Position numbers and translations under genes: made by a program | Notes under the pieces: model-generated | Told to the model about the DNA's origin: nothing | What the model saw: only the letters and a program-made list of their open reading frames with translations | The model's database searches: none | Origin: Candidatus Levybacteria bacterium RIFCSPLOWO2_01_FULL_42_15 | GTDB taxonomy: Bacteria; Patescibacteriota; Microgenomatia; Levybacterales; UBA12049 | Direction of reading: 5' to 3' | Assembly: GCA_001784055.1 (NCBI GenBank) | Contig: MFOZ01000019.1 | Coordinates: 18,593 to 82,592, forward strand | DNA length: 64,000 nucleotides | Shown: one piece after another, positions 1 to 64,000 of the stretch | Numbering within the stretch: position 1 is the first letter of the stretch | Layout: each line of letters starts with the position of its first letter

Positions 1-2
1 TT

Positions 3-605
3 CTGGCCGCAAAAAAACTTGGATATCCAAAAAAGCCTATTATTATAAAGCCCGCCTTTGCAAGTGGCAATCGGGGAGTGTGGTTGATAAAAGAGAATTT
101 TAGTAAAGAACTATTGCATTCACGCGGAATTCCTCGTATCTCAATTGATGAATTTGTCAAGCAAGTTGGAAAACTTAAGCATTTTCCAAAAATAGTTCTT
201 ATGGAATATCTTTCTGGAGATGAATACAGCGTAGACGGATTAGGCGAAAAAGGAAATCCGATTTATGTTATTCCCAGAGTAAGGGTTTCTCCGTTGCCGG
301 GATATTCGCAAGAAGCCCTAATCCATGAAAATAAAGAAGTCAAAGAATATGTAGAACAGATATGCAGGGCATTTGGTTTTGATTCAATATTTAATGTTCA
401 ATTAAAGTATGGCGAAGATGGAAAACCAAAAGTTTACGAGATAAATCCTCGGATTTCAGCAACAGCAGTTGCCAATACTGCAGCAGGAGTTGATCTTTTA
501 CTCTTCAGTATTCTTAAGGAGTTAAAGATTACTTACCCAAAAAATATACAACCCAAGAAAATTCGTATGATACGATTTTGGAAAGAATTTTATACAGATA
601 ATTAA
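3..605 (+). CDS. ATP-grasp domain protein, C-terminal part (5' end outside window)
   Basis: Reading frame is open from the window start (frame beginning at nt 3: LAAKKLGYPKKPIIIKPAFASGNRGVW...). Motifs typical of the ATP-grasp fold (KPxxxSGxxGV, EINPRISA). The ORF-track start at 78 is only the first in-frame ATG. Confidence 0.6.
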   Translation: MAAKKLGYPKKPIIIKPAFASGNRGVWLIKENFSKELLHSRGIPRISIDEFVKQVGKLKHFPKIVLMEYLSGDEYSVDGLGEKGNPIYVIPRVRVSPLPGYSQEALIHENKEVKEYVEQICRAFGFDSIFNVQLKYGEDGKPKVYEINPRISATAVANTAAGVDLLLFSILKELKITYPKNIQPKKIRMIRFWKEFYTDN

Positions 606-609
606 ATAT

Positions 610-2214
610 ATGCCTCAACATGCAGCAGATCTGTTTTTTGCTATCCTAAAGTCTTATGGAGTAAGGCAAATTTTTGGAATTCCCGGCGACGAATTAGAAA
701 TTTTTGATGCATTAGCCCATAGCGGTATTGAATTTATAACTACAAGGCATGAACAGGCAGCAGCATTTATGGCTGAGGCAGTTGGTAAGGCTTTATCCGA
801 ACCTGCAGTTTGTATATCAACCCTTGGTCCCGGGGCAACAAATCTTGTTACTGGTGTTGCAGACGCATATCAGAATAGAGTTCCCATGTTGGTTCTTTCA
901 GGTCAATTGGAAAGAAAATTCCATAAGAATCATCCGCATGCGCATCAGTATATAAACTTATCTCGGTTATTCGCACCGATAACAAAAGCGACATATACTA
1001 TCTCGAGTATTTCTTCAATGCAAGGAACAATTGATAAGGCTTTACAGATCGCAGGAGAAGGAATACAGGGTCCCGTTCATATTACTCTTCCAATAGATGT
1101 TATGGAACAAGAGGTTCGTGGAGTATTTATAAAGAAAAAAAATCCACAGATAAAACCTAATACAATTAGCCCAAGCTTAATTAATAACTATGCAGAATTA
1201 CTACTCAATTCTTCTTATCCAGTAGCATTTTTAGGAAATAAAGGCAATAACATAGATATATCTTTTAGAAATATACTGCAAAAATCACACATCCCTGTCA
1301 TGACATCTTTTATGGGAAAAGGTAGCTTTTCCGAGAAAGAAAGTATGTCGCTGGGGACAGTTAGTAGACATCTCAATGATCAACTTGCTCAACTTGTAAA
1401 AAAAGCAGATCTTATGTTAGTTGTTGATTATGATTATATTGAAGGTGTACAGCCAAAGATGTTTAAAAATAAGAAGATAATCTACATTAATTCATATTCA
1501 GCGAAAGAGGATGCATTACTTTATCCGGTTTGCGAAATAATAGGACATATAGATTCTGTTACAAAATGTTTAGCACAAGAGATGAAACATATTTCCTATT
1601 CAACAAAGTGGAATGAGGCTGAAATAATTGAAGTAAAGAGAAAACGTTATCAGCAAATACTTAATAGTCAACAGATGAATAGTGTTCCATTTAATCCTTT
1701 TAGGGTAATGCAGGTATTACAACAAATTACCACTGGTGATGAGGTCATGGTGTCCGATGTTGGCAATCATAAGCAAGTATTAGGGTTAGGGTATGATGTT
1801 TGTAAGCCACATCATATTCATTTTTCCAATGGACTATCCAGTATGGGATTTTCATTGCCATTTGCTGCAGGGTTGCGATTTACTCTACCTAATGATAAAA
1901 CAATAATTTCAATTAACGGAGATGGTGGTTTTTTAATGAATGTACAGGAACTGGAAACGATAAGAAGATATAACCTTAATATAAAAATAATCATTTTTGT
2001 TGATAATGCTTTCGGTATGATCAAATCTAATCTTCTTGCAAAATATAAGAGAGTCAAAAATTTAGATTTTACTAATCCGGACTTTCACTATCTAGCAAGA
2101 AGTTTTGATTTTCCTTATTTCACAGTTTCAAAGAAAGGGACGATAAAAAAGATAGTACGCAAATTTTTAAATACAGAAGGAACTGCAATATTAACGATTC
2201 CAGTAAAATATTAA
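610..2214 (+). CDS. Thiamine-diphosphate-dependent enzyme (acetolactate-synthase-large-subunit-like / sulfopyruvate-decarboxylase-like)
   Basis: N-terminal TPP pyrimidine-binding domain (GIPGDELEIFDAL...TTRHEQAAAFMAEAVGKA). C-terminal ThDP-binding motif GDGGFLMNVQELETI...N. Length 534 aa is typical. Confidence 0.8.
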   Translation: MPQHAADLFFAILKSYGVRQIFGIPGDELEIFDALAHSGIEFITTRHEQAAAFMAEAVGKALSEPAVCISTLGPGATNLVTGVADAYQNRVPMLVLSGQLERKFHKNHPHAHQYINLSRLFAPITKATYTISSISSMQGTIDKALQIAGEGIQGPVHITLPIDVMEQEVRGVFIKKKNPQIKPNTISPSLINNYAELLLNSSYPVAFLGNKGNNIDISFRNILQKSHIPVMTSFMGKGSFSEKESMSLGTVSRHLNDQLAQLVKKADLMLVVDYDYIEGVQPKMFKNKKIIYINSYSAKEDALLYPVCEIIGHIDSVTKCLAQEMKHISYSTKWNEAEIIEVKRKRYQQILNSQQMNSVPFNPFRVMQVLQQITTGDEVMVSDVGNHKQVLGLGYDVCKPHHIHFSNGLSSMGFSLPFAAGLRFTLPNDKTIISINGDGGFLMNVQELETIRRYNLNIKIIIFVDNAFGMIKSNLLAKYKRVKNLDFTNPDFHYLARSFDFPYFTVSKKGTIKKIVRKFLNTEGTAILTIPVKY

Positions 2215-2235
2215 TTGTAATGCCTCGCAAGCAAA

Positions 2236-2940
2236 TTGCAAGAGCGCACAAGTTATATGCTTAAAGTGGTTGCTTTTGATCTTGATGACACACTGTATCC
2301 AGAAGACCTTTATGTACAAGGTGGTTTGCATGCAGTTGCCTCCTATATAGAGCACACATTCAAAATTAATCGTAATCTTATTTACAAACAATTACTTGCC
2401 GCAAAAGATAAGAATCCAAGAGACAAGGTTTTTGATACGGTACTATCTAAATATAACTTCTATAATTCCTTTATTACCGAAGATTTGATTCGAAAGTACC
2501 GATCTCAAGCGTTGTCCATTACATTATATCCGGGTGTTAAAAAATTACTGGATTCTCTTAAAAAGAAGTATGTTCTTGCTCTTATAACTGATGGGTTAAC
2601 TGTTGTGCAGATGAAAAAAATAAAACATCTTAAAATAGACACATATTTTAATTACATATATTGTACTCAAGATGAAGGAGTTCAAGAAGGAAAACCGGAT
2701 ACTAAATTTTTCCAAAAACTGCTTGATGATGCTTCTATATCATCGCTAGAGGCAATTTATATTGGCAATGATCCCCAGAAAGATTTTCTTGGGCCAAAGA
2801 AGTTAGGAATAAGAACGATTCGCGTATTGCAAGGGAGATATGGAGGAGAAGAAGTGATATCTGGGGCGGAGCCCACTTTTACGATACAAAAGATTAAAAA
2901 TGTAGAAAAACTGCTTAACGATATTAAAAATGAGGACTAG
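2236..2940 (+). CDS. HAD-superfamily hydrolase (phosphatase)
   Basis: Motif I DxDxT (VVAFDLDDTLY). Motif III/IV (YIGNDPQKD). 234 aa. Confidence 0.75.
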   Translation: MQERTSYMLKVVAFDLDDTLYPEDLYVQGGLHAVASYIEHTFKINRNLIYKQLLAAKDKNPRDKVFDTVLSKYNFYNSFITEDLIRKYRSQALSITLYPGVKKLLDSLKKKYVLALITDGLTVVQMKKIKHLKIDTYFNYIYCTQDEGVQEGKPDTKFFQKLLDDASISSLEAIYIGNDPQKDFLGPKKLGIRTIRVLQGRYGGEEVISGAEPTFTIQKIKNVEKLLNDIKNED

Positions 2941-2963
2941 GAAGAAAATAATAGTACAGAAAA

Positions 2964-3845
2964 TTATATGTAGTCTTTTTCAATGAGGTAGTTTTTGAGT
3001 CCAATGTGCCAATCAGGCATTATATTTAGATTTAGATTTTTAAGGTTCTCATTTCCTAGAACGGAATAAAGTGGCCGTTTGGCCGGCGTATAATATTCTT
3101 TTGAAGTAATAGGTATAAGATGCACCTTTGTATTTGTAATTTTAAAAATTTCCTTGGCAAATGTATACCATGAGCATTCTCCAAGTGCAGAAGCATGATA
3201 GATGCCATAGCTGTCGGTTTTTATGAGTTTATGTATTTGTTTGGCTAAATCAACTGTATAGGTGGGTGCCAAAAACTGATCATTAACTACTCGTACATTC
3301 ATCTTCTCGTGTGCGAATTTTAACATTGTTTCAACAAAGTTTCCACCTTTTAACGAAGAGCCTTTAAGACCAAAAAGACCGCTTGATCGCAAGATAAAAT
3401 ATTTTTTACATATATATCTTGTAAAATATTCGCCCGTGAGCTTGGATAAACCATAGACGTTTAAAGGGCCTGGCGAATCAGTTTCTTTATAGGGAGTAGT
3501 TTTCTTTCTATCCAAGCCAAAGACATAATCAGTGCTGATGTAAACGAGCACACTATTTTGTTGCGAGCAATATTCTGCAAGATTTTTCTGGGCAAAAGCA
3601 TTTATAAGGAATGCTTTTTCAAGATTAGTTTCGCAATCATTAACTCGATGGTAGGCAGCAGTATTAATTACGATATCTGGTTTAATGCGATTAATGACCT
3701 GATTTATTGTATTCTTATCCACAATATCAATATCCTTGTGAGTCAAAGGGAAAAGCTGTATATCGGAGTCTTTGCTAAAAACCTTTATCAAATCAGTTCC
3801 AAGCTGTCCATTTGCTCCAATAACAGCGATGCGTAATTTACTCAT
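2964..3845 (-). CDS. RmlD-family NAD(P)H-dependent 4-keto-sugar reductase (dTDP-4-dehydrorhamnose reductase-like)
   Basis: N-terminal Rossmann motif MSKLRIAVIGANGQLG. RmlD substrate-binding-domain-like length and spacing (293 aa). TDYVFG and YGLSK (YxxxK) motifs. Confidence 0.8.
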   Translation of the reverse strand: MSKLRIAVIGANGQLGTDLIKVFSKDSDIQLFPLTHKDIDIVDKNTINQVINRIKPDIVINTAAYHRVNDCETNLEKAFLINAFAQKNLAEYCSQQNSVLVYISTDYVFGLDRKKTTPYKETDSPGPLNVYGLSKLTGEYFTRYICKKYFILRSSGLFGLKGSSLKGGNFVETMLKFAHEKMNVRVVNDQFLAPTYTVDLAKQIHKLIKTDSYGIYHASALGECSWYTFAKEIFKITNTKVHLIPITSKEYYTPAKRPLYSVLGNENLKNLNLNIMPDWHIGLKNYLIEKDYI

Positions 3846-4398
3846 GTTTTTTTAAGACTTTAGCGGGAACACCTCCTACTACGGTATTTGCTGGAACATC
3901 TTTTACAACCACAGCATTTGCACCTATTATGGCATTATCACCAATAACGACGTCTCCAATAACTTTTGCTCCTGTACATATTGTTACATTTTTCCCAATT
4001 TTGGCACCTATAGATCCCGGATAAACATTTGTTCCCACCATTAAAGGACCAAAAAGAGTAAGATTCTCTCCTGATGAGGCTGTATGCGTAATAATAATTC
4101 CTCGATAATGTAAATAAAAACCTTTTCCAATTATAACACGTGGATGAATATGAATGTCAAAAATGAAATAATTTATATAGAAATAGATTGGATATAAGAC
4201 ATATCCTAAATATCGAATAATGAAGAATTCATGGTTGTATAGATATTGCTCGATCCGGTACATGCAGATAAAAAGCATATTTGGATTATGAAATAAAATA
4301 GCAAATTTGAGAAAAATGTTTTTTTGTTTTTTGCCTAGATCGTGGGCATAGAAGAATCTTTTCCAGTCAGCGGCAATAACAGAAAATACTAAAATCAT
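3838..4398 (-). CDS. Left-handed beta-helix (hexapeptide-repeat) sugar O-acetyltransferase, CysE/WcaB-like
   Basis: C-terminal hexapeptide repeats (IGAKIGKNVTICTGAKVIGDVVIGDNAIIGANAVVVKDVPANTVVGGVPAKVL). N-terminal half resembles the serine-acetyltransferase-like alpha-helical domain. Confidence 0.7.
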   Translation of the reverse strand: MILVFSVIAADWKRFFYAHDLGKKQKNIFLKFAILFHNPNMLFICMYRIEQYLYNHEFFIIRYLGYVLYPIYFYINYFIFDIHIHPRVIIGKGFYLHYRGIIITHTASSGENLTLFGPLMVGTNVYPGSIGAKIGKNVTICTGAKVIGDVVIGDNAIIGANAVVVKDVPANTVVGGVPAKVLKKHE

Positions 4399-4413
4399 AG
4401 ATAGTCCTTTTCG

Positions 4414-5361
4414 TCAAGGTAATTTCTTAACCAAATCAATAATTGTTTCTTCAATTGTTATCTTTGGCGTAAATCCAAGCACATTTTTTGCTTTTGTGGT
4501 TATTATTCGATAAGATCGATCTTTTCTATCGTCTTGTTCAAAAATGATTTTTGGATGTATGGAAAAATGTTTCACCATGGTCTCTTGTACTAACGAAGTA
4601 ATATCTCGAACTCGAAAATTACCGAATCCAATATTGAATATTTGTCGTGCTATATTTTGTTTTGGTGCGGTTAGTGTCTTGTAATATGCTCTAGCTACGT
4701 CGTCAATGTTTATCAGCGGCCTCCACTGAAAACCTTTACAATAGACTCGAATATATCCATTTTTAAGTACACTTCTTACCATAGCATTGACAACAAGATC
4801 AAAGCGCATATTTGGTGAATAACCCAAAACAGTCGCCTTTCTAAAAATAACAACACAAAAATTTTTATCTGCTAACTCTAGAAGTTTTATTTCAGCGTTA
4901 TGTTTTGAAGTGGCATAATGTCCTAACGGGGTTATAGATTCTTGTTCGTTTTTGGGACCATCTTCTTTATCTATACCTTTATCGTATAAGGACGAGCTCG
5001 ATGCAAAAATAAAGCGCTTAACATTCAATTCTTTTGCCTTTTGTGCAAGAGCAATAGTAGCAAGTGTATTTACCTTTTTTGTTTCGTTTGGATCTTTATC
5101 AGAAGATGTTTCATTAGAAAACGCTGCTAAATGTATAATTGCAAAGATATTCTTAAGTAGCATAGGTTCTATTTTCCTAATGTCGTTTTGTATATATTCA
5201 AATTTTTTTTTGCATTGTCGAGGAATTGGTCCGGTAAAAGGGAGAATGTCGATTACGCGTACAGATAAGCCTTTTTTTAACAAATAGCTTACTAAAATTG
5301 ATCCGACGTATCCAGATCCACCGGTAATAAGAATCTTTTGTTGAGCTTGTGAAGTCTTCAC
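4414..5361 (-). CDS. SDR-family NAD-dependent nucleotide-sugar epimerase/dehydratase
   Basis: Motifs ILITGGSGYVGS (GxxGxxG) and YATSK (YxxxK). 315 aa. Confidence 0.8.
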   Translation of the reverse strand: MKTSQAQQKILITGGSGYVGSILVSYLLKKGLSVRVIDILPFTGPIPRQCKKKFEYIQNDIRKIEPMLLKNIFAIIHLAAFSNETSSDKDPNETKKVNTLATIALAQKAKELNVKRFIFASSSSLYDKGIDKEDGPKNEQESITPLGHYATSKHNAEIKLLELADKNFCVVIFRKATVLGYSPNMRFDLVVNAMVRSVLKNGYIRVYCKGFQWRPLINIDDVARAYYKTLTAPKQNIARQIFNIGFGNFRVRDITSLVQETMVKHFSIHPKIIFEQDDRKDRSYRIITTKAKNVLGFTPKITIEETIIDLVKKLP

Positions 5362-6575
5362 TGTGATATGGGATTTAGAGTAACTTTTGGAACATAGAGA
5401 ATAGCGTTATCGTGATACTTTTTACCTCGCAATTCTTTAATTTTCTTAACAATTTCTTTATAAAAATTCCACGACATAATAATAATATGAAGATTTCCTT
5501 TTTCTTTTTGTAAGAGTTCGGGAGACTCTATTGAGATATTTCTTCCCGGAGTAACAAATCCCCATTTTAGAGGATTGTCATCGACGATGTATTCTAGATT
5601 GAGCTTAAAATAATTAAGCATAGTATTTCCTTTAGCAGATGCTCCATATCCAATAACTCTCTCTCCCCTTTTTTTAAAATCCGAAACGAGTTTACGAAGG
5701 TTATTTCGATTTTCTGCTACATTTTTGGCAAAGCGTTTGTAGGTTTGGATATCAAACAACCCACTTTCTTTCTCTTTTTGTATTAATGTAGTAACTTTGT
5801 CTGAATGAGAACTGATGCCCTTTTTTAGGAAGAAACGAATACTACCGCCATGAATAGGAGTTTGGATTAAATCAACAATGTGGAATCTCGAACGTGAAGC
5901 AAGCATAGCAAAAGAGTTGATCAGGAAATATGAAAGATGTTCGTGGTAGACCGTATCGAACTCATTAGATTTAATCATATTATTGCCGTAGGGAAACTCA
6001 AGTATCAAAATACCATCATCTTCCAAAGCCAAGAAACAAGCGAAAAGGAATCTATCAATTCGATCGACATGAGCAAATACATTGGTTCCCGTAATAAGAT
6101 TAAATTTCTTTCCAAGTTTTTTAGCTACTTTTTTGCTCCAGTAGTCAACAATTACAGAAATATTTTTCTTAATAGTAATTTCTCGTAAGTTTCCTGCCGG
6201 ATCAACTCCATACACATCGCACCCCAGTTCTTTAAAAAATTCCAATTGCGTTCCATCGTTGCAAGCAATGTCCAATACTCGTATTTTTTTCTTTTTCACT
6301 CGGGCTACAGCGTCTTTTGCCAACTCTTTACAATGATTTTGGAAGGTTTCTGTTGTTCCGCTGACATAGAGGTAGTTTTTAAACATTAATGCCGGTTTTA
6401 TTACGACACTAAGCATGCTATGGAAGCAGTTTTGGCATAATAATACTTCAAGAGGATATTCTTGCAATTTTTCCTCCTTTTTATGATAGCTATTCGCAAG
6501 TGGCTGCTTACCCAAATTGAGATATAAGAACAAGTTTTTTGCTCCGCAGCAGCGGCACCTTGTGGCTTTTTTCAT
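5358..6575 (-). CDS. NDP-sugar C-methyltransferase family protein (TylCIII-like: N-terminal Zn-ribbon + class I SAM MTase + C-methyltransferase C-terminal domain)
   Basis: N-terminal CxxC...CxxC zinc ribbon (CRCCGAKNL...CQNCFH). Central SAM-binding region (VLDIACNDGTQLEFF). About 400 aa, as in sugar C3/C5 C-methyltransferases. Confidence 0.65.
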   Translation of the reverse strand: MKKATRCRCCGAKNLFLYLNLGKQPLANSYHKKEEKLQEYPLEVLLCQNCFHSMLSVVIKPALMFKNYLYVSGTTETFQNHCKELAKDAVARVKKKKIRVLDIACNDGTQLEFFKELGCDVYGVDPAGNLREITIKKNISVIVDYWSKKVAKKLGKKFNLITGTNVFAHVDRIDRFLFACFLALEDDGILILEFPYGNNMIKSNEFDTVYHEHLSYFLINSFAMLASRSRFHIVDLIQTPIHGGSIRFFLKKGISSHSDKVTTLIQKEKESGLFDIQTYKRFAKNVAENRNNLRKLVSDFKKRGERVIGYGASAKGNTMLNYFKLNLEYIVDDNPLKWGFVTPGRNISIESPELLQKEKGNLHIIIMSWNFYKEIVKKIKELRGKKYHDNAILYVPKVTLNPISQ

Positions 6576-7129
6576 ACGAAAGCTGGATTTTTTTGATATT
6601 CTGCAAAGGTCATACCGCCTCGATCTCTTGTTGAGAGGATTGGATCATTAAATGGCCAGGTGATGGCGAGGTTTTTATCATTCCATAACAATATTTTCTC
6701 GGATAAAGGTGTATAAAATCCTGTGAACTTATATAGTAATTCAGCGGTATCACTAAGGACGGCAAATCCAAAGGCAAACCCAACAGGAACGAAGAGTTGT
6801 TTTTTATTTTCCGCAGATAACTCAATGGTAAACCATTTTCCAAATGTTGGCGATTTTATTTGTAGATCAACAGCGACACAAAATGCTTTTCCATAGATGC
6901 ATCGGATGAGTTTGGTAACAGGAGCTTCCATATTTTGAAAATGGAGACCGCGAAGAACTTTGTATTTTGATCTGGAATGAACTTCCTGGACAAATGTAAG
7001 GTCAAGACCGGCTTTTTGAAAATCACGTTTATGCCAAGACTCAATCAGAAATCCCCGTTCATCTTGAAAGTAGTCGATTTCTATGACAATTAAATCTTTC
7101 AAAGGAGTTTCTATAAGCCTCGTTTTCAT
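6572..7129 (-). CDS. RmlC-like cupin nucleotide-sugar 3,5-epimerase
   Basis: Conserved FxDxRGxF...LRGLHFQ block (FQDERGFLIESWH...KVLRGLHFQ). The ORF track extends to 7294, but the internal Met at 7129 gives the canonical ~186-aa size and frees a divergent promoter region. Confidence 0.7.
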   Translation of the reverse strand: MKTRLIETPLKDLIVIEIDYFQDERGFLIESWHKRDFQKAGLDLTFVQEVHSRSKYKVLRGLHFQNMEAPVTKLIRCIYGKAFCVAVDLQIKSPTFGKWFTIELSAENKKQLFVPVGFAFGFAVLSDTAELLYKFTGFYTPLSEKILLWNDKNLAITWPFNDPILSTRDRGGMTFAEYQKNPAFV

Positions 7130-7169
7130 CCTGTCAATTCTCCCATATCGCTTCTTATGATACAATATC

Positions 7170-8180
7170 TTGGAATTTATGGCAAAATCATCGGATAATC
7201 CTTTAGTGTCAATTATTATTCCTTTGCACTGGGGCTTGAAACCGGAAAATTTTCCCCGGTTTCTCACTGATTTAAAAAAATACGACAAGCTCAAATACCA
7301 ACACTACGAGATTCTTGTTGTGACAGATAAGCCAATTGTTCCTGTTATCACAGGAAAGAAGGTTCGTTGTCTCGTAATGAATATAAATCATCCAACTACT
7401 GGGACAGAAAAACGTGATTTTGCTCTGCCTTTTGTAAAAGGCGAGATCTGCGCTTTTATAGATGATGATGCATATCCTGATTCCAACTGGCTTACCAATG
7501 CGATTCCTTGGTTTAAATACGAGAGAATCGTAGCGGTTGGTGGTCCAGGAGTTACTCCTCTTGAAGATTCGTTCTGGCAAAAGATAGGAGGATATGCTAT
7601 TGAGTCATATTTTTGTAGCGGCAATATTCAATACCGTTTTTATCCCACATTTGAACGCTTCAGTAAAGATCAACCTGGATATAATTTGTTGGTTCGGACA
7701 TCTGTTTTAAAGAAAGTAAAAGGATGGGGAACAACATTCTACGGAGGGGAAGATACAGTTCTTTGTATAAAATTATTAAAGTTTGGAAAAATTCTTCATG
7801 ACCCTAATATTATTGTATATCACCATCGTCGAACATTTCCTTTTGGACATCTAAAACAAATTGGTAGTGTAGGATTACATAGGGGATACTTTTTTAAGAA
7901 GTATCCGCAGACCTCGCGAGGCACTTTCTATCTTCTGCCAACGATTTTAACACTGGGATTTATAAGCGGAATTGTATTAGTAGTGCGTTTTCCTCAATTA
8001 TTTGCTTTGCCATTTGTCTTAGTATTTTTATTTTTTCTTTTACTTGGTACAATCTCGGTCTACCGACATAAAGTCGATATTACGAGTTCTCTCATAGCAA
8101 GCATTGCTATTATGATGACACATATGTCATATGGCGTTTTTTTTGTAAAAGGTTTATTAACGCACCACTTAAATAAGTAA
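7170..8180 (+). CDS. Glycosyltransferase family 2 with C-terminal transmembrane segment
   Basis: GT2 motifs VSIIIPLH...DDDAYPD. Hydrophobic C-terminus with about 3 TM helices. Confidence 0.75.
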   Translation: MEFMAKSSDNPLVSIIIPLHWGLKPENFPRFLTDLKKYDKLKYQHYEILVVTDKPIVPVITGKKVRCLVMNINHPTTGTEKRDFALPFVKGEICAFIDDDAYPDSNWLTNAIPWFKYERIVAVGGPGVTPLEDSFWQKIGGYAIESYFCSGNIQYRFYPTFERFSKDQPGYNLLVRTSVLKKVKGWGTTFYGGEDTVLCIKLLKFGKILHDPNIIVYHHRRTFPFGHLKQIGSVGLHRGYFFKKYPQTSRGTFYLLPTILTLGFISGIVLVVRFPQLFALPFVLVFLFFLLLGTISVYRHKVDITSSLIASIAIMMTHMSYGVFFVKGLLTHHLNK

Positions 8181-8187
8181 GGGAAGT

Positions 8188-9204
8188 ATGCATCTGCCAA
8201 AGATTACATGTTGTGTTAGGACGTATAATGAGGAAAAACGTATTGCAGAATGTTTAAGAGGTATATTTGGCCAAAATTATCCTAGACAACTTTTGGAAGT
8301 AATCCTCGTAGATGATATTTCCACAGATAAAACAATCGCAATTGCAGAAAATTTTCCTGTAAAAATCTTAATCAATGAGACTGGCAATGCCGAGATATCA
8401 TTGATTAGAGGTTTTAAAGAATCAACTGGCACATTTTTTACAGTTGTTGATGCGGATATGTTCTTTCGGGGAAAAAATTGGTTCCAAAAAATGCTAAAAC
8501 CTCTCTTAGAAAACCCTGATATATCAGCCGCATTTACGGGATATTATTCCCATAAAAGAAACTCACTCATTACAAAATATTTGAATCTCGATTCGATCCA
8601 GCGAGACTTAGTGTATCAAATTTTTTCTCCAGGATTTAATGAAGTAATTAATGAGAAGAAAAACGGTTATTACGTTTGTCAATACTCTGTCAATAAAATT
8701 CCACCGCAGGTTCATGGTCTTTATAGAAGTTCTATTTTAAAAAAAATACTCGTTAATGAGATAGATTATCATGATATGATAAAGCTCGTGATCTTAGTTG
8801 ATAAAGGATATAAAAAATTTGCCTATGTTCCTCAGGCAGGATATTACCATTTCCATGTTGATTCTTTATTACATCTGGGGAAAAAACGAATTCGAAACAT
8901 AAAAGAGAGATATCTAGATTTTTATACAAATAAGAATCATTACAAATGGTTTGATGCATCAGATTCTGCTCGTATTAAAAGAACGTTTTTCCTTATCCTT
9001 GCTACATACTTGATATTGCCATTATGTTTGTTTTCACTGTCTAGAGCGTTAATACGGAGAAACCTACTCTATCTTCTTGAACCTGCAGTAACTTTTGTTA
9101 TCGTAAGTGCAATATTATACGCATTTTTATCAGATAAAAGAGGTAGAAAATTTATCATTCTTCAATTTGCTAAAATAGTACATCTACCTAAAGGAAAATC
9201 CTAA
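8188..9204 (+). CDS. Glycosyltransferase family 2 with C-terminal transmembrane segment
   Basis: GT2 N-terminal fold (ITCCVRTYNEEKRIAECL...VILVDDISTDKT; DADMFF). C-terminal TM helices. Confidence 0.75.
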   Translation: MHLPKITCCVRTYNEEKRIAECLRGIFGQNYPRQLLEVILVDDISTDKTIAIAENFPVKILINETGNAEISLIRGFKESTGTFFTVVDADMFFRGKNWFQKMLKPLLENPDISAAFTGYYSHKRNSLITKYLNLDSIQRDLVYQIFSPGFNEVINEKKNGYYVCQYSVNKIPPQVHGLYRSSILKKILVNEIDYHDMIKLVILVDKGYKKFAYVPQAGYYHFHVDSLLHLGKKRIRNIKERYLDFYTNKNHYKWFDASDSARIKRTFFLILATYLILPLCLFSLSRALIRRNLLYLLEPAVTFVIVSAILYAFLSDKRGRKFIILQFAKIVHLPKGKS

Positions 9205-9205
9205 C

Positions 9206-10381
9206 ATGATAGAGCAGGCTGTAATTTTGGCGGGCGGTCAGGGAAAAAGATTTCGTCCCCTCACATTGACTACTCCAAAGCCAATGATATTATTCCATGG
9301 AAAGCCTTTTTTTGCATACATTATAGAAATGCTTAAAAAAAACGGCATTAAAGAAGTAATTATTTTGACAGGTTATTTGCATGAAAAAATAGAGGATTAT
9401 TTTAAAGATGGACAAGAATTTGGTTTAAAAATAAAATATTCTTTTAGTCCAGTCGATGATGAAACAGGAACAAGAGTTAGAAAAGCAAAAAATTTAATTG
9501 CTGACACATTTCTTCTTTTGTATGGAGATAATTATTGGCCATTACAGTTGGATGAGCTTTTTAGGTTTTACAAAAAAATGAATACACAAGGATTAGTTAC
9601 GGTATACTCAAACATCGATAACTATACGAAAAACAACACTTTTGTTAACGATAAAGGACTGGTTGAGGTTTATGATAAAAGCCGACGAGCATCAGGATTG
9701 AACGGAGTAGATGTCGGATTTTTTATTTTGAGAAAAAGTATTTTAAAAAGTTTTCCGGAAGATAATTTCTCGTTTGAAAAAGTAATTCTGCCGAAAATGA
9801 TCGCGGAAAAACAACTTGCTGGATTCTTAACCTGCCATAAGTATTATGGATTAAGTAATTTAGAAAGAATACCGGTTATTGAAGAATTTTTTAAGCCAAA
9901 AAAAGTTATCTTGCTTGATAGGGACGGAGTAATTAATAAAAAACCTCCAAAAGCGGAATATATAAAAAATTGGAGCGAATTTAAATTTTTGCCGGGAGCA
10001 ATTGATGCGCTAAAGCTATTAACTAAGAAGGGATACCGAATTATTCTTATCTCCAATCAGGCGGGAATCGGAAGAGGAGCAATGACAGAAGAAGACCTTA
10101 AGAAAATTCATAAAAAGTTTTTGGAAGTATGCAGAAAAGAAGGAATTAATCTTACCGGAATTTATCACTGTCCCCATAATTGGGATGAGGGATGTTTTTG
10201 CAGGAAGCCAAAACCAGGCATGTTGTTTAAGGCGGCAGCTGATCATAATTTCGATCTAACAAAAACAATTTTCATCGGAGATGATGAGCGCGACGAGCAA
10301 GCAGGAAAAGCCGCTAATTGCAAAACTATATCATTGCACCAAGGACAAAATTTATTAGTTATTGTAAAAACTTTAGCGTAA
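9206..10381 (+). CDS. Bifunctional D-glycero-alpha-D-manno-heptose-1-phosphate guanylyltransferase (HddC-like NTP-transferase) fused to D,D-heptose-1,7-bisphosphate phosphatase (GmhB-like HAD)
   Basis: N-terminal sugar-1-P nucleotidyltransferase signature AVILAGGQGKRFRPLTLTTPKPM. C-terminal GmhB motifs (ILLDRDGVINKK; CPH...CFCRKPKPGM zinc site; GDDERD). Confidence 0.8.
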   Translation: MIEQAVILAGGQGKRFRPLTLTTPKPMILFHGKPFFAYIIEMLKKNGIKEVIILTGYLHEKIEDYFKDGQEFGLKIKYSFSPVDDETGTRVRKAKNLIADTFLLLYGDNYWPLQLDELFRFYKKMNTQGLVTVYSNIDNYTKNNTFVNDKGLVEVYDKSRRASGLNGVDVGFFILRKSILKSFPEDNFSFEKVILPKMIAEKQLAGFLTCHKYYGLSNLERIPVIEEFFKPKKVILLDRDGVINKKPPKAEYIKNWSEFKFLPGAIDALKLLTKKGYRIILISNQAGIGRGAMTEEDLKKIHKKFLEVCRKEGINLTGIYHCPHNWDEGCFCRKPKPGMLFKAAADHNFDLTKTIFIGDDERDEQAGKAANCKTISLHQGQNLLVIVKTLA

Positions 10382-10393
10382 AATGTTTTTATT

Positions 10394-11374
10394 ATGATTA
10401 TTTCGAGAACGCCACTTAGAATAAGTTTTGTTGGAGGAGGGAGCGATATCGCTTCTTTTTACCATCACACGTCTGGTGCTGTTGTTTCGACCGCAATTAA
10501 TAAATACATTTATATTGCAGTAAATAGGCAATTTGACGGAAGAATTCTTGTAAATTATTCAAAAACAGAAATTGTTACGAAAATTTCCGATATAGAAAAT
10601 AATTTAGTTAGAGAAGCGCTTAAATTAACAGGCGTAACGGGCGGAATTCACATAATATCCATAGCGGATATTCCTTCTGAAGGAACAGGAATGGGGTCAT
10701 CCAGTTCATATATTGTCGGACTTTTAAATGCGCTATATGCATATCAAGGAAAACATATAAATGCAGAAAAATTAGCAAAACAAGCATGTCAAATTGAGAT
10801 AGATATACTAAAAAAACCTATTGGTAAACAAGATCAATACATTGCCGCATACGGAGGGCTTCAACATATTAAGTTTAATTCAGATGAATCTGTTTATGTT
10901 GATCCAATTATTTGCAAGATGGAAACAAAAAAAACTCTTGAAAAGAGATTATTGCTTTTCTATACGGGTATTATGCGATCCGCAGACCCAATTTTGGCAA
11001 AACAAACAAAAAATATGGCATCCCTTACCGCAAAGAGGAAAATTATGAGTAAAATGGTACAGCTGGCAAGAGAGATGAGTAATGCGCTGAATAATAATAA
11101 ATTAAATGATTTTGGTAAGATGTTGCATGAAAATTGGATTTTTAAAACACAAATGGCACAGGGAGTTTCAAGTCTTCAGATTGATAGCTGGTATAAACTT
11201 GCCATAAAAAATGGAGCTATTGGCGGAAAGCTTTTGGGAGCGGGTGGGGGCGGTTTTCTCCTTTTTTATGCACCAGAAGAGAAACACGAGAAAATTATCA
11301 TCGCTCTTTCAGATTTATCCTATCAAAAGTTTTCATTCGAACCTCAAGGAAGTAAAATTATTTTTATTGATTAA
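10394..11374 (+). CDS. hddA: GHMP-family D-glycero-alpha-D-manno-heptose-7-phosphate kinase
   Basis: GHMP kinase motifs (PLRISFVGGGSDIASFY; GMGSSSS). Located between HddC/GmhB and GmhA. Confidence 0.8.
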   Translation: MIISRTPLRISFVGGGSDIASFYHHTSGAVVSTAINKYIYIAVNRQFDGRILVNYSKTEIVTKISDIENNLVREALKLTGVTGGIHIISIADIPSEGTGMGSSSSYIVGLLNALYAYQGKHINAEKLAKQACQIEIDILKKPIGKQDQYIAAYGGLQHIKFNSDESVYVDPIICKMETKKTLEKRLLLFYTGIMRSADPILAKQTKNMASLTAKRKIMSKMVQLAREMSNALNNNKLNDFGKMLHENWIFKTQMAQGVSSLQIDSWYKLAIKNGAIGGKLLGAGGGGFLLFYAPEEKHEKIIIALSDLSYQKFSFEPQGSKIIFID

Positions 11375-11377
11375 ATT

Positions 11378-12040
11378 ATGAAGAAGAAAAAAAGCGCGTT
11401 ACTCAGTCCAAAAGACTTTATAGAAGACTACATATTTGAGTTAAGTCGTTGTCTTAAATCTCTGGATAAAACAAAATTAGAGCTCATTATTGATGTTCTT
11501 ATTAATGCATACAAAAAAGATAAGAAAGTATTTATCTTAGGAAATGGCGGAAGCGCTACTACGGCCTCACATATGGCATGTGATTTGGGAAAGGGTACGT
11601 TGCAAAGAATATACGACAATACGGAGAGAAGATTTCGAGTTATTTCACTCACTGACAACGTGGCTATTATGACGGCTTTTGCAAACGATTTGAGTTTTGA
11701 TGATATTTTTATCCAACAGCTTAGGAATTTAGTTGAAACAGACGATGTTGTCATAGCGCTTTCCGGAAGCGGAAATAGCCCTAACGTAGTTAAGGCAATG
11801 GAATACGCTAAATTATGCGGAGCGAAAACTATCGGCATTCTTGGATTTAAAACTGGGGGAAAACTTGGGAATATGGTAGATTATTCAATTATTGCTGACA
11901 GCAACCATTATGGGCCAATTGAGGACATACAATTAATTCTTAATCATATGATCGCCGCATGGATTGCAAGAATTAAGAATATTCATGATGGGAAACCATA
12001 TGCAAAAAACGAGAATAAAAATAGCCCGTTTAAAAATTGA
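11378..12040 (+). CDS. gmhA: Sedoheptulose-7-phosphate isomerase (SIS domain)
   Basis: SIS-domain motif VFILGNGGSATTASHMACDL and size (220 aa) as in GmhA. Confidence 0.85.
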   Translation: MKKKKSALLSPKDFIEDYIFELSRCLKSLDKTKLELIIDVLINAYKKDKKVFILGNGGSATTASHMACDLGKGTLQRIYDNTERRFRVISLTDNVAIMTAFANDLSFDDIFIQQLRNLVETDDVVIALSGSGNSPNVVKAMEYAKLCGAKTIGILGFKTGGKLGNMVDYSIIADSNHYGPIEDIQLILNHMIAAWIARIKNIHDGKPYAKNENKNSPFKN

Positions 12041-12045
12041 TAAGC

Positions 12046-12858
12046 TTATCTAAAGAGATAAAAATATATATCTGATAAAGAAAATGGCTTATTATTCTTT
12101 TTAAATTTTTTAATGTCGGCCAAAGTAGGAAATGAAAAGTATTGCTTTTCATTTGGATGAAATCGGGCAAAAATTTCGATTTTATTGCTCGTTATATTCT
12201 TTAAAGCTTTTATCGTAGGGCCAATACTCTTATCAAATCCAAGAATATAGTTTTTAAATAAGGAATTGTTTTTAATTAAAGGAATAATTTCTTGATAAAC
12301 GACATTTCCTTGGTCTACTTTCGGTGTCATGAAATGAATGCTTACTCCAAACTCTTTTTCATTATAAAACATGGCCCAAAAAACTGGCAATACTCCGCCA
12401 TATTTTGGCAAAAGCGCAGTATGTCTATTAATGCATGCAATTTGAGGTAATTCTAAAAGATTTTTTTTAAATATCTGTCCCGAAGAAGAAATAATAATAT
12501 CAATATTTAATTTTCTTAAATAAGCAAGATGTTTACGGCTGTTAACATTATCTATTTTCACATACGGAACGTGAAATATGCGAGCAATTGATTGTACGGA
12601 GTATGTATTTTTTATTTGTATCTTATCCAAAAGATTTCTCACAAAACTCAATACTGCTATGCTAATAAAACCGAGGGTGCCCCATAAATGATATTGTTCA
12701 AGTAAGTAGTATGGAAATCCTTTTTTATAAATTTCCTTTAAGACGGTAACCCCAATAATTTTAAATTCCTTATCTGGTAGCTTTTGGAACAATCCTAAAA
12801 AATAATGAGGATGGAAAAGATTTTCTTCTGTAAGAATAAGATAGATTCGTTTTTTCAT
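12046..12858 (-). CDS. Formyltransferase-family protein (sugar N-formyltransferase-like)
   Basis: Fmt/PurN-type catalytic block INRHTALLPKYGGVLPVFWA (HxSLLPxxRG-like). 270 aa. Sits next to a sugar aminotransferase. Confidence 0.6.
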   Translation of the reverse strand: MKKRIYLILTEENLFHPHYFLGLFQKLPDKEFKIIGVTVLKEIYKKGFPYYLLEQYHLWGTLGFISIAVLSFVRNLLDKIQIKNTYSVQSIARIFHVPYVKIDNVNSRKHLAYLRKLNIDIIISSSGQIFKKNLLELPQIACINRHTALLPKYGGVLPVFWAMFYNEKEFGVSIHFMTPKVDQGNVVYQEIIPLIKNNSLFKNYILGFDKSIGPTIKALKNITSNKIEIFARFHPNEKQYFSFPTLADIKKFKKNNKPFSLSDIYFYLFR

Positions 12859-13730
12859 TAAACAATTTTTCTACTTTTAAGATATTCCATGCAAGTCTGA
12901 AAGGAGAAATTAGCTAATAGGTGTTCAAACATATTGTTAACAGATATCTTATAGGGTAAAAAAAGTGGATTTTTTAAAAAACTTTCTTGCTCGTCTGGTA
13001 TATATTTTTTTGATTTGGATTTTGGCATAATGAGTTGCCAGTTGTGAATAAAAAGATTTGCTACTTCCCCCTTTTTGCTATATGCAGATAATTTTTTTGC
13101 ATAATACTCTTTTTTTAGAATGCTCCAGAAATAACTTGACCCAAAAGGAATGCCAAATCGAAATAAATTTTCTAAAGATATGCTACTTGGAAATGAAATA
13201 TCAGAAATGCTTGGATTGTAGGATTGATTTGCTACGGATACAGGTAGCTCATAAATGCCATCAAAATTATATATACGTCCTGAATTTCCATAAGTGGATG
13301 AAGAATAGAGAAAGCCCCAATCTTTTAAGATATTGTAACCCTCTTTAAAAAAAACAATATTTGGCGCCTGGAAGCCCTTTACGTGATACTTTTGCAACAA
13401 ATTTTTTGATGCTTCAAGTTCATTTTTCAGAATTTTTTCATTATCTATATAACTATGTGAATAGCCATGCCAACCTATTTCATGGCCTTCTGCTTGTATC
13501 TTTTTTAGTAATCCTGGATATAATTCTTCTAATTTAAATACAACAAAAAAGGTAATTTTCTGATTATATTTTTTTAACACATCTAAAACAAATTGTAACG
13601 CCGATACAATATAATCATTGTCAAGTTGTCGAAGCTTCGCATTTGATAAATTATACTTATTGATTTTTCTTGAAACCACCCAGGATTCAAAATCCATGCA
13701 AAGGAGGTGAGAAAAGCCATTTTTTTCCAT
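12858..13730 (-). CDS. Polysaccharide deacetylase (NodB-homology, DUF3473-type)
   Basis: N-terminal MDFESW (DVEDW-like) motif. GHEIGWHGYSH motif (NodB His-His metal site). Confidence 0.6.
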   Translation of the reverse strand: MEKNGFSHLLCMDFESWVVSRKINKYNLSNAKLRQLDNDYIVSALQFVLDVLKKYNQKITFFVVFKLEELYPGLLKKIQAEGHEIGWHGYSHSYIDNEKILKNELEASKNLLQKYHVKGFQAPNIVFFKEGYNILKDWGFLYSSSTYGNSGRIYNFDGIYELPVSVANQSYNPSISDISFPSSISLENLFRFGIPFGSSYFWSILKKEYYAKKLSAYSKKGEVANLFIHNWQLIMPKSKSKKYIPDEQESFLKNPLFLPYKISVNNMFEHLLANFSFQTCMEYLKSRKIV

Positions 13731-13750
13731 AATTGCCTTTCAACAAAAAA

Positions 13751-14533
13751 CTACTTTCGCATTATTACACAGTAGCTATAGGCGAATCGGTCATCATGAT
13801 CAAAAATATCGATAATAAAGCCAAACATATTGGTAGCAAAAAATATAAAAGGAGAAACCAAAAACAAAGCAATACGAATAATAATTGGCCCCTCGGCTAT
13901 TTTTCTTATAACATAATGATTAATCATTGATGCAATGGTTGTACCGAAGTAAGAATATGTATAAATGCGTTCAATGGTAAAGCCAGTTCGTTTTGCTAAA
14001 TATTGGTACCCGCCTTTAGTAAATCGATAGAAATCTTTTTCTATACCTCCATGATCTCTGTATAAAAATGGTGTACTCGTAATACAAAGACCACCTTTTT
14101 TTAATACTCGATAGGCTTCTGCAAAAAATTGTACCGGATCTTCGATGTGTTCCAAAACAGAATAATTATAATATACGTCAAATGAGTTTTTTTTAAATTG
14201 AAGGTCTAGCGCATTACATTCTACGTCGATTCTTGCTTTATCTTTAGCTTTTCCGTAAAGGATATGTGTTATCATTCCCAGTGATTCAATTATTCTTGCT
14301 TGTTTTGTGAAGTCTTCATCCCAACTGGAATAATCAGTAGCGATATATTCTTTTATCTTTTTATTTAATTGCAAAGCCCGTTCTTTTTTAACACAATTTC
14401 CGCAGCCGGTCTCAAGAACCCTTCCATAGAAATGTGAAATGAGTTCATCATTTTCCGCGTTTGCTTTTATCATACTAAGCCAATGTGGATAAAATGGGGT
14501 ATTTACCAAAAGCGTAAAAACAACACGAAACAT
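13751..14533 (-). CDS. Class I SAM-dependent methyltransferase with C-terminal transmembrane helices
   Basis: Motif I VLETGCGNC, then VLEHIEDP...LKKGGL. Hydrophobic C-terminal 60 aa. Confidence 0.7.
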   Translation of the reverse strand: MFRVVFTLLVNTPFYPHWLSMIKANAENDELISHFYGRVLETGCGNCVKKERALQLNKKIKEYIATDYSSWDEDFTKQARIIESLGMITHILYGKAKDKARIDVECNALDLQFKKNSFDVYYNYSVLEHIEDPVQFFAEAYRVLKKGGLCITSTPFLYRDHGGIEKDFYRFTKGGYQYLAKRTGFTIERIYTYSYFGTTIASMINHYVIRKIAEGPIIIRIALFLVSPFIFFATNMFGFIIDIFDHDDRFAYSYCVIMRK

Positions 14534-14623
14534 ATATCTATTATATTTCTAAACGTATCTAATCGCAACTTGCTCACTTTAATGATACAATTGGGTTTAA
14601 GTCAATGCAGTAGAATTGAAAAT

Positions 14624-15742
14624 ATGAAAAAAATAAACTTGTTCGAGCCATATTGGACGAATGAAGACCTCGATGCTGTAACAGGTGTAATTAAAAGCGG
14701 TTGGTGGAAAGAAGGACCGATTTGTGAAAAGTTGGAAGAAGAATTTTGTGCGTATACGAAAACAAAGTATGCCGTATCAGTAAATAGTGCTACTGTGGGA
14801 CTGGACTTAATTTTTAAAGCATATGGTATTAAAAATGGAGAAGTAATTTTGCCCGCATTGACTTTTGTCGCTACAGGACTGATCCCCTTATATAACGATT
14901 GCAAGGTTATATTTGCTGATATAGATGAAGCAACACTGACAATTGACCCAAAAGATGTCGTGAAAAAAATAACTTCTAAAACAAAAGCAATTATCGTACA
15001 GCATCAATCCGGATACCCCGTAGATTTGGATAGTTTTGAGCAATTTAAAAAAAAAGGAATTTTAGTAATTGAAGATGCGGCTCACGGCGCCGGAACTTTT
15101 TATAAGGGAGAGCATGTTGGTACCAGAAATCCTTCTGTTTTTTCATTCAATGTTGTAAAAAATATTGCAGCGTGTGAGGGGGGGATGGTTACGACAGATA
15201 ATAAGGATATGGCAGAGAAAATGATGACCTTGCGATGGTTTGGTATAGATCAATTTGCCTGGAAAAAAGAAAAAAAGAAACATTTATGGGATTATTCCAT
15301 CTCCATGGTTGGATATAAATATCATTTCAATGATATTTTTGCCTCACTTGCTCGTGTACAATTAAAAAGGCTTAATAAAACAAATAAAAAAAGAAAAGAA
15401 TTAGCTCAGAGGTATAATGATAATTTTTTAAATAGATCCCTTCCTGTAAGAATTTTACTTATCAATTCCCCGGATATAATTTCTTCTCGTCATCAATATA
15501 TTATTCGGGTTGACGAGAAGCATAGGGATTCTTTAATTAATTGGTTGACAGACCATAAAATAATATCAGGAGTACATTATAAACCGATAAACCTATATCC
15601 GATTTTTGGTGGACATGGACATACTCCTGTTACTGATAGGGAATGGGGAAAAATGGTAACATTGCCTTTGCATCCGAAAATGACATTTGAAGATGTCGAT
15701 CATGTTTGTGAAGTAATAGCTCGATATTTTAAGCAAAATTAG
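14624..15742 (+). CDS. DegT/DnrJ/EryC1/StrS-family PLP-dependent nucleotide-sugar aminotransferase
   Basis: Typical start MKKINLFEPYW...D, then AVSVNSATVGLDL and the FSFNVVKNI Lys region. The ORF-track start at 14483 is an upstream extension; the Met at 14624 matches the family N-terminus. Confidence 0.85.
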   Translation: MKKINLFEPYWTNEDLDAVTGVIKSGWWKEGPICEKLEEEFCAYTKTKYAVSVNSATVGLDLIFKAYGIKNGEVILPALTFVATGLIPLYNDCKVIFADIDEATLTIDPKDVVKKITSKTKAIIVQHQSGYPVDLDSFEQFKKKGILVIEDAAHGAGTFYKGEHVGTRNPSVFSFNVVKNIAACEGGMVTTDNKDMAEKMMTLRWFGIDQFAWKKEKKKHLWDYSISMVGYKYHFNDIFASLARVQLKRLNKTNKKRKELAQRYNDNFLNRSLPVRILLINSPDIISSRHQYIIRVDEKHRDSLINWLTDHKIISGVHYKPINLYPIFGGHGHTPVTDREWGKMVTLPLHPKMTFEDVDHVCEVIARYFKQN

Positions 15743-15751
15743 TATTAGCTT

Positions 15752-17263
15752 GTGTTTTATTTTGTTGGATTTATTATTCCATTGATTAGTTATTTGTTTC
15801 AGATTTATCCCCGCTTGATAAATCGCTACTTTGGCGTGGATGTTTGGTCTCGGATGCTTGAGGCCGATTTTATTCGAAGAAATGGGCACCGAGTTCCTAT
15901 GCAAAAAATCAGCGATGGATTTATTTTGGAAGGATACTTTAATTATCCTCCTGTATTGCCTTGGCTCTTATCTTTTCTCTCAAAAAAAACGTTATTGGGC
16001 GTGCAGGGTTTTATCGCGCCGCTTTTTGATGTTATACAAAATATTTTAGTTTTTATTGCCATACTACAGTTAACTGGCAATATAGCTATCGCCGTACTGG
16101 GTCAAATTATCTATGCAACAATTCCTCTGGCTATCCTTGAGAATAGCTATTTAACTCCGCGATCGTTAGGTTATCTTACTTTTACTGTTGCATTTTACCC
16201 CTTAATTCTTTATTCCCTCGTACCCAATCCATTCTATCTTACCGTTGGGTTTATGTTTACCGTACTCTGTTTTTTTACGCACAGATTTGCCACTCAATCA
16301 CTTCTTTTTATGTGCGTATTTTTTTCTATCATAGATAGAAATCCTTTTTATCTCGCCGTTTTTTTTGGTGCTATGATTGTAGCAATTATCACAAGCCGTG
16401 GGTATTACCTGCGGGTTCTCGATGGACATATTGCAAATATTTACTTTTGGGTTTTAAATTATAAACTACGATTTGCCCATCAGGTACGAGGTATAGTAAA
16501 GAAAAGACAGAAGTGGGATTTTGTAAGCTTAGTATATTTTGTTTTAGGAAAATTTACCCCAGTGACACTTATTGGGACAAATCTTTGGATTGTAGTCCCG
16601 GTATTTTTCCTTCTGGAGAAGCTATTCGGTTTTGGTATCATTCCACAAGAGATTCTTATGGAACCGCTCTATTTTAAGATGTCTTTATGGGTACTATTTT
16701 GCTATGTTCTTGGAGCGCTTGTTTTATCCATTCCCTATCTTCAGCCTATTGGAGAAGGCCAGCGATATTTAGAAATGGCACTAGCTCCTACAGCAATAGT
16801 AGCAGCAGTGACATTTTCCCCCCTTTGGAGTACAGGCTATGCTGTTATTGCAACCGCTTGTTTTGTTCTCATACTTTGTACCAATATTGCTCTTACATTT
16901 ATCTCGCAATGGATGGGGATAATCAATGACAAATATAGAAGCCTTCATAAAGACATGCGAGAAGTATTTGCATTTATTAATACGCTCAAACCAGCTTCCC
17001 GAATTCTCTGTATTCCTCACCAAATAACAACAATGGTTTTGTACAATACAAAAGCAAGCGTATTGGTAGATATTCAAACGGGGACGTTACAACGAATACG
17101 TGATGTTTACCCAATATTAAGAAGCTCCGTACAAGATATCGCTAAAAAGTATAATCTTAATATGCTTATTCTCAAAAAATATTTTGCGTCCATGGAAGAA
17201 CTTAAACTTGATAAGAAATCTTTGATTTTTGAAACAGAAGAAACACAGATATTTAAACTTTAG
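15752..17263 (+). CDS. Polytopic membrane protein, putative GT-C-type glycosyltransferase
   Basis: About 12 predicted hydrophobic helices with extracytoplasmic loops. No recognisable transporter motifs. Sits inside the glycan cluster. Confidence 0.45.
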   Translation: MFYFVGFIIPLISYLFQIYPRLINRYFGVDVWSRMLEADFIRRNGHRVPMQKISDGFILEGYFNYPPVLPWLLSFLSKKTLLGVQGFIAPLFDVIQNILVFIAILQLTGNIAIAVLGQIIYATIPLAILENSYLTPRSLGYLTFTVAFYPLILYSLVPNPFYLTVGFMFTVLCFFTHRFATQSLLFMCVFFSIIDRNPFYLAVFFGAMIVAIITSRGYYLRVLDGHIANIYFWVLNYKLRFAHQVRGIVKKRQKWDFVSLVYFVLGKFTPVTLIGTNLWIVVPVFFLLEKLFGFGIIPQEILMEPLYFKMSLWVLFCYVLGALVLSIPYLQPIGEGQRYLEMALAPTAIVAAVTFSPLWSTGYAVIATACFVLILCTNIALTFISQWMGIINDKYRSLHKDMREVFAFINTLKPASRILCIPHQITTMVLYNTKASVLVDIQTGTLQRIRDVYPILRSSVQDIAKKYNLNMLILKKYFASMEELKLDKKSLIFETEETQIFKL

Positions 17264-17264
17264 T

Positions 17265-17930
17265 ATGGATAAAACAAAGAAAGTAATAACGAAGGTTCTT
17301 ATTCTCGGAACAGGAGGCATGTGTATTGATATTCTCGATATAATGAATGAGTTAGGTGGGTATACCTGTATTGGTTTTCTTGATGATGATAAGGAAAAAT
17401 GGAATAAGGAATATCAAGGCGTACGTGTTTTAGGACCTCTCACAAAGGCCAAAGAGTTTGTTGATGCCTATTTTGTTAACGGTATTGGTAATGCAAGCAA
17501 TTTTTTGCAGAAAAAAACAATTATCGATAGAACAGGAATTCCTGATGAAAAATTTCTATCTCTTGTTCATCCCACAGCCAGTATATCAAAAAGGGCTTCA
17601 GTTGGAATGGGTACTGTGATATTTCAGCATGTTACTGTGGCATCAAATGCAAAAATTGGCAATCACGTTTTAATTATGGCCAATAGTGTGGTAAGTCATG
17701 ATGTGATAGTGGGCGATTATACATATATAACAGGAGGTGCATGTATTTCTGGCTTGGTTACCATCGGCAGATCATCCTATTTGGGAACAAACTGTTCAAT
17801 TATTGGCAAAATTACCATTGGAGACAATGTGCTTATAGGTATGGGGAGCGTTGTGTTGAAAGATGTACCCTCGGATAGTGTATACGTAGGGAATCCTGCT
17901 AAATTTTTACGGAAAATAAATAACATGTAA
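17265..17930 (+). CDS. NeuD/PglD-family sugar N/O-acetyltransferase (Rossmann-like N-domain + hexapeptide repeats)
   Basis: N-terminal VLILGTGGMCIDILD...FLDDD. C-terminal left-handed beta-helix repeats (IGNHVLIMANSVVSHDVIVGDYTYI...). Start chosen at the Met following the upstream stop (17261-17263). Confidence 0.75.
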   Translation: MDKTKKVITKVLILGTGGMCIDILDIMNELGGYTCIGFLDDDKEKWNKEYQGVRVLGPLTKAKEFVDAYFVNGIGNASNFLQKKTIIDRTGIPDEKFLSLVHPTASISKRASVGMGTVIFQHVTVASNAKIGNHVLIMANSVVSHDVIVGDYTYITGGACISGLVTIGRSSYLGTNCSIIGKITIGDNVLIGMGSVVLKDVPSDSVYVGNPAKFLRKINNM

Positions 17931-17999
17931 TAGGATATCTGAATGATTCTGTGAGATGCTTGTGTATTGCAGGGAGAAAGTTGAGGATTGGAGGAAATA

Positions 18000-18635
18000 T
18001 TAATTTTTTACGGCCATAGCAATAAGTTCATCAATAGGTTTATTATACCAGCTGCTTTGTTTATATTCCTTAATTTTGTTAGGGGAGAAGCGGAATTTTA
18101 TTAATTTTGCCGGAACCCCGCCATAAATCCCAAATTCTTGCGTAAGTCCCTTTACTAAGGAGTGTGTGCCAATCCCTCCACCATTTTTTATCGTACTGCC
18201 TCCTATTACGCTTACATTCTCGCCAATCCAAACATCTTTTTCTATTTTCGTATAGCCATAGTAAACTCTTTCTTTATTGCGCAGAGCTTTTTGCTTACTT
18301 TTTTTCAGGAGAATATAGAAGCTAAATGTTGAGAAACGATTATAATTGTGACCGTACGGCAAAACCTTAAAATCAGCACCGATAGATGTGAATTTATCAA
18401 TAGAAACATTGGAAATTTTAGCATCCCGTCCAAGAATTGAATATTCCTCGAGAATTACATTTGGTCCTATCCACGAATTACATCCCACTCTCGCATTTTT
18501 TTTTATTGTAACAGTGAATATGTCTATCAGGCATCCTCCGCGAATCATAGCTCCCGGATATCGTATCCAATAAACCGGCATTAATATCCACCCAAGTATA
18601 TTAGCAACTGTTTTTTCCATAAATCTAATTACCAT
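18000..18635 (-). CDS. Hexapeptide-repeat acetyltransferase (maltose/xenobiotic O-acetyltransferase-like)
   Basis: Hexapeptide repeats (VGCNSWIGPNVIL...; VWIGENVSVIGGSTI). 211 aa. Confidence 0.7.
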   Translation of the reverse strand: MVIRFMEKTVANILGWILMPVYWIRYPGAMIRGGCLIDIFTVTIKKNARVGCNSWIGPNVILEEYSILGRDAKISNVSIDKFTSIGADFKVLPYGHNYNRFSTFSFYILLKKSKQKALRNKERVYYGYTKIEKDVWIGENVSVIGGSTIKNGGGIGTHSLVKGLTQEFGIYGGVPAKLIKFRFSPNKIKEYKQSSWYNKPIDELIAMAVKN

Positions 18636-18846
18636 AAATTATAAGATAAAGAGCTTATGCTGGCAAGTATTTGTTTTTTTTGCAATTTGTATAATAATAG
18701 TGTATAAAAATGAAAGTAAAATTTTTATATCTAATTTATTTATGTTAAATTCTAATAAAAATGAAAACCCATTTGTATTAATAATGACTCTTTCCTATTG
18801 GGGATTAAGACCAAAAATTTTCCGCGGTTTTTAATGGAGAAAGATA

Positions 18847-21300
18847 ATGCTTAATATAAAACAAGGTATAAAAAATCATAAAATTATTATTGCAATGGCG
18901 CTCGTTCTCTTTTCTATCCCTTTCTTTTGGCTAAAGCCGGGAGAAATAGATATGGGAGGAGACGGGGGAAGTCTGTATTTTTATGATCCTATTAATTTCA
19001 TAAAGCACTCTGCCATATTCGAAAGTCTTCCATTTGGGACAGGAGTAATAGATACGCAATTTTATTACTTGCCTTTCGTAACTCTCATCACGCTTCTAAA
19101 AATTTTTTTGTCATCGCATCTTTTAAGCATTCTGCATAATAGTACGAAGTTGGTTGTTGGTTTTCTTTCCATATATGGCATTATGAAAGTGTTGCTTTCT
19201 TTCTCAAGGGAGAAAAATGCTCTTTTACGAGAAAAATTTAAAAAAATAGAAATCGTTAGCATTCTTACAGGTATTTTTTATATATTTTTACCGGTACTTA
19301 CGATGGATGATAGGTATGTTAATCCTCTGTCAATCCATGACCAGGTATTTTTAAATCCTCTTATATTTTATCTGATGTTAAAGTTTATTCTTACAGAAAA
19401 ATGGAAATATCTCGTAATTGCATTAGGGGTTAGTCTGATTCTTTCTCATAATTTTTATATTGCCTCTCCATCTCTTTATGCATTTTATCCTTTCGCGTTT
19501 TTATTTCTCGTTCTTTATGTCAGAATTATATTAAAAAGAACATTACCAATAAAAAGGATAATAGTAGGGGTAGTTTTCTTTATTTTTCTGCATTTTTTTC
19601 ATTTGTGGCCTGAGATAGCAAACTTATTTAATTCGGGGTCCAACATCAATGTTCGAATATTTAGCAAAGAAGCATACAAACAACAGACGCAGTATTTCTA
19701 CGGCGTTATTCATATTGCAAGTCTTGCAAAAAGCATACTTTTGCCTTCAATTTCAGGAGGCGCGTGGTTGATTTTTGTCTTCATTAGTCCCCTTATTATC
19801 TTATTAGGTTTTTTGAAGAACAGGTTTAGGTCAAGACTATTTTTGCTTACAGGATTATTTTTCTTAATTACGCTTTTTCTTATTTCGGCAAAAATTTCTT
19901 ACACGAGTATAAAACTGTACGAAATGTTTTTTTTATATATACCGGGATTTGGTATGTTTCGGAATTTTTATATCCAATGGATATATGTATTTGCATTTTT
20001 TTACACGCTTATGTTCGGACAAGCGCTTTATTTAATTTACTCCTCACTTGATAATAAAAAAGTTAATCTTATTTCTCTAATGTTGGCGATCTATCTTATT
20101 GGTAGCGCTTGGCTATTTATAAACGGTCATCAATTTAATCCTCCTTATGTTGATTCAGATAATGTGAGAAGACATCTCGTTATGGATCCCGAATATGAAA
20201 AGATGCTTGAGTTTATCCGAAATGTACCATATGATGGTAAATTACTTCAATTTCCCTTTAATGATTTTAATCATCAGGTTGTTCATGGAATAGGTGATGG
20301 TGCGTATATTGGCGCCACATCAATAGGACAACTTACGGGAGTTAAGGATTTTTCAGGTTATTGGCATACGGCTCCATATAGCCAGGCATTTCTTGAGTCA
20401 AGTAAAAAAAAGGATTACGAAACATTAATAAAAATCCTTGGGCTTTTAAATATCCGTTATATTTTTTATAATTCTGATCCAAGAGTTTACGATACTACTT
20501 TCACCGGCCGACCGTTTACTTACGTAAGGCAATTTCTTCCTTCGACTCAAAAGGATTATAAGGAGTTTATAAAACCATTGGTAGGGGAGAAACTGTTTGA
20601 AGCTGGTTCTTATAGTCTCTATTTAACAAAAAAAGAATCATATATTCCTCAGATGTATATTCCTAAAGTATCAATGGCTTACAAACACAATCCAAAGTAC
20701 GATAGGTATTATGAAGGAGCATCTTCCTTTATTTTAAATAATAAACAAGATGAGAAAAGAGTGGCTTATATAGAAAAGAACGATTGTAGCGGTAAGCCTT
20801 TCCTGCAAACCTTTTGTGAAAGAAATGTTTTCTATGAGGGAGCGATGCCAAAAATATATTTTAAAAAAATTAATCCAACAAAATATAAAGTTACAATTTC
20901 AGATATACAAAATCCATTCCTTTTAGTTTTTTCAGATACTTTTAATCGCAATTGGAAACTTTTTATTGGCAAAAACAATCCCTTAGAAGAATCCAACGCA
21001 AAAATATATTTCAATGGTGAGATTAGAGAGGAAAAGTCTGAGAATATTTTTATTGATAAAAAAACTTTTGAAACAATCGGATTGAAAAATATACCTGAAG
21101 AACAACATTTTTCCGTGAACGGTTTTGCAAATGCTTGGTATGTACATCCAAAAGATATTGATATGCAACGAGAGGCGACCTTTATAGTAGAGATGATTGA
21201 TCAGCGGTCATTTTATTCTGCGCTTCTGTTATCCTTGATTGCACTTTGTGGGTTTTTTATTTGGGGAATTGTCCTTCTTCTAAGAAAACTTTTAATTTAG
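18847..21300 (+). CDS. Large polytopic membrane protein (817 aa) with C-terminal extracytoplasmic domain and terminal TM anchor; putative GT-C glycosyltransferase
   Basis: More than 12 N-terminal hydrophobic helices, a roughly 350-aa hydrophilic domain, and a final TM helix (ALLLSLIALCGFFIWGIVLLL). This architecture resembles arabinofuranosyl/mannosyl GT-C enzymes. Confidence 0.45.
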   Translation: MLNIKQGIKNHKIIIAMALVLFSIPFFWLKPGEIDMGGDGGSLYFYDPINFIKHSAIFESLPFGTGVIDTQFYYLPFVTLITLLKIFLSSHLLSILHNSTKLVVGFLSIYGIMKVLLSFSREKNALLREKFKKIEIVSILTGIFYIFLPVLTMDDRYVNPLSIHDQVFLNPLIFYLMLKFILTEKWKYLVIALGVSLILSHNFYIASPSLYAFYPFAFLFLVLYVRIILKRTLPIKRIIVGVVFFIFLHFFHLWPEIANLFNSGSNINVRIFSKEAYKQQTQYFYGVIHIASLAKSILLPSISGGAWLIFVFISPLIILLGFLKNRFRSRLFLLTGLFFLITLFLISAKISYTSIKLYEMFFLYIPGFGMFRNFYIQWIYVFAFFYTLMFGQALYLIYSSLDNKKVNLISLMLAIYLIGSAWLFINGHQFNPPYVDSDNVRRHLVMDPEYEKMLEFIRNVPYDGKLLQFPFNDFNHQVVHGIGDGAYIGATSIGQLTGVKDFSGYWHTAPYSQAFLESSKKKDYETLIKILGLLNIRYIFYNSDPRVYDTTFTGRPFTYVRQFLPSTQKDYKEFIKPLVGEKLFEAGSYSLYLTKKESYIPQMYIPKVSMAYKHNPKYDRYYEGASSFILNNKQDEKRVAYIEKNDCSGKPFLQTFCERNVFYEGAMPKIYFKKINPTKYKVTISDIQNPFLLVFSDTFNRNWKLFIGKNNPLEESNAKIYFNGEIREEKSENIFIDKKTFETIGLKNIPEEQHFSVNGFANAWYVHPKDIDMQREATFIVEMIDQRSFYSALLLSLIALCGFFIWGIVLLLRKLLI

Positions 21301-21400
21301 ATTGACATCGTTTAAAAACTTTCTCTACGCTTGAGCGAATCATTCATTAGGTATGACTTCTCTTTCCTTATTAATGAATATAGTATATATGTAAATATTT

Positions 21401-21568
21401 ATGTCCGAAAAAATACCTTCAAGTAAAGTGTTTGCTTGGAAGAAAATTTTAGTCATGGGTGGCAGTGGGTTTGTTAGTAAGCATGTAGTAAGAAAATTAA
21501 AAGGAAGAGGCGTGAAGGAAAAAATCTATTGCAAGTTGATAGAAAAAAGGTATAATTGCAATAGTTAA
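21401..21568 (+). pseudogene. Remnant of an NAD-dependent epimerase/dehydratase gene (N-terminal Rossmann fragment, 55 codons)
   Basis: The ORF MSEKIPSSKVFAWKKILVMGGSGFVSKHVVRKLKGRG... carries the GxGxxG NAD-binding signature of SDR epimerases, then terminates after 55 codons. It lies in an otherwise non-coding gap. Confidence 0.4.
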
Positions 21569-21569
21569 T

Positions 21570-21941
21570 ATGGTAAAGATTGAAAATAAATTTGATGTGA
21601 TAAGTGTAAATAAAAGATTTCAAATCGCACTCCTATTGCTTTTTTTTGCCGGATTTATTTATGATGTGTTTTTCATAGTTCCTGCTTTTACCTTAGTATC
21701 GGATATACGGTTATTTTCGCTTTTATTGCTCTGGATTTTTCTTAGTAAAATATCGGGTTTTAACAGTATGGCAACACTGAAGGTGCTCGTGGGTTTCCTC
21801 TTGGTGATGTTCTTCCTCTTTATTTCTTCTCAAACAAATCCTGTTGTAGAAAGAGTAGGATCGTGGGTTTATATGTTTTTACTAATGGCAATTATTCAAC
21901 AGCTTTCTGAATCAAGAAAACGAGTCTCTCGACAAAAGTAA
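21570..21941 (+). CDS. Small polytopic membrane protein (123 aa), possible GtrA-like flippase partner of the downstream GtrB-like enzyme
   Basis: Three to four hydrophobic helices. Located immediately upstream of a GtrB/ArnC-like GT2. No recognisable motif, so positional inference only. Confidence 0.35.
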   Translation: MVKIENKFDVISVNKRFQIALLLLFFAGFIYDVFFIVPAFTLVSDIRLFSLLLLWIFLSKISGFNSMATLKVLVGFLLVMFFLFISSQTNPVVERVGSWVYMFLLMAIIQQLSESRKRVSRQK

Positions 21942-22006
21942 CATGGTTTTATCTTCTGAAAATGTAACTGCGAAATGGCACAATTCTAGAGCTATATAGC
22001 CTATAT

Positions 22007-22933
22007 ATGATAAGTGTTGTTATTTCAGTTTACAACGAGGCAGAAAGCTTACATATCTTTTATGAACATCTTATACAAATAATAAAAATCTTAGATGAGC
22101 CATATGAAATTATCTTTATTGATGATGGATCAACCGATGGATCGTTTGAACTACTAAAGCAAATAGCGCAGAAGGATCGCCATGTGAGATTTTTTTCATT
22201 TAGAAAAAATCAAGGGAAGGCAGAAGCTTTAACGTTGGGTTTTCAAAAAGCAAGGGGTGACTATATTGTCACTCTTGATGCGGATTTGCAGGATAAGCCT
22301 TCCGAAATTCCAAGGCTTTTAGAAAAGGTGGAAGAGGGATGGGATGTGGTGTGCGGGTGGAGGAAAAATCGTAGGGACTCTTTTTCTAAAGTTATTTCTT
22401 CAAAAATTTTTAATAAGATCGCCTCGTTTTTCTGGCAATTACAGCTTCATGATTATAACTGCGGCTTAAAAGCATACGCCAAAGATGCGGCAAAAAGTTT
22501 GCATCTATATGGGGGGATGCATCGATTCATTCCGCTTCTTGCATTCCAGAATGGTTTTCGTGTATGCGAAATTCCTGTAGTTCACCAAAAGAGAAGATAT
22601 GGGAAGTCGAAGTATGGATTTTCAAAAATTTTCAAAGATATTCCAGACATATTTACCATGCTTTTTTTAGTACGCTATAGTAGTAGACCGCTTCATTTTT
22701 TTGGAATGATTGGAGGAATTCTGCTCTTTATCGGATTTTCTATTTTAGGTTATCTTAGTATAATTTGGTTTCAGGGTGAGTCAATAGGAAGAAGACCCCT
22801 CTTGTTTTTGGGCATGCTTCTTGTCTTAGGCGGGTTTCAAGTTTTTTTTACAGGGTTTTTAGCAGATCTTATGATTAGCTTATTTAATAAAGGTAAACAG
22901 GAATTTCCCTTAAAATACTCAAACGGTGAGTAG
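22007..22933 (+). CDS. Polyprenyl-phosphate glycosyltransferase (GtrB/ArnC/Dpm1-like GT2 with two C-terminal TM helices)
   Basis: Motifs ISVVISVYNE, DDGSTDGS, LDADLQD. C-terminal pair of TM helices, characteristic of the Und-P-sugar synthase subfamily. Confidence 0.8.
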   Translation: MISVVISVYNEAESLHIFYEHLIQIIKILDEPYEIIFIDDGSTDGSFELLKQIAQKDRHVRFFSFRKNQGKAEALTLGFQKARGDYIVTLDADLQDKPSEIPRLLEKVEEGWDVVCGWRKNRRDSFSKVISSKIFNKIASFFWQLQLHDYNCGLKAYAKDAAKSLHLYGGMHRFIPLLAFQNGFRVCEIPVVHQKRRYGKSKYGFSKIFKDIPDIFTMLFLVRYSSRPLHFFGMIGGILLFIGFSILGYLSIIWFQGESIGRRPLLFLGMLLVLGGFQVFFTGFLADLMISLFNKGKQEFPLKYSNGE

Positions 22934-23518
22934 AAAAATAATCCATGGAAAGGGAAGCCTTATGGTTTTAATTTCAGCGTTTTGTTTCTTGATAAACCGT
23001 TGAAAAGAAAAAATAGTCCAGTGATTGATGTGTTCCGGATCGTTCCCAAAGCTCCTCACGTTTTTCCCTCTAAGAAAATTAGCCAGCATAAAAAACGGTT
23101 CGTTGGGAACAGACAGAAGAATATATTGCTTGGATACTCGAAGCACTTCTTTTAGTGCTTGATGGGGGTTTTTGAGATGCTCTAGGACTTCCGTACAAAT
23201 GACTAAATCAAACGAGGAACTTTGGTAAGGGAGATCATAAATACTAGCATGTTGAAGAGTAAGATTAGGAAATGTCTTTTTTCCAATCGAAAGAGCATCT
23301 TTTGAATAGTCAATTCCCTCAAATGTGTTTCCGATCTTTTTTTCTGCAAATTTTGCAAGCGTGAATCCTTCTCCGCATCCCACGTCCAATAGAGATGAAA
23401 CATCTAGTGGCTGTGCAAGATTAAGCATTGTTTGATAAAAATTTTCTATCAAGAAATGCTGGACTGGGTTTTGACTCATGTGTTTAAGATAATTGTTGGT
23501 AAGTTGAGTTTTGCTCAT
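22919..23518 (-). CDS. Class I SAM-dependent methyltransferase
   Basis: Motif I LLDVGCGEGF. Motif post-I DLVICTEVLEHLKNP. 199 aa. Confidence 0.75.
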   Translation of the reverse strand: MSKTQLTNNYLKHMSQNPVQHFLIENFYQTMLNLAQPLDVSSLLDVGCGEGFTLAKFAEKKIGNTFEGIDYSKDALSIGKKTFPNLTLQHASIYDLPYQSSSFDLVICTEVLEHLKNPHQALKEVLRVSKQYILLSVPNEPFFMLANFLRGKNVRSFGNDPEHINHWTIFSFQRFIKKQNAEIKTIRLPFPWIIFLLTV

Positions 23519-23558
23519 AGATTGGGTATGATCAGGATGTTTTCTATTATATACGAAA

Positions 23559-23780
23559 ATGAAGATTCAAGACATTGCCTTTTTTCTTGTTTTAGGAGTT
23601 CTTTTGTTTAAAAGGGACCCTAAATTTTTTGCGATTGCAGGTATCATAAGTCTTATTCTTGCGATTCCCCTTTTTTCTCTTTGGATATTTTTCACGGCTG
23701 AAAGACTTACGTGGTACGCTGCCGCTTTTTTTCTTGTTGCTATAATCTTTTATATACTTCAGCTTCAAAAAAGTAAATAG
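23559..23780 (+). CDS. Small membrane protein (2 TM), hypothetical
   Basis: Two hydrophobic helices. No homology recognised. Confidence 0.3.
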   Translation: MKIQDIAFFLVLGVLLFKRDPKFFAIAGIISLILAIPLFSLWIFFTAERLTWYAAAFFLVAIIFYILQLQKSK

Positions 23781-23781
23781 T

Positions 23782-24330
23782 ATGAAAATAGGAATTGATG
23801 TAAGCCAGCTGGTATATTCTAACACTGGAGTAGCAAACTACTTAGAGAACTTGGTTCAATGTTTGCTTAAGGTTGATAAGGAGAATGAGTACGTATTCTT
23901 CTTTTCCTCTTTAAGAAGAAAATTTCTAATTTCTAATTTCAAATTTTTAAATAAATCCCAATTTTTAAATCCCAAAATTAAGATAAATACATTTAAAATA
24001 CCGCCTGTTTTATTAGATTTCCTTTGGAATAGGTTGCATATTGTACCAATAGAGTGGTTTATTGGAGATGTTGATGTATTTATTTCCTCGGATTGGACGC
24101 AGCCACCTACTAAAAAAGCCAAAAAAGCGACGATTCTGTACGATCTTATTGTGCATAAATATCCCAATGAAACGGACAAAAAAATTGTAGATACGCAAAG
24201 AAGAAGACTTACGTGGGTGAAAAAAGAATGCGATGTGGTATTTTGTATATCGGAATCAACAAAAAAGGATGCGATGGAGATTCTGGGAATTGAGAAGAGA
24301 AAGCTAAAGGTTATTTATCCCGGGATTTAA
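23782..24330 (+). CDS. Truncated GT4-family glycosyltransferase paralog (N-terminal Rossmann domain only)
   Basis: MKIGIDVSQLVYSNTGVANY... aligns with the N-domain of the downstream full-length GT4 (MIIGIDGNEANVQRRVGISEY...). It ends at KVIYPGI, the linker VVTYPGV in the full-length copy. No C-domain follows in any frame. Confidence 0.5.
   Translation: MKIGIDVSQLVYSNTGVANYLENLVQCLLKVDKENEYVFFFSSLRRKFLISNFKFLNKSQFLNPKIKINTFKIPPVLLDFLWNRLHIVPIEWFIGDVDVFISSDWTQPPTKKAKKATILYDLIVHKYPNETDKKIVDTQRRRLTWVKKECDVVFCISESTKKDAMEILGIEKRKLKVIYPGI
23921..23948. repeat. Heptanucleotide tandem repeat (AATTTCT)2(AATTTCA)(AATTTTT) inside the truncated GT4 CDS
   Basis: Direct reading of sequence 23921-23948, followed by a second AAATCCCA duplication. 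Confidence 0.8.
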
Positions 24331-24366
24331 TAGACCATTGTTTAATTAATACATTGTTAAATTACT

Positions 24367-24373
24367 GGGGGGG
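24367..24373. repeat. Homopolymeric G7 tract in the ribosome-binding region of the full-length GT4
   Basis: ctGGGGGGGtaataaatATG, 9-15 nt upstream of the start at 24382. It is highly unusual in roughly 30% GC DNA. Confidence 0.8.
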
Positions 24374-24381
24374 TAATAAAT

Positions 24382-25566
24382 ATGATAATAGGTATTGATG
24401 GGAATGAGGCGAACGTACAGAGACGAGTAGGTATTTCGGAGTACGGCTTCGAACTTCTTAAGAATTTCAAATTTCAAATTTCAAATTTCAAATTTCAAAT
24501 TTACCTTAAAAAGCCTCCCTTGCCTCATATGCCTAAGGAACGAGACGGATGGCGATATAGAATTGTTCGGCCAGAAAAGTTATGGACGCAGATAGGTCTA
24601 CCGATCGATTTGTTCTTTCATAAGCCTCGTCCGGATGTGTTTTTTAGCCCCACGCATTACGCTCCTCGTTTTTCTCCTGTTAACTGCGCAATTTCAATCA
24701 TGGACGTATCGTATTTGCGTTTTCCTTCTCTGTTTAATGCGTCGGATTTGTATCAGCTCAAGAACTGGACCGCTTATTCGGTAAAAAAAGCAGTGAAAAT
24801 CTTTACCATAAGTAAATCAAGTAAAAATGATATAATAAAAGCGTATGGTGTGTCTGAAGAAAAAGTAGTGGTGACATACCCGGGAGTAAAATTCAAAAAT
24901 ATGGTTCGACAAACTCACCATCCTGAGCAAAGTCGAAGGACAATGCAAAATTCAAAAGTACTAGAGAAATACGGAGTTGATAGGAATTATGTTCTTTTTG
25001 TTGGGACGCTGCAACCAAGGAAGAACATTGAACGGCTCATCGAAGCCTTCAGCCTTGTTTGTCATCCTGAACTTGTTTCAGGATCTCAATCAAAACGAGA
25101 TTCTGACCTTCGTCAGAATGACATCCAACTTATAATCGTTGGCAAGAAAGGATGGCTGTACGAGGACATCCTAGAGGCGCCCAAAAAATTTGGAGTAGAA
25201 AATAGCGTCAAGTTTCTGGAGTTTGTTCCAGAAGAGGATCTTTCGAGCCTCTATCAAAATGCTCTTTTTTTTATTCTTCCCAGTTTATACGAAGGGTTTG
25301 GGTTGCCGGTGCTTGAGGCAATGAGCTACGGGTGTCCTGTAATAACCAGTAATGTGAGTAGTCTTCCTGAAGTAGGGGGAGATGCGGTTCTGTACGTAGA
25401 TCCGTTAAGTACAAGTGATATCTGTGAAAAAATGAGGATGATATTTTTGGATGAAAAGCTTCGCGCCGAACTTCAAAAAAAGGGATACGAGCAGGTTAAA
25501 AAGTTCAACTGGGAAAAAACAGCAAAACAGACACTTGATATTTTAGAAAATCTCGCGCAAAAATAA
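24382..25566 (+). CDS. GT4-family (glycosyl transferase group 1) glycosyltransferase
   Basis: N-domain MIIGIDGNE... C-domain motifs LFVGTLQPRKNIERLIEAF, FILPSLYEGFGLPVLEAMSYGCPVITSNVSSLPEV (E-x7-E). Confidence 0.85.
   Translation: MIIGIDGNEANVQRRVGISEYGFELLKNFKFQISNFKFQIYLKKPPLPHMPKERDGWRYRIVRPEKLWTQIGLPIDLFFHKPRPDVFFSPTHYAPRFSPVNCAISIMDVSYLRFPSLFNASDLYQLKNWTAYSVKKAVKIFTISKSSKNDIIKAYGVSEEKVVVTYPGVKFKNMVRQTHHPEQSRRTMQNSKVLEKYGVDRNYVLFVGTLQPRKNIERLIEAFSLVCHPELVSGSQSKRDSDLRQNDIQLIIVGKKGWLYEDILEAPKKFGVENSVKFLEFVPEEDLSSLYQNALFFILPSLYEGFGLPVLEAMSYGCPVITSNVSSLPEVGGDAVLYVDPLSTSDICEKMRMIFLDEKLRAELQKKGYEQVKKFNWEKTAKQTLDILENLAQK
24463..24504. repeat. Heptanucleotide tandem repeat (AATTTCA)x5 plus AATTTAC inside the GT4 CDS
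   Basis: Direct reading. Encodes NFKFQISNFKFQIY. The unit length is not a multiple of 3. Confidence 0.9.
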
Positions 25567-25569
25567 TCT

Positions 25570-26127
25570 ATGATACTGTTCAGAATAAAAAGAAGAATTA
25601 TGGCAATTCTTCTTGAGCTTGAAGTGATGTTTCTCCACGGAGTAGGCAATATTCCGTCTCATCATCTGCGAAGATTTTTTTATAGAGCCTGCGGTATAAA
25701 GATCGGTTGCGGGTCAACGATCCATACGGAGGCAAAATTCTACAACCCGTCAAATATACGGATAGGAGAAGATACAATCATAGGTGAAGGGGTTGTTCTT
25801 GATGGGAGAGAGAAACTATCTATTGGAAACCATGTCGCAATCGCCTCCGAAGTCATGATATATAATGCAGAGCATGATGTTCAAAGTGAAGATTTTCATG
25901 CAGTAATGGAGCCGGTTGTTATTGAGGATTATGTCTTTATTGGGCCGCGAGCGATTATTCTTCCGGGGGTTACGGTTAAAAAGGGAGCAATTATTGCGGC
26001 AGGAGCGGTGGTAACCAAAGATGTTGAGCCATTTGATATCGTTGCAGGCGTACCGGCAAAGCCAATCGGCAAACGCAATTTTAGCAATCCACAGTATCAA
26101 CTGGGAAGAGCTGCTTGGTTTCGATAA
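25570..26127 (+). CDS. Hexapeptide-repeat acyl/acetyltransferase (WbbJ-like)
   Basis: Left-handed beta-helix repeats ([15 protein letters not shown]...[13 protein letters not shown]; [25 protein letters not shown]). Confidence 0.7.
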
Positions 26128-26999
26128 AGCGCATGGTAGACATATCAATTGTTATTGCAACTTTTAACACAAAAGACCTAACTCGTGCCTGTATTCATTC
26201 GATTATTTCTTCTTACCCAAAAGAATTCCGCGAAAAAAAGTTTGAAATCATTCTTGTTGATAACGCGTCAAGCGATGGGACGGCTGATGAGATTAAGGGT
26301 GAATTTGGGGATATAAACGTATTGCAAAACAAAACGAATGTCGGATTTGCAGCTGCGTGTAACCAAGGCGTAAAAGACGCAAAAGGAGCGTATTTTTTAT
26401 TCCTTAATTCCGACACAAGAACAACAAAGAAAAGCAACTTAAATGACTTAATTGATAAGATGAGAGAAAATACCACCATAGGGATAATTGGGGGTGCTCT
26501 TGTAAGTGAGGAAGGGTTAGTGCAGAAGTCTTATGGATCTTTTTATCATCTTTTGGAGCTCATTAAGGTCTTATTCACAGGGAAAAAGAAGGGGCGAGTT
26601 TTGTCTATAGAGTCTTTTGTCGATTGGGTGAGCGGGGGGTTTATGTTGACCAAAAAGAGCCTATTTCAAGCTCTTAACGGATTTGACGAGCATTTTTTTA
26701 TGTACTTGGAAGATATGGAGTTTTGCTACCGGGCTTCTCAAAAAGGACACAAGGTTTTATATGCTCCGTGGGCAAAAGTTTTTCATAAGGAACACGGAAG
26801 CTCAAGTAGATCGTTTGCCATTGGAGAAATTTATAAAGGCATTCTATACTTTTATAGAAAACATAAAAACGGATTTTTACTTATACTTGTAAAAGGGATG
26901 TTGTTATTAAAAGCTCTTGTTGCAATGGGAATTGGCGTTGTAAGCGGAAATAAATATCTTTTTTCTACATATAAAAACGTCCTTCGTTACGCATTATGA
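26115..26999 (+). CDS. Glycosyltransferase family 2 (rhamnosyltransferase/WbbL-like)
   Basis: [13 protein letters not shown]...[11 protein letters not shown]; LNSDT; [16 protein letters not shown]. The start could alternatively be the Met at 26133. Confidence 0.8.
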
Positions 27000-29900
27000 A
27001 TATTGTTAGGTGGATCGTAAATAATATTTTCTTTCTTGCAACACTTTTTTTACTTGCGTTTATTCCTCTTTATCCCAAAATCCCACTTTTGGATGTTGAG
27101 AACACATGGGTTTATATTAGATTAGAAGATGTTATCGTTGTATTTGTTTTTTTGATTTGGATTACTTTTTTCTTATTTAAGAAAGTTACGCTAAAAACTC
27201 CGCTAACATTACCCATAATTCTATTTTGGATTATTGGTGGATTAGCAACTCTTCATGGAATACTCCTGATTTTTCCTACTATTGCCAATGTTTTTCCTAA
27301 TGTAGCCTTTTTAAGTTTTTTAAGGAGAATAGAGTACCTATTTTTATTCTTTGTTGCTTTTGCCGCTATGAAGATAAAGACGCATATATTCTACGTTGCT
27401 GCGACATTGGTAGTAGTTCTTCTTTTGGTTGTGGGGTATGGAGTTGGACAGAAATTCCTTGAATTCCCGGCGTATTTAACCATGAATGAAGAATTCGCTA
27501 AGGGAATTCCTATACAGCTCTCACAACTTTCGCGAGTTCCGTCTACGTTTGCGGGTCATTATGATCTGGCTGCATATTTGGTTCTCGTGATTCCTCTTAT
27601 TGTTAGTATGGCTTTTGGATTTAAAAATTTGCTTATAAAGATTTTTTTATTGATATCTGCTTCTTTAGGTTTTGGTCTTATTTTTATGACCGTATCTCGA
27701 GTTTCATTTTTTGTGCTTTTACTTTCCATGATTATGCTTTTAATTCTTCAGAAAAAAAGATTGCTTATATTTTCTTTTTTCTTAATAGTGCTTGTATTTT
27801 TAAGTTTTTCTCCAAGTCTTCTTGCGCGTTTTGGAAGTACGGTTTCAGAGGTTGATGTGTTGGTTGATTCTTCTAGCGGGGCGGCAATTGGACACGTGAA
27901 AGATGTCCCGGCTGAATATTTCAAGGATAAAGTTGTTTTGAGGCAGCCCGCTTCAAAAGAAGAATCTCATGTGGCTAGTTCTTCTGCGATATTACCTTTT
28001 TTATTCATCCCGGAAGTAGCATCTCTTGTTGTGGAAGAAAACACTCTAACAGGAGAAAACCTGCCACAGGGAACCAGTTACATAAATCTTCCCCTCTCGC
28101 CTGTTACCAAAAAGATAGGGCAATTTTTCTACCAAAAATCGAATGATCCAAAAACAGCGGAAGTGCGTGTTTTTTATGGAGATTTTCTTGTAAAAAGAGC
28201 CAAAGCGTACGATCTTTCGTTCACCACCCGATTTCAGGGAGAATGGCCAAAGACAATTGCGGCATTCAAGAGAAATATTTTTTTAGGTAGCGGCTATGGC
28301 TCTGTGAGCCTTGCCGTTGACAATAACTATTTACGGATATTAGGAGAATCGGGATTGCTTGGATTTGTAGCTTTTATATCAATCTTTTTAACCGCCGGTA
28401 TATATATAAAAAGGGTATTGCCGAGCGTTGATTCTCCTGTTGTCCGAAGTTTTGTTTTGGGCTTTGTTGCCGGCACATTCGGATTAGCCCTAAACGCAGT
28501 GCTTATTGATGTTTTTGAGGCGTCCAAAATTGCTTTCACATATTGGCTCTTAATGGGTGTAACAATTGGTGTTTTGCAATTGTACAAGAAGGAAAAGATA
28601 GATTTTTTTAAAGAGTTCATAAAGGTAGTAAGCTCTCCCTACGCAATTATTATGTATCTTTTTATTGTCACGGTACTATTGTTTTATTCAGCTTCAAGCT
28701 ACTATTTTGTGGGTGATGATTTTACATGGCTTCGATGGGTTTCGGATGGATATTTTAAGAATGGGATACTCAGTTATTTTACAGAGGCTAATGGATTTTT
28801 CTATCGGCCCGGAGCCAAGCTATATTTCTCCTTAATGTATTCAGCATTTTGGCTTAATCAGGTAATGTATCATGCGGTGTCGATTTTTCTCCATTTCCTT
28901 GTTGCGGGATTTATATTTTTGATTTCCAAAAGAATCTTAAAAGACGTCTTTTTATCTACGGCTACCGCGTTTCTGTTTCTAATTATGAGCGGATATTCTG
29001 AGGCAGTTTTTTGGATTTCTTCCACGGGCTTTCTTTTTAACGCGGTGTTTGCGCTTTCTAGCCTACTGTTTTATATGTTCTGGAAAGAAAAGAGGAGAAA
29101 AATTTTCTTTATTCTTTCGTTTTTTTGCATTGCCTTAAGTCTTCTGTTTCATGAAATTGGCATTATTACGCCTTTGTTAATTATACTGTATGATCTTGTT
29201 TTTGTTGAAAAGCAATTTAGCCTGGGACTTTTACAAAAAAAACGCTATTATTTTGTCTTTCTTTCTCCCCTTATTCCCTATCTTGCGTTGCGGTACGCGG
29301 CTAACAGTCACTGGTTTAGCGGCGATTACAGCTACAACCTATTAAAGCTTCCTTTTAACAGTATTGGTAATATAATTGGTTATTTATCTCTTTCTCTCTT
29401 TGGTCCCATGTCGTTATCTCTCTATTCAGGGTTTAGAAGTATCTTACGAGAGCACGTTGTTATTTCGGCAGTAGCATTAACAATATTAGCCTGTATTACC
29501 GTTTTTTTCTATCGAATGGTTATGAAAAAGATGGCAAAAGAAGATGCAAAAATTGTCGTTTTTGGATTTTTGTTTTTTATAATCGCGCTCGCGCCATTTT
29601 TAGGGCTAGGGAATATTTCTTCTCGCTATAGTTATTTATCTTCTTTTGGGCTTGTCCTTCTTTCTGTATTCTTTCTTAAGAAGACATACGGTTTCCTTCT
29701 TGTCAACGGGCGAGGTATTGCCGTGACGAGCGTCATTATCATTGTTCTTATATTTTCCTTTCTCCACCTGATGCAGTTGCAAAAAATAAATTCGGATTGG
29801 AAAGTTGCCGGTGAAAAATCAAAAAAGTTTTTGGTCTCATTTAGCGATATATATCCGGATTATCAAATAAAAGGAAAGATGCAATTTTATTTTGTCAATG

Positions 29901-30133
29901 TACCGATTCGTGTAGGAGATGCGTGGGTGTTTCCTGTTGGCTTGGGTGATGCGTTGTGGTTTATTCTCAAAAATGAAGATCTTGCGGTGTATCAAGTGCA
30001 GTCGAGCAAAACCGCGCTTGATCTGGCAGAAACGTCAGAAAGAAGTAAAGTCTTTATGTTTGATACCCGTGCGGCCGTTTCCGAAGTGCGAAGAACAGAC
30101 AATGGCGATATTATTTACCTGAATGCGAAATAA
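26996..30133 (+). CDS. 1045-aa polytopic membrane protein: N-terminal O-antigen-ligase/polymerase-like (Wzy_C-type) module fused to a C-terminal ArnT/PMT-like GT-C module
   Basis: Residues about 1-540 have about 12 TM helices with an O-antigen-ligase-like region (...FMTVSRVSFFVLLL...) and a large loop. Residues about 540-1045 form a second TM bundle starting YYFVGDDFTWLRW, resembling GT-C family-39/83 N-termini. Confidence 0.55.
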   Translation: MNIVRWIVNNIFFLATLFLLAFIPLYPKIPLLDVENTWVYIRLEDVIVVFVFLIWITFFLFKKVTLKTPLTLPIILFWIIGGLATLHGILLIFPTIANVFPNVAFLSFLRRIEYLFLFFVAFAAMKIKTHIFYVAATLVVVLLLVVGYGVGQKFLEFPAYLTMNEEFAKGIPIQLSQLSRVPSTFAGHYDLAAYLVLVIPLIVSMAFGFKNLLIKIFLLISASLGFGLIFMTVSRVSFFVLLLSMIMLLILQKKRLLIFSFFLIVLVFLSFSPSLLARFGSTVSEVDVLVDSSSGAAIGHVKDVPAEYFKDKVVLRQPASKEESHVASSSAILPFLFIPEVASLVVEENTLTGENLPQGTSYINLPLSPVTKKIGQFFYQKSNDPKTAEVRVFYGDFLVKRAKAYDLSFTTRFQGEWPKTIAAFKRNIFLGSGYGSVSLAVDNNYLRILGESGLLGFVAFISIFLTAGIYIKRVLPSVDSPVVRSFVLGFVAGTFGLALNAVLIDVFEASKIAFTYWLLMGVTIGVLQLYKKEKIDFFKEFIKVVSSPYAIIMYLFIVTVLLFYSASSYYFVGDDFTWLRWVSDGYFKNGILSYFTEANGFFYRPGAKLYFSLMYSAFWLNQVMYHAVSIFLHFLVAGFIFLISKRILKDVFLSTATAFLFLIMSGYSEAVFWISSTGFLFNAVFALSSLLFYMFWKEKRRKIFFILSFFCIALSLLFHEIGIITPLLIILYDLVFVEKQFSLGLLQKKRYYFVFLSPLIPYLALRYAANSHWFSGDYSYNLLKLPFNSIGNIIGYLSLSLFGPMSLSLYSGFRSILREHVVISAVALTILACITVFFYRMVMKKMAKEDAKIVVFGFLFFIIALAPFLGLGNISSRYSYLSSFGLVLLSVFFLKKTYGFLLVNGRGIAVTSVIIIVLIFSFLHLMQLQKINSDWKVAGEKSKKFLVSFSDIYPDYQIKGKMQFYFVNVPIRVGDAWVFPVGLGDALWFILKNEDLAVYQVQSSKTALDLAETSERSKVFMFDTRAAVSEVRRTDNGDIIYLNAK

Positions 30134-30137
30134 TTAC

Positions 30138-31598
30138 ATGATACGCAAAAAAGAAATAATAGCTCTTTTTCTTATTCTTACTTTGGGTTTTATCGTTCGG
30201 CTCTATAAGTTTACTAATCCTATTGCCGACTGGCATTCGTGGAGACAATCAGACACGTCTTCCGTATCCAGAAACTTTGTGAAATACGGGTTTGATCTTC
30301 TTCATCCACGGTTTGATGATCTATCTAACGGCGTGTCGCTTCTTGACAATCCGAAAGGATACCGTTTCGTAGAATTTCCAATCTACAACGTGTTTCAAGC
30401 CGGACTCTTTGAGTTGTTTCATACGTTTACTATTGAAGAGTGGGGTCGATTAGTTAGTATTGCGTCAGTTTTGATTGCAACGGTTTTTCTCTATCTTTTG
30501 GTGAGGGAATATGTATCTTCTCGCGCAGGTCTTTTTGCCGCATTTTTTTACGCACTCCTTCCGTATAATATTTATTTCGGTCGCGTTATCTTGCCGGATA
30601 CGCTGATGGTTGCCTTCATGCTTGGGGGGTTATATTTTTTTGATGCGTGGACAAAAAAAATCAAAACAAATCAAAAACGCGTTCAGGCACTCTTATTTTT
30701 TATGCTCGCGGTTCTGTTTACAGCATCTGCTATTCTTATCAAACCGTTCGTTCTATTCTACGGATTAGCTTTTGTTTATATTCTCATAAAAAGATTTGGA
30801 TGGCGTTTACTGAAGCGATGGGATATATGGCTGTTTGCGATTCTTTGCCTTTTGCCCTTTGTTCTTTGGAGAGCGTGGATGCAGCAATATCCGGAAGGAA
30901 TTCCTAGAAACGATTGGCTATACAATGGGAATGGGATCCGTTTTAGAGGAGCATTTTTTTGGTGGATTTTTGCGGAACGAATTGGAAAAAACATGCTTGG
31001 ATATTGGGGCCTTCCCATTATTGTTATTGGACTTATTTCTAAAATAAAAGAGAAAGATACTTGGTTCTTTTTTACCTTTATTATTGCGTCTCTTCTTTAT
31101 ATAAGCGTATTTGCAACAGGGAATGTTCAGCATGATTATTACCAGATTCTTATTGTGCCAACGCTTGCCATTTTTTTTGCCAAGGGAGCAGAAGCAATCG
31201 TTGAATTTTCTTCCCATGCCTTCCATAAATTCCTCGCCTTAGCAACGTTTGCGATCTGTGTTGTCTTTATGTTTATGTTTGGGTGGAGAGAAATCAGGGC
31301 ATTTTACAACATTGATCATCCGGAAATTGTTGAAGCAGGGCGCGCGATTGACGCGCTTACCCCAAAAAATGCAAAGATTATTGCGATATACAACGGAGAT
31401 ACAACCTTTCTCTATCATACAAATAGACAAGGATGGCCAGTCTTTGAAAGATCTATAAAAGATTTTGTAAAGGCAGGGGCAACCCACATAGCGTTTGTAA
31501 ATCAAGGAGAAAAAGAATCAAACTTTGCAAATGAATTTAATACGGTCAAAGTAACAGAACGATATGCAATATTTGATCTTACAAAAAAGAAAAAATGA
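30138..31598 (+). CDS. GT-C-type membrane glycosyltransferase, family 39/ArnT/PMT-like
   Basis: Start IRKKEIIALFLILTLGFIVRLY..., then a WRQSDT loop motif, then about 11 TM helices. Start taken at the Met after the upstream stop. Confidence 0.6.
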   Translation: MIRKKEIIALFLILTLGFIVRLYKFTNPIADWHSWRQSDTSSVSRNFVKYGFDLLHPRFDDLSNGVSLLDNPKGYRFVEFPIYNVFQAGLFELFHTFTIEEWGRLVSIASVLIATVFLYLLVREYVSSRAGLFAAFFYALLPYNIYFGRVILPDTLMVAFMLGGLYFFDAWTKKIKTNQKRVQALLFFMLAVLFTASAILIKPFVLFYGLAFVYILIKRFGWRLLKRWDIWLFAILCLLPFVLWRAWMQQYPEGIPRNDWLYNGNGIRFRGAFFWWIFAERIGKNMLGYWGLPIIVIGLISKIKEKDTWFFFTFIIASLLYISVFATGNVQHDYYQILIVPTLAIFFAKGAEAIVEFSSHAFHKFLALATFAICVVFMFMFGWREIRAFYNIDHPEIVEAGRAIDALTPKNAKIIAIYNGDTTFLYHTNRQGWPVFERSIKDFVKAGATHIAFVNQGEKESNFANEFNTVKVTERYAIFDLTKKKK

Positions 31599-32881
31599 AC
31601 ATTTTAGTTGTTTCCTCTTTTTTGCCGTATCCTTTGTTTTCAGGGGGACATATCCGCCTTTACAGCATTATAAAAGAGCTTTCTAGAAGGCATACCATAA
31701 CGCTTATCTGCGAAAAGAGAAAGCATCAGACAGAAGATGACGTAAAAGAGGTTGAGAAAATTTGCGAGGTAATCTGGGTTGAGCGAAAACAACAATGGTC
31801 AATAAAGAATATTCTTCAAGCAGGATTCTCTCCATACCCTTTCTTAATGACAGGGCACACAAATTCGGAAATGAAGAAAAGAATAGAGGATGTTTTGAGA
31901 CAAAGAAAAATCGATGTAATCCACATTGAGACATTTTACGTCTACCAAAACATGCCCCGGGTTTTGATTCCGACCGTTTTGGTGGAGCATAACATAGAGT
32001 ATTTAGTTTATAAACGATTTGCCGATTCGGCTCCAAAATTCATAAAACATCTTCTCCTTTTGGATATATTAAAGATGCGGTATTGGGAGCAAAAATTTTG
32101 GCAGAAAGCAACAAAGCTTGTTGCCGTATCGGAGCAGGAAAAAAACATGATGACAAGAGACGATGTAGCAGTGGTACCAAATGGGGTAGACGTAAATAAG
32201 TTCAAAGTCAGGCGTTCAGAGTTAAAAGTTAACGATAGAGAAAAGAGAGTTTTATTTATTGGGGATTTTCGGTGGATTCAAAATAGGGATGCGCTTGAAT
32301 GGATTCTCAAAGAGATATGGCCGGAAATAAGTTCAAAGTTCCCCACTTCGCCAAGGCTTCGAGGGGCGAGCGAAGTTCAAAGTTCCCCAGCCTCGCCAAG
32401 CGAAGCCTCGCCAAAGGCGGGCGAAGCAGGGCGGGCAAAGTTATTGCTTTGGATTGTAGGCAGAGACATTCCAAGTTCGCTTAAAAAGCTCACTAAGGAT
32501 GATAGCATTATGTTTGATGAGAACGCATCAGAAAATACTACCGAAATCTTCAAAAAAGCGGACATATTGCTTGCGCCGATACGCATTGGCGGTGGGACAA
32601 GCTTTAAGATTTTAGAGGCTATGGCAAGCGGTGTTCCTGTGGTGACAACGTCTCTTGGTATAGAAGGAATAGGCGCAATAAAAAATAAAGAAGTACTTAT
32701 TGCGAATACATCATATGAATTTGGAGAAGAAACAAATAGAGTTCTGCGAAATCCCCATCTTTATAAAGAGCTTGCAGGAAACGCGCGTAAACTCATTGAA
32801 GAGAAGTATGATTGGGACGTTATTGTTAAAAAACTGGAAGATGTATATACGTCTGCCGTATATCATGCAGGGGCAATATGA
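31595..32881 (+). CDS. GT4-family glycosyltransferase carrying an in-frame GC-rich repeat-element insertion
   Basis: N-domain MNILVVSSFLPYPLFSGGHIRLYS. C-domain LLAPIRIGGGTSFKILEAMASGVPVVTT. A low-complexity insert, SSKFPTSPRLRGASEVQSSPASPSEASPKAGEAGRAK, interrupts the EIWPEI...LLLWIVG junction. Confidence 0.8.
   Translation: MNILVVSSFLPYPLFSGGHIRLYSIIKELSRRHTITLICEKRKHQTEDDVKEVEKICEVIWVERKQQWSIKNILQAGFSPYPFLMTGHTNSEMKKRIEDVLRQRKIDVIHIETFYVYQNMPRVLIPTVLVEHNIEYLVYKRFADSAPKFIKHLLLLDILKMRYWEQKFWQKATKLVAVSEQEKNMMTRDDVAVVPNGVDVNKFKVRRSELKVNDREKRVLFIGDFRWIQNRDALEWILKEIWPEISSKFPTSPRLRGASEVQSSPASPSEASPKAGEAGRAKLLLWIVGRDIPSSLKKLTKDDSIMFDENASENTTEIFKKADILLAPIRIGGGTSFKILEAMASGVPVVTTSLGIEGIGAIKNKEVLIANTSYEFGEETNRVLRNPHLYKELAGNARKLIEEKYDWDVIVKKLEDVYTSAVYHAGAI
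32329..32442. repeat. Tandem pair (44 bp + 70 bp) of a GC-rich intragenic repeat element; second copy at 48419-48487
   Basis: Both units start aagttcaaagttcccca. Unit 2 (ttcaaagttccccagcctcgccaagcgaagcctcgccaaaggcgggcgaagcagggcgggcaaagtt) matches the murE copy (ttcaaaattccccggcctcgctccgcgaagcctcgccaaaggcgggcgaagcgggacgggcaaaatt) nearly base for base. Confidence 0.85.
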
Positions 32882-33783
32882 TTGAGCTTTCCATTATCAT
32901 TGTCAATTTCAACACAAAAGATTTTATAAAACAGTGTATAGCCTCTATCATAGGTAGCTCATTTGAGAGAGAGTTTGAAATAATTGTTGTAGATAATGCC
33001 TCTACCGATGGAAGCGTTGAGGATATTCAGAAGACAACATCCTTAACGCAGAATTTTTTTCTTATTGAAAATAAAGAGAATGTTGGATTCTCCAAGGCAA
33101 ATAATCAGGGGATAGGTGTTGCGAAAGGATCCTATTTTCTTTTCTTGAATCCGGATACCGTTTTTTCAACCGATACTTTGGAAACTGTGATTTCTTTCAT
33201 GGAAAAGCACCCAGACGTTGGAGTGGCAACAGCAAGAATTAATCTTCCAAATGGAACGCTTGATGAGGCATGTCACAGGGGATTTCCTACTCCCTGGAAT
33301 GCATTTTGTTATTTTTCTTCTCTGTCTAAGCTCTGCCCCAAAAGCAAGCTTTTTGCAGGATATCAAATGGGCTGGTTGGATCTTTCTACAACCCATGAGG
33401 TTGAGTCGGTTTGCGGAGCATTTATGATGGTGTCAAGACAAGCGGGGGATCAGATCGGCTGGTGGGATGAGGATTATTTTTGGTACGGAGAGGATATTGA
33501 TTTTTGCTATCGCATAAAACAAAAAGGATTAAAAATATATTATATTCCCTCTGCGTCAATAACGCACTATAAAGGAGTATCGGGCGGAATTAAACAAATT
33601 TCCAAAAATATTGCAACTGCCTCAGAGACGATCAAAAGAAACTCCATGATAGCTCGATTTGAGGCAATGAGAATTTTTTATAAAAAACACTACAAAAAGC
33701 GTTATCCATGGTTTCTAACCCGTTTGGTCTTCGGCGCAATCGGCATATTGCGATTTTTTAACCTTTATACCCTTAGGAAGTAA
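32878..33783 (+). CDS. Glycosyltransferase family 2
   Basis: LSIIIVNFNTKDF...IIVVDNASTDGS; LNPDT; DEDYFWYGEDIDFCYR. Confidence 0.8.
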   Translation: MIELSIIIVNFNTKDFIKQCIASIIGSSFEREFEIIVVDNASTDGSVEDIQKTTSLTQNFFLIENKENVGFSKANNQGIGVAKGSYFLFLNPDTVFSTDTLETVISFMEKHPDVGVATARINLPNGTLDEACHRGFPTPWNAFCYFSSLSKLCPKSKLFAGYQMGWLDLSTTHEVESVCGAFMMVSRQAGDQIGWWDEDYFWYGEDIDFCYRIKQKGLKIYYIPSASITHYKGVSGGIKQISKNIATASETIKRNSMIARFEAMRIFYKKHYKKRYPWFLTRLVFGAIGILRFFNLYTLRK

Positions 33784-33817
33784 TCCAATCCCCCTCCTTC
33801 TATGTTATAATTTCCCC

Positions 33818-34969
33818 ATGGTTATTGGGATTGATTGCAGGCTTTGGGAGGAATCGGGGGTTGGTCGTTATACCCAAAATCTTGTAAAGAATTTTTCCCT
33901 TCTGAGAACTCCTCACGAATTTGTCTTTTTTGCCCAAAGAAGACATGTGCATCAGATACAGTCTATAATCGGAAAAAGAAAATGGAGAATCATTGCGGTA
34001 AAAAGCAAATGGCATTCACTGTCTGAACAAGCGCTCCTTCCTTTCATCCTGAAAAGAGCAAAAATTGACCTCATGCATTTTCCTTACATGTCTGCTCCTC
34101 TGTTGTATAACAGACCTTTTGTGGTAACGATACACGATCTTATTCCTTATCACTTTGTAACAGGCGAGGCAACTACCCTTCCGCCTTTTGTATATCGGCT
34201 TAAACGCATTGCTTACAAAACGGTACTTTCTTCTGCGATTAAAAAAGCCAAGAGGATAATAGCTGTTTCCAACGCAACAAAAGAGGCAATCATCAATAAC
34301 TTTTCAATAAACCAGCAAAAAGTTTCTGTTATTTACGAAGGAGTAGATTCTGCGATACATACGTCTTCTCATCTTTTATCGGAAGAAGAAAAGAACGCCG
34401 CCTCTTTTTTAAAAAATACGGAGTATTTATTGTATATTGGGAATGCCTATCCCCATAAAAATCTTAAGAAGCTAATAGAAGCTTTTCGGTTAATCGGAGA
34501 GGAATATCCATCTCTCAAATTATTTCTTGTTGGAAAAGATGACCACTTTTATAAAAGATTGAGATTGTTTATACAAGAGATGGGGCTTACAAAAGCTGTA
34601 ATTCACTTTGGCTTTGTAAGCGATCCCTTTTTATATTACCTCTATAAAAACGCCCATGCGTTGGTTGCGCCGTCTTTAATGGAGGGATTTGGACTCTCTG
34701 TACTTGAGGCGATGGCAAACAGATGCCTTGTTGTGTGTTCGGATATCCCTGTTTTTCGAGAACTTTATTTGGATACCGTACTATATTGTGATCCCAAAAA
34801 GACTCAAGATATTGCTCGTGTCCTAAAAAAAACAATATTGCTTAAAACTCATGAGAGAACGGTCTTTGTCCAAAAAGCCCACGCGCGAACCTATCATTTT
34901 TCCTGGGAAACTGCGGCAAAAGAAACGATTGATGTCTATGAAAGTTGTTCTTTGGCAAGCTCAGAATAA
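33818..34969 (+). CDS. GT4-family glycosyltransferase
   Basis: MVIGIDCRLWEESGVGRYT. LLYIGNAYPHKNLKKLIEAF. VAPSLMEGFGLSVLEAMANRCLVVCSDIPVFRE. Confidence 0.8.
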   Translation: MVIGIDCRLWEESGVGRYTQNLVKNFSLLRTPHEFVFFAQRRHVHQIQSIIGKRKWRIIAVKSKWHSLSEQALLPFILKRAKIDLMHFPYMSAPLLYNRPFVVTIHDLIPYHFVTGEATTLPPFVYRLKRIAYKTVLSSAIKKAKRIIAVSNATKEAIINNFSINQQKVSVIYEGVDSAIHTSSHLLSEEEKNAASFLKNTEYLLYIGNAYPHKNLKKLIEAFRLIGEEYPSLKLFLVGKDDHFYKRLRLFIQEMGLTKAVIHFGFVSDPFLYYLYKNAHALVAPSLMEGFGLSVLEAMANRCLVVCSDIPVFRELYLDTVLYCDPKKTQDIARVLKKTILLKTHERTVFVQKAHARTYHFSWETAAKETIDVYESCSLASSE

Positions 34970-34996
34970 ACTTATTGATTATGGCAAGCTCATCTT

Positions 34997-36121
34997 ATGA
35001 AGGTTGCATTAGTGTACGACCGATTGAACAAATGGGGAGGAGCGGAGCGAGTGCTTCTATCGCTTCGCGAACTTTTTCCAGATGCTCCATTGTATACATC
35101 GGTGTATCATGCTAAGAGAGCTTCCTGGGCAAAAGAATTTGTTGTTAAATCGTCTTTTCTCCAACGATTCCCATACGCGGCATCTTCCCACGAACCATAT
35201 GCAATATTCATGCCTTTGGCGTTTGAGAGTTTTTCCTTTGATAGATACGATTTAGTTATTTCCGTAACCAGCGAAAGCGCAAAGGGTATTATCACAAAGC
35301 CAAACACGATACATATTTGCTATTGCCTTACCCCCACAAGATATTTATGGAGCGGTTATGATGAATATTTTACAAGTTCAGCTGTCCGTTTTTTGTCAAA
35401 GCCTGCTGTTTCTTATTTGAGAGCTTGGGATAAAATTGCAGCTCAAAGGCCAGATGCATATATTGCGATTTCAAAAGAGGTTCAAAAAAGAATTAAAAAA
35501 TATTATGAAAGAGAATCAACTGTTATATATCCTCCCGTAGCAATAGACGGTAGAAGATGGAATAGAGAAGATAGTAATTTGAAGATAGAAGATAGAGTGT
35601 CGAAAGGATATTTTCTTATTGTATCTCGTTTTGTCCCGTATAAAAAAATCGATATCGCAATAAAGGCCTGTAGCCGGCTCAAGTTGCCTCTTAAAATAGT
35701 TGGTTCCGGAGCACAAGAGGGGTATCTTCGGTCTCTTGCGGGGCCTACGGTTGAGTTTCTTGGTAACTTGACTGACAAAGAGTTACTAAGCTATTATAAG
35801 AATAGTTGGGCACTCCTTTTTCCGGGGCATGAGGATTTTGGCATAGTAATCGTGGAGGCGTTAGCAAGCGGAACGCCTGTAATTGCGTTTAAGAATGGGG
35901 GTGCCCTTGAAATAATAAAAGAAGGGAAAACAGGGGCATTCTTTTATCCACAGACAGTGGAATCATTGGAGAGCGTATTGCAATCGTTTAGTCCGGTTGA
36001 CTATCAAGCGGACGAATGCAGAAAAAGCGTTATGCAATTTGAAAAAAAGAGATTCCTAAAGGAGTTCAGGCAAGCAGTTGAGGCGCTTTTTCTTGCGCAC
36101 AAAAAGAAAAAGATGATATGA
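34997..36121 (+). CDS. GT4-family glycosyltransferase
   Basis: MKVALVYDRLNKWGGAERV. FPGHEDFGIVIVEALASGTPVIAFKNGGALEII. Confidence 0.8.
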   Translation: MKVALVYDRLNKWGGAERVLLSLRELFPDAPLYTSVYHAKRASWAKEFVVKSSFLQRFPYAASSHEPYAIFMPLAFESFSFDRYDLVISVTSESAKGIITKPNTIHICYCLTPTRYLWSGYDEYFTSSAVRFLSKPAVSYLRAWDKIAAQRPDAYIAISKEVQKRIKKYYERESTVIYPPVAIDGRRWNREDSNLKIEDRVSKGYFLIVSRFVPYKKIDIAIKACSRLKLPLKIVGSGAQEGYLRSLAGPTVEFLGNLTDKELLSYYKNSWALLFPGHEDFGIVIVEALASGTPVIAFKNGGALEIIKEGKTGAFFYPQTVESLESVLQSFSPVDYQADECRKSVMQFEKKRFLKEFRQAVEALFLAHKKKKMI

Positions 36122-37203
36122 AAGTTGTTGTATTTGCAGGTGGAGTCGGAACAAGGCTGTGGCCGCTATCAAGGAAAAACACTCCAAAACAATTTGAAAA
36201 AATTATTGGTGATAAATCTACCCTGCAACAAACGATAGATAGACTTAGTTCAGTCGTAGGTACGTCAGATATCTATATTTCTACGGGAAAACACTATGAA
36301 GAAACGGTACGTGGACAGCTTCCCCAAATCCCTCAAGAAAACTTTATTTTCGAGCCCCAAATGCGAGACGTAGGGCCTGCCATTGGCCTTGCGGCATTTC
36401 TTCTTGAAAAACGCTATCCTAATGAACCAATGGCAATATTGTGGAGCGATCACTACGTAAAAAATCTTGAATCTTTTAAGAAGGCGCTTGCTATGGCGCA
36501 GGACATAATTTCCGCAAAAAGGGGAAATTTTGTGTTTTTGGGACAAAAACCTCGATTTGCGAATCAAAATATCGGTTGGATAGAACTGGGAGAAAAAATA
36601 GATGAAAAAGAACAATTGTCTCTCTACGGTTTTAGGCATCTTAAGTATCGTCCTAAGCCTTCCGATGCCGTTTCTTTTTTTCAAAACAGCGGCACGTATA
36701 TATGGAATCTTGGATATTTTGTAACCACCCCCCGCTTTTTGATCCATCAATTCGGGATGTACGTGCCCGAAATGTACGCAAGTCTTCGTAAAATCCAGAG
36801 CGGGTGGGGGACAGAATCTTTTGAGAAAATACTTGGGGAAATATATCCTACCCTGGAGAAGATAAGCTTTGATGACGCAATTCTTGAGAAGCTGACATCT
36901 GAGGGCGTTTTTGTAGTAGCGGCTGACTTGCAGTGGAGCGATGTAGGAGCGTGGGAAGCCCTCAAGGAAGCTTTGAGTCAAACAGATGATGAAAATGTAA
37001 CTCGGGGCAAGGTAATGCTTGAGGACAGCAGGGATAGCCTTGCGTTTAATTATACAAATCAGCTATGCGTAGGGATTGACTTGAGCCAAATGCTTATAGT
37101 TTCAACAGAGGATGTCATATTGGTATGTCCTAAAACATCAGTTCCCAAGATTAAAAAATTAGTAGAGAAGCTGTCAGGAACTCCGAATGAGCACCTCACA
37201 TAA
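36118..37203 (+). CDS. manC: Mannose-1-phosphate guanylyltransferase (GDP-mannose pyrophosphorylase, no PMI domain)
   Basis: MKVVVFAGGVGTRLWPLSRKNTPKQF signature. 361 aa. Confidence 0.75.
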   Translation: MKVVVFAGGVGTRLWPLSRKNTPKQFEKIIGDKSTLQQTIDRLSSVVGTSDIYISTGKHYEETVRGQLPQIPQENFIFEPQMRDVGPAIGLAAFLLEKRYPNEPMAILWSDHYVKNLESFKKALAMAQDIISAKRGNFVFLGQKPRFANQNIGWIELGEKIDEKEQLSLYGFRHLKYRPKPSDAVSFFQNSGTYIWNLGYFVTTPRFLIHQFGMYVPEMYASLRKIQSGWGTESFEKILGEIYPTLEKISFDDAILEKLTSEGVFVVAADLQWSDVGAWEALKEALSQTDDENVTRGKVMLEDSRDSLAFNYTNQLCVGIDLSQMLIVSTEDVILVCPKTSVPKIKKLVEKLSGTPNEHLT

Positions 37204-37870
37204 CGCGCAATACAAAGAGGTTGAAAAGAGTACGCTTTATGAATACACAAAGCGATGTATTGACGTTGTTTTTTCTGTGACCCTTTTTATCTTGTTTTCC
37301 CCTATTCTCTGTATTCTTGCCATTGTCGTAAAGCTTGATTCAAAAGGGCCTGTTCTTGCCGATACTCCTGAAAGAGTTGGAAAAAGCGGAAAGTTGTTCA
37401 AAATGCATAAACTGCGCTCTATGGTTGAGAACGCGCACGAGCTCTTAAGAGAAAGCCCACAATTCCAAAAGTTATTTGAGACCTATAAAAAAGAAAGCTA
37501 TAAGTTGCGAAACGATCCTCGAATAACAGGAGTGGGTGGCTTTATCCGCAAGCATTCATTGGATGAGGTTCCGCAGCTCATAAATGTAATAAAAGGAGAA
37601 ATGAGCTTGGTTGGCCCCCGTGCATATTATCCCGATGAGCTTGTGGATCAACAAAGGAAATATCCGTACACAAAGCAAGCAGTAAAGATAGTGCTCTCGA
37701 TACGGCCTGGAATCACGGGTTTTTGGCAGGTTTCCGGAAGAAGCGAGGTAAATTTTGACAAGCGTATTCAGATGGATGCGAATTACGTAAAAAGACGTTC
37801 TATTCTTTATGACTTATGGATTATCGCAAAAACGCCTTGGGCAATGATTTCAGGCAAAGGCGCCCTGTAA
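37187..37870 (+). CDS. Small monotopic phosphoglycosyl transferase (PglC/WbaP C-terminal-domain-like bacterial sugar transferase), initiating enzyme
   Basis: Single N-terminal TM ([21 protein letters not shown]). Motifs KFRSM-like ([10 protein letters not shown]), DELPQL, SLVGPRA. Confidence 0.85.
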
Positions 37871-37945
37871 ACCTTTAAAGGTTGAACCTTGCAAGAGGTA
37901 ATGGTGTTTGACTTTTATTGCTTATTGCCGATATGATAGTATGAT

Positions 37946-39937
37946 ATGGAAGAATTGCGTAAAATTGATTTAGAGAAAGAGTACGCGCCTGTTGCAAATA
38001 AACAACCGGTTCCTCGTCAGCCAATAGCTCTTCGAAATAACCTGCCAATACCCGTGAAAAAGTCAAAAAGAAGAACAGTTATACTCCTCATTTCTGCTTT
38101 TCTTATGGGATTTTTGATCATCGGCATTGGGCTTTCTGCTCAAAAAACATATTCTTCCGCACTTGCGACCTATAAGCAGGCAAAGCTTGCATGGAGTGCA
38201 ATCAAAAATCAAGATGTGGAACTTGCCGCGGGAGAACTTGCAAAAACAAAACAAGAGTTAGAAAAAACTCAAAAAAATCTTCAATCTTTTTCTTACGCCC
38301 GTTTTATCCCTCTTGTGGGAATCTACTACAGCGATGCGGATCATTTGATAAAAGCGGGGCTTCATGGTATTAATGCGGCAACAATCATAATTGATGCGGT
38401 TGCGCCTTATGTAGATGTCTTAGGGTTAAAAGGGAAAGGAAGTTTTGTCATGGGCCCTGCGGAAGAAAGGATTAAAACGGCGGTTCTTACCATGGGCAAA
38501 ATAACTCCTCGTGTTGATGAGCTGACAGATACTTTAATTTTGGCCCAACAGGAGGTTGATAAGGTTAATCCAAACAGGTATCCGGGCATATGGGGAATCA
38601 CAAAAATAAAAAAACAACTGACCACACTTCGTGAATCAGTGGATAGCGCGGTAGCATTCGCAGATGAAGCGCGTCCCTTAGTAAAAGTGCTTCCGTCTCT
38701 TTTAGGAGAATCGGAAGAAAAGAAATACCTCGTGCTCTTTCAAAATGATAAAGAGCTGCGGCCCACCGGAGGATTTATAACCGCATATGGCGTTTTTTCT
38801 GCGGACAAAGGAGTGATTCGGGCACAAGACTCAAGCGACATTTATAATCTTGATAATAGTATTCGCTCCAAACCAAAAGCACCGGAGCCCATTCTTAAAT
38901 ATCTTCCAAACGTGAATGTATGGCATTTGAGAGACACCAACCTCTCTCCCGATTTTGTGGAATCCATGCTTGCGTTTAACTCGTTATATAAAAAGGCTCC
39001 GGGTAACGTTGATGTAGATGGAATTATTGCCTTGGATACCCAAGTATTAGTTTCAACTATTAAGATTCTTGATGATGAGGTAGTGGCGGGAGGAATTACA
39101 TTTACCAGCAAAAATGATTCTCGTTGTGACTGTCCCCAGGTTATTTATGAGCTGGAAAGGCTTATTTCTACCCCCAAAAGCCTAGATTTGCGCGTAACTT
39201 CGCTTGTCCAAGTTCAAGCTCAGCGTAAAGACTTCTTGGGTGTTCTTCTTGATGCCATTATGCAAAAAGCTCTTAAATCTTCCCCAAAGTTATATTGGGG
39301 ACCATTGGTTCAGTCATTTATAACCCAAACGCATGAGAAGCACATACTCTTTTATCTATATGACAAGGAGGCCCAAAGGGGAGTGGAGGCGCTCAATGCG
39401 GCAGGAAGGATTAAGTTATTTGAAGGAGATTACCTGCACATAAACGACGCAAACTTTGGAGGAGCAAAGTCAAATTTATATGTTGAACAATCAGTTGATC
39501 AAAACATTGAGGCTTCAAACGATGGAGTGATTAAAAAGACCGTTACTATTAAGTATAAGAATCCGCGCTCTCCCTCCGATTGTAATCTGGAGCGCGGAAG
39601 ACTTTGTCTCAATGCAGTATTAAGAGATTGGGTGCGCGTATACGTTCCTAAAGGAAGCAGGCTTTTGGATAGCAAAGGGTCAGAAGTAAAAGTGACAAGC
39701 TACGAAGAGCTGAATAAAACCGTATTTGAAGGGTTTCTGACCGTCCGGCCGCTTGGCTTGGCAACGTATACGCTTACCTATCAACTTCCCTTTAAGGTGA
39801 AAAAGAACTCCCATCTTCCTCTTCTTGTTCAAAAACAGCCGGGGACTAATGCGAATCAATATACAATTAACGTAAACGAAAAAAAGGTAGAACAGTTTCC
39901 GCTTACAACAGACAGAGAGCTAAAACTTCAGTTATAA
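37946..39937 (+). CDS. DUF4012-family membrane-anchored extracytoplasmic protein
   Basis: N-terminal TM (VILLISAFLMGFLIIGIGL). Conserved core LVLFQNDKELRPTGGFITAYGVF typical of DUF4012. 663 aa. Confidence 0.6.
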   Translation: MEELRKIDLEKEYAPVANKQPVPRQPIALRNNLPIPVKKSKRRTVILLISAFLMGFLIIGIGLSAQKTYSSALATYKQAKLAWSAIKNQDVELAAGELAKTKQELEKTQKNLQSFSYARFIPLVGIYYSDADHLIKAGLHGINAATIIIDAVAPYVDVLGLKGKGSFVMGPAEERIKTAVLTMGKITPRVDELTDTLILAQQEVDKVNPNRYPGIWGITKIKKQLTTLRESVDSAVAFADEARPLVKVLPSLLGESEEKKYLVLFQNDKELRPTGGFITAYGVFSADKGVIRAQDSSDIYNLDNSIRSKPKAPEPILKYLPNVNVWHLRDTNLSPDFVESMLAFNSLYKKAPGNVDVDGIIALDTQVLVSTIKILDDEVVAGGITFTSKNDSRCDCPQVIYELERLISTPKSLDLRVTSLVQVQAQRKDFLGVLLDAIMQKALKSSPKLYWGPLVQSFITQTHEKHILFYLYDKEAQRGVEALNAAGRIKLFEGDYLHINDANFGGAKSNLYVEQSVDQNIEASNDGVIKKTVTIKYKNPRSPSDCNLERGRLCLNAVLRDWVRVYVPKGSRLLDSKGSEVKVTSYEELNKTVFEGFLTVRPLGLATYTLTYQLPFKVKKNSHLPLLVQKQPGTNANQYTINVNEKKVEQFPLTTDRELKLQL

Positions 39938-39945
39938 ATCTTCTT

Positions 39946-40482
39946 ATGAGAAGCTATACTGCCGAAGGGATTATAATCAGGCGAAGAAATATAGGGGAAG
40001 GGGACCGAATATTAACCGTGCTCACAAAAAAAAACGGGAAAATCCACATAAAAGCGGTTGGGGTAAGAAAGATAACGAGCAGACGTTCTCCTCATATTGA
40101 ACCTCTCAATCACGGCATATTTACTCTCTATAAACCTCCTAGGGGATATGCGATTCTTACAGAGGCAAATACGGTGAATACCTTTTCTCTCATAAAAAGC
40201 GATCTGAAACGAATTGGATACGCGTATCATCTTTGCGAGCTTATTGACAGCCTATGCGCGGAGAATTTCGAACAAGCGAATGTGTTTCTGCTTTTTAAGA
40301 ATGCGCTTACTCAATTGTCAACAGCCACAGATCTAAGCTTTATTTCGGTTTTTGAGAGAGAACTTTTGGTGCAATTAGGTTTTTATCCGCGTGAATCTCC
40401 GTTTGCTGACACGCAGTCTTTTATAGAAAGTATTTTAGAGAGGCGATTAAAAACAAAAAGATTTCTTCACCGATTTGCATGA
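39946..40482 (+). CDS. recO: DNA repair protein RecO (compact form)
   Basis: N-terminal OB-fold pattern (EGIIIRRRNIGEGDRILTVLTKKNGKI...AVG). 178 aa. Adjacent to glyQS, as in many bacteria. Confidence 0.55.
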   Translation: MRSYTAEGIIIRRRNIGEGDRILTVLTKKNGKIHIKAVGVRKITSRRSPHIEPLNHGIFTLYKPPRGYAILTEANTVNTFSLIKSDLKRIGYAYHLCELIDSLCAENFEQANVFLLFKNALTQLSTATDLSFISVFERELLVQLGFYPRESPFADTQSFIESILERRLKTKRFLHRFA

Positions 40483-40507
40483 GGAAAAAAAGTGTTATGA
40501 TACCGCT

Positions 40508-41893
40508 ATGGAAGAAAGCCTGCTAAATAATGTAATTGCTCTTTGTAAACGCAGGGGTTTCATGTTTGCCGGATCGGAAATTTATGGAGGTCTTGCAAAT
40601 ACCTACGATTTTGGGCCCTTAGGAGTTGAGATAAAAAACAATATTAAAAAGCTGTGGTGGAAACGTTTTGTTCAAAAAAGAAAGGACATATTCGGATTAG
40701 ATGGAGGAATTCTTCTCAATCGAAAAATTTGGGAAGCATCGGGACACACCGCCTCATTCCTTGACTATTTAGTTGAATGCAAGACGTGCCACAAACGGTT
40801 TCGAGTTGATCATATTGAGGGATTTCAACTCCAAAAAGACGGTACCGCAGAGTGTCAAAGTCTTCCTTCTTGTCCTTCCGGGGAAAAACATACACTGAAT
40901 GTTGAAATATTTCAGAAGAAAGAGGACGGGACCAGTATTATAAAACCGCGCAGGTTTAACGGGATGTTCAGAACCTATATAGGCGCAACAGAAGATTCGG
41001 ATGCGCTTGCCTATCTTCGTCCGGAAACAGCTCAAGCAATATTTACCAATTTTAAGAATGTAGTAAATGCTTTTTCTCCCTCCTTCCCTTTTGGTATTGC
41101 CCAAATTGGAAAAGCGTTTAGAAACGAGATTACCACGGGTTATTTTATTTTTAGAACGCTTGAGTTTGAACAGATGGAGATTGAGTATTTTATTAAGAAA
41201 GAGAATTGGGAAAATGTGTTCAAGATTTGGCAGGATGAAATGATGGATTGGGCAGTATTTGTGGGTATTGATAAAAGCAAATTGCGTTTTAGAGAGCATG
41301 ATGAACAGGAACGGTCCCACTACTCTAAGCGGACTGTTGATCTTGAATATCAGTTTCCAACCGGGTTTAAAGAAATGTATGGTCTTGCGTACCGCGGAGA
41401 CTTTGATTTGTCAAACCACTCAAAACATTCGGGCGTTGCATTATTATTCAAAGATAAAGAAACGAATGAAGAGTTTTTTCCTCATGTGGTTGAGCCCTCT
41501 TTTGGGGTGGAAAGAACACTTCTTCCTCTTCTTCTGGATGCGTATGCGCAGGAAGAGAAGCGAATTGTTATGCGGTTTGTTCCCCATATTGCTCCAGTAA
41601 AGGTTGCGGTATTTCCTCTTCTTGCAAACAAGGATGATCTTGTTGCGCTTGCTCATCAAACGTATGAGAATCTTAAGAAATCAATAGATGGGTTGATCAT
41701 GTTTGATGATCGAGGAAACATTGGGAAGCGGTATTTTTCCCAAGACGAGATAGGTACTCCTTTTTGCGTGACGGTTGACTTTCAGTCTTTGGAAGATAAT
41801 ACGGTAACCGTTAGAGATAGAGACACTACAAAACAAGAAAGAATATCCATAGGTAAACTTTCTGATTTTTTGATAAACAAGCTTTCTTCATGA
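40508..41893 (+). CDS. glyQS: Glycine--tRNA ligase (dimeric alpha2 type)
   Basis: RGFMFAGSEIYGGLANTYDFGPLGVE, class II motifs, C-terminal anticodon-binding domain. Start taken at the Met at 40508 (MEESLLNNV...); the ORF-track start at 40475 is also possible. Confidence 0.9.
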   Translation: MEESLLNNVIALCKRRGFMFAGSEIYGGLANTYDFGPLGVEIKNNIKKLWWKRFVQKRKDIFGLDGGILLNRKIWEASGHTASFLDYLVECKTCHKRFRVDHIEGFQLQKDGTAECQSLPSCPSGEKHTLNVEIFQKKEDGTSIIKPRRFNGMFRTYIGATEDSDALAYLRPETAQAIFTNFKNVVNAFSPSFPFGIAQIGKAFRNEITTGYFIFRTLEFEQMEIEYFIKKENWENVFKIWQDEMMDWAVFVGIDKSKLRFREHDEQERSHYSKRTVDLEYQFPTGFKEMYGLAYRGDFDLSNHSKHSGVALLFKDKETNEEFFPHVVEPSFGVERTLLPLLLDAYAQEEKRIVMRFVPHIAPVKVAVFPLLANKDDLVALAHQTYENLKKSIDGLIMFDDRGNIGKRYFSQDEIGTPFCVTVDFQSLEDNTVTVRDRDTTKQERISIGKLSDFLINKLSS

Positions 41894-43359
41894 GCAGGGA
41901 AATCCCTACTGCTGCCCCTACACACGAAAAACCTTACGATAATTGTTCGGTAGTGGGTGTATACTCTCATTCGACAGATGTAGTAGATACTGCGTATCAA
42001 GGTCTTGTTGAATCAAATCATAGAGGGCAAGAAGGATCAGGCATTGTCGTTGGGAGTAAAAGCAGATTTGCCATACAAAAAGATAGTGGACTTGCAGAGA
42101 TAGTATTTGGGGTCAAGCATAGTTTGCCTCGCGTAAAAAGGGCGTATGTGGCCATAGGGCATAATCGGTATTCCACATCTGGGTCTATTGCCGAGACACA
42201 ACCGTTTCTTGAAGATGGAATCGCAATCGCCCACAATGGAAATCTTACCAATATAACGACATTGAGAGAAAAATATAACTTGCCAGAAACAATAGAAGGT
42301 GCGTCAAGCGATACTCGAATGGCACTTGCGGTTATAAACCGAATGGAAGGAGACGAAATACACCGTATCGTTACGGCTCTTCCACAATTTGAAGGAGCGT
42401 ATAGTTTTGTGTTTGCTACCAAAAAAGGACTCGTTGCCGCAAGAGATCCTAAAGGATTTCGTCCGCTCTCGTTGGGTAAACTTAAAGGAGGAGATGGTTA
42501 TGTGGTTGCTTCGGAGACAAGCGCCTTTAATTCCATGGGAGCAGAGTTTGTGCGCGATGTGATGCCGGGAGAAACGCTTCTGATATCAAAAGAAGGTCTG
42601 CAAACCCTTGCGCTTCATAAAGAGTCACAACTTGCTCAATGTATCTTTGAGCTTATCTATATTGCTCGGCCCGATAGTGTAGTATTTGGGATTCCTGTCA
42701 TGGAGTTTCGGAAACGACAAGGGGCGATTTTGGCTCGTCATCTTCCCCCAAATATTGACGTCATTATGCCGGTTCCCCGATCAGGAATTTCCGCATCCTT
42801 AGGAGTAGCGGCTGATCATGTTTCAAGAGGGAGTACAATAGAATACTCAGAAGGATTATATACAAACCCTTATAGAGGAAAAAGAGATGGGCCGCGAACA
42901 TTTATTCGACCATCAGACAGAAGGATAGCGGCAACCAAAAAATATAGCGTAATTGAGTCCGAAGTGAGAGGGAAAAGAATAGCTCTTGTGGATGATTCTA
43001 TTGTAAGAGGATCCATAGAAATAATTGTACAAAAATTACGGGATGCTGGCGCGATAGAAGTACATTTACTTGTTGCATCTCCTCCTCTCAAGCACGCGTG
43101 CTATATGGGAGTTGACTTTGGGGATAACGAGTTAATAGCAAATCAATATCCAAATCAAGAGGAAAGAGCAAGGAAGCTTGGCCTTGACAGCTTATACCAC
43201 TTAAGTTATGCTGAATTGATGGAGGCTGCACTGGGAAATCCGGTTTCAAAACGCATTCAAAATCCTGCAACGCTTTTTGAGGAACACGGATACTGCGGAG
43301 CTTGTTTTACCGGAAGATACCCCATTTCTATAGAAGGAGTAATTAAGAAAATATCGTGA
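41890..43359 (+). CDS. purF: Amidophosphoribosyltransferase-like (class II glutamine amidotransferase + PRTase domain)
   Basis: Ntn-Cys block CSVVGVY...HRGQEGSGIV after a short N-terminal propeptide-like extension. C-terminal PRPP-binding motif ALVDDSIVRGS. Confidence 0.65.
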   Translation: MSREIPTAAPTHEKPYDNCSVVGVYSHSTDVVDTAYQGLVESNHRGQEGSGIVVGSKSRFAIQKDSGLAEIVFGVKHSLPRVKRAYVAIGHNRYSTSGSIAETQPFLEDGIAIAHNGNLTNITTLREKYNLPETIEGASSDTRMALAVINRMEGDEIHRIVTALPQFEGAYSFVFATKKGLVAARDPKGFRPLSLGKLKGGDGYVVASETSAFNSMGAEFVRDVMPGETLLISKEGLQTLALHKESQLAQCIFELIYIARPDSVVFGIPVMEFRKRQGAILARHLPPNIDVIMPVPRSGISASLGVAADHVSRGSTIEYSEGLYTNPYRGKRDGPRTFIRPSDRRIAATKKYSVIESEVRGKRIALVDDSIVRGSIEIIVQKLRDAGAIEVHLLVASPPLKHACYMGVDFGDNELIANQYPNQEERARKLGLDSLYHLSYAELMEAALGNPVSKRIQNPATLFEEHGYCGACFTGRYPISIEGVIKKIS

Positions 43360-43829
43360 AAAACCCCTATCTTGTTGCGTTTGGCATTATTTTGATTATT
43401 GTAATTCCCTTTGGGGTCTTTTTTGCCATCAATAGGACCCAAAAATCTCCATTGCCTAATTCGTCCTCTCAATCTTCCGAAGATACACAAGAAGAAATCC
43501 TCCCTCTTAATCCCGATGAGCTCAATTTGATTTTTGAGGCACGGCGAGATAAAAAAGCGGTGAAGTTTAGCATAGGAAACACAAAGGGAATCACTTCTAT
43601 TGAGTATGAGATAAGTTACCTTGCGGATGGGGAAATTCCAAGAGGAGCTATTGGACAAATTGAGGTAAACCCATCGGAAAGATCGGTTGCAACTAATTAT
43701 ATAGATTTAGGAACGTGTTCTTCAGGAAGGTGCAAATATGATGAAGGGGTTACTTCGGTTAAGCTCATTCTTAAAATTATAAAAACCGACGGAAAAATCT
43801 ATTCAGCGGAAAAAGAACTAGAGCTTTAA
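43356..43829 (+). CDS. Hypothetical membrane-anchored secreted protein with Cys pair (CSSGRC)
   Basis: N-terminal TM. No homology recognised. Confidence 0.35.
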   Translation: MKNPYLVAFGIILIIVIPFGVFFAINRTQKSPLPNSSSQSSEDTQEEILPLNPDELNLIFEARRDKKAVKFSIGNTKGITSIEYEISYLADGEIPRGAIGQIEVNPSERSVATNYIDLGTCSSGRCKYDEGVTSVKLILKIIKTDGKIYSAEKELEL

Positions 43830-43951
43830 TTCTTCATTCATTCCTCTCGTTCTCCATTTAGTGCTTTTTTCACATTGAATACGCTATCTAGGTTTCTTTG
43901 TGGCTTTTTGGGGCTTGACAATGTATGGCAAACTGTTCAAAATGGATTTAA

Positions 43952-43981
43952 GTGGGATAAAGTGGGATAAAGTGGAACAAA
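43952..43981 (+). promoter_or_regulatory. Putative MraZ operator: three 10-bp-phased direct repeats GTGGGATAAA / GTGGGATAAA / GTGGAACAAA, preceded by TTGACA-N17-CAAAAT promoter-like elements (43915-43943)
   Basis: Direct reading. MraZ in E. coli, B. subtilis and mycoplasmas binds tandem GTGG[G/T] direct repeats in its own promoter region. The repeats end 15 nt before the mraZ ATG. Confidence 0.55.
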
Positions 43982-43996
43982 AAGAAAGGCAGGGAT

Positions 43997-44443
43997 ATGA
44001 TGCTTCTTGGACAGTACGAAGCAAAATTAGGAGCAAAAAATAGAATAGCGTTCCCAAAAAAACTAAGAGCAATATTGGGAGACAAGCTTATCATCACGAA
44101 AGGATATGAAAACTCGCTCATTATTGTTTCCGAGAAAGGGTGGAAAGCACTTCTTGAAGGAACAGAGGGAAGGCCGTTTATCCATTCAGAAACCAGAGAT
44201 ACGCAACGATTCATCCTTGGAGGAGCAAGCTTCATGGAGCTTGATAGTAAAGGAAGGTTTATATTGCCTTTATACTTACGAAGCTTTGCAAGAATTAAAG
44301 AGGAAACGATATTCCTAGGCCTATCTCGCTACGTGGAAATGTGGGATAGAGATGTTTGGCTTGAATACACAAAGAACCTTGATAAGCATATTGGATTAAT
44401 TTCAGAGCGGCTGCTTAAGGGAACTGAAGAGAAAAGTGAATAG
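43997..44443 (+). CDS. mraZ: Transcriptional regulator MraZ
   Basis: Duplicated SpoVT/AbrB-like halves (AKLGAKNRIAFPKKLR...; ELDSKGRFILPLYLR). 148 aa. First gene of the dcw cluster. Confidence 0.9.
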   Translation: MMLLGQYEAKLGAKNRIAFPKKLRAILGDKLIITKGYENSLIIVSEKGWKALLEGTEGRPFIHSETRDTQRFILGGASFMELDSKGRFILPLYLRSFARIKEETIFLGLSRYVEMWDRDVWLEYTKNLDKHIGLISERLLKGTEEKSE

Positions 44444-45368
44444 CACATTTCATACGCCGGTACTTGTACAAGAGGTACTTTTATTTCTTGCCGTACAGAA
44501 GGATAAAACGTATATTGACGCAACGATAGGGGGAGGAGGACACGGGTTTGAGATTTTAAAACGAGACGGGATAGTTTTGGGGATAGACGTTGATGAAGAA
44601 GCAATTGATTACGTAAAGAAGATATTAAGAGATAAAGATATTAAGATATTGGGAGAGAAATATGACAGTTCACTTAATATCTCACTATCTCAATATCCTG
44701 GTATCACTTTAGTACGAGGAAATTTTAAAGACATAGCAAGGATTGTACAGGGAACAGAATTTGAGAGGGTAGAAGGAATTTTGTTTGACTTGGGAGTATC
44801 GAGCATGCAGTTGGATACTTCCAAAAGGGGATTCAGTTTTCAAAAAGAAGCTCCATTGGACATGCGCATGGATCAAAGGCTGCACGTTAAGGCGATGGAT
44901 CTTCTTAACGGATTAACAAAAAAGGAGTTATATGAATTATTTACTAAGTTTGGTGAAGAGCGTTTTGCTCACGCCATTTCTGGTGGTATTGTCAGCACCC
45001 GTGGAATAAAAAAAATTACCACAACCAAAGAATTGGCAATGTTAGTAGAGAAGATTGCGGGAAGAAGACATGACATCCATCCGGTAACAAAAGTATTTCA
45101 AGCCTTACGAATTGCGGTTAACGATGAGTTGCATAACCTAGAACTTGGCTTAACAGATTCCGTTGAGCTTCTTAACAAAAACGGAAAGCTTGTTGTTATA
45201 TCCTTTCACTCATTAGAGGATAGGATTGTCAAAAGAACATTTTTACGGTTTGAAAAAGAAGGGAGAGGAACGGTAATAACAAAGAAGCCGGTGCGCCCGA
45301 GCCAAAAGGAAGTTTTCTTAAACAGACGAGCAAGAAGCGCACTGCTTAGGGTATTTGCAAAAGCATAA
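44436..45368 (+). CDS. rsmH: 16S rRNA (cytosine1402-N4)-methyltransferase
   Basis: HTPVLVQEVL...YIDATIGGGGH; FDLGVSSMQLD; ISFHSLEDRIVK. Confidence 0.9.
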   Translation: MNSTFHTPVLVQEVLLFLAVQKDKTYIDATIGGGGHGFEILKRDGIVLGIDVDEEAIDYVKKILRDKDIKILGEKYDSSLNISLSQYPGITLVRGNFKDIARIVQGTEFERVEGILFDLGVSSMQLDTSKRGFSFQKEAPLDMRMDQRLHVKAMDLLNGLTKKELYELFTKFGEERFAHAISGGIVSTRGIKKITTTKELAMLVEKIAGRRHDIHPVTKVFQALRIAVNDELHNLELGLTDSVELLNKNGKLVVISFHSLEDRIVKRTFLRFEKEGRGTVITKKPVRPSQKEVFLNRRARSALLRVFAKA

Positions 45369-45377
45369 AAAACACGC

Positions 45378-45662
45378 ATGAAAATTATATATACGTCTTT
45401 TACTATATTGCTAGTAGTTATTGGCATGTTATCTATTGGTCAGGTTGTTATATCAAACTGGTTATCTACGACAGGTATTACGCTTGGCGCTATTGAGGAT
45501 GAGCTAAAACAATATAAAGAAAAAAATGCGCTTCTTGAAGAGAGGTTTTTGCATGCGTCCTCGCTTACTTCTATTGCATCAACAGCCGCAGAGCTTGGAT
45601 TTGTAGAAAAGAAATCTCGCATTGTTCTTACCGATTCCGTCCCACTTGCCCTTAAACGATAA
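45378..45662 (+). CDS. ftsL: Cell-division protein FtsL-like (single TM + coiled coil)
   Basis: 94 aa, one TM helix followed by a leucine-zipper-like segment. Conserved position between rsmH and ftsI. Confidence 0.5.
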   Translation: MKIIYTSFTILLVVIGMLSIGQVVISNWLSTTGITLGAIEDELKQYKEKNALLEERFLHASSLTSIASTAAELGFVEKKSRIVLTDSVPLALKR

Positions 45663-47338
45663 TGTGGCGGTTTTACGCTATTGTTGCGGTCTTTTTGCTT
45701 TCTTTTCTTATTGTTATAGCAAGGCTTTTTTACTGGCAGGTTGTTCGCGCGGAAGAACTCTCTCTTTTTGGAGAAGCTCAGTATGAAAGAACTGTTGAGT
45801 TTTCTTCTCAGCGAGGAGAAATTTTTGCCTCTGACGGGTTTCCTCTTGTTGCAAGCACTCTTTCTTATCTTATCTACGCAAATCCTAAAGAGATAAAAGA
45901 TATAAAAAATGTTTCCGAAAAGCTTTCCAATATCCTTGGGACAGAACCATCTTCTGTAAGTGCTATGCTTTCTTTGGATCGTTTTTGGGTACCTGTAGCA
46001 TCATACGTAAGCATAGAGAAGAAAAACAAGATAAAAGAATTGAGCCTACAGGGAGTTGGGTTTGATGATCAATTCAGCAGATTTTATCCGGAAGCGTCTA
46101 TGTCCGCACACCTTACCGGTTTTGTAGGAAAAAACGACATAGGAGAAGATAAGGGGTATTTTGGATTAGAAGGGTATTACGATAGGCAGCTTAAAGGGAA
46201 GACGTTAAAGATAGTCCAAATAAAAGATGCTTATGAGAGACCAATTATTGCAAAAAGGGAGGTGGGTGTTGGAAATACAAAAGGCAGAGCGCTTGTTACG
46301 TCCGTGGATAGGGCTGTTCAGCACCTCGTAGAAGAAAAATTACATGAGGGAATCCAAAAGTACGGAGCAAGCGGCGGAATGATTGGAGTAATTGATCCTA
46401 CAAGCGGCAATATTATTGCCATGGCGTCGTATCCGACTTTTGATCAAAAGACATATCAAAGATACTCGGAGGAGTTCTATAAAAACCCTTTTATATCGGA
46501 TACATACGAGCCGGGTTCAACGTTTAAGACGCTTATTATGGCAGCGGGGCTAGATGCAAAAGTTGTTTTGCCAACAACCCGATGCCCAATATGCGAAGGT
46601 CCGGTGAATATTGGGGGATACACAATAAAAACATGGAACGACAAGTATTATAAAAATGCAACAATGATTGAGGTTCTTCAGCATTCTGATAACACCGGCA
46701 TGGTGTTTGTTGGGCAATCTCTTGGGCTTGAAAAGCTCGTATCATATCTTTCTCTCTTTGGGATTGGGCAGGCAACGGGAATAGATTTGCAAGGAGAGGC
46801 ACCATCAAGCATTCGACCAAAAGAGGAGTGGAGAAAAACGGATCTGGCTACCGCAAGCTTTGGACAAGGGATTTCTCTTACTCCCATACAGCTTTTATCA
46901 GCGTTTGCAAGCATTGCAAATAAAGGAGTGAGGATGAAGCCGCGCATCGTGTCAACAATTCATACATCAGGGGGAGAAAAAATTGAAATTAAGCCAAAAG
47001 TGCTTAGCCGTCCCCTATCGGAAAAAACGGCGAAAATTATGACAGAAATGTTGGTAAATGCGGTGAATAAAGGAGAGGCGGCATACCTTAAGCCTAAAGG
47101 GTATCGAGTTGCGGGAAAAACCGGAACCGCTCAAATTCCAGTAGGGGGAAAATATGATCTGGAGAAAACCATCGCCTCATTCATTGGTTTTGCCCCTGCA
47201 GACGATCCAAAATTTGCTATGCTTGTTATTTTTAACAAGCCAACATCGTCTATCTATGGATCAGAAACCGCAGCCCCCACTTTTTTTGAGATCGCAAAAA
47301 ATTTATTGGCGTACTACAAGATTCAGCCAACCGAATGA
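45662..47338 (+). CDS. ftsI: Peptidoglycan D,D-transpeptidase (class B PBP, FtsI)
   Basis: N-terminal TM. SxxK (GSTFK), SxN (HSDN), KTG (KTGTA) motifs. Confidence 0.85.
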   Translation: MWRFYAIVAVFLLSFLIVIARLFYWQVVRAEELSLFGEAQYERTVEFSSQRGEIFASDGFPLVASTLSYLIYANPKEIKDIKNVSEKLSNILGTEPSSVSAMLSLDRFWVPVASYVSIEKKNKIKELSLQGVGFDDQFSRFYPEASMSAHLTGFVGKNDIGEDKGYFGLEGYYDRQLKGKTLKIVQIKDAYERPIIAKREVGVGNTKGRALVTSVDRAVQHLVEEKLHEGIQKYGASGGMIGVIDPTSGNIIAMASYPTFDQKTYQRYSEEFYKNPFISDTYEPGSTFKTLIMAAGLDAKVVLPTTRCPICEGPVNIGGYTIKTWNDKYYKNATMIEVLQHSDNTGMVFVGQSLGLEKLVSYLSLFGIGQATGIDLQGEAPSSIRPKEEWRKTDLATASFGQGISLTPIQLLSAFASIANKGVRMKPRIVSTIHTSGGEKIEIKPKVLSRPLSEKTAKIMTEMLVNAVNKGEAAYLKPKGYRVAGKTGTAQIPVGGKYDLEKTIASFIGFAPADDPKFAMLVIFNKPTSSIYGSETAAPTFFEIAKNLLAYYKIQPTE

Positions 47339-47429
47339 CCTACTTATGAAACTTCTTTAATCACAGCTCCTGTCTCGTTATCTTTCATAACCGATAGAGA
47401 AGAGTAGCTAAAAAAGGTATAATACGGGT

Positions 47430-48689
47430 ATGTGGCAAGAGATTAAGAATGTATATCACTTGCTGGTTGCGGTTGCGGCGCAGGTGTGGTTTGGGTTTCC
47501 GTCAAGAAAGCTTAAGGTGATTGGGGTTACCGGAACCGATGGAAAGACAACTACGGTGAACCTGATTTATCATATACTACACACGTGCGGATATTCGGTC
47601 TCCATGATTTCAACCGTTGGAGCAATCATTAACGGAGAAAAAAAAGATCTTGGTTTTCATGTGACAAATCCTTCCTCATGGCAATTAAATTCCTTTATCA
47701 AGAAAGCGGCAGAAAAAAGTAGCTATCTTGTTCTTGAGGTTACATCTCACGGAATAGATCAGCATCGTATTTTTGGCATTCCTTTTGCAATTGGAGTGAT
47801 GACCAACGTTACAAACGAACATCTAGACTATCACAAAACGTATGATCGCTATCTTCAGACAAAAGTAAAATTGTTAAAACGATCCCGTATTGCCATTGTA
47901 AATCAGGATGACGGATCGCATAAAGCGATTATGCTGCTTCTTAAAGATGGAAACCGAATGGATCGAAAAGTAATTACGTATGGGAAGACGAAGTCTCCCA
48001 TGGTGAATCCGCTTGTCTACGCCTTTAAGACAAAATTGATCGGTAATTTTAATCGATCAAACGAGGGAGCTGCAATCGCAACTGTTCTTGCCCTAAACGT
48101 TAAGGAATCTTGCATCAAAGCCGCTTGTGAAAGCTTTGAGGCTCCAATTGGACGACAACAGGTAGTATATGAAGGCGATTTTACCGTAATGATTGATTTT
48201 GCCCACACCCCCAATGCTATTGAAGAGTTTCTACATTCGATCAAACCTGGTGTCAAGGGGAGACTCATTCACGTTTTTGGAAGCGCGGGAGAGCGCGACA
48301 GAAAGAAAAGACCAGAAATGGGAAAGGCATCAGCTAACTATTCGGATGTTATTATCTTAACTGCAGAGGATCCCCGGTCGGAATCGGTTGCAAAAATCAT
48401 AAACGAGATTGAATCAGGAATCGTTAATAATTCAAAATTCCCCGGCCTCGCTCCGCGAAGCCTCGCCAAAGGCGGGCGAAGCGGGACGGGCAAAATTCAA
48501 AGTGCAAAATTGTTCAAAATATCAAACAGACAGGAAGCAATCAATACTGCAATTAAAATAGCGCAAAAGGGAGATTTTGTTCTCGTTACGGGAAAAGGGC
48601 ATGAGAAGTCTATGAACTTTGGACGCGGAGAAATACCGTGGAGTGAATATGACAGCGTAAAAGAAGCACTTGTAGCAAGAAAATTATGA
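47430..48689 (+). CDS. murE: Mur ligase, MurE-like (UDP-MurNAc-L-Ala-D-Glu:diamino-acid ligase) with very short N-terminal domain and an in-frame repeat-element insertion
   Basis: P-loop VIGVTGTDGKTTT at residue about 33. EDPR (DNPR-like) motif. C-terminal insert KFPGLAPRSLAKGGRSGTGKIQSAK, encoded by the GC-rich element. Confidence 0.7.
   Translation: MWQEIKNVYHLLVAVAAQVWFGFPSRKLKVIGVTGTDGKTTTVNLIYHILHTCGYSVSMISTVGAIINGEKKDLGFHVTNPSSWQLNSFIKKAAEKSSYLVLEVTSHGIDQHRIFGIPFAIGVMTNVTNEHLDYHKTYDRYLQTKVKLLKRSRIAIVNQDDGSHKAIMLLLKDGNRMDRKVITYGKTKSPMVNPLVYAFKTKLIGNFNRSNEGAAIATVLALNVKESCIKAACESFEAPIGRQQVVYEGDFTVMIDFAHTPNAIEEFLHSIKPGVKGRLIHVFGSAGERDRKKRPEMGKASANYSDVIILTAEDPRSESVAKIINEIESGIVNNSKFPGLAPRSLAKGGRSGTGKIQSAKLFKISNRQEAINTAIKIAQKGDFVLVTGKGHEKSMNFGRGEIPWSEYDSVKEALVARKL
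48419..48487. repeat. GC-rich intragenic repeat element (copy inside murE), same family as 32329-32442
   Basis: See the 32329-32442 repeat feature. About 75% GC in roughly 30% GC surroundings. Flanked by aattcaaa(a/g) direct repeats. Confidence 0.85.
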
Positions 48690-50125
48690 AAAAGAAACAC
48701 ATCCACTTTGTTGGTATAAAAGGAGTGGGACTTGCTCCTCTTGCAATTATCGCTAAGGAAGCAGGATTTATAGTATCCGGATGCGATGTAGATGAGGAGT
48801 TTATTACGGATGAACTACTTAAGCTCTCTCGCATACAACCCATAAAGGGATTCTCCTCATCTCATCTTGGCAATGTGGATATGGTAATAACAACAGGCGC
48901 TCACGGGGGATTTGACAACCCGGAAGTACAAGAAGCAAAAAAAGGAGGAATAAAAGTTCTTACCCATGGAGAAGCGGTAGGGATGTTTATGAAAGGAGAA
49001 CTCTTTGGGAGATTCGATATGACAGGCATTTCCGTTGTTGGGTCTCACGGGAAAACAACCACAACGGCTCTTCTGGCAACAATTTTTTCTCAAAGCGGGC
49101 TTGATCCGAGTTATACCATTGGAACGTCTATTATTCCTTCGATTGGCGCATCAGGGCATTATGGGAATGGTAAATATTTTATAGCAGAGGCAGATGAATA
49201 CGCAACAGAGCCAGCTTATAACAAAACGCCAAAATTGCTTTGGCAGTATCCTTCAATAGCTGTTATTACCAATGTAGACTTTGATCACCCGGACGTTTTC
49301 AAAAATGAGGAAGATATAGCAATGGTGTTTAGGAAGTTTTTAGGAAATATTAAAAGAGATGGTATTCTTGTTCTTTATGGAGATGATCCGTATGCGGCAT
49401 TTTTAAAAAAGTCGTTTCCGGGGAAAACAATTACGTACGGATATTCGCCACAGAATGATTTTGTCTTAAGAAAAGCACGTTTTGGAGACAGGAGGACTTT
49501 TTTCTGGGTTGAGGCTCTGGGAACTAATCTTGGAGAGTTTTGCATTCATGTCATAGGTGAGCATAACGCGCTTAATGCAACGGGAGCAATAGCTGTTTCT
49601 TTAGAAGTAGGAATCGGAATTAATAAAATTAAAAAAGCGCTTATGACCTTTAGCGGATCAAAAAGACGATGTGAATTCATAGGTCAGAGTCGGTTTGGAT
49701 CCATTGTTATAGATGATTACGCTCACCATCCCACAGAGATAAAAAAGACGCTTATCGCTCTAAAAAAGGCATATCCCAAAAAACATATCGTTTGTATTTT
49801 TCAGCCCCATACGTTTTCCAGAACAAAAGCCTTATTTAATAAGTTTACTCATGCCTTTTCCGATGCTGATGAAGTTATCCTCATGGATATTTATCCCTCC
49901 TTGCGGGAAGAGCCCGATCCGGAGATTACGTCACAGTTTCTTGCTAACAAAATGAGTAAAATTCACAAGAGCGTAACATTTCTTTCTAAGGCTTGCGATG
50001 TGATACAATATGTAGCACAAAAAGAAACAGATTCTAGCTCACTTATTGTCACGATGGGGGCAGGTGACATATATAAGATTGCCCAAAAAGTTGCCCAAAA
50101 AAAGCCCTCGGTGTCTTCTCAATGA
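48686..50125 (+). CDS. murC: UDP-N-acetylmuramate--L-alanine ligase
   Basis: MurC-type N-terminus HFVGIKGVGLAPLAIIAKEAGFIVSGCDV. GSHGKTTTTA P-loop. C-terminal Mur ligase domain. Confidence 0.8.
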   Translation: MKKKHIHFVGIKGVGLAPLAIIAKEAGFIVSGCDVDEEFITDELLKLSRIQPIKGFSSSHLGNVDMVITTGAHGGFDNPEVQEAKKGGIKVLTHGEAVGMFMKGELFGRFDMTGISVVGSHGKTTTTALLATIFSQSGLDPSYTIGTSIIPSIGASGHYGNGKYFIAEADEYATEPAYNKTPKLLWQYPSIAVITNVDFDHPDVFKNEEDIAMVFRKFLGNIKRDGILVLYGDDPYAAFLKKSFPGKTITYGYSPQNDFVLRKARFGDRRTFFWVEALGTNLGEFCIHVIGEHNALNATGAIAVSLEVGIGINKIKKALMTFSGSKRRCEFIGQSRFGSIVIDDYAHHPTEIKKTLIALKKAYPKKHIVCIFQPHTFSRTKALFNKFTHAFSDADEVILMDIYPSLREEPDPEITSQFLANKMSKIHKSVTFLSKACDVIQYVAQKETDSSSLIVTMGAGDIYKIAQKVAQKKPSVSSQ

Positions 50126-50142
50126 AAAGAAATTTATAATAT

Positions 50143-51120
50143 ATGAAAGCTTTTTTAAGTGAATTAAAGAAGATATTAGGAGATAGGGTAAAAGAAAACG
50201 AACCGATGAGCCTGCATACTACCTTTAAGATAGGCGGTCCGGCGCGCTATTATATAGACATAGATTCAATAGAGGGTTTAGTAAAAGTAGTAACATTTGC
50301 AAAAAAAAGAAATCTTCCTGTTTTTATTTTTGGAGGCGGGTCAAATATCATAGTTTCCGATAGGGGAATAGATGGCCTTGTTATAAAAAATAACTGCAGG
50401 AAGTTTGAAATTAGAAGCATTGCAGGAAATGTAAAGGGAGCTGTAGCAAAGAGGAGTACCGTATCTATTTATGCGCAGTCCGGGGTAATTATGAATCAAC
50501 TTGTTCGATACACAATTGATCATGGAATGGGTGGGCTTGAATTCCATCTTGGGTTGCCCGGTACGGTTGGAGGAGCGCTTTTTATGAATTCGAATTTTCC
50601 CAAGAAGCAGTCCTACGTTGGCGATTCGTTGCAAAGCGCGACACTGCTTTGTCCTGATGGCTCAATAAAAGAGATAGACGCTTCCTACTTTAGGTTTTCA
50701 TATGATACCAGTATTCTTCAAAAAACCGGTGAAATTATCCTGTCGGCATTGTTTAAGCTTTCCTCTTGTGAAAAAGACGAATTATGGAGGCGAGGAACAG
50801 AAGCTCTTGATTACCGCTTGAGTACTCAGCCAAAAGGAGCTTCCGCCGGGTGCACGTTTCGCAATATTTCAATATCTGAGGCGTTTTCGATTCCTACACC
50901 AAACAATATAACATCGGCAGGATACCTTATTGACAAAGCAGGATTAAAAGGAAGACGGGTAGGGGATGCTATGGTTTCGCCAAAGCATGCAAATTTTATT
51001 CTTAACATGGGGAACGCAAAGGCGTCCGATGTAGTTGAGCTTACAAAATGCATTAAGGAAGAAGTATTTAAGAAGTTTAGTGTAAGTCTCATGTTTGAAG
51101 TACGGGTAATAGAATCTTAA
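50143..51120 (+). CDS. murB: UDP-N-acetylenolpyruvoylglucosamine reductase
   Basis: FAD-binding domain LHTTFKIGGPARYY. C-terminal MurB domain. 325 aa. Confidence 0.85.
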   Translation: MKAFLSELKKILGDRVKENEPMSLHTTFKIGGPARYYIDIDSIEGLVKVVTFAKKRNLPVFIFGGGSNIIVSDRGIDGLVIKNNCRKFEIRSIAGNVKGAVAKRSTVSIYAQSGVIMNQLVRYTIDHGMGGLEFHLGLPGTVGGALFMNSNFPKKQSYVGDSLQSATLLCPDGSIKEIDASYFRFSYDTSILQKTGEIILSALFKLSSCEKDELWRRGTEALDYRLSTQPKGASAGCTFRNISISEAFSIPTPNNITSAGYLIDKAGLKGRRVGDAMVSPKHANFILNMGNAKASDVVELTKCIKEEVFKKFSVSLMFEVRVIES

Positions 51121-51121
51121 T

Positions 51122-52459
51122 ATGGATAAATTTATTGTAAAAGGAGGAAAAGCGTTAGGAGGAGAAGTTGTTGTTTCCGGAGCAAAAAATGTTGCCCTTA
51201 AAACGCTTGTTGCGGCGTGTTTAACAGAAGAAGAAGTGGTAATAGAGAATGTTCCGCTTATCTCAGATTTTTTTGTAATGGTGGATTTGATTAAAGAACT
51301 TGGGGGAACGGTGGCCGTTGAGGACCATACTGCGCGTATAAAGGTTCCTCATATCGTATCTTCCAAGATATCCCTGGATAAAGCAGCAGAAGTAAGAACC
51401 TCGTCCATGTTCTTAGCGCCTCTTCTTGCGCGGCTTGGTAGAGCATCTATTCCTAACCCGGGGGGATGCAGAATAGGAGCACGGCCAATAGATCGAACCG
51501 TTGAGGGCATTAAAGCGTTAGGAGCAGATATTGCATATGAGAGTGGAGATGGATACTTTCACGCAAAGATAAAATCTGGTGCGAGACTTAAAGGAGTTTC
51601 TTATCGATTCGAAAAAAGTTCCCATACGGCAACAGAAACGCTTATGATTGCTTCTTCGTGTGCTTATGGGAAAACGGTTCTTGAAAATGCAGCGCAAGAG
51701 CCGGAGATTGACGAACTCATAGCTCTTTTAAACGCGATGGGTGCTCATATTCGCAGAATTTCTCCCAGAACAATTGAGATTATTGGAGTGAATAAGCTTC
51801 ATGGAGCGCGCTTTCGAATAGGTCCTGACAGAAACGAAGTGGTTACTTTTGCAATTGCCGCATACATCACCCAAGGAAATATTTTAGTAAGAGAAGCAAA
51901 AGCGTCTTACATACAAGAATTTCTTGATTTACTACAAGAGGCAGGCGCAGAATTTAAAGAAGAAAAAAATGGAATGCGTTTCTTTTCTAACGGTTCTCTT
52001 AAAGCGACAAGCATTATTACTTGTTCTTACCCTGGTTTCATGACTGATTGGCAAGGACCATGGGCAGTTCTCATGGCAAAAGCACAAGGAGAGTCAATAA
52101 TTCATGAGACGATATATGAAAACAGATTTGGATATGTGAGTGAATTGTTAAAAATGGGAGCAAGAATTGATCTGTTTACTCCTTCCGTCAGAAACCCAAG
52201 AGCGTTTTACAATTTTACTCTTCCTCAAAAACATGATCCTTACCACCACGCCATAAAAATTTATGGCCCGGCAAAATTACATAATGCGGCTGTACAGATT
52301 TCGGATTTACGAGCGGGAGCAACTCTTGTGCTTGCTGCTCTTGCCGCCTCAGGAGAAAGTGTTATATTTGGAGCCCATCACATTGATCGCGGGTACGAGC
52401 GATTTGAAGAAAGACTGCAAAGCGTTGGAGCGGATATCAAAAGAATGGTCGATGAATAA
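51122..52459 (+). CDS. murA: UDP-N-acetylglucosamine 1-carboxyvinyltransferase
   Basis: MDKFIVKGGKALGGEVVVSGAKNVALK. Catalytic Cys region NPGGCRIGARPID. 445 aa. Confidence 0.9.
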   Translation: MDKFIVKGGKALGGEVVVSGAKNVALKTLVAACLTEEEVVIENVPLISDFFVMVDLIKELGGTVAVEDHTARIKVPHIVSSKISLDKAAEVRTSSMFLAPLLARLGRASIPNPGGCRIGARPIDRTVEGIKALGADIAYESGDGYFHAKIKSGARLKGVSYRFEKSSHTATETLMIASSCAYGKTVLENAAQEPEIDELIALLNAMGAHIRRISPRTIEIIGVNKLHGARFRIGPDRNEVVTFAIAAYITQGNILVREAKASYIQEFLDLLQEAGAEFKEEKNGMRFFSNGSLKATSIITCSYPGFMTDWQGPWAVLMAKAQGESIIHETIYENRFGYVSELLKMGARIDLFTPSVRNPRAFYNFTLPQKHDPYHHAIKIYGPAKLHNAAVQISDLRAGATLVLAALAASGESVIFGAHHIDRGYERFEERLQSVGADIKRMVDE

Positions 52460-53216
52460 TATGAAAAGAGAAAGAAAAATTGGCGCCATAATTTTAGCGG
52501 CTGGGAAAGGCAAAAGAATGAAAATGCGACAGATTAACAAAGTAGCAATTCATATTGCGAATAAACCCATGGTTCTGCATACGGTACATATGTTGGAAAA
52601 GATAGCACTATCCCCAATTGTCGTTGTTATTGGGTTTGCTAAAGAATCAGTTATGAAGGCTCTTGCGGGAACATCGGTAATCTTTGCCGAGCAGAAAAAA
52701 CGATTAGGAACCGGTCGCGCAGCTCTTTGTGGATTGACTAAGCTCCCCAAAGATGTAGCTGATGTTCTAATTCTCAATGGTGATGATTCTGCGTTTTATA
52801 CCCCAAAGATCATAAAAGAGTTATACCAGAGACATCTCTTCTCTCAAGCGGCAATTACATTTCTTACGATTCAACTTGATAATCCCTTTGGACTTGGGAG
52901 AGTAATAAGAAATGAAAAAGGGAGTGTTGTTGCAATTGTTGAAGAAAAAGACGCAACAAGAGAAGAAAGAAAGATTAAAGAAATTAATCCGGCATGCTAC
53001 ATTTTTCGATCTGATTTTTTAAGAAACTTTATTAAACGAATTCCAAAAAGCTCGGTGACAGGGGAATATTATTTAGTGAGCTTAATAGAAATTGCTTTCA
53101 AGAACAATAAGAAAATAGAAACGCTTATAAAGAATTCCATCCTATGGAGAGGGGTCAATACGAGAGAAGAGCTTGCTTTGGCAGAACAACTCCTGCATCA
53201 AGTGAAGTCAATATGA
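52452..53216 (+). CDS. GlmU-like sugar-1-phosphate uridylyltransferase, nucleotidyltransferase domain only (no LbH acetyltransferase domain)
   Basis: GAIILAAGKGKRMK signature. About 250 aa. Ends before any hexapeptide-repeat domain. The start overlaps the murA stop; the Met at 52461 is an alternative start. Confidence 0.7.
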   Translation: MNNMKRERKIGAIILAAGKGKRMKMRQINKVAIHIANKPMVLHTVHMLEKIALSPIVVVIGFAKESVMKALAGTSVIFAEQKKRLGTGRAALCGLTKLPKDVADVLILNGDDSAFYTPKIIKELYQRHLFSQAAITFLTIQLDNPFGLGRVIRNEKGSVVAIVEEKDATREERKIKEINPACYIFRSDFLRNFIKRIPKSSVTGEYYLVSLIEIAFKNNKKIETLIKNSILWRGVNTREELALAEQLLHQVKSI

Positions 53217-53656
53217 AACAACAGATTTACATCGAACAACTTAAAAAATACTCTTTAGATGCAGTCACCGCTTTAAATAGTTTACTCATGCAATTAAACA
53301 ATCGCGCAACACCACTTACCAAAAGCGCCATTAGGGAGATGATGGACTCACCGGCAACTCGATTATTTGTAGCGAGAAGATTAGACAATAACCAAATAAT
53401 TGGCATATTGGCCATGATTGTATATCGCATCCCATACACAAAAAAAGGGTTGCTTGAAGATTTTGTAGTTGATGAAAAATATAGAAGATGCGGCATTGGT
53501 ACAAAGCTTGTTAAATTCGCTATTGATAAAGCGCAAAAAGAAGAACTTGCCTATCTTGATTTTACTTCTCGTCCAACAAGAGAAGCCGCAAGCAAGCTAT
53601 ATCAACGCCTTGGTTTTAAGAAACGAGATACCAATGTTTACCGAATAGGGCTATAG
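53213..53656 (+). CDS. GNAT-family N-acetyltransferase
   Basis: Acetyl-CoA binding motif FVVDEKYRRCGIGTKLV. ATGA start/stop overlap with the upstream GlmU-like gene. Confidence 0.75.
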   Translation: MKQQIYIEQLKKYSLDAVTALNSLLMQLNNRATPLTKSAIREMMDSPATRLFVARRLDNNQIIGILAMIVYRIPYTKKGLLEDFVVDEKYRRCGIGTKLVKFAIDKAQKEELAYLDFTSRPTREAASKLYQRLGFKKRDTNVYRIGL

Positions 53657-53657
53657 T

Positions 53658-54134
53658 ATGCAGTTGAAAAATAAAGTCATTCTTTTTGACATAGATTATA
53701 CGCTGTTTAATACAGACATCTTTAAAGAGACAAAATTGCAAAAGTACTCACTTTACGAAGAAGTTAAAGAGGCGCTTAATAATCTTTCAAAGATTGCTCG
53801 GCTTGGTATTTTTTCAGAAGGAGAAATTAGACTTCAAAAGACAAAATTGGAGAGCACAAATATCGCGGATTATTTTCAAAATGATTTAGTTCATATAATG
53901 ACTAGAAAGGATGATGAAATGGAAGATATAATTACTAGATACACGGACACAGCGCTGTTTCTTGTTGATGACAAGATAGATATTTTATATAAGACAAAGA
54001 AGCTTTTTCCTTCTGTTTTTACCGTTTGGATAAAAAGGGGAAAGTATGCAAAGTCACAGAAGCCTATTGATGGGTTTGAGCCTGATGCTATAATAAAAAC
54101 TTTGCAAGAAGTTATTCCTGTTGTTTCTACCTGA
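53658..54134 (+). CDS. HAD-like hydrolase (small)
   Basis: DxDxT motif (VILFDIDYTLF). LVDDK motif. Confidence 0.5.
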   Translation: MQLKNKVILFDIDYTLFNTDIFKETKLQKYSLYEEVKEALNNLSKIARLGIFSEGEIRLQKTKLESTNIADYFQNDLVHIMTRKDDEMEDIITRYTDTALFLVDDKIDILYKTKKLFPSVFTVWIKRGKYAKSQKPIDGFEPDAIIKTLQEVIPVVST

Positions 54135-54148
54135 TACTATTTTTTACT

Positions 54149-55909
54149 ATGTGTGGAATATTCGGTTACGTCGGAAAACAAAATAATGCGGCCCAGATTG
54201 TTCTTGAAGGACTAAGGCTTCTGGAATATCGCGGGTATGATTCATGGGGAATTGCGGTAAAAAGCGGAAAGAAGCTTATGGTGAATAAGCAGGTGGGGAA
54301 AATAGAATCCGCCAAAACGACTCTTTCTGCAAGCTTTCTTGGTATTGGGCATACAAGGTGGGCGACTCATGGAGGAGTGACAGAAAACAATGCTCATCCT
54401 CATCTTGACTGCAAACAAGAAATAGCACTGGTGCATAACGGGATTGTAGAAAATTTTGTTGCGTTAAAAGAAGAATTGATAATTAGAGGACATAGTTTTA
54501 ATTCGGAAACAGACACAGAGGTAATTGTTCATCTTATCGAGGAGTATTTAAAAAAAGAAGGATTTGCCTCATCGGTGCGTGATTCATTTAATAGGCTTAA
54601 AGGACTAAACGCAATTGTTGTTGCCTACGCTGTCTCTCGTCAAATTATTGCCTGCAAAACAGGATCTTCCTTGGTGGTTGGTCAAAAAAATAGCGATTTC
54701 TATATTGCCTCGGACGCATTGGGAATAACAGACCACACAAAGAAGCTTTTCTTTCTTAAAGATGGAGAAATGGTCATACTGGGAGAAAAGTTGCAACTCA
54801 TAAGCATTGCAAACGGTAAAAAGTTAAAAGCAAATTTCGAAACAATACATTGGAAGCAGGAAGACTCCAAAATTGGAAATTTTAATCACTTTATGGAGAA
54901 GGAAATTTATGAACAACCACGCGTTGTGCGTACCATAGCAAGAACTGCCGATCAGGATATTATTTCATTAAGCAGAACAATTAAACGAGCTAGGGGAACT
55001 TTTTTTATAGGCGCAGGAACGGCCTTTCATGCCTGCCTTGCGGGGACATACCTATTCTCCGGAATCGCAAAAATCCATGTTAATACAGCGGTCGCATCTG
55101 AATTTAATTATCTGGAGGATTTTTTAACCAAAGAAAGTCTCATTATCGCGCTTTCCCAATCGGGGGAAACGATAGATGTTCTTGAGCCTCTCAATAGAGC
55201 GAAGGGGAAAGGAAGCAGAATTGTGGCGCTTACCAATGTTTTGGGCTCTTCGCTGTATAGGCTTGCTGATCACTCCCTTATTTTGGGTGCGGGAGTTGAA
55301 AAAGCAGTAGCTTCAACAAAGGCATATACTGCAAAGCTTGCTCTTTTACTTATGCTTGCGCACGCAATGAATGGAGAGATAAAAAAAGCAAAGAAAAATC
55401 TTCTTGAAACGTCAAAAGAAATACAAAGACTCCTCAGCGCTCCAAGCAGAAAAAACATACGAAAGATTGCGTTGGTTCTTAAGTCATCCGAGCATATCTA
55501 TACTATTGGGAGAGGAGTATCTTATCCAACAGCACTGGAAGCCGCCCTTAAGATTAAAGAGGTAAGCTATATACACACAGAAGGACTTGCGGGAGGAGAG
55601 TTAAAACATGGAACGCTCGCGCTTGTTGAAAAAGGAACGCCGTGTATTGTATTTGCTCCCAATGATGACACCTATGAGGCAATGATTTCCAACGCGATTG
55701 AGATCAAATCAAGAGGAGGAGTAATCATTGGCATAAGTACTAAAAAGTCTTCTGTTTTTGACTACTTTATAGAAGTTCGCGACATGGGATGGGCACGTAT
55801 TATCGCTCAAATTATCCCCGCACAGCTTTTGGCATACTATTTAGCGGTAGAGAGAGGATGCGATCCAGATAAACCTCGCAATTTAGCAAAAAGCGTAACC
55901 GTAAAGTAA
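54149..55909 (+). CDS. glmS: Glutamine--fructose-6-phosphate aminotransferase (isomerizing)
   Basis: MCGIFGY Ntn-Cys. Two SIS domains. C-terminal ...KPRNLAKSVTVK. Confidence 0.9.
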   Translation: MCGIFGYVGKQNNAAQIVLEGLRLLEYRGYDSWGIAVKSGKKLMVNKQVGKIESAKTTLSASFLGIGHTRWATHGGVTENNAHPHLDCKQEIALVHNGIVENFVALKEELIIRGHSFNSETDTEVIVHLIEEYLKKEGFASSVRDSFNRLKGLNAIVVAYAVSRQIIACKTGSSLVVGQKNSDFYIASDALGITDHTKKLFFLKDGEMVILGEKLQLISIANGKKLKANFETIHWKQEDSKIGNFNHFMEKEIYEQPRVVRTIARTADQDIISLSRTIKRARGTFFIGAGTAFHACLAGTYLFSGIAKIHVNTAVASEFNYLEDFLTKESLIIALSQSGETIDVLEPLNRAKGKGSRIVALTNVLGSSLYRLADHSLILGAGVEKAVASTKAYTAKLALLLMLAHAMNGEIKKAKKNLLETSKEIQRLLSAPSRKNIRKIALVLKSSEHIYTIGRGVSYPTALEAALKIKEVSYIHTEGLAGGELKHGTLALVEKGTPCIVFAPNDDTYEAMISNAIEIKSRGGVIIGISTKKSSVFDYFIEVRDMGWARIIAQIIPAQLLAYYLAVERGCDPDKPRNLAKSVTVK

Positions 55910-55912
55910 ACA

Positions 55913-56629
55913 ATGAAAAAAACAATCCTTATTCTTCATGGATGGGGGGTTAACGGAGAAAAATACCAAATCATAGTAGGTATGTTAAAAGAGAAGGGAT
56001 GGGTAGCGTTTTCTCCAGACCTTCCGGGATTTGGAAAGGAAAAATTGTTGAAAAAGACTATGAACGTAGACGATTATGTTGATTTTGTAAGAGATTTTAT
56101 AAGGAAGAAAAAGCTATCCAACATTGTTCTTGTTGGGCATTCATTTGGAGGAAGAATTGCCATTAAATTAGCAGCATCAGGAGAAGGGACAATAACAGGT
56201 CTTATTCTCACAGGGTCTGCTGGTATTAAGCCCAAACTCGCTTTGTATAAACGATTTATTATGTATATAGCAATTTTATTAGGAGAATTATTTCGTTTTC
56301 CGCTGTTAGCAAATGCAAAAAATATTCTGCGCAAGATTCTTTATTTTGCCATAGGGGAATGGGATTATTATAACGCGGGGGACATTAGAGAAACGTTTAA
56401 AAAAGTCATTGCCGAAGACCTTATTGATTATCTTCATAACATACGTGTCCCTACGCTTTTGGTTTGGGGCGCAAAAGATAACGTTATCCAACTGATCTAT
56501 GGGAAGATGATGAAAGAGAGAATTTCTGCGTCAGCGCTTGTTGTTGTTGAGGGCGCAGGTCATAAGCTGCCTTACGCGAATCCTAAGGAATTTATTAATG
56601 CAATTATGCCATTTTTACAGAAAATATGA
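55913..56629 (+). CDS. Alpha/beta-fold hydrolase
   Basis: ILILHGWG. Nucleophile elbow GHSFGG. 238 aa. Confidence 0.7.
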   Translation: MKKTILILHGWGVNGEKYQIIVGMLKEKGWVAFSPDLPGFGKEKLLKKTMNVDDYVDFVRDFIRKKKLSNIVLVGHSFGGRIAIKLAASGEGTITGLILTGSAGIKPKLALYKRFIMYIAILLGELFRFPLLANAKNILRKILYFAIGEWDYYNAGDIRETFKKVIAEDLIDYLHNIRVPTLLVWGAKDNVIQLIYGKMMKERISASALVVVEGAGHKLPYANPKEFINAIMPFLQKI

Positions 56630-58302
56630 GCATACTTTACGCAGCCACAAGCACACTTTTCTTTGTCTGGATTTCCAGAAATATTTTATACTGGGTACAC
56701 CTTTGGCAAATAAAAGAGTATCGGTGGGATCGGCTTTCGGTTCATCTTAGAGAGACGGTTCAAGGAAGGTCGCTTTTTTTCTCACCTCTTCTTCTTTTCA
56801 AAGTAGTACTTATAGGTGCATTTATCCTGGTAATCCAAAAACAGCTTTCTCTTTCTTTATACCACAGCGCAATCACGTTTGTGTTTGCCTTGCAATTTAG
56901 CTCTGTGGTAAAAGAAGTAGGGAGAAAAACCATAAAGATCCCTAAGCCAACGATAAAGGCAGTGATTATTAGTGGATTTTCTCTCTTTATCCTTTTCTCT
57001 CTTTTTTCTCTTCCGCTGTTGGATCGATTTGCATGGATTCTTTTAATCGATCGCCTGCTTCCTGCTGTTGTTTTAGTTGCGACACTTATCATGTCGTTTC
57101 CAAGCGGGCTTTACTATGATTGGAAAATCGCTCGGGCGATAAGGCTTTTAAGGAAGCAGAAAAAGCTTATCGTAATGGGCATTACCGGAAGTTATGGAAA
57201 AAGCTCAACAAAAGAATATCTTGCGCAGCTTTTGAGAACAAAATTTTCTCTTATTGCTACTTTCGGTACCCAAAATACGCCCATTGGTTTGGCAAACACA
57301 ATTCTTGAGAAAATGCAAGACAAAACGGCTATTTTTGTTGCGGAGATGGGTGCATACAAAAGAGGGGAGATTGCACAGCTTGCCCAAATGGTTCATCCAA
57401 CAATAGGAGTTCTTACCGGTATCAACGCGCAACATTTCTCTCTCTTTGGTAGCATTGAAAATACGATTGATGCAAAGTATGAACTTATTGAGTCGATTTC
57501 TCCTAACGGTTTATGTCTTTTTAACGGGAATAACGTTTACACGTACGAATTGTGGAAACGGGCATTGCGTGAAAATCGTAACGCAGTATTATATAGGGTT
57601 CTAACGACTAATTCCTTTTCCGAAGAACAATTTAAACAGGAGCATGGGATTATTGCCTATAACGCGCGTATTTCTTCGCGTAGTGTTTCCTTTGATGTTG
57701 TTCTGAAGAAGAAAGGGAAACCAAGAATAAAAATAGAGAGTCTGGGAGCGCCAATTGGTGGGATTCACACACTTGAAAATCTTCTTCCCGCAATTTATGT
57801 TGCGTATATTTTAGAAATGAAACCTTTTGAAATTAAAGAAGCGTTATCCCTGCTTGTTTCGCCTGTTCATACCATGAGCATTCTTAGATCTTTTTTGGGA
57901 GTAATTCTTCTAGACAATACGCATAATACAAATCCTCGTGGTATTGAGGCTGCGGTACTATTACTTAAGCAGTATCTAAGACAGAAAAAAAGACTATGTG
58001 TTTTTGTATTGCAACCAATGATTGAATTGGGTAGCAGAGGGAAAGAGGAGCATAGGATAGCGGGAAGAGCTATTGGTGCGGTTTGTTCTTATCTTTTTCT
58101 AACAAATAAGAATTTTTATCAAGAAATCGTAAAAGGAGTTCGGGATAGCGGAGGAAAATGTAAGGTAAAAATAGCAAGCCCTCAAATCATTGCGAGTTTT
58201 GTCAAGACCCTGACGAAAGATGATATTATGTATTTTGAGGGAAGAGAGACCGCGTCTTCTTTGGTAAAGATTCTTAAGCGAGATCCAAAAACAGATATAT
58301 GA
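56626..58302 (+). CDS. murF: UDP-MurNAc-tripeptide--D-Ala-D-Ala ligase (MurF) with about 170-aa N-terminal polytopic membrane domain
   Basis: Mur ligase core ITGSYGKSSTKE...VAEMGAYKRGEI...NAQHFSLFGSIENT, as in MurF. The first about 170 aa contain about 5 hydrophobic helices. Confidence 0.7.
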   Translation: MSILYAATSTLFFVWISRNILYWVHLWQIKEYRWDRLSVHLRETVQGRSLFFSPLLLFKVVLIGAFILVIQKQLSLSLYHSAITFVFALQFSSVVKEVGRKTIKIPKPTIKAVIISGFSLFILFSLFSLPLLDRFAWILLIDRLLPAVVLVATLIMSFPSGLYYDWKIARAIRLLRKQKKLIVMGITGSYGKSSTKEYLAQLLRTKFSLIATFGTQNTPIGLANTILEKMQDKTAIFVAEMGAYKRGEIAQLAQMVHPTIGVLTGINAQHFSLFGSIENTIDAKYELIESISPNGLCLFNGNNVYTYELWKRALRENRNAVLYRVLTTNSFSEEQFKQEHGIIAYNARISSRSVSFDVVLKKKGKPRIKIESLGAPIGGIHTLENLLPAIYVAYILEMKPFEIKEALSLLVSPVHTMSILRSFLGVILLDNTHNTNPRGIEAAVLLLKQYLRQKKRLCVFVLQPMIELGSRGKEEHRIAGRAIGAVCSYLFLTNKNFYQEIVKGVRDSGGKCKVKIASPQIIASFVKTLTKDDIMYFEGRETASSLVKILKRDPKTDI

Positions 58303-59540
58303 TACGCCCAATTGCCATTGGTCTCTCTCCAAATACGACTTTTTTGGATGTTCTATTTTCAATCCGCTTATTAATTCAGCCATGGATATACCAAAAAGGG
58401 AACTATATCAAGAAGCTGGAAGATTGGTTTTTACGCTATTTTCATGCCGATGTAGCGGTATCTTTTGATAGTGCCCGCATTGCTCTTTTTTATACTTTAA
58501 AATCTCTTGGGATAAAAGAAGGAGATGAGGTTCTTCTGCAAGCATTTACCTGCGTTGCGGTTCCCAACGCGATAATGTGGGCAAAAGCAAAACCAGTGTA
58601 CGTTGATATTGCCAACTCTTACACCATTGATACAAAAGATCTGGAGAAAAAAATAACTTCTTCCACCAAAGCAATCATTGTGCAGCATACGTTTGGAATC
58701 CCGGCGGAGATGGATCAAATTGTAGGTATTGCAAAAAAGCACAATCTTTTTGTCATAGAGGATTGTGCTCATACGATTGGAGGAATGTATAAAGAACAAA
58801 AGCTTGGATCGCTTGGAGACGTGGGTATTTTTAGTTTTGGCAGGGATAAAGCCTTTTCTTCTGTATTTGGAGGGATTGTGATTACCTCGCGCAAGAATAT
58901 TGGAAAACAGTTAAAAGTCTTCCAAGGCAATTTATCACACCCATCTATTTTATGGATTGCGCAGCAACTTTTCCATCCGGTTGCCCTTTCTCTCGTTTTT
59001 CCTTTATACAACCTTTTTTTAGGAAAAATGTTCCTTTTATCCTTGCAGCTGTTTGGAATGCTTTCGCTTCCTTTAGAGACTGAAGAAAAACAGGGAAAAT
59101 TCCCCCATAATTTGGGGAAAAAAATGCCAAATGCCCTGGCAGCATTAGCTCTCTTTCAACTTAAAAGAATTTCGCAGTTTAATGCAAGAAGAAAAGAAAT
59201 CGCAAGCGAATACGTCCAAAAGATTAACGTACTATACTCCGGTACATTGTATAAAAATATAATTCCTTTTTTACGTTTTCCGCTTGTTGTTGAAAAAAGA
59301 GAAGAGATGCTTAATTTCTTCAGATCCAAAAAAATCTATGTTGGGAAATGGTATTCTGAAGTCGTAGATCCAAAGGGCGTTGATTTAAAACAAGTTTTTT
59401 ATAAAACAGGTTCTTGTCCAAATGCAGAATATATAGCAAAGCATATTCTTAATGTACCTACATATCCTACCATGACGGATTCTGACGTTAAAAACGTAAT
59501 TAATGTATTTCAAAAATATGATCAAGATCATAGAAATTGA
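58299..59540 (+). CDS. DegT/DnrJ/EryC1-like PLP-dependent aminotransferase (embedded in dcw cluster)
   Basis: VLLQAFTCVAVPNAIMWA...IVQHTFGIPAEMD...IEDCAHTIGG...FSFGRDKAFSS (Lys). Confidence 0.6.
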   Translation: MIRPIAIGLSPNTTFLDVLFSIRLLIQPWIYQKGNYIKKLEDWFLRYFHADVAVSFDSARIALFYTLKSLGIKEGDEVLLQAFTCVAVPNAIMWAKAKPVYVDIANSYTIDTKDLEKKITSSTKAIIVQHTFGIPAEMDQIVGIAKKHNLFVIEDCAHTIGGMYKEQKLGSLGDVGIFSFGRDKAFSSVFGGIVITSRKNIGKQLKVFQGNLSHPSILWIAQQLFHPVALSLVFPLYNLFLGKMFLLSLQLFGMLSLPLETEEKQGKFPHNLGKKMPNALAALALFQLKRISQFNARRKEIASEYVQKINVLYSGTLYKNIIPFLRFPLVVEKREEMLNFFRSKKIYVGKWYSEVVDPKGVDLKQVFYKTGSCPNAEYIAKHILNVPTYPTMTDSDVKNVINVFQKYDQDHRN

Positions 59541-60537
59541 CGAGAAAAAAATTTGGGATGAGTTTTTAGATAAAAAAGAAATCCAGTTTTTTCCCTTATT
59601 TCAGTCATGGAATTGGGGAGAAGTTCAAAAGCAAACCGGAGACGAGCTGTTGCGCGTTGGAGCGTATAAAAACAATAAGCTAGCTGCGGTGTGTCAGATT
59701 ATTGACATACATGCGAAACGAGGACATTATCTGCATCTTCGTCATGGACCGGTACTTGTGCCCTTTGATTCAGCCGTGTTTGATGCGCTACTCGTCTATG
59801 TTAAAAAAGTCGCTTGTCAAAAGAAAGCTTCATTCGTTCGACTCAGTCCGCTCGTTGAAAAAAGTCAGGCAGACAAAGCTATGTTAAGCGCAGGAGGTAT
59901 GATAGGCGCACCAATTCACAACATGGATGCGCAGGTATGTTGGGTTTTAGACATCACAAAGCCGGAAGAACAACTCCTTAAAGAAATGCGCAAGTCTCAC
60001 CGCTATCTAATCCGTAAGGCACAAGGCATGAACATTACCATTAGAAAAACAAAAGGAGCCTCAAGTATCAATATCTTCTTGGAAATCTACAAAGATTTGT
60101 CTGGGAGGAAACATTTTGTTCCCCATAAGGGAATAAAAGAAGAGCTTGACGTCTTTGGAAAAGAAGATCAGGCATTATTGTTTTTGGCCGAATATAAACA
60201 GAAGGTCATTGGGGGAACGCTTATTTTGTTTGTTGGAAATAATGCCATTTATCACCATGGGGCATCTGTTGAAGGCTATAGAGATGTACCTGTTTCATAT
60301 CTTTTACAGTGGGAAGCAATTTTAGAAGCCAAGAGAAGAGACAAAAAGCTCTATAATTTTTGGGGAATCGCACCATCTGATTCCTCCAGACATCCATGGC
60401 AGGGATTAACGCTTTTCAAAACAGGTTTTGGGGGAGAAAAAAAGGAGTTTCTTCACGCGCAAGATATTCCCCTCTCTTTTTGGTACGGGAAAAACTACTT
60501 GGTGGAATACATCCGAAAACTACAAAGAGGCTATTAA
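59518..60537 (+). CDS. FemAB-family peptidoglycan interpeptide-bridge aminoacyltransferase
   Basis: FemAB-like N-terminus (FFPLFQSWNWGEVQ). GNAT-like duplicated fold, about 340 aa. Start may be 59503. Confidence 0.7.
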   Translation: MIKIIEIDEKKIWDEFLDKKEIQFFPLFQSWNWGEVQKQTGDELLRVGAYKNNKLAAVCQIIDIHAKRGHYLHLRHGPVLVPFDSAVFDALLVYVKKVACQKKASFVRLSPLVEKSQADKAMLSAGGMIGAPIHNMDAQVCWVLDITKPEEQLLKEMRKSHRYLIRKAQGMNITIRKTKGASSINIFLEIYKDLSGRKHFVPHKGIKEELDVFGKEDQALLFLAEYKQKVIGGTLILFVGNNAIYHHGASVEGYRDVPVSYLLQWEAILEAKRRDKKLYNFWGIAPSDSSRHPWQGLTLFKTGFGGEKKEFLHAQDIPLSFWYGKNYLVEYIRKLQRGY

Positions 60538-60557
60538 GTTTGATATAATATACGTCT

Positions 60558-61568
60558 ATGATGCGGCTTTTAGGGCTTACTATAATGTCGTTTGTTATCA
60601 GTGGGACTTTGTTTGTGCCATTTATCGATTTTCTCTACAAAATAAAGCTCAGAAGAAGAATACAAAAAACAAAAGATATCTTTAACAACAACACTCCTCT
60701 TTTTGATCGTTTTAACGCGTGGAAGGTGGGAACGCCATTCGGAGGAGGGCTTCTTATTGTAGTGGTTGTTCCCGTATTAACACTTTGGGCATATGGTCTT
60801 TTTGAAACAAAAATATCATTCTGGCAACTATTCGTTTTGCTCTTTTCTTTTATTGGATTTGGACTTCTTGGTCTTTATGATGATCTTAAAAAACTTACCA
60901 ATGAAAAAAAATCCGTTGTTTTTGGATTGAGGTTTCGTCATAAGTTTTTCATCCAATGGATTCTCGCATTTTTAATCGCCTCTGTTCTTTATTTTCAGCT
61001 TGGATTTGATTTCATTTTCATCCGCGGATTTGGACTCGCAAACCTAGGATTTCTTTTCATCCCGTTTGCGGCGTTTGTGATTGTTTCTTTTGTAAACGCA
61101 TTTAATATTGCGGATGGACTTGATGGGTTAGCGTCCGGTCTTTTTCTCATCTGCATGGTTGCGTTTTTGGCAATCTCCTCCTCGCAACTGGATAACTATC
61201 TGGGAATTTTTATCGCAATTATTTTAGGGAGCGTTGCGGCATTCCTTTATTTTAATATTTATAAAGCGAGGCTTTGGCTTGGAGATACGGGATCTCTTGC
61301 TCTTGGAGCAGTGCTTGCGGTTGTTGGACTTTTGACAGGAAAAACGATTGCGCTTGCCGTCATAGGAGGAATTTTTGTTCTTGAAATTGGCTCATCGCTT
61401 GTGCAAATTCTTGGAAAAAAGATTCTTGGAAAAAAGATTCTTCCCGCAGCCCCTTTCCATCTGTATTTGCAATACAGGGGATGGGAAGAGCCAAAAATTG
61501 TGATGAGAGCTTGGCTTTTGGGATTTCTTATGGCAGTTTTAGGATTGTATATAGCATTCGCCGTGTAA
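60558..61568 (+). CDS. mraY: Phospho-N-acetylmuramoyl-pentapeptide transferase
   Basis: NAFNIADGLDGLASG. DTGSLALGA. 10 TM helices. Confidence 0.9.
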   Translation: MMRLLGLTIMSFVISGTLFVPFIDFLYKIKLRRRIQKTKDIFNNNTPLFDRFNAWKVGTPFGGGLLIVVVVPVLTLWAYGLFETKISFWQLFVLLFSFIGFGLLGLYDDLKKLTNEKKSVVFGLRFRHKFFIQWILAFLIASVLYFQLGFDFIFIRGFGLANLGFLFIPFAAFVIVSFVNAFNIADGLDGLASGLFLICMVAFLAISSSQLDNYLGIFIAIILGSVAAFLYFNIYKARLWLGDTGSLALGAVLAVVGLLTGKTIALAVIGGIFVLEIGSSLVQILGKKILGKKILPAAPFHLYLQYRGWEEPKIVMRAWLLGFLMAVLGLYIAFAV

Positions 61569-61584
61569 AAAATATCTGCCCATC

Positions 61585-62652
61585 ATGAAGCGCATAGATA
61601 TTTCACTTCTTTTTGTTGTTATTCTCTTATCCTTTTTTGGTCTTCTTATGATTTATGAGGCATCTTCGTTTATTGCTTTTCGAGATTTTGGAGACAAATA
61701 TCACTATCTTAAAGATCAATCTCTTTGGATTCTTCTGGGACTTAGTGGTTTGGTATTTTTCTCCCTTTTTGATTATCGAAAGCTTTATCTATTTTCCTTA
61801 CCGTTTCTTATTGCTGCAATAATCTTGCTTTCATTGGTGTTTGTGCCTGGGGTTGGGGTTCTCTTGCACGGTGCTCGACGATGGATAGACGCAGGTCCTT
61901 TTTTTATCCAGCCATCAGAATTTGTAAAGCTTGCCTTAACTATTTATCTTGCCGCCTGGTTTTCTCATAAAGAAAAAGGAAGATTTTTTGCGTTTTTGCT
62001 CCTGCTTGGGCTTGTCATTTTCCTTATCATGTTGCAACCTGATATGGGAACGGCAGCCATTATCCTTCTTGAAGCAATCGTTATGTATTTTTTGTCAGGA
62101 GGAAACATTATCCATTTTCTTTTTCTTCTTCCGGCTATCGCAGCGGGCGGGTTTTTTCTTATAAAAATAGAGCCCTATCGTTTTGAGCGGTTTATTGCGT
62201 TTCTCAGCTTGGGAAAATCACTGGAAGGCTCCTCATATCATGTTAAACAAATACTCATAGCACTTGGAATGGGTGGGCTTACGGGAGTTGGCTTTGGAAA
62301 TTCATTGCAGAAATATGCCTATCTTCCAGAAAATACTACCGATTCAATCTTCGCAATTATCGCGGAAGAAGTTGGTTTTCTTGGCTCAACGCTTGTTATT
62401 ATCTGCTTTATGATTCTTGCCGCGAGAGGATTTTTTATTGCGTTTCACAGTCGGACGATGTTTGGAAAACTTCTTGCTTCGGGAATAACAGCATTTCTTT
62501 CTGCTCAAGCGCTCATTAATTTAGGAGCTCAAACCGCGCTTGTTCCTCTTACTGGTGTTCCTCTTCCTTTTATCTCCTACGGCGGATCCGCTCTTATTGT
62601 AGATTTATGTTCGATTGGAATTCTACTCAATATATCCAAAGAACGAGTATGA
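61585..62652 (+). CDS. ftsW: SEDS-family peptidoglycan glycosyltransferase FtsW
   Basis: FtsW/RodA topology and conserved blocks (IQPSEFVKLALTIYLAAW; PDMGTA; SYGGSAL). Sits between mraY and murG. Confidence 0.85.
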   Translation: MKRIDISLLFVVILLSFFGLLMIYEASSFIAFRDFGDKYHYLKDQSLWILLGLSGLVFFSLFDYRKLYLFSLPFLIAAIILLSLVFVPGVGVLLHGARRWIDAGPFFIQPSEFVKLALTIYLAAWFSHKEKGRFFAFLLLLGLVIFLIMLQPDMGTAAIILLEAIVMYFLSGGNIIHFLFLLPAIAAGGFFLIKIEPYRFERFIAFLSLGKSLEGSSYHVKQILIALGMGGLTGVGFGNSLQKYAYLPENTTDSIFAIIAEEVGFLGSTLVIICFMILAARGFFIAFHSRTMFGKLLASGITAFLSAQALINLGAQTALVPLTGVPLPFISYGGSALIVDLCSIGILLNISKERV

Positions 62653-63803
62653 AACTTCTCATTGTTGCCGGAGGAGGAGGACATTTTTCCGCAGCGTTTT
62701 CGGTTATTCAGAAGCTTCCTAAAGACGTCAGCGTATTGGTGGTTGGAAGAAAGCATTCGTTTGAAGGAGATTCAGCGCTTTCGCTAGAGTATCAGACATG
62801 CAGCAGCAACAATATTCCTTTTGCTACAGTAGGTGCGGGGAGACTGCAAAGAGCATTTACTAAGCACACGATAGCGTCTCTTGTCAAAACCCCGTTTGGA
62901 TTTGCGCAATCCCTTAAGATTCTTAAAAAGTTTAATCCTGATATAGTTCTTTCGTTTGGAGGATATGTATCTCTGCCCGTAGTTGTGGGAGCACGGTTAT
63001 CTGGAATACCTATTGTTGTGCATGAACAGATTCCCGCAGGAGGACTTTCTAACAAAATCGCATCGTTAATAGCAGACAGAGTGTGTATATCGTGGAATGA
63101 ATCATATGATTTTTTCCCTAGAGAAAAAACTGTGCTCACGGGTAATCCTATTCGTAGGGAAATTTCTCGTACTCAGAGCAGTGTCTTATTAGACGGGGCA
63201 ACGGAGGTTTTTCTCCGTGATCAAGCTCCTTTTATCTATATTACCGGAGGATCTGGGGGTTCTCACTTTCTTAATGTTCTTGTTGAAGAGCTAATTCCTG
63301 ATCTTACTGAAAAATATAAAATAATTCATCAAACAGGAGGCTCAAATGAGTATAAAGATTTTGAGCGGCTTTTATATCTTAAGAATAATCTTCCTCATCA
63401 AATAAGACATAGATATATTCCCATAAGATTTTTAGATGCGTCCCAAATTGGATGGATTCTTTCTCACGCTTCTCTTGTGGTTGGTCGGTGCGGTATCAAT
63501 ACCGTATGCGAGCTTTTGTATTGGGGTGTTCCGTCTCTTCTTATCCCTCTTCCTTATGCGCAAGGTAACGAACAAGAAAAAAATGCTCTGTTGGTAAAAG
63601 AAGCGGGATTCGGAGAAATTCTTGCACAGAAAAACGCAACAAAAACAGAGCTCAAAAAACAAATACATCATATGATTCTTAAAAATAATGCATATAAGTT
63701 TCATGCTCGCAAGGGAAGAAAGAGACTGATACCAAACGCATCAGAAAACATTATAAGCGTAGTTATCGCTGTTTATGAGAAAAGAAAGAAACAAGAAAAG
63801 TAA
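62649..63803 (+). CDS. murG: UDP-GlcNAc:Und-PP-MurNAc-pentapeptide GlcNAc transferase
   Basis: MKLLIVAGGGGHFSAAFSV. C-terminal GGSGGS...E motif region. ATGA overlap with ftsW. The ORF-track start at 62607 is an upstream extension. Confidence 0.85.
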   Translation: MKLLIVAGGGGHFSAAFSVIQKLPKDVSVLVVGRKHSFEGDSALSLEYQTCSSNNIPFATVGAGRLQRAFTKHTIASLVKTPFGFAQSLKILKKFNPDIVLSFGGYVSLPVVVGARLSGIPIVVHEQIPAGGLSNKIASLIADRVCISWNESYDFFPREKTVLTGNPIRREISRTQSSVLLDGATEVFLRDQAPFIYITGGSGGSHFLNVLVEELIPDLTEKYKIIHQTGGSNEYKDFERLLYLKNNLPHQIRHRYIPIRFLDASQIGWILSHASLVVGRCGINTVCELLYWGVPSLLIPLPYAQGNEQEKNALLVKEAGFGEILAQKNATKTELKKQIHHMILKNNAYKFHARKGRKRLIPNASENIISVVIAVYEKRKKQEK

Positions 63804-63804
63804 A

Positions 63805-64000
63805 GTAAAAAGAAGAACAAAAACGTTTTTAAAAAAATATGTTTTTCTTCTTGTATCTCCTTTTATCTTTTTTTGTGCGCTGTTTTTGTTAAAACAATAT
63901 GGCTTTTATAATCATCAGATTAAAAGTCCACTATCCTTGAAAGCAGCAGGCGTCGTATCCAGAAGTGTTTTTTTAGACATTGCCACTTCAAGTGGGGTAG
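63805..64000 (+). CDS. Possible 5' part of an FtsQ/DivIB-like gene (open frame to window end, start codon unclear)
   Basis: Frame open from 63805 to the window end. Encodes a TM helix (YVFLLVSPFIFFCALFLL) followed by a soluble segment. No ATG/GTG in frame, so a TTG or other start would be needed. Conserved position after murG. Confidence 0.2.

Follow-up and report, generated by a model that had tools for sequence, protein, structure and literature searches.

The window analyzed here is a 64,000-nt stretch of a Candidatus Levybacteria genome. It includes a dcw cluster, in which murE is accompanied by mraZ, rsmH, a PBP gene, a gene for a further Mur ligase, murB and murA. The murE product matches the Pfam families Mur_ligase_M (PF08245, 5.8e-36) and Mur_ligase_C (PF02875, 1e-26), and its best match among solved structures is MurE of T. 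maritima (4bub, 1.7e-55). Domain 1 at the N-terminus of MurE is absent, both in this protein and in all Levybacteria homologs. The P-loop GTDGKTT and the EDPR motif, which are invariant across 52 homologs, are kept. On the basis of its domains, its P-loop, its D(N/D)PR-type motif and its place in the dcw cluster, the host ORF is assigned to MurE (UDP-MurNAc-tripeptide synthetase), an essential enzyme of the cell wall. The same exact protein is annotated in three Rifle Candidatus Levybacteria MAGs (OGH23929.1, OGH33954.1 and OGH42889.1).

The murE reading frame contains a GC-rich element that extends from 48431 to 48497, with the inserted core, its central hairpin and the adjoining heptamers as listed in Table 1. 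A sequence-only reading of the same DNA had placed the element at 48419–48487, which is about 10 nt too low; its translation of the segment matches the reading of the ORF. The segment is in frame and is translated as ...NNSKFPGLAPRSLAKGGRSGTGKIQSAK..., or, together with its flanks, as ...GIVNNSKFPGLAPRSLAKGGRSGTGKIQSAKLFKISNRQEAI.... The GC content of the core is ~78%, compared to a mean of 37.6% for the window. With 40-nt windows, GC rises above ~70% at only two places in the whole stretch, 32381–32441 and 48435–48495. These two islands (72–78% GC) are the sole strong GC islands in the window.

Table 1. Features of the murE and GT4 loci, in window coordinates.
Feature	Position	Strand	Remarks
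murE ORF, 419 aa, insert in frame	47430–48689	+	Mur_ligase_M and Mur_ligase_C, without N-terminal domain 1
GC-rich imperfect palindrome, 51 nt (inserted core)	48440–48490	+	17 codons, PGLAPRSLAKGGRSGTG
28-nt core GCGAAGCCTCGCCAAAGGCGGGCGAAGC	48455–48482	+	central hairpin between two GCGAAGC heptamers
Left heptamers AATCGTT AATAATT CAAAATT	48419–48439	+	in register with the core boundary
Right heptamers CAAAATT CAAAGTG CAAAATT	48491–48511	+	
GT4 unit B, 51 nt, sister copy	32385–32435	+	CAAAGTT heptamers on both sides; GT4 gene 31595–32881
GT4 unit A, shorter related GC-rich unit, 37 nt	32341–32377	+	upstream of B, partly complementary

The arms of the core are inverted repeats. Its calculated RNA folding energy is −29.3 kcal/mol for the + strand and −34.3 kcal/mol for the − strand (z = −3.3). 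Since both strands fold about equally, these values give no indication of an RNA-specific structure, and a strand asymmetry of the hairpin (G:U versus C:A), considered as an RNA signal, was rejected for the same reason. No stop codon is present in any of the six frames of the 51-nt core. A search of Rfam 15 with the murE element returned nothing at E≤10 except a chance 11-bit match nearby; the whole window gave no match at the gathering thresholds, and six loci that contain the 28-nt core gave nothing relevant. Scans for terminators and promoters at the murE and GT4 copies were likewise negative.

The sequence-only reading had allowed for a misjoin or contamination at this site. A chimeric join or contaminant at the repeat is extremely improbable. 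The identical 419-aa MurE is encoded on 15 contigs of 10–200 kb from ENA, JGI and NCBI assemblies (the latter being the three MAGs), and the three loci that were fetched have 0 nucleotide differences from the window over murE. As these assemblies are independent, a misassembly is excluded for practical purposes. Furthermore, both flanks of the element are MurE sequence in one frame and align to solved MurE structures, and the dcw cluster retains its synteny. Misjoins at this repeat do occur: a 1.2-kb ENA contig (P0131) joins the 5′ part of RecJ to the 3′ part of MurE across the element, and another contig (P0001) ends in junk inside murE. The latter encodes a 99%-identical MurE of 299 aa and was considered as an insert-free allele, which was rejected because the contig ends in poly-G/poly-A junk before the loop is reached.

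The element is fixed in the sampled population. No insert-free murE allele was present among the contigs found, all of which carry the insert, and a further copy in recJ (described below) is constant across seven variants with up to 28 differences in 586 residues. These data do not support a very recent insertion. Since the contigs include no insert-free allele and the nearest MurE homolog is 61% identical, the insertion and its precise limits are reconstructed rather than observed.

In the protein, the insert falls within the Mur_ligase_C domain, where the 150 residues from 241 to 390 span a profile of 127 positions. The structure of 4bub aligns to residues 14–333 and 364–413 of the query, and the gap between the two segments comprises 30 residues in the query versus ~6 in the structure. 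The AlphaFold2 model, for which 52 homologs were used, reaches a mean pLDDT of 86.8. Values below 50 are confined to residues 338–358, between a helix (residues 320–332) and a strand (residues 361–363), and the predicted disordered loop starts ~17 residues past the EDPR motif. The core adds 17 residues to this loop, or 21–25 if the array is included. Every column that is invariant across the 52 homologs is retained in the insert-bearing protein. Thus, with the insert in a disordered loop and the invariant columns intact, MurE appears to be interrupted but not disrupted, in agreement with the initial reading, in which the C-terminal domain of MurE carries a tolerated insert.

The length of this loop was compared in 120 Levybacteria MurE homologs, using the stretch equivalent to I331–R367. 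It varies between 10 and 36 residues, with a median of 16.5 and a peak at 17; the 35 residues of the query make it the second longest. Together with the local dip in pLDDT and the ~6 residues found in 4bub, this variation bears out the idea, put forward earlier, that the loop is permissive. Many homologs have ‘NSKFKIQN’-type peptides in the loop, and a few have other G/A/P/R-rich inserts. Most of them are without the element, and unrelated hairpins are located at the same site in some. At the insert point, one homolog (P0030) shows no hairpin but a perfect (AATTCAA)x4.6 array, GGAATTCAAAATTCAAAATTCAAAATTCAAAATTTA. In another (P0002), a 39-nt GC palindrome of unrelated sequence is located precisely at the equivalent junction (…CAAAATT/…/CAAAATT…). 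A 30-nt hairpin is found at the array junction in P0007, which has CTCGCTCCGCGA in common with the murE element, and P0028 has a 30-nt hairpin with GCCTCGCCAAAGGCGGG inside an (AAGTTAG)n array. Further insertion hot spots exist in MurE, for example LCHPELVSGSKSPRAEMP at query residue 91. Excision of the 51 nt together with three heptamers (72 nt) from the query would leave GIVNNSK/LFKISNRQEAI (the slash marks the junction), a stretch equal in length to that of the shortest homologs.

A repeat search of the window pairs 32376–32442 with 48431–48497, over 67 nt at 88% identity, and the 28-nt core is exact within this pair. The 23-mer GCCTCGCCAAAGGCGGGCGAAGC occurs at exactly two sites in the window, 32405 and 48460, where 0.00 are expected (100 shuffles). 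murE and the GT4 gene thus carry one repeat, as the sequence-only reading had stated. The GT4 site, described there as one unit, in fact consists of two (32341–32377 and 32385–32435), which together with their heptamers amount to 102 nt or 34 codons. The insert corresponds approximately to residues 252–283 of the GT4 protein, and these 32–34 residues are absent from all homologs compared. A population variant (P0130) has a 15-nt in-frame deletion inside the insert. Unit B is read in a frame that differs from that of the murE copy (SPASPSEASPKAGEAGRA).

A third copy, with 1 mismatch in the 51-nt core, is located in a recJ gene (586 aa) on a metagenome contig from the same Rifle sample and population. 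Its flanks (AATTCAAAATT/…/CAAAATTCAAAATG) and its frame (KNSKFPGLAPRSLAKGGRSGAGKIQN) are as in murE. The two copies also share ~9 nt on the left and 7 nt on the right outside the innermost heptamer, which fits either a larger mobile unit of 72–81 nt or conversion from array to array. In RecJ homologs, the insert loop is observed in three states: a minimal loop (QEIKNGEEDNHL), a heptamer-type loop (ISNFKFQISNKSQSPKTKIQN), and loops that contain various palindromic elements (VILNSFQDL…MLKQVQHD). Another 30-nt hairpin lies in a second RecJ loop, between AATCTCY heptamers. The window itself contains an ORF of 586 aa (54149–55909), which was considered as a candidate for an insert-free recJ; this was rejected because the ORF shows no relationship to RecJ. 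By eye, this ORF is putatively GlmS-like.

The repeat is therefore present as three near-identical copies in three unrelated genes. We considered whether these copies could represent a domesticated functional insertion, either as a hairpin in the dcw-operon mRNA (pausing, processing or stability) or as a basic, glycine-rich interaction surface shared by MurE, RecJ and GT4. The insert peptide is constant in seven RecJ variants that differ at 3–28 of 586 residues, and in all MurE contigs; the 28-nt core is exact across different Microgenomates lineages, and related elements occupy the same MurE and RecJ loops of other lineages. These observations would be in line with a function. However, the three copies are read in two frames and give unrelated peptides (PRSLAKGGRS versus SEASPKAGEA), the insert is predicted by AlphaFold2 to be disordered, and most homologs do without it while unrelated hairpins share its site. 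Neither an Rfam family nor a terminator-like site was detected, and the GT4 copy tolerates the deletion in P0130. A functional insertion is thus an unlikely explanation.

The hairpins are closely associated with heptamer arrays. When the sequences are read in heptamer register, all hairpins are bracketed by units of the local array, and the heptamer varies by locus while being matched on both sides of each copy (CAAAATT versus CAAAGTT versus AAGTTAG). At 6 of 7 loci, the hairpin is directly adjoined by exact direct repeats of 7 nt or more, versus 0.3% of random segments of the window. These flanking direct repeats are 7–12 nt long and are array members. In murE, the first letters of the ‘aattcaaa(a/g)’ repeats are at 48429 and 48494, and not at 48419 and 48483 as had been assigned. 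These repeats are 65 nt apart, and the exact CAAAATT repeats at 48433 and 48491 are 58 nt apart; neither distance is a multiple of three. In contrast, 7 of the 8 cores that lie between heptamer units measure 30, 39 or 51 nt, all multiples of three, the exception being the 37 nt of GT4 unit A.

A classical MITE was considered as another explanation for the inverted-repeat arms and the direct repeats. Under that explanation, CAAAATT would be a 7-bp target-site duplication, and the arrays would be footprints of repeated insertion and excision. Exact 7-mers do abut the core in MurE, RecJ, GT4 unit B and P0002; the 7-mer is specific to the locus yet equal on both sides, and the peak of the loop length in homologs equals the minimal loop plus 7 aa, or three heptamers. 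However, a core plus a 7-bp duplication would measure 58, 46 or 37 nt and would shift the frame every time, whereas the cores alone preserve it. The flanking repeats have no fixed length, and perfect arrays are present where the hairpin is missing (P0030, window positions 24462–24502, L022 and L023). No parent insertion sequence was found in the material available (~64 kb plus ~40 kb of genome), for which no transposase occurs in the gene lists returned. Taken together, the probability of a MITE with a target-site duplication appears to be low. As hairpin-free arrays exist and a duplication would break the frame, the direct repeats are better read as a pre-existing array, and the ‘aattcaaa’ repeats are probably not target-site duplications, contrary to what their arrangement had initially suggested. 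The fact that 7 of 8 cores are multiples of three argues for insertion without duplication, and insertion appears to occur at heptamer boundaries.

The same length rule bears on the question of whether the element is translated at all. The hairpin could in principle be bypassed, with the ribosome hopping from the AAA at 48435 to the AAA at 48492 in the style of T4 gene 60 or the yeast mitochondrial ‘byp’ elements, or with the segment being excised from the RNA. Matching codons and direct repeats do surround a stable GC hairpin, and the distance from AAA to AAA is 57 nt, which is in frame. In yeast mitochondria, GC clusters gave rise to bypass elements. Against this, all three genes have an uninterrupted reading frame across the element, no stop follows the would-be take-off codon, and 7 of 8 cores are multiples of three, as expected only if they are translated. 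The frame is thus continuous, and matched AAA codons are the sole trait of a bypass element present here. We also know of no bacterial machinery that bypasses hairpins in chromosomal genes. The rule of three and the occurrence of copies in different frames make both bypass and a functional loop unlikely, the former more so.

A scan of metagenomes for the 28-nt core gave at least 7 loci; the window's own JGI contig is among those that the scan missed. The murE, GT4 and recJ copies all contain this 28-nt sequence, and so do other CPR genomes. It is found inside long ORFs adjoining heptamer arrays in Levy- and Daviesbacteria, as for example in a Daviesbacteria GyrA next to (GTCATCA)x4. It is also nested in GTCATTGCGAGCGAAGC-type palindromes (L002 and L007) and occurs in a duplicated 3′ end of tRNA-Lys. 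Of two matches labelled as Gammaproteobacteria and Nitrospira, one lies beside CPR-like heptamer arrays, and mis-binning is thus likely. Viral contigs scanned for the core gave no match. The element looks modular, with an inner hairpin of 21–28 nt nested in an outer hairpin of ~30 nt. P0028 (MurE) and P0134 (RecJ), from other lineages, show an exact match in the same two loops; alternatively, these could be ancient insertions held similar by concerted evolution. A concatenated six-frame peptide query against 5.8 billion proteins gave 2 matches only, the RecJ-MurE chimera and an out-of-frame call over the recJ copy, indicating that the exact 51-nt variant is rare. Its copy number is low as well, with 2–3 units in 64 kb.

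As described above, the insert is in frame, lies in a disordered and hypervariable loop, and is always inside heptamer arrays. We consider it likely, with good though not complete confidence, that the segment is a very small, non-autonomous, GC-rich palindromic repeat in a permissive loop of MurE, most likely (nearly) neutral selfish DNA. It would be a copy of an element with a 51-nt core, built round a 28-nt module common to Microgenomates genomes. The insertion site would be a unit boundary of a pre-existing (CAAAATT)n array, which codes for a loop on the surface of the C-terminal domain of MurE. As the core is a multiple of three and free of stops in six frames, it is simply translated, making the loop longer and leaving the enzyme intact. 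The added residues would form a disordered stretch directly behind the helix that comes after the EDPR substrate-specificity motif. Such elements may be visible only where selection tolerates them, that is, in permissive loops and at lengths that are multiples of three.

The distribution of the copies suggests mobile or copied DNA that probably has no host function. To move, it would need either ectopic conversion from one array to another or a trans-acting activity that recognizes the hairpin, such as a Y1/HUH-type enzyme or an RNA-mediated process. Neither the gene lists returned for the loci nor the few window ORFs scanned contain a transposase, a RAYT or a reverse transcriptase.

The insert in murE is a real feature with a clear set of descriptive rules. 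More tentatively, and with somewhat less than even confidence, it may belong to an undescribed system of Levybacteria and, more widely, Microgenomates (CPR), in which hairpin modules of 21–51 nt insert without duplication at unit boundaries of heptamer arrays and remodel the loops of essential proteins. If so, surface loops of proteins such as MurE, RecJ, GyrA and glycosyltransferases would be continually remodeled by arrays and modules. The modules would be among the smallest mobile elements known and a CPR counterpart of the cyanobacterial SDRs and the palindromic elements of Rickettsia (RPEs), and the mobilizing machinery might be HUH-type or RNA-mediated. To our knowledge, selfish repeats inside essential protein-coding genes are textbook material for Rickettsia only. 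The presence of a much smaller GC-rich hairpin in CPR suggests a general way in which tiny repeats give rise to new disordered protein loops in reduced, AT-rich genomes. A search of the literature on in-frame palindromic or heptamer repeats in CPR/Patescibacteria found nothing specific. In practical terms, such repeats generate chimeric contigs (one RecJ-MurE fusion was found), inflate the apparent divergence and length variation of CPR protein families, and can be mistaken for insertions of functional domains. The combination of lengths that are multiples of three with heptamer boundaries provides a testable signature for tracing the mobilizing activity.

Among known systems, the behavior of the element is closest to that of the RPEs. 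RPEs are palindromic, in-frame selfish DNA in Rickettsia housekeeping genes (Ogata et al. 2000, summarized in a MITE review, PMC10969869). Like RPEs, the murE element is palindromic, is in frame and translated, occurs in unrelated housekeeping genes of a small AT-rich genome, and sits at a site that the fold tolerates; a transposase is known for neither. RPEs differ in being ~100–150 bp long and in encoding a conserved peptide in one frame. The element described here has 51 nt (72–81 with flanks), is GC-rich, is read in varied frames, is tied to heptamer arrays, and has a CPR host, Candidatus Levybacteria, instead of Rickettsia.

The architecture is most similar to the cyanobacterial repeats SDR1–8, which Elhai and co-workers reportedly described in Genome Res in 2008 as units of 21–27 nt nested in heptameric tandem repeats (STRR). 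Both this citation and the insertion of SDR5 in HIP1 are confirmed by PMC5861425. Both are very small hairpin repeats, well below 100 nt here, which are located at defined positions in heptamer arrays or other small repeats, are nested and modular, and show neither a recognizable transposase nor an obvious duplication on insertion. By description, however, SDRs are restricted to Nostocaceae and are mostly intergenic, whereas the present elements are in frame in essential genes of CPR bacteria and follow the rule of three. The relationship would at most be one of analogy.

In composition and size, the element resembles the mobile GC clusters of yeast mitochondria, such as GC42 (PMC4478555). These are GC-rich palindromes of 30–60 nt in a very AT-rich genome, with a constrained hairpin, merging and shuffling, occasional intragenic locations and an unresolved mechanism. 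They differ in their mitochondrial host, in a duplicated AG target dinucleotide, in their mostly intergenic positions and in having no association with heptamer arrays.

REP and REPIN elements, which are mobilized by RAYT (Y1 HUH) transposases (PMC3733652), are also GC-rich imperfect palindromes of 20–40 nt, and an insertion free of duplication would fit a single-strand enzyme that recognizes hairpins. However, REPs are extragenic and high-copy and have a GTAG or CGTC tag. All three copies found here are intragenic and have no tag in common; CGTC is found in the MurE copy alone, on its reverse strand, and the tags were rejected as a conserved feature. The gene lists returned for the loci contain no RAYT gene. 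With features reminiscent of RPEs in its behavior, of SDRs in its architecture and of GC clusters in its composition, the murE element lies outside the RPE, SDR and GC-cluster families by its size and host, and it lacks the REP hallmarks of an extragenic location and a GTAG/CGTC tag.

The GC-rich element shared by murE, recJ and a GT4 gene (31595–32881) has a variant form at its GT4 site and can also mislead assembly. The GT4 homolog P0130 (SRR3989344), which represents a variant in the population, is 15 nt (encoding SPSEA) shorter between the two GCCTCGCCAA repeats of this copy, a loss that is an in-frame slippage within the element. The homolog P0131, encoded on an ENA contig of 1,214 bp, joins the 5′ part of RecJ to the 3′ part of MurE across the common element; this RecJ-MurE fusion is a product of chimeric assembly at the repeat. 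A separate fault affects the contig of the homolog P0001 (L008 6880–7002), which runs out in poly-G/poly-A junk within murE. The window MurE (47430–48689) and its Levybacteria homologs (about 397 residues) start at approximately residue 89 of T. maritima MurE and, thus, appear to lack the N-terminal domain 1 of Mur ligases.

Palindromes with other sequences are also present in the window (see the table). The one in the GT4-type glycosyltransferase at 25 kb, which is unlike the murE element, is in frame with its ORF and is translated as CHPELVSGSQSKRDSDLRQND. The β-strand 'IQLIIVGKKG' comes right after it and, judged by eye and not from an alignment, is apparently the counterpart of 'KLLLWIVGRD', which comes after the GC-rich element of the 32.3-kb GT4. 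The peptide family of this palindrome (LCHPELVSGSKSPRAEMP) is also inserted in several MurE homologs. The AT-rich palindrome of RsmH, composed of 8-mer arrays (AAGATATT x4 and AATATCTC x2.8) and with 25-nt arms that are 80% complementary, may be a further insertion.

Repeats, hairpins and a half-length ORF in the window (plain coordinates), and repeats and hairpins in other loci (L-numbers)
Feature	Coordinates	Setting
Half-length GT4 ORF	23782–24330	
(AATTTCT/A)x4, heptanucleotide tandem array	23920–23946	inside glycosyltransferase ORF
(AATTTCA)x5.7, perfect heptanucleotide tandem array, encodes NFKFQISNFKFQI	24462–24502	inside glycosyltransferase ORF
Palindrome TGTCATCCTGAACTTGTTTCAGGATCTC…GAGATTCTGACCTTCGTCAGAATGACA	25057–25120	within ORF 24382–25566
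(ATAGAAG)x7.7, imperfect heptanucleotide tandem array	35543–35596	inside glycosyltransferase ORF
AT-rich palindrome	44619–44697	in frame in rsmH (44436–45368)
28-nt core with heptamer array	L003 2149–2192; L005 6190–6231	long ORFs
Hairpin CCTCGCCAAAGGCGGGG, then TTT	L023 780–807	apparently intergenic
Second tRNA-Lys 3′ end, GGTTCAAG…AGTCCTACTGGGGGCACCA	L017 9708–9764 (also L014)	about 150 nt downstream of tRNA-Lys

The heptamer arrays within glycosyltransferase ORFs could serve as phase-variation switches of surface-polysaccharide genes, since slippage by a unit would shift the frame. The half-length ORF (182 residues) encodes no more of a GT4 enzyme than its N-terminal Glyco_transf_4 half, stopping at the domain boundary, and a full-length glycosyltransferase lies directly downstream. 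This ORF may be a pseudogene or a duplicate that has been truncated.

The 28-nt core, the inner hairpin module of the GC-rich element, is found in frame (SEASPKAGEA) in Daviesbacteria GyrA and in another long ORF, adjoined by (GTCATCA)x4 or (GTCGTCA)x4 arrays. The association of hairpin and heptamer array therefore reaches beyond Levybacteria. The L023 hairpin shares its stem-loop with the core of the element and looks like a terminator. The second tRNA-Lys 3′ end, a copy that looks like an att-type duplication, holds the core inserted in its T-loop.

What the first reader, a model, noticed from the sequence alone, without database searches (positions are those of the whole stretch)
56626..58302. 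MurF carrying an N-terminal approximately 170-aa polytopic membrane domain
The cytoplasmic D-Ala-D-Ala-adding ligase core (ITGSYGKSSTKE...) is preceded by about 5 hydrophobic helices instead of the usual small soluble N-domain. Membrane tethering of MurF next to MraY/MurG is unusual and may organise a membrane-associated precursor-synthesis complex.
Basis: seen in the sequence. Interest (0 to 1): 0.55.

Follow-up and report, generated by a model that had tools for sequence, protein, structure and literature searches.

The report
Membrane-embedded MurF cell-wall ligase
This gene encodes the last cytoplasmic peptidoglycan ligase (MurF) with its usual nucleotide-binding head replaced by a conserved five-helix membrane domain; hundreds of candidate-phyla-radiation bacteria (and Poribacteria) have this build, and no paper I could search describes it.

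Summary
Observation confirmed. ORF 56626..58302 (+, 558 aa) is one gene. Residues 1-176 form five hydrophobic helices with a positive-inside pattern (N-out, ligase in the cytoplasm). Residues ~177-558 are a catalytically intact MurF-type ligase. The canonical MurF domain 1 is absent. The suggested internal start is refuted: Met184 is Ile in 81 of 83 orthologues.

The architecture is not a local oddity. The membrane domain defines a family of about 700 clusters at 50% identity. It was found in 119 species-representative genomes, mostly Patescibacteria/CPR, always fused to the only MurF-type ligase in the locus. The same build (N-domain homology unproven) sits in the murF slot, followed by ddl and mraY, of Poribacteria-like 4-6 Mb contigs.

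The domain has no Pfam family and no solved fold relative. Its cytoplasmic loop motif WQxKEYRxDR...TxxG is kept in 56 of 59 intact enzymes but in 2 of 44 degenerate relatives, so it probably takes part in substrate handling and is more than an anchor.

The gene is translationally coupled to an alpha/beta hydrolase, a DegT-type aminotransferase and a FemAB-family gene, and natural fusions among these exist. The substrate (UDP-linked or lipid-linked) is unresolved. I rate it a new variant of a known kind, with moderately high interest.

The parts
56626..58302 (+). Complete gene for the membrane-embedded MurF-type ligase (558 aa plus stop)
   Evidence: ORF list. 100% identical protein P0001 and more than 120 full-length homologues. 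AlphaFold pLDDT 94.7, pTM 0.90.
56626..57153 (+). N-terminal membrane domain, aa 1-176 (five TM helices plus stalk). It has no Pfam family and no solved fold relative.
56632..56712 (+). Helix 1 / TM1 (aa 3-29), with conserved R18 and N19 near its cytoplasmic end
56713..56781 (+). Cytoplasmic loop 1 (aa 30-52), which together with W27-Q28 at the end of helix 1 carries the signature WQxKEYRxDRxxxHLxETxQG. W27, Q28, K30, E31, Y32, R33, D35, R36, H40, T44 and G47 are each 88-100% conserved in catalytically intact family members.
   Evidence: The motif is present in 56 of 59 intact but only 2 of 44 degenerate relatives.
56785..56841 (+). TM2 (aa 54-72), with conserved K59
56851..56925 (+). TM3 (aa 76-100)
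56926..56958 (+). Cytoplasmic loop 3 with the K-[KR]-P-x-x-T-x-K motif (window sequence KIPKPTIK; P106, T109, K111)
56953..57009 (+). TM4 (aa 110-128)
57025..57153 (+). TM5 (aa 134-157, with conserved W137 and D142), continuing as one long helix (stalk, aa 158-176, FPxxLYxD...A171...K174 region) into the ligase domain
57178..57213 (+). ATP-binding P-loop GITGSYGKSSTK (aa 185-196)
57181..57804 (+). Mur ligase middle (ATP-binding) domain, with intact EMGAY, QHxSLFG and AKYEL motifs
   Evidence: Pfam PF08245, 1.1e-29. Motif table. Foldseek top hits are MurF structures 4qf5, 4cvm, 3zl8 and 1gg4.
57919..58233 (+). Mur ligase C-terminal domain (LDNTHNTNP and PMIELG motifs)
   Evidence: Pfam PF02875, 5.9e-05, 24.3 bits, just under the 28.4-bit cut-off. 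It clears the cut-off in homologues. The structure aligns to MurF over ~390 columns.
55913..56629 (+). Alpha/beta hydrolase (GHSFGG nucleophile elbow). Its stop overlaps the MurF start (ATGA). It is a conserved partner gene.
   Evidence: It lies directly upstream in 63 of 87 loci. An orthologue lies upstream of the membrane MurF in Poribacteria-like dcw clusters (37% identity, 8e-42). Fusions are P0041, P0321 and P0322.
58299..59540 (+). DegT/DnrJ/EryC1-type PLP aminotransferase-like gene with a ~55-aa hydrophobic insert (aa ~210-263). Its start overlaps the MurF stop (ATGA).
   Evidence: It lies directly downstream in 58 of 87 loci. Fused to the membrane MurF in L064 (1073 aa) and in P0274-P0283.
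59503..60537 (+). FemAB-family (aminoacyl-tRNA-dependent peptidyltransferase-like) gene
   Evidence: Triple fusion MurF-DegT-FemAB in P0281, 1293 aa.
60558..63803 (+). mraY (60558..61568), ftsW (61585..62652) and murG (62607..63803): the membrane steps that follow MurF
   Evidence: Conserved order in related loci.
47430..50125 (+). The other Mur ligases of the cluster: murE (47430..48689, 419 aa, also lacking domain 1) and murC (48686..50125, full length). There is no second MurF-type gene in the 64-kb window.

Best explanation
This is the organism's MurF, the ATP-dependent ligase that completes the peptidoglycan stem peptide, built as an integral membrane protein.

Shown:
- The soluble UDP-binding domain 1 of canonical MurF is replaced by a conserved five-helix membrane domain (N-terminus outside, ligase in the cytoplasm).
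- All ligase catalytic motifs are intact.
- It is the only MurF-type gene in the cell-wall/division cluster, here and in about 90 related loci.

Inferred:
- The enzyme still adds D-Ala-D-Ala to UDP-MurNAc-tripeptide, but does so at the inner face of the membrane.
- The conserved cytoplasmic loops of the membrane domain (WQxKEYRxDR...TxxG after TM1, KRPxxTxK before TM4) lie where domain 1 meets the middle domain in canonical enzymes. That is where the substrate's pyrophosphate/nucleotide end lies. They would therefore functionally replace domain 1.
- The pentapeptide product would then be released next to MraY, the next enzyme.
- The co-translated alpha/beta hydrolase, DegT-like and FemAB-like proteins probably work on the same precursor at the same site. 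Their chemistry is not resolved.
For: - Gene integrity: it is a single ORF. The start overlaps the stop of the upstream gene. 75 of 83 orthologues start at the same Met, and Met184 is Ile in 81 of 83.
- MurF identity of the core: TIGR01143 scores 6.6e-51, against 4.5e-14 for MurC, the next ligase type. In a PDB profile search MurF structures score 9e-46 to 9e-36, against 2e-14 or weaker for MurC, MurD and MurE. The Foldseek top 10 are all MurF. The P-loop, EMGAY, QH, AKYEL, DDTxNxNP and PMIELG motifs are conserved.
- Missing domain 1: the profile and structure matches begin at canonical residue ~66-94.
- Topology.
- Distribution: 696 clusters at 50% identity match the N-domain profile. In genomes representing GTDB species, 119 stretches are confirmed by tblastn. 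All 80 fetched loci carry the WQ..KEY motif at about aa 25 and nearly all a P-loop at about aa 185 of one ORF (most complete ones 520-560 aa).
- Sole MurF: there is exactly one MurF-type ligase per locus, and it always has the N-domain. No N-domain-less MurF occurs in ~1.3 Mb of flanks.
- Position: the gene lies directly upstream of mraY in 12 loci, or is separated from it only by DegT and FemAB.
- Independent case: on Poribacteria-like 4-6 Mb contigs a MurF of the same build lies in a complete canonical cluster, MraW-FtsL-PBP-MurE-hydrolase-[membrane MurF]-Ddl-MraY-MurD-FtsW-MurG-MurC-FtsQ-FtsA.
- More than an anchor: the loop-1 motif is present in 56 of 59 catalytically intact members and 2 of 44 degenerate ones (Fisher p = 9e-23, not corrected for phylogeny). 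Five polar residues inside or at the ends of the TM helices are conserved (R18, N19, K59, E97, D142).
- Established knowledge: domain 1 of Mur ligases binds the UDP-MurNAc end of the substrate (PMC10214165; PMC6113224).
Against: - No biochemical data exist for any member.
- The window protein scores below the curated MurF cut-off (173.6 versus 288.6 bits).
- Its C-domain is just under Pfam's cut-off.
- I could not scan any whole genome, so a second, canonical MurF elsewhere is not excluded.
- The murE of the same cluster lacks domain 1 and has no replacement. Domain 1 may therefore be dispensable here, and the membrane domain need not substitute for it.
- The link between the loop motif and catalytic integrity may partly reflect a few clades.
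- TM helices and topology are predictions.
- The hydrolase, DegT and FemAB partners are unexplained by a plain MurF role.
Confidence: 0.6

Rival explanations
1. It has the same architecture, but the substrate is lipid-linked. The membrane domain binds the undecaprenyl-pyrophosphate end of a lipid I/II-type tripeptide intermediate, so D-Ala-D-Ala (or the last residues) is added after the MraY step. MurT/GatD and FemXAB work on lipid II in a similar way.
For: - Exactly the carrier-binding domain is the one swapped for a membrane domain.
- In MurE and MurF crystal structures the substrate's pyrophosphate lies at the boundary between the N-domain and the middle domain. The MurT authors argue that for lipid II this boundary must face the membrane (PMC6113224). 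In this protein that boundary is the membrane surface.
- Conserved basic and polar residues cluster at the cytoplasmic interface, and polar residues lie within the TM helices.
- The partners include a FemAB-family enzyme (the S. aureus members act on lipid II) and a DegT-like protein with a hydrophobic insert.
- The murE of the cluster also lacks the UDP-binding domain.
Against: - MraY is known to use UDP-MurNAc-pentapeptide, and no bacterium is known to finish the stem peptide on the lipid carrier.
- The Poribacteria-like clusters keep a full-length MurE and a fully canonical gene order, which suggests the ordinary pathway.
- No structural similarity to any lipid-carrier-binding protein was found.
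- The argument is purely geometric.
Confidence: 0.2
2. The membrane domain is mainly a scaffold or anchor. It docks the ligase onto MraY, MurG or FtsW (or the divisome) and takes no direct part in catalysis.
For: - Synteny with mraY-ftsW-murG is conserved.
- Natural fusions of Mur enzymes to membrane partners are known (MurD-FtsW, MraY-MurG; PMC10214165).
- Relatives that have lost every ligase motif keep the membrane domain and the FPxEIYxD motif, and still sit in the murF slot next to mraY (P0186 in L005, P0174 in L087). So the domain is selected independently of ligase chemistry.
- The murE of the cluster works without domain 1.
Against: - The loop-1 motif is as conserved as the catalytic motifs and decays together with them. 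That is not expected for a pure anchor.
- The N-domain is nearly as conserved as the C-domain (44% versus 49% pairwise identity).
- No interaction data exist.
Confidence: 0.12
3. It is not functionally MurF. Instead it is a MurF-derived ligase that, with the hydrolase, the DegT-like and the FemAB-like proteins, builds a different or additional modification of the precursor, such as another terminal residue or a side branch.
For: - The four genes overlap start-to-stop and are fused in several combinations. These are hydrolase-MurF (P0041), MurF-hydrolase (P0321, P0322), MurF-DegT in about 10 clusters, and MurF-DegT-FemAB (P0281).
- The score against the curated MurF model is below its cut-off.
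Against: - It is the only MurF-type gene in every cluster examined.
- In 12 loci it stands alone directly upstream of mraY, without DegT or FemAB.
- In Poribacteria-like clusters it is followed by ddl and completes a set of exactly four Mur ligases.
- Its nearest sequence and structure relatives are all MurF.
Confidence: 0.07
4. It is an annotation or assembly artefact. The true gene would start at the internal Met184, with the upstream hydrophobic stretch non-coding or a separate gene.
For: An in-frame ATG exists at codon 184, just before the P-loop.
Against: - There is no stop codon between residue 1 and residue 184.
- Met184 is Ile in 81 of 83 orthologues.
- The N-domain is conserved, colinear and fused in all 80 genome loci and in more than 120 database proteins from independent assemblies.
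- The full-length model is confident, with pTM 0.90.
Confidence: 0.01

Closest known systems
Canonical MurF (UDP-MurNAc-tripeptide:D-Ala-D-Ala ligase; e.g. E. coli 1GG4, A. baumannii 4QF5, P. aeruginosa 4CVM, T. maritima 3ZL8)
   Same: The middle ATP-binding domain and the C-terminal domain are the same, with all catalytic motifs. They are the best sequence and structure matches. The gene position relative to mraY also agrees.
   Different: Canonical MurF is a soluble three-domain protein whose ~80-aa domain 1 binds the UDP end of the substrate. Here domain 1 is absent, replaced by a 176-aa five-helix membrane domain with its own conserved motifs. The score is below the curated family cut-off.
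MurT of the MurT/GatD lipid II amidotransferase (S. aureus 6GS2, 7Q8E)
   Same: It is a Mur-ligase-fold enzyme without the UDP-binding N-domain that acts at the membrane surface. Its structural neighbours are MurF enzymes (PMC6113224). It appears among the PDB hits.
   Different: MurT is soluble, has a DUF1727-type C-domain, needs GatD and amidates rather than ligates. The window protein matches the MurT model only at 16.5 bits against a cut-off of 800. No GatD is adjacent, and the window protein is itself membrane-integral.
Natural Mur chimeras with membrane enzymes (MurD-FtsW, MraY-MurG) and MurE-MurF fusions (B. pertussis 8F5D)
   Same: The logic is the same: fixing a Mur enzyme to a pathway partner or to the membrane, which the field takes as support for a Mur multi-enzyme complex (PMC10214165). 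In the MurE-MurF chimera the N-terminal cap of MurF is also remodelled.
   Different: In those cases two recognisable enzymes are joined. Here the added part is an orphan membrane domain with no family or fold relative, and it replaces a ligase domain rather than being appended. That survey used proteins over 600 aa from named species and does not mention this form or CPR.
FemX/FemA/FemB and MurM-type peptidyltransferases (as partners, not homologues)
   Same: A FemAB-family gene is co-transcribed with this MurF and occasionally fused to it. Members of this family modify the stem peptide of late precursors.
   Different: It has a different fold and different chemistry. The window FemAB-like protein scores far below the curated FemX cut-off (46 versus 500 bits), so its substrate is unknown.

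Membership tests
MurF (UDP-N-acetylmuramoyl-tripeptide--D-alanyl-D-alanine ligase, TIGR01143) | Central ATP-binding domain with the P-loop GxxGK[ST] and the conserved Glu, His and Lys motifs of Mur ligases | tested here: met
   Pfam PF08245 at 1.1e-29. GITGSYGKSSTK, EMGAY, QHFSLFG and AKYEL are present and conserved.
MurF (UDP-N-acetylmuramoyl-tripeptide--D-alanyl-D-alanine ligase, TIGR01143) | C-terminal Mur ligase domain (binds the incoming amino acid or dipeptide) | tested here: met
   PF02875 matches aa 432-536 at 24.3 bits, just under the 28.4 cut-off for the window protein, and is recorded for nearly all homologues. The predicted structure superposes on MurF over ~390 columns.
MurF (UDP-N-acetylmuramoyl-tripeptide--D-alanyl-D-alanine ligase, TIGR01143) | N-terminal domain 1 that binds the UDP-MurNAc end of the substrate | tested here: not met
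   The alignment to TIGR01143 starts at profile position 66 and to 1GG4 at residue 94. Residues 1-176 are five hydrophobic helices.
MurF (UDP-N-acetylmuramoyl-tripeptide--D-alanyl-D-alanine ligase, TIGR01143) | Score above the curated family cut-off | tested here: not met
   173.6 bits against a cut-off of 288.6. This is expected when about 65 profile positions are missing and the lineage is divergent.
MurF (UDP-N-acetylmuramoyl-tripeptide--D-alanyl-D-alanine ligase, TIGR01143) | Closer to MurF than to MurC, MurD, MurE or other Mur-fold ligases | tested here: met
   MurF scores 6.6e-51, against 4.5e-14 for MurC, 1.5e-13 for MurD and 5.8e-10 for MurE. The PDB ranking and the Foldseek ranking agree.
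MurF (UDP-N-acetylmuramoyl-tripeptide--D-alanyl-D-alanine ligase, TIGR01143) | Occupies the murF position of the dcw cluster (after murE, before mraY) as the only such ligase | tested here: met
   In the window the order is murE, murC, murB, murA ... MurF, DegT, FemAB, mraY, ftsW, murG. The gene is directly upstream of mraY in 12 loci. The order is murE-hydrolase-MurF-ddl-mraY-murD in L089 and L090. There is one MurF-type gene per locus. Whole genomes were not scanned.
MurF (UDP-N-acetylmuramoyl-tripeptide--D-alanyl-D-alanine ligase, TIGR01143) | Catalyses ATP-dependent addition of D-Ala-D-Ala to UDP-MurNAc-tripeptide | not testable with these tools
   This needs an enzyme assay or genetic complementation.
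MurT (lipid II isoglutaminyl synthase subunit) | Mur-fold middle domain plus DUF1727 C-domain, an obligatory GatD partner, and a family-level score | tested here: not met
   NF045635 scores 16.5 bits against a cut-off of 800. No glutamine amidotransferase gene adjoins it in the window or in related loci.
Mur enzyme fused to a known membrane enzyme (MurD-FtsW, MraY-MurG type chimera) | The fused membrane part is itself a recognisable peptidoglycan membrane enzyme | tested here: not met
   The N-domain has no Pfam hit in any of 23 members below E = 0.005 and no fold relative in the PDB. mraY, ftsW and murG are separate genes downstream.

The most novel reading that the evidence does not exclude
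In these bacteria the last stem-peptide ligation takes place on, or in a fixed complex with, the membrane carrier. The five-helix domain would hold the undecaprenyl-pyrophosphate end of a lipid-linked tripeptide precursor, or dock directly into MraY. The ligase, the alpha/beta hydrolase, the DegT-like and the FemAB-like enzymes would then form one membrane-bound finishing machine. That would change the textbook order (all Mur ligases soluble, acting before MraY) for a large part of bacterial diversity. It would also explain why relatives that lost all ligase motifs keep the membrane domain.
Probability: 0.18. Interest if true: 0.9.

Novelty: new variant of a known kind. Interest (0 to 1): 0.62.

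Why it matters
MurC to MurF are textbook soluble cytoplasmic enzymes and long-standing antibiotic targets. Whether they form a complex that channels precursors to MraY at the membrane is a long-debated question.

Here a whole radiation of bacteria (Patescibacteria/CPR), and at least Poribacteria-like genomes, has hard-wired MurF into the membrane. It discarded the UDP-binding domain to do so, and tied MurF to three further enzymes by operon structure and gene fusion.

This gives a natural, sequence-defined system in which membrane-coupled precursor synthesis can be tested directly, through truncations, loop mutants, and assays with UDP-linked versus lipid-linked substrates. It defines a new, unannotated membrane domain family of about 700 clusters. 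It also flags that automated annotation as plain "MurF" hides a different architecture, and that a family of catalytically dead derivatives is at risk of the same label.

Tried and rejected
- Internal start at Met184: rejected. The position is Ile in 81 of 83 orthologues, and no Met occurs in the surrounding region (aa 170-190) in 62 of 83.
- Known family for the N-domain: none in Pfam or NCBIfam, even at E up to 1 across 23 members.
- Literature: seven full-text searches on MurF or Mur ligase with transmembrane, membrane-anchored, Patescibacteria, CPR, Saccharibacteria or dcw terms found no description. The Mur-chimera survey does not cover it, and the dcw-evolution paper deliberately left CPR genomes out of its analysis.
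- Second Mur ligase or second N-domain copy in the window or in 87 loci: none of MurF type.
- Taxonomy via cluster names: mostly uninformative. Only the MraY of L090 gave a name, Candidatus Poribacteria.
- Word-based homologue search with the degenerate relative P0174 returned only the query itself.
- Profile-profile test of homology between the CPR-type and the Poribacteria-type N-domains was not significant (hhalign E = 0.21), although the motifs are colinear. I therefore claim the same architecture for these forms, not proven homology of the membrane domains.
- MurT-like identity: rejected.
- ddl and murD were not found among the window ORFs I scanned with Pfam (ORFs of at least 170-180 aa, not exhaustively).
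Full report
**The object.** The window holds an ATG-to-stop ORF at 56626..58302 (+), 558 aa. Its ATG overlaps the stop of the upstream gene (..AAAATATGAGC..), and its own stop overlaps the ATG of the next gene (..ATATGATA..). Pfam places a Mur ligase middle domain at aa 186-393 (1.1e-29) and a Mur ligase C-domain at aa 432-536 (24.3 bits, just under the 28.4 cut-off). NCBIfam ranks murF (TIGR01143) first at 6.6e-51. MurC, MurD and MurE follow at 1e-14 to 1e-10. The murF alignment runs from aa 173 to profile position 66 onward. A profile of 83 orthologues matches E. coli MurF 1GG4 only over chain residues 94-388. The ~80-residue domain 1 of canonical MurF therefore has no counterpart.

**The N-terminal 176 residues.**
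- An AlphaFold model built on 83 orthologues is very confident (pLDDT 94.7, pTM 0.90). It shows helices 3-29, 54-72, 76-100, 110-128 and 134-176. Two short helices (34-43, 45-52) lie between the first and second long helix. The domain alone folds the same way (pLDDT 90).
- Across the family the five long helices have mean Kyte-Doolittle values of 1.5 to 2.2. The loops are hydrophilic.
- Mean Lys+Arg counts alternate: 0 (N-terminus), 5.2 (loop 1), 0.2, 3.8 (loop 3), 0.6 and 6.4 (after helix 5). This is the positive-inside signature of an N-out, C-in protein, so the ligase lies in the cytoplasm.
- The fifth helix continues without a break as a stalk into the first strand of the ligase domain.

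**One gene, not two.**
- There is no stop between codon 1 and the P-loop.
- The candidate internal start, Met184, is unique to this sequence. 81 of 83 orthologues have Ile there. 75 of 83 begin at the same Met1.
- More than 120 database proteins from independent assemblies cover 95-100% of the query at 40-48% identity and lengths mostly 525-575 aa.
- The N-domain is under purifying selection comparable to the enzyme. Mean pairwise identity is 44%, against 57% for the middle domain and 49% for the C-domain. L26, W27, Q28, R36, T44, G47, P106, K111 and W137 are invariant.

**How widespread it is.**
- A profile of the N-domain alone, searched against 1.84 billion cluster representatives, finds 696 proteins at E up to 1e-3 and 331 at E up to 1e-10. 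Nearly all complete ones are 490-565 aa.
- A scan of one genome per GTDB species for LWQxKEYR[LFW] gave 199 matches, of which 119 were confirmed by tblastn.
- The 80 loci fetched are titled Levyibacteriota, Microgenomates, Woesebacteria, Gottesmanbacteria, Spechtbacteria, Paceibacterota, Kerfeldbacteria, Komeilibacteria, Dojkabacteria, Saccharibacteria and "Patescibacteria group". There are also evidently mislabelled third-party MAGs and two "Anaerolineae" bins.
- In every locus the motif sits at about residue 25. In nearly every locus a P-loop sits at about residue 185 of the same ORF.
- Each locus holds exactly one MurF-type ligase (core HMM above 200 bits for every complete ORF), and it always carries the N-domain. 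All other ligase hits score below 80 bits and are MurE, MurC or MurD. No N-domain-less MurF occurs in about 1.3 Mb of flanking sequence.
- The window itself contains murE, murC, murB, murA, glmS and glmU-like genes, mraY, ftsW and murG, but no second MurF.
- Neighbour proteins place the window organism among Levybacteria-like CPR bacteria (MraY about 75% identical).

**Independent support that this build is a real MurF.** A search seeded with a fusion protein (see below) also returned 590-640-aa MurF proteins on 4-6 Mb contigs. Their first ~190 residues contain four to five hydrophobic segments and colinear motifs: LHxLQLxGYxTxRY, KKPLVYTARAKR and P-x-E...A.KR. Their loci are complete canonical dcw clusters: MraW-FtsL-PBP-MurE (full length)-alpha/beta hydrolase-[membrane MurF]-Ddl-MraY-MurD-FtsW-MurG-MurC-FtsQ-FtsA. 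The MraY of one of them falls in a 90%-identity cluster named Candidatus Poribacteria. Here the membrane form completes a set of exactly four Mur ligases, sits in the murF slot, and is followed by the enzyme that makes D-Ala-D-Ala. The cores are 30% identical to the window protein (1e-48). Homology of the two kinds of N-domain is suggested by the colinear motifs but was not significant in a profile-profile test (E = 0.21). I therefore claim the same architecture, not proven common descent of the membrane part.

- After helix 1: W27-Q28-x-K30-E31-Y32-R33-x-D35-R36-xxx-H40...T44-x-x-G47.
- Before helix 4: K-[KR]-P106-x-x-T109-x-K111.
- After helix 5: P159 and A171...K174.
- Polar residues lie within or at the ends of the helices: R18, N19, K59, E97 and D142.

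Among the 114 best family representatives of at least 355 aa, 59 keep all three ligase motifs tested and 44 keep none. The degenerate group is discussed below. The loop-1 motif is present in 56 of 59 intact members and 2 of 44 degenerate ones. TxxG is present in 52 of 59 versus 4 of 44 (Fisher p = 9e-23 and 9e-17, not corrected for shared ancestry). A motif that is as conserved as the active site, and is lost together with it, points to a role in substrate binding or catalysis, beyond mere anchoring.

Established structural knowledge says domain 1 of Mur ligases holds the UDP-MurNAc end of the substrate (PMC10214165). It also says the substrate's pyrophosphate lies at the boundary between domain 1 and the middle domain in MurE and MurF complexes (PMC6113224). 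In this protein that boundary is the inner surface of the membrane. My best reading is that the cytoplasmic loops replace domain 1 in gripping the pyrophosphate/nucleotide end of UDP-MurNAc-tripeptide. The pentapeptide would then be made at the membrane, next to MraY.

The same geometry makes a lipid-linked substrate conceivable. The MurT authors argue that, for lipid II, a UDP-binding domain would clash with the membrane. I cannot decide between the two with sequence tools, and I give the lipid-linked version about 0.2.

**Partners.**
- In 63 of 87 loci an alpha/beta hydrolase lies directly upstream, usually with overlapping stop and start.
- In 58 of 87 loci a DegT/DnrJ/EryC1-type gene lies directly downstream, followed by a FemAB-family gene and then mraY-ftsW-murG.
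- In 12 loci the ligase directly precedes mraY.
- The hydrolase partner is also present in the Poribacteria-like clusters (37% identity, 8e-42).
- Natural fusions exist in several combinations: hydrolase-MurF (P0041, 738 aa), MurF-hydrolase (P0321, P0322), MurF-DegT (L064 1073 aa, P0274 with 31 member sequences, P0275-P0280, P0282, P0283), and MurF-DegT-FemAB (P0281, 1293 aa). Most of these still match the N-domain HMM.
- The window hydrolase keeps the GHSFGG nucleophile elbow.
- The DegT-like protein keeps the SFxxxK lysine region. Relative to solved sugar aminotransferases it carries a ~55-residue hydrophobic insert (aa ~210-263).

These enzymes very likely act on the same precursor at the same place. 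What they do is not explained by a plain MurF role and remains open.

**Comparison with what is known.** The closest family is MurF. It shares the middle and C-domains, the motifs, the rank order of similarity and the gene position. It fails the domain 1 test and the curated score cut-off (173.6 versus 288.6 bits). MurT is the known Mur-fold enzyme without domain 1 that works at the membrane, but the window protein is not a MurT (16.5 bits against a cut-off of 800; no GatD). Known natural chimeras (MurE-MurF, MurC-Ddl, MurC-MurB, MurG-MurC, MurD-FtsW, MraY-MurG) join two recognisable enzymes. The survey that catalogued them used proteins over 600 aa from named species and does not mention this form. 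Seven full-text searches found no description of a membrane-embedded MurF. Database records call these proteins MurF, "Mur ligase family protein" or hypothetical.

**Verdict.** It is a new variant of a known enzyme kind, with an orphan membrane domain family. It is the normal MurF of a very large group of bacteria. The evidence adds that the domain is probably part of the working enzyme and that the ligase belongs to a conserved, sometimes fused, four-enzyme module.

**Limits.**
- No whole genome was scanned.
- There are no coordinates or complex predictions.
- TM helices and topology are predicted.
- Taxon labels of many MAGs are unreliable.
- The motif statistics are not corrected for phylogeny.

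Noticed in passing
L005:10001-11212, L087:10001-11593, L004:819-2036 (proteins P0186, P0174, P0170, and about 44 of the 114 longest family representatives): A large set of relatives keeps the five-helix domain and the FPxEIYxD motif but has lost every ligase motif (P-loop, EMGAY, QH). Some (~360-408 aa) also lack the C-domain. In L005 and L087 such a dead copy occupies the murF slot (glmS | x | ... mraY ftsW murG) in Levybacteria-like genomes. Whether an intact copy exists elsewhere in those genomes is unknown.
   Followed up: partly
window 47430-48689 (also the MurE genes of L001, L003, L005, L087 and most CPR loci, 379-443 aa): The cluster's MurE also lacks the N-terminal UDP-binding domain. 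TIGR01085 aligns from profile position 70, there is no PF01225 hit, and only about 90 nt of intergenic space lies upstream. It has no membrane replacement. The Poribacteria-like clusters have a full-length MurE.
   Followed up: partly
window 55913-60537; L064:10-3228; P0041, P0274-P0283, P0321, P0322: A conserved, translationally coupled cassette of alpha/beta hydrolase, membrane MurF, DegT-like and FemAB-like genes. Natural fusions occur in several combinations, including a 1293-aa MurF-DegT-FemAB protein. The hydrolase-MurF pair is also present in Poribacteria-like dcw clusters. The chemistry of the three partners in peptidoglycan synthesis is unexplained.
   Followed up: partly
window 58926-59087 (aa ~210-263 of the DegT-like protein at 58299-59540): A ~55-residue hydrophobic insertion is absent from the solved sugar aminotransferases (7B0M, QdtB, ArnB and others). 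It suggests membrane association of this PLP-enzyme-like protein. A second DegT gene at 14483-15742 matches the Pfam model end to end in a single stretch, so no such insert is apparent.
   Followed up: partly
L089:10001-11863, L090:10001-11779 (P0315, P0314) and relatives P0307-P0320: MurF with a ~190-aa N-terminal segment of four to five hydrophobic stretches occurs on 4-6 Mb contigs (Candidatus Poribacteria by the MraY cluster name). It lies in a canonical dcw cluster, directly followed by ddl. Several of these proteins carry odd low-complexity repeats (GQAPALRRGKTNN...) inserted in the ligase part.
   Followed up: partly
window 44436-63803: The dcw-type cluster has an unusual order: mraW, PBP, murE, murC, murB, murA, a glmU-like nucleotidyltransferase, GNAT, HAD, glmS, hydrolase, MurF, DegT, FemAB, mraY, ftsW, murG. 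I found no murD or ddl among the ORFs I scanned with Pfam (at least 170-180 aa; not exhaustive).
   Followed up: partly
window 1-37900: The first 37 kb is a dense glycan-synthesis region: about ten glycosyltransferases (GT2, GT4), RmlD-like, epimerase and C-methyltransferase genes, a PMT-family protein, sugar nucleotidyltransferases and a GHMP kinase. Three large ORFs have no Pfam match: 15752-17263 (503 aa), 18847-21300 (817 aa) and 26996-30133 (1045 aa).
   Followed up: no
L007, L009, L011, L012, L015, L016, L020, L021 and others (record titles): Many third-party-assembled MAG records titled "uncultured Gammaproteobacteria bacterium" carry gene content and protein identities typical of Levybacteria-like CPR genomes. 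Their taxon labels appear to be placeholders or errors, and the "Saccharibacteria", "Eisenbacteria" and "Pacearchaeota" labels on short contigs should also be treated with caution.
   Followed up: no

Follow-up and report, generated by a model that had tools for sequence, protein, structure and literature searches.

Weissella viridescens FemX (FemX_Wv; 1NE9/4II9) is a UDP-MurNAc-pentapeptide:L-Ala transferase with a tandem-GNAT fold, whereas Staphylococcus aureus FemX and FemA (6SNR, 1LRZ) are lipid II:glycine glycyltransferases. The same fold and catalytic lysine are found in Orf11/Sba18/Sbb17, acting on the amino sugar of streptothrisamine, and in DhpH-C, acting on an aminophosphonate, all from actinomycete secondary-metabolite clusters. 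They are evidence that members of the family can use as acceptors amines, amino sugars among them, that an earlier enzyme has produced; the chemistry of Orf11 and DhpH-C is tRNA-dependent, and the catalytic residue of FemX_Wv is Lys305 (PMC12945691).

The DegT nucleotide-sugar aminotransferases (PseC, LegC, ArnB, QdtB, perosamine synthase, and the PglE-like Pcryo_0638) are fold-type-I PLP enzymes belonging to one Pfam family. In Pcryo_0638, Lys215 and Tyr229 of the partner subunit, located 30 and 44 residues after Lys185, bind the UDP phosphates and uracil (PMC8040287). Precedents for a Mur-type ligase with a dedicated partner include the bifunctional MurF/alanine racemase (NF008897), in which a PLP enzyme is fused to MurF, and MurT/GatD, a Mur-type ligase with a nitrogen-handling partner acting on lipid II (PMC6085368). 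A survey of Mur chimeras comprises MurE-MurF, MurG-MurC, MurC-MurB, MurC-Ddl, MurD-FtsW, and MraY-MurG, and lists no MurF-aminotransferase (PMC10214165).

Here, we describe a locus from Candidatus Levybacteria, uncultured CPR bacteria, located in a 64-kb stretch of DNA that was analyzed as a whole (the window). The partner of the ligase is an Alr-type racemase in NF008897 and a glutaminase in MurT/GatD, whereas here it is a DegT-type aminotransferase.

Organization of the locus

An earlier note had placed a DegT-like aminotransferase and a FemAB transferase between murF and mraY of the dcw operon, and the ORFs, matching its coordinates exactly, as well as the Pfam and TIGR matches, agree with this. 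An alpha/beta-hydrolase, a membrane-anchored MurF, the DegT-like protein, and the FemX-like protein form a tightly overlapping four-gene cassette in the dcw murF slot. The main features are as follows:

47430..48689, + strand: MurE without domain 1 (TIGR01085, 346 bits)
55913..56629, + strand: alpha/beta-hydrolase, 238 aa, GHSFGG nucleophile elbow; opens the cassette and overlaps murF by 4 nt
56626..58302, + strand: MurF-like ligase, 558 aa (Mur_ligase_M, Mur_ligase_C, TIGR01143)
58299..59540, + strand: DegT/DnrJ/EryC1/StrS-family PLP enzyme, 413 aa (PF01041), intact
58926..59117, + strand: DegT insert, about aa 210-273, with two hydrophobic helices (217-236 and 240-251)
59503..60537, + strand: FemABX-family transferase, 344 aa (PF02388), intact
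60558..61568, + strand: MraY (TIGR00445, 179.6 bits; Glycos_transf_4), the next pathway step

The murF and DegT genes overlap by 4 nt and the DegT and FemAB genes by 23-38 nt, with a gap of 20 nt between FemAB and mraY. The FemAB protein comprises 344 aa from the first ATG, or 339 aa from position 59518, where database homologs begin. The hydrolase matches Pfam Abhydrolase_1/6 and Hydrolase_4 and stays below all NCBIfam equivalog cut-offs (top, EstV lipase, 99.7 vs 300). No keto-sugar-forming 4,6-dehydratase or 3-dehydrogenase was found in the cassette of any lineage examined, and no description was found in the literature searched. The cassette is shared by hundreds of species of ultra-small bacteria, and its aminotransferase and FemX-like genes between murF and mraY point to a step in cell-wall building that has not been described.

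Mur ligases

A Pfam scan of essentially all window ORFs of at least 120 aa identified only three Mur ligases, encoded by murE (47430-48689), murC (48686-50125), and murF. As the earlier note had stated for the window, murD is absent from these 64 kb, and it is also absent downstream as far as ftsZ; on contigs of the same species, the genes after murG are a 154-aa ORF, ftsA, and ftsZ, and none of them is murD. Neither Ddl, Alr, nor MurI is encoded in the 64-kb window or in the 7 kb downstream. The DegT/FemAB pair does not replace MurD, since a canonical MurD accompanies both proteins in eight related loci.

MurE lacks domain 1, because its alignment to TIGR01085 begins only at profile position 70, which bears out the short N-domain noticed earlier. 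It is separated from ftsI by 92 nt and carries EDPR at what is presumably the site where DAP-adding MurE has DNPR.

The MurF-like ligase scores 173.6 bits against TIGR01143, under the cut-off of 288.6, with an alignment starting at profile position 66 and Mur_ligase_M spanning residues 186-393. It is far closer to MurF (E 6.6e-51) than to other Mur-type families (1e-13 or weaker). At its N-terminus, the UDP-binding domain is swapped for a transmembrane domain of ~170 aa with three TM segments (hydropathy) and a WQ(L/I)KEY(R/H) motif kept across lineages; residues 1-175 have no Pfam match. All 60 DegT-adjacent MurF orthologs (60/60) carry 2-7 predicted N-terminal TM segments. A parallel is MurT, a Mur-type ligase that likewise lacks the UDP-binding domain.

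FemX-like transferase

The FemAB protein matches PF02388 (E 2.6e-33, 115.9 bits), and its AF2 model (pLDDT 91.4) has a tandem-GNAT fold, with S. aureus FemX (6snr, E 5.5e-21) and also FemX_Wv, FemA, and Sbb17/Sba18 among the Foldseek matches. The profile search also ranked 6snr first (73 bits), ahead of FemA (55), FemX_Wv (37), and Sbb17 (32). F300 and K301, invariant in the FemX-like proteins, align with the FK of the C-terminal motif in S. aureus FemX and FemA, and this Phe-Lys motif matches the Lys305 site of FemX_Wv. Tyr254 of FemX_Wv corresponds to the invariant Y245, but its Arg211 is replaced by K204. The protein resembles FemX_Wv in size (339-344 vs 335 aa) and in having no coiled-coil arm, which in the staphylococcal enzymes is helical and ~68 residues long (6snr, about 235-302). 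Identity is nevertheless only 16-18% to S. aureus FemX/FemA and ~18% to FemX_Wv, whose NCBIfam equivalog model gives 46 bits against a cut-off of 500, and, unlike FemX_Wv, the protein shares its cassette with the membrane-anchored MurF, the hydrolase, and the PLP enzyme. The gene order murF, femX, mraY fits action on a finished nucleotide precursor, as in FemX_Wv, and the membrane-proximal context of S. aureus FemX/FemA is plausible here as well. The fold, the invariant Phe-Lys motif, and the conserved place after MurF make the protein a credible aminoacyl-tRNA-dependent transferase in a peptidoglycan context, as proposed earlier, and branching of the stem peptide is its most likely role.

DegT-like PLP enzyme and its insert

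The DegT-like protein matches PF01041 (DegT_DnrJ_EryC1; E 2.6e-67, 228 bits) in two stretches. It falls below all NCBIfam equivalog cut-offs, with PseC (163.7 vs 423.5), LegC, and ArnB, that is, UDP/GDP-HexNAc-4-ulose and UDP-pentos-4-ulose aminotransferases, scoring highest. The Schiff-base Lys184 (in FSFGRDK) and Asp155 (in IEDCAH), equivalent to the lysine and PLP-binding aspartate of the nucleotide-sugar aminotransferases, are invariant across 49 DegT-like sequences. The AF2 model (pLDDT 90.5) matches ArnB, KabA, perosamine synthase, WbpE, and QdtB (Foldseek, TM ~0.75); all 54 PDB sequence matches (54/54), like the top structural matches, are sugar or cyclitol enzymes. The protein is predicted to be catalytically competent as a PLP aminotransferase and represents a private subfamily. 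The N-terminal large domain scores ~135 bits against a solved sugar aminotransferase, whereas the C-terminal domain is far more divergent. In contrast to the described enzymes, the protein has no dehydratase, dehydrogenase, or N-acetyltransferase partner and is encoded in the dcw operon, with fusion to MurF in two unrelated lineages. It is predicted to be distinct from ordinary sugar metabolism, because the window encodes a separate, canonical DegT paralog in a glycan cluster (14483-15742), 28% identical and without the insert.

The insert, 55-64 residues long, starts 26 residues after the catalytic lysine and has conserved P215, W219, Q222, Q223, H226, P227, Y237, G242, K243, S256, P258, and E263. 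It is not present in QdtB, 7b0m, or the canonical paralog. Of 1.84 billion representatives searched with the insert alone, no more than 84 matched; essentially all of them were DegT-like and carried the insert at ~200-290. It occupies the same region as Lys215 and Tyr229 of Pcryo_0638 (PMC8040287), and the partner-subunit loop that normally clamps the nucleotide of the NDP-sugar is replaced in this subfamily by a conserved hydrophobic helical hairpin. Since the canonical clamping loop is gone, even an NDP-sugar substrate is uncertain for this enzyme.

Distribution and gene fusions

At least 581 GTDB species encode a relative of the DegT-like protein. Among its 80 best loci, FemAB follows DegT within 2 kb in 68/70, often with overlapping stop and start, murF is upstream in 61/69, most commonly with a 4-nt overlap, the hydrolase precedes murF in 58/65, and mraY follows FemAB in 43/65. 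In the reverse test, starting from FemAB in metagenomes, DegT was upstream in 38 of 43 cases. Recurring in dozens of divergent genomes, the arrangement is far beyond chance. Where the cassette does not adjoin mraY, it adjoins ftsQ or ftsZ; in some lineages (L165-L167), it lies away from mraY amid unrelated genes (toxin-antitoxin, TGT).

Nine contigs, drawn from at least 3 samples, encode a MurF-DegT fusion of 876 aa, which exists as four variants sharing 93.7-99.5% identity; a second, independent fusion of 1073 aa lies on an Anaerolineae-labeled contig (60% GC) and is followed by a FemAB start. In at least six related loci (L114, L121, L128, L141, L143, L154), DegT is missing and murF abuts FemAB, so DegT looks accessory, and the place of FemX directly after MurF is conserved even there.

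Possible functions of the cassette

We tentatively favor the reading, though with less than even confidence, that the cassette finishes and tailors the peptidoglycan precursor, with FemX branching the stem peptide and DegT serving as a MurF-associated accessory tailoring aminotransferase. The genes would be translationally coupled, and their products would act near the membrane, just before MraY. The FemX-like enzyme would move an amino acid from aminoacyl-tRNA onto a free amine of the stem peptide once this is complete, the likeliest acceptor being residue 3 through its side-chain amine, and the product would be a branched precursor for indirect cross-links; we infer the donor, the acceptor, and the UDP-linked or lipid-linked state of the substrate. 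DegT would work in physical association with MurF and most likely transaminate a carbonyl group of a wall precursor that is UDP-linked (HexNAc-type), a putative substrate. Speaking against this reading are the lack of a keto-sugar-forming enzyme in the cassette, the lost clamping loop, the low score of the FemX-like protein on the FemX_Wv model, and a stand-alone DegT copy (L070, below); to our knowledge, moreover, no known peptidoglycan modification requires a sugar aminotransferase. Of the modified wall suggested earlier, a branched stem peptide or interpeptide bridge is thus reasonable, but an unusual diamino acid made for MurE is not supported. MurE adds the diamino acid, and MurF the C-terminal dipeptide; the tight partner of DegT, by 4-nt overlaps and fusions, is MurF, and DegT is dispensed with in the loci where murF abuts FemAB. 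By sequence and fold (PseC, LegC, ArnB, QdtB, perosamine synthase), the enzyme is a sugar/cyclitol aminotransferase, and this grouping, at family level, is the outcome that the earlier note had named as speaking against its idea.

It is also conceivable, if rather unlikely, that DegT makes an amine (an amino sugar or other amino compound) that the FemX-like enzyme acylates from aminoacyl-tRNA. Sugar pathways commonly pair an aminotransferase with a following N-acyltransferase in this way, the DegT and FemAB genes often overlap, and there are tRNA-dependent precedents in Orf11/Sba18, with an amino-sugar acceptor, and in DhpH, whose PLP-dependent N-domain is reportedly fused to a FemAB-like domain. 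The FemX model resembles streptothrisamine-bound Sbb17/Sba18 (Foldseek, E ~2e-17), although by profile score the wall-type Fem enzymes are closer to the protein than Sbb17 is (73 vs 32 bits; 28-32 bits for the secondary-metabolite group), and its setting is a core cell-division operon. In Portnoybacteria and Gribaldobacteria loci (L046, L071), DegT and FemAB stand as a pair with no further wall genes, but a Gottesmanbacteria group has other genes between the two. A single DegT-FemAB fusion record (P0362), on one 5-kb contig, could be a frameshift artefact. The cassette also lacks a keto-forming enzyme, and the at least six loci that retain hydrolase-murF-FemAB-ftsQ without DegT imply that FemX has a DegT-independent acceptor.

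Similarly doubtful is a role of DegT in supplying an amino acid to the membrane-anchored MurF. As a re-purposed fold-type-I PLP enzyme, it would work on free amino or keto acids as a racemase/transaminase, and its product (D-Ala, D-Ser, or a non-canonical residue) would be channeled to MurF. The absence of ddl, alr, and murI from the 64-kb window and the 7 kb downstream, the 4-nt overlaps and two independent fusions with MurF, the replaced nucleotide-binding loop, and the constant availability of keto acids, as opposed to keto sugars, speak for it, as do the NF008897 model and membrane-bound VanT as analogs; PLP enzymes also stand in for racemases in reduced genomes. A stand-alone DegT copy (L070, on an Anaerolineales-labeled contig, 52% GC) adjoins an EamA metabolite transporter, so its chemistry does not necessarily require MurF or FemX. 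Every characterized DegT-family member, however, acts on sugars or cyclitols, and lineages keeping MurF without DegT would need a replacement for an essential supply. We consider it highly improbable that the cassette, with its ligase as a Mur-type paralog, hitch-hikes in the dcw operon and serves to make or modify an envelope component other than peptidoglycan, for example a secondary polymer or lipid whose amino sugar is aminoacylated. The cassettes among unrelated genes, the sub-cut-off ligase without a UDP-binding domain, and FemAB-family enzymes beyond peptidoglycan (the NCBIfam PEP-CTERM-associated FemAB; natural products) point that way, but the ligase is clearly MurF-like, is the sole MurF candidate in operons with murA, B, C, E, mraY, murG, ftsW, and ftsI, and keeps a division/wall context beside ftsQ or ftsZ where mraY is distant.

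The unusual amino acid of the earlier note survives only as the supply of an amino acid to MurF. The four-gene cassette, the membrane anchor of MurF, and the subfamily-specific DegT insert had been overlooked there. Occasionally, the cassette contains extra genes, encoding a CvpA-CAP membrane protein or an MBL-fold hydrolase.

Gene order and wider operon

The DegT-like and FemAB genes, which overlap and are both encoded on the + strand in the ORF list of the window, are located between a MurF-like gene and mraY; the earlier note had placed them there, and the ORF coordinates agree with it exactly.

Genes of the murF-mraY interval (window positions, strand, product)
56626-58302, +, MurF-like ligase, upstream of DegT (TIGR01143, below cut-off)
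58299-59540, +, DegT/DnrJ/EryC1/StrS-family protein, 413 aa (PF01041, E 2.6e-67, in two stretches)
59503-60537, +, FemAB-family protein, 344 aa; homologue starts at 59518 (PF02388, E 2.6e-33)
60558-61568, +, MraY, downstream of FemAB

These genes belong to a single dense operon composed of mraZ, rsmH, ftsI, murE, murC, murB, murA, genes encoding a GlmU-type uridylyltransferase, a GNAT protein, and a HAD protein, followed by glmS, an alpha/beta-hydrolase gene, murF, DegT, FemAB, mraY, ftsW, and murG. By the names and contigs of its homologues, the window belongs to Candidatus Levybacteria (Microgenomates, CPR). The hydrolase, MurF-like, DegT-like, and FemAB genes are referred to here as the cassette.

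Between murA and the hydrolase gene (52449-55909), the dcw operon carries a UDP-GlcNAc supply set comprising a lone GlmU-like uridylyltransferase domain (255 aa), a separate GNAT acetyltransferase where a left-handed beta-helix domain would usually be found, a small HAD-like protein, and GlmS. Glycyl-tRNA synthetase is encoded at 40475-41893, about 2 kb ahead of mraZ. A dedicated tRNA was looked for, and no tRNA genes were found in the window.

The FemX-like protein

The FemAB-family protein scores 115.9 bits against PF02388 (curated threshold 24), and its AF2 model (pLDDT 91.4) shows a tandem GNAT fold which superposes on solved Fem enzymes. Top Foldseek matches include S. aureus FemX (6snr; E 5.5e-21, TM 0.81), Weissella viridescens FemX (FemX_Wv; TM 0.77), FemA, and the streptothricin-pathway proteins Sbb17/Sba18. 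Closeness to the reference Fem enzymes was ranked by profile bit scores, used as a proxy for a tree with FemX, MurM, and Lif; the profile of 44 homologues gave 73 bits for S. aureus FemX, 55 for FemA, 37 for FemX_Wv, and 32 for Sbb17. Against the FemX_Wv equivalog (NCBIfam NF047883), the protein reaches 46.4 bits, far under the cut-off of 500, and is therefore a member of the family and not an orthologue.

Within the family, Lys305 of FemX_Wv is the only residue with an identified catalytic role (PMC12945691). Loss of catalytic residues, which the earlier note had raised as an argument against its proposal, was looked for, and F300 and K301 were found to be kept: both are invariant across 44 sequences and align to the FK pair of S. 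aureus FemX and FemA, the two proteins that the alignment covers over that stretch. Of the acceptor-site residues of FemX_Wv, Tyr254 is matched by invariant Y245 and Arg211 by K204, while the Lys36 region aligns only approximately, with Q37 or K38. In contrast to staphylococcal FemA, FemB, and FemX, the protein lacks the helical coiled-coil arm of about 68 residues in the second GNAT domain (query residues 227-230 span 6snr 234-303, and the 339-aa AF2 model has no arm); its architecture is therefore of the FemX_Wv type. The gene follows that of MurF, with DegT between them, in 61/69 loci and abuts it where DegT is missing; from this gene context, the product is a putative aminoacyl-tRNA-dependent transferase acting on a peptidoglycan precursor.

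The DegT-like protein and its insert

The DegT-like protein (PF01041, 228 bits against a threshold of 19.8) is a fold-type-I enzyme (AF2 pLDDT 90.5), to which ArnB, KabA/NtdA, perosamine synthase, WbpE, and QdtB are about equally close in Foldseek (TM ~0.75; E ~1e-25 for ArnB and others). All 54 of its 54 sequence matches in the PDB are sugar or cyclitol aminotransferases or dehydratases. The Schiff-base lysine K184 (FSFGRDK), which aligns with the lysine of 7b0m and QdtB, and the PLP-binding aspartate D155 are invariant. None of the named equivalogs (PseC, LegC, ArnB, WecE, DesI, and others) was reached, the best being PseC with 163.7 bits against 423.5.

The short NDP-binding loop that a partner subunit contributes after the lysine is gone, and a conserved insert of 55-64 aa (residues ~210-273) is present instead, formed by two hydrophobic helices with the invariant polar residues W219, Q222, Q223, H226, K243, and E263. 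The insert is absent from solved relatives and from the canonical DegT paralogue encoded in the glycan cluster of the window (14483-15742), with which the protein shares 28% identity. It starts 26 residues past the catalytic lysine, in the region of Lys215 and Tyr229 of Pcryo_0638, which are located 30 and 44 residues past Lys185 of that enzyme and bind UDP phosphates and uracil from the partner subunit (PMC8040287). Since the insert stands in place of the NDP-binding region, the substrate grip of this subfamily has been rebuilt. A search of 1.84 billion representative proteins with the insert alone returned only 84 matches, essentially all with the same DegT architecture; the idea of a module borrowed from another family was rejected because the insert is confined to this DegT subfamily.

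No 4,6-dehydratase or 3-dehydrogenase, as a source of keto-sugar, was found in the cassette of the window or of about 160 related loci; the SDR enzymes encoded in the window lie 40-55 kb from the cassette, in a distinct glycan cluster. The genes located between DegT and FemAB in some loci are no such source, encoding CvpA-CAP and MBL-fold proteins and not oxidoreductases.

The MurF-like ligase and its fusions

The ligase is nearest to MurF (E 6.6e-51, compared with 1e-13 or weaker for other Mur-type families), scoring 173.6 bits against the TIGR01143 cut-off of 288.6, with an alignment that starts at profile position 66. The central and C-terminal Mur domains are kept and the N-terminal substrate-binding domain is not, so the three-domain organization is incomplete. 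Residues 1 to ~170 (56626-57150) form a polytopic transmembrane domain, without a match in Pfam, which replaces the UDP-substrate-binding domain. This domain was found in 60/60 orthologues checked (loci L005-L084 and L110-L162), and carries the conserved motif WQ(L/I)KEY(R/H)xxR, whose WQ(L/I)KEY(R/H) part occurs in every lineage examined, including those lacking DegT. The ligase is the sole MurF candidate in these operons.

Two long matches from the insert search are natural chimeras, and MurF-DegT fusions of two types were identified.

MurF-DegT fusions (locus, position, composition)
L165, 8001-10631 (also L166 and L167), fusion protein P0396, 876 aa, TM-MurF 12-448 + DegT 463-861
L062, 10-3231, second fusion, 1073 aa, different linker, on a 60% GC Anaerolineae-labelled contig

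The P0396 type is represented by four variants, each of 876 aa and 93.7-99.5% identical, which were recovered on nine contigs originating from three samples or more, in the order hydrolase, MurF-DegT, FemAB, with unrelated genes on the flanks. The 1073-aa fusion is directly followed by the N-terminus of a FemAB gene and, given the GC content and label of its contig, the cassette therefore reaches beyond low-GC CPR genomes. The two fusions are independent of each other. A survey of Mur chimeras does not include a MurF-aminotransferase fusion (PMC10214165). One further protein, P0362 (769 aa), joins DegT to FemAB; it was seen in one record only and is possibly an artefact.

Conservation of the cassette

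A scan with the DegT alignment, using one genome per species, detected relatives in at least 581 species. The ORFs of the best 80 loci, which come from Levy-, Gottesman-, Woese-, Portnoy-, and Gribaldobacteria and unclassified Patescibacteria, were labelled with the proteins of the window.

Neighbours of DegT among the best 80 loci (denominators, loci with enough flank)
FemAB at most 2 kb downstream of DegT, 68/70
MurF-like gene immediately upstream of DegT, 61/69; the commonest junction is a 4-nt overlap
alpha/beta-hydrolase before MurF, 58/65
mraY after FemAB, 43/65

In the reverse test, which started from FemAB on metagenome contigs, DegT was found upstream in 38/43 loci, and a large lineage emerged in which the genes run seryl-tRNA synthetase, hydrolase, murF, DegT, FemAB, ftsQ. 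At least six loci of this type lack DegT, murF abutting FemAB. In the Gottesmanbacteria group, DegT and FemAB are separated by genes for a CvpA-CAP membrane protein of ~322 aa (12 loci), an MBL-fold hydrolase of ~210 aa (21 loci), or both, and two Parcubacteria loci carry the DegT-FemAB pair alone among unrelated genes.

Seryl-tRNA synthetase is encoded directly upstream of the cassette in L072 (1396-2646), L065, L084, L110, L115, L116, L122, L126-L129, L139, L141, L145, L150, L154, L157, L159, and L162, which hints at serine as a possible FemX donor in that lineage. The CvpA-CAP and MBL-fold insertions were seen in L023, L055, L057, L063, L066, L075, L078, and others. A solitary insert-bearing DegT homologue (L070, 1121-2374; 41% identity) is found on a 52% GC Anaerolineales-labelled contig, adjoining genes for an EamA transporter, MTHFR, and an ABC transporter, with neither MurF nor FemAB nearby. 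Many species-representative records with clear CPR gene content and ~37% GC (e.g., L010-L014, L017, L019, L021, and L022) carry the title 'uncultured Gammaproteobacteria', or 'Woesearchaeota' or 'Pacearchaeota', and look like mislabelled MAG records.

MurD, MurE, and other wall genes

MurD, Ddl, Alr, and MurI are not encoded within the 64-kb window. The absence of MurD from the window, already pointed out in the earlier note, extends downstream to ftsZ on same-species contigs, where murG, a 154-aa ORF, ftsA, and ftsZ follow in that order, and no murD was found in the dcw operon from mraZ through ftsZ (window 43997-63803 and L001, 11068-17204). When MurD of L017, a related locus, was used as a query, none of the best 120 matches came from known Levybacteria contigs, which is only suggestive of Levybacteria lacking MurD. 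A replacement of MurD by DegT/FemAB was ruled out because eight related loci carry both genes together with canonical MurD, encoded between mraY and ftsW.

MurE (47430-48689, 419 aa) scores 346 bits against its own family, well above the cut-off, and is aligned only from profile position 70; domain 1 is therefore absent, in line with the very short N-domain described previously. It contains an EDPR motif at the position of the similar DNPR motif of DAP-adding enzymes. Domain-1-less MurE proteins of 390-399 aa are also encoded in L021, L058, and L083. At the window edge, a partial ATP-grasp ORF is followed by a thiamine-pyrophosphate enzyme (78-2214); the ATP-grasp ORF is of the Ter-operon type and not a D-Ala-D-Ala ligase.

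Possible role of the cassette

The best-supported reading is that the cassette would finish and tailor the peptidoglycan precursor beside the membrane. The FemX-like enzyme would branch the stem peptide, since its link with MurF outlives the loss of DegT and its nearest relatives are wall enzymes. The DegT-like protein is probably an active PLP aminotransferase with a physical link to MurF; judging from its family, its accessory step would most likely be the amination of a carbonyl on a UDP-HexNAc-type precursor. A weakness of this reading is that the cassette has nothing able to make a keto-sugar. A bolder and less likely reading is that Microgenomates, other CPR, and some Chloroflexota may run a re-wired late stage of peptidoglycan precursor synthesis, in which a membrane MurF devoid of the UDP domain is complexed with a DegT-type PLP enzyme and FemX, the PLP enzyme carrying out directly on the precursor a step never seen in murein synthesis. 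Such a step might aminate a carbonyl of the precursor or install a non-canonical residue, terminal or at a branch, perhaps once the precursor is lipid-linked. The unusual diamino acid proposed in the earlier note is the least supported variant because the partner of the PLP enzyme is MurF rather than MurE.

Other divisions of labor were also considered. DegT might make an amine which FemX then acylates, as suggested by the isolated DegT-FemAB pair, the fusion of the two in a single record, and the precedent of Orf11/Sba18. In DhpH, the N-domain is PLP-dependent. The loci without DegT argue against this sequence of reactions, which we regard as rather unlikely. Similarly doubtful is a supply of an amino acid to MurF by DegT, acting as a racemase or transaminase: the MurF-DegT fusions, the known bifunctional MurF/alanine racemase (NF008897), the lack of alr or ddl in view, and the missing keto-sugar source favor it, whereas the family membership of DegT and its dispensability do not. 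That the cassette serves another envelope polymer seems very improbable.

We found no account of this arrangement in the literature on FemX, DegT, or Mur ligases in CPR/Patescibacteria. The FemX-like protein adds a new member to a known family. The literature searched contains no description of the DegT subfamily or its insert, of its coupling and fusion to a MurF anchored in the membrane, or of the four-gene cassette. To our knowledge, the cell-wall chemistry of CPR/Patescibacteria, a group that makes up a very large part of bacterial diversity, has never been determined, and a cassette conserved across hundreds of species, in the core of the division/wall operon, offers a testable handle on this wall through four small proteins amenable to expression and assay. 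Should the DegT-like enzyme act on the precursor, a pathway regarded as completely catalogued would gain a new type of reaction, and potential targets or markers specific to the lineage would become available. The membrane-anchored MurF and domain-1-less MurE suggest that the handling of Mur-pathway substrates in these lineages departs from the textbook scheme. A module shared with an Anaerolineae-labelled genome also bears on the proposed CPR-Chloroflexota relationship or on gene transfer between them.

Glycan cluster in the window

Positions 1-38000 of the window form a large glycan-biosynthesis region encoding RmlC, RmlD, an SDR epimerase/dehydratase, a sugar C-methyltransferase, a formyltransferase, a polysaccharide deacetylase, the canonical DegT (14483-15742), a PglD-like acetyltransferase (17229-17930), a GHMP kinase, a SIS protein, many GT2/GT4 glycosyltransferases, a PMT_2 protein, and a Bac_transf initiating transferase. 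Three large ORFs within or beside the cluster (15752-17263, 503 aa; 18847-21300, 817 aa; 26996-30133, 1045 aa) have no match in Pfam. A DUF4012 protein of 663 aa (37946-39937) is encoded in or beside the cluster.
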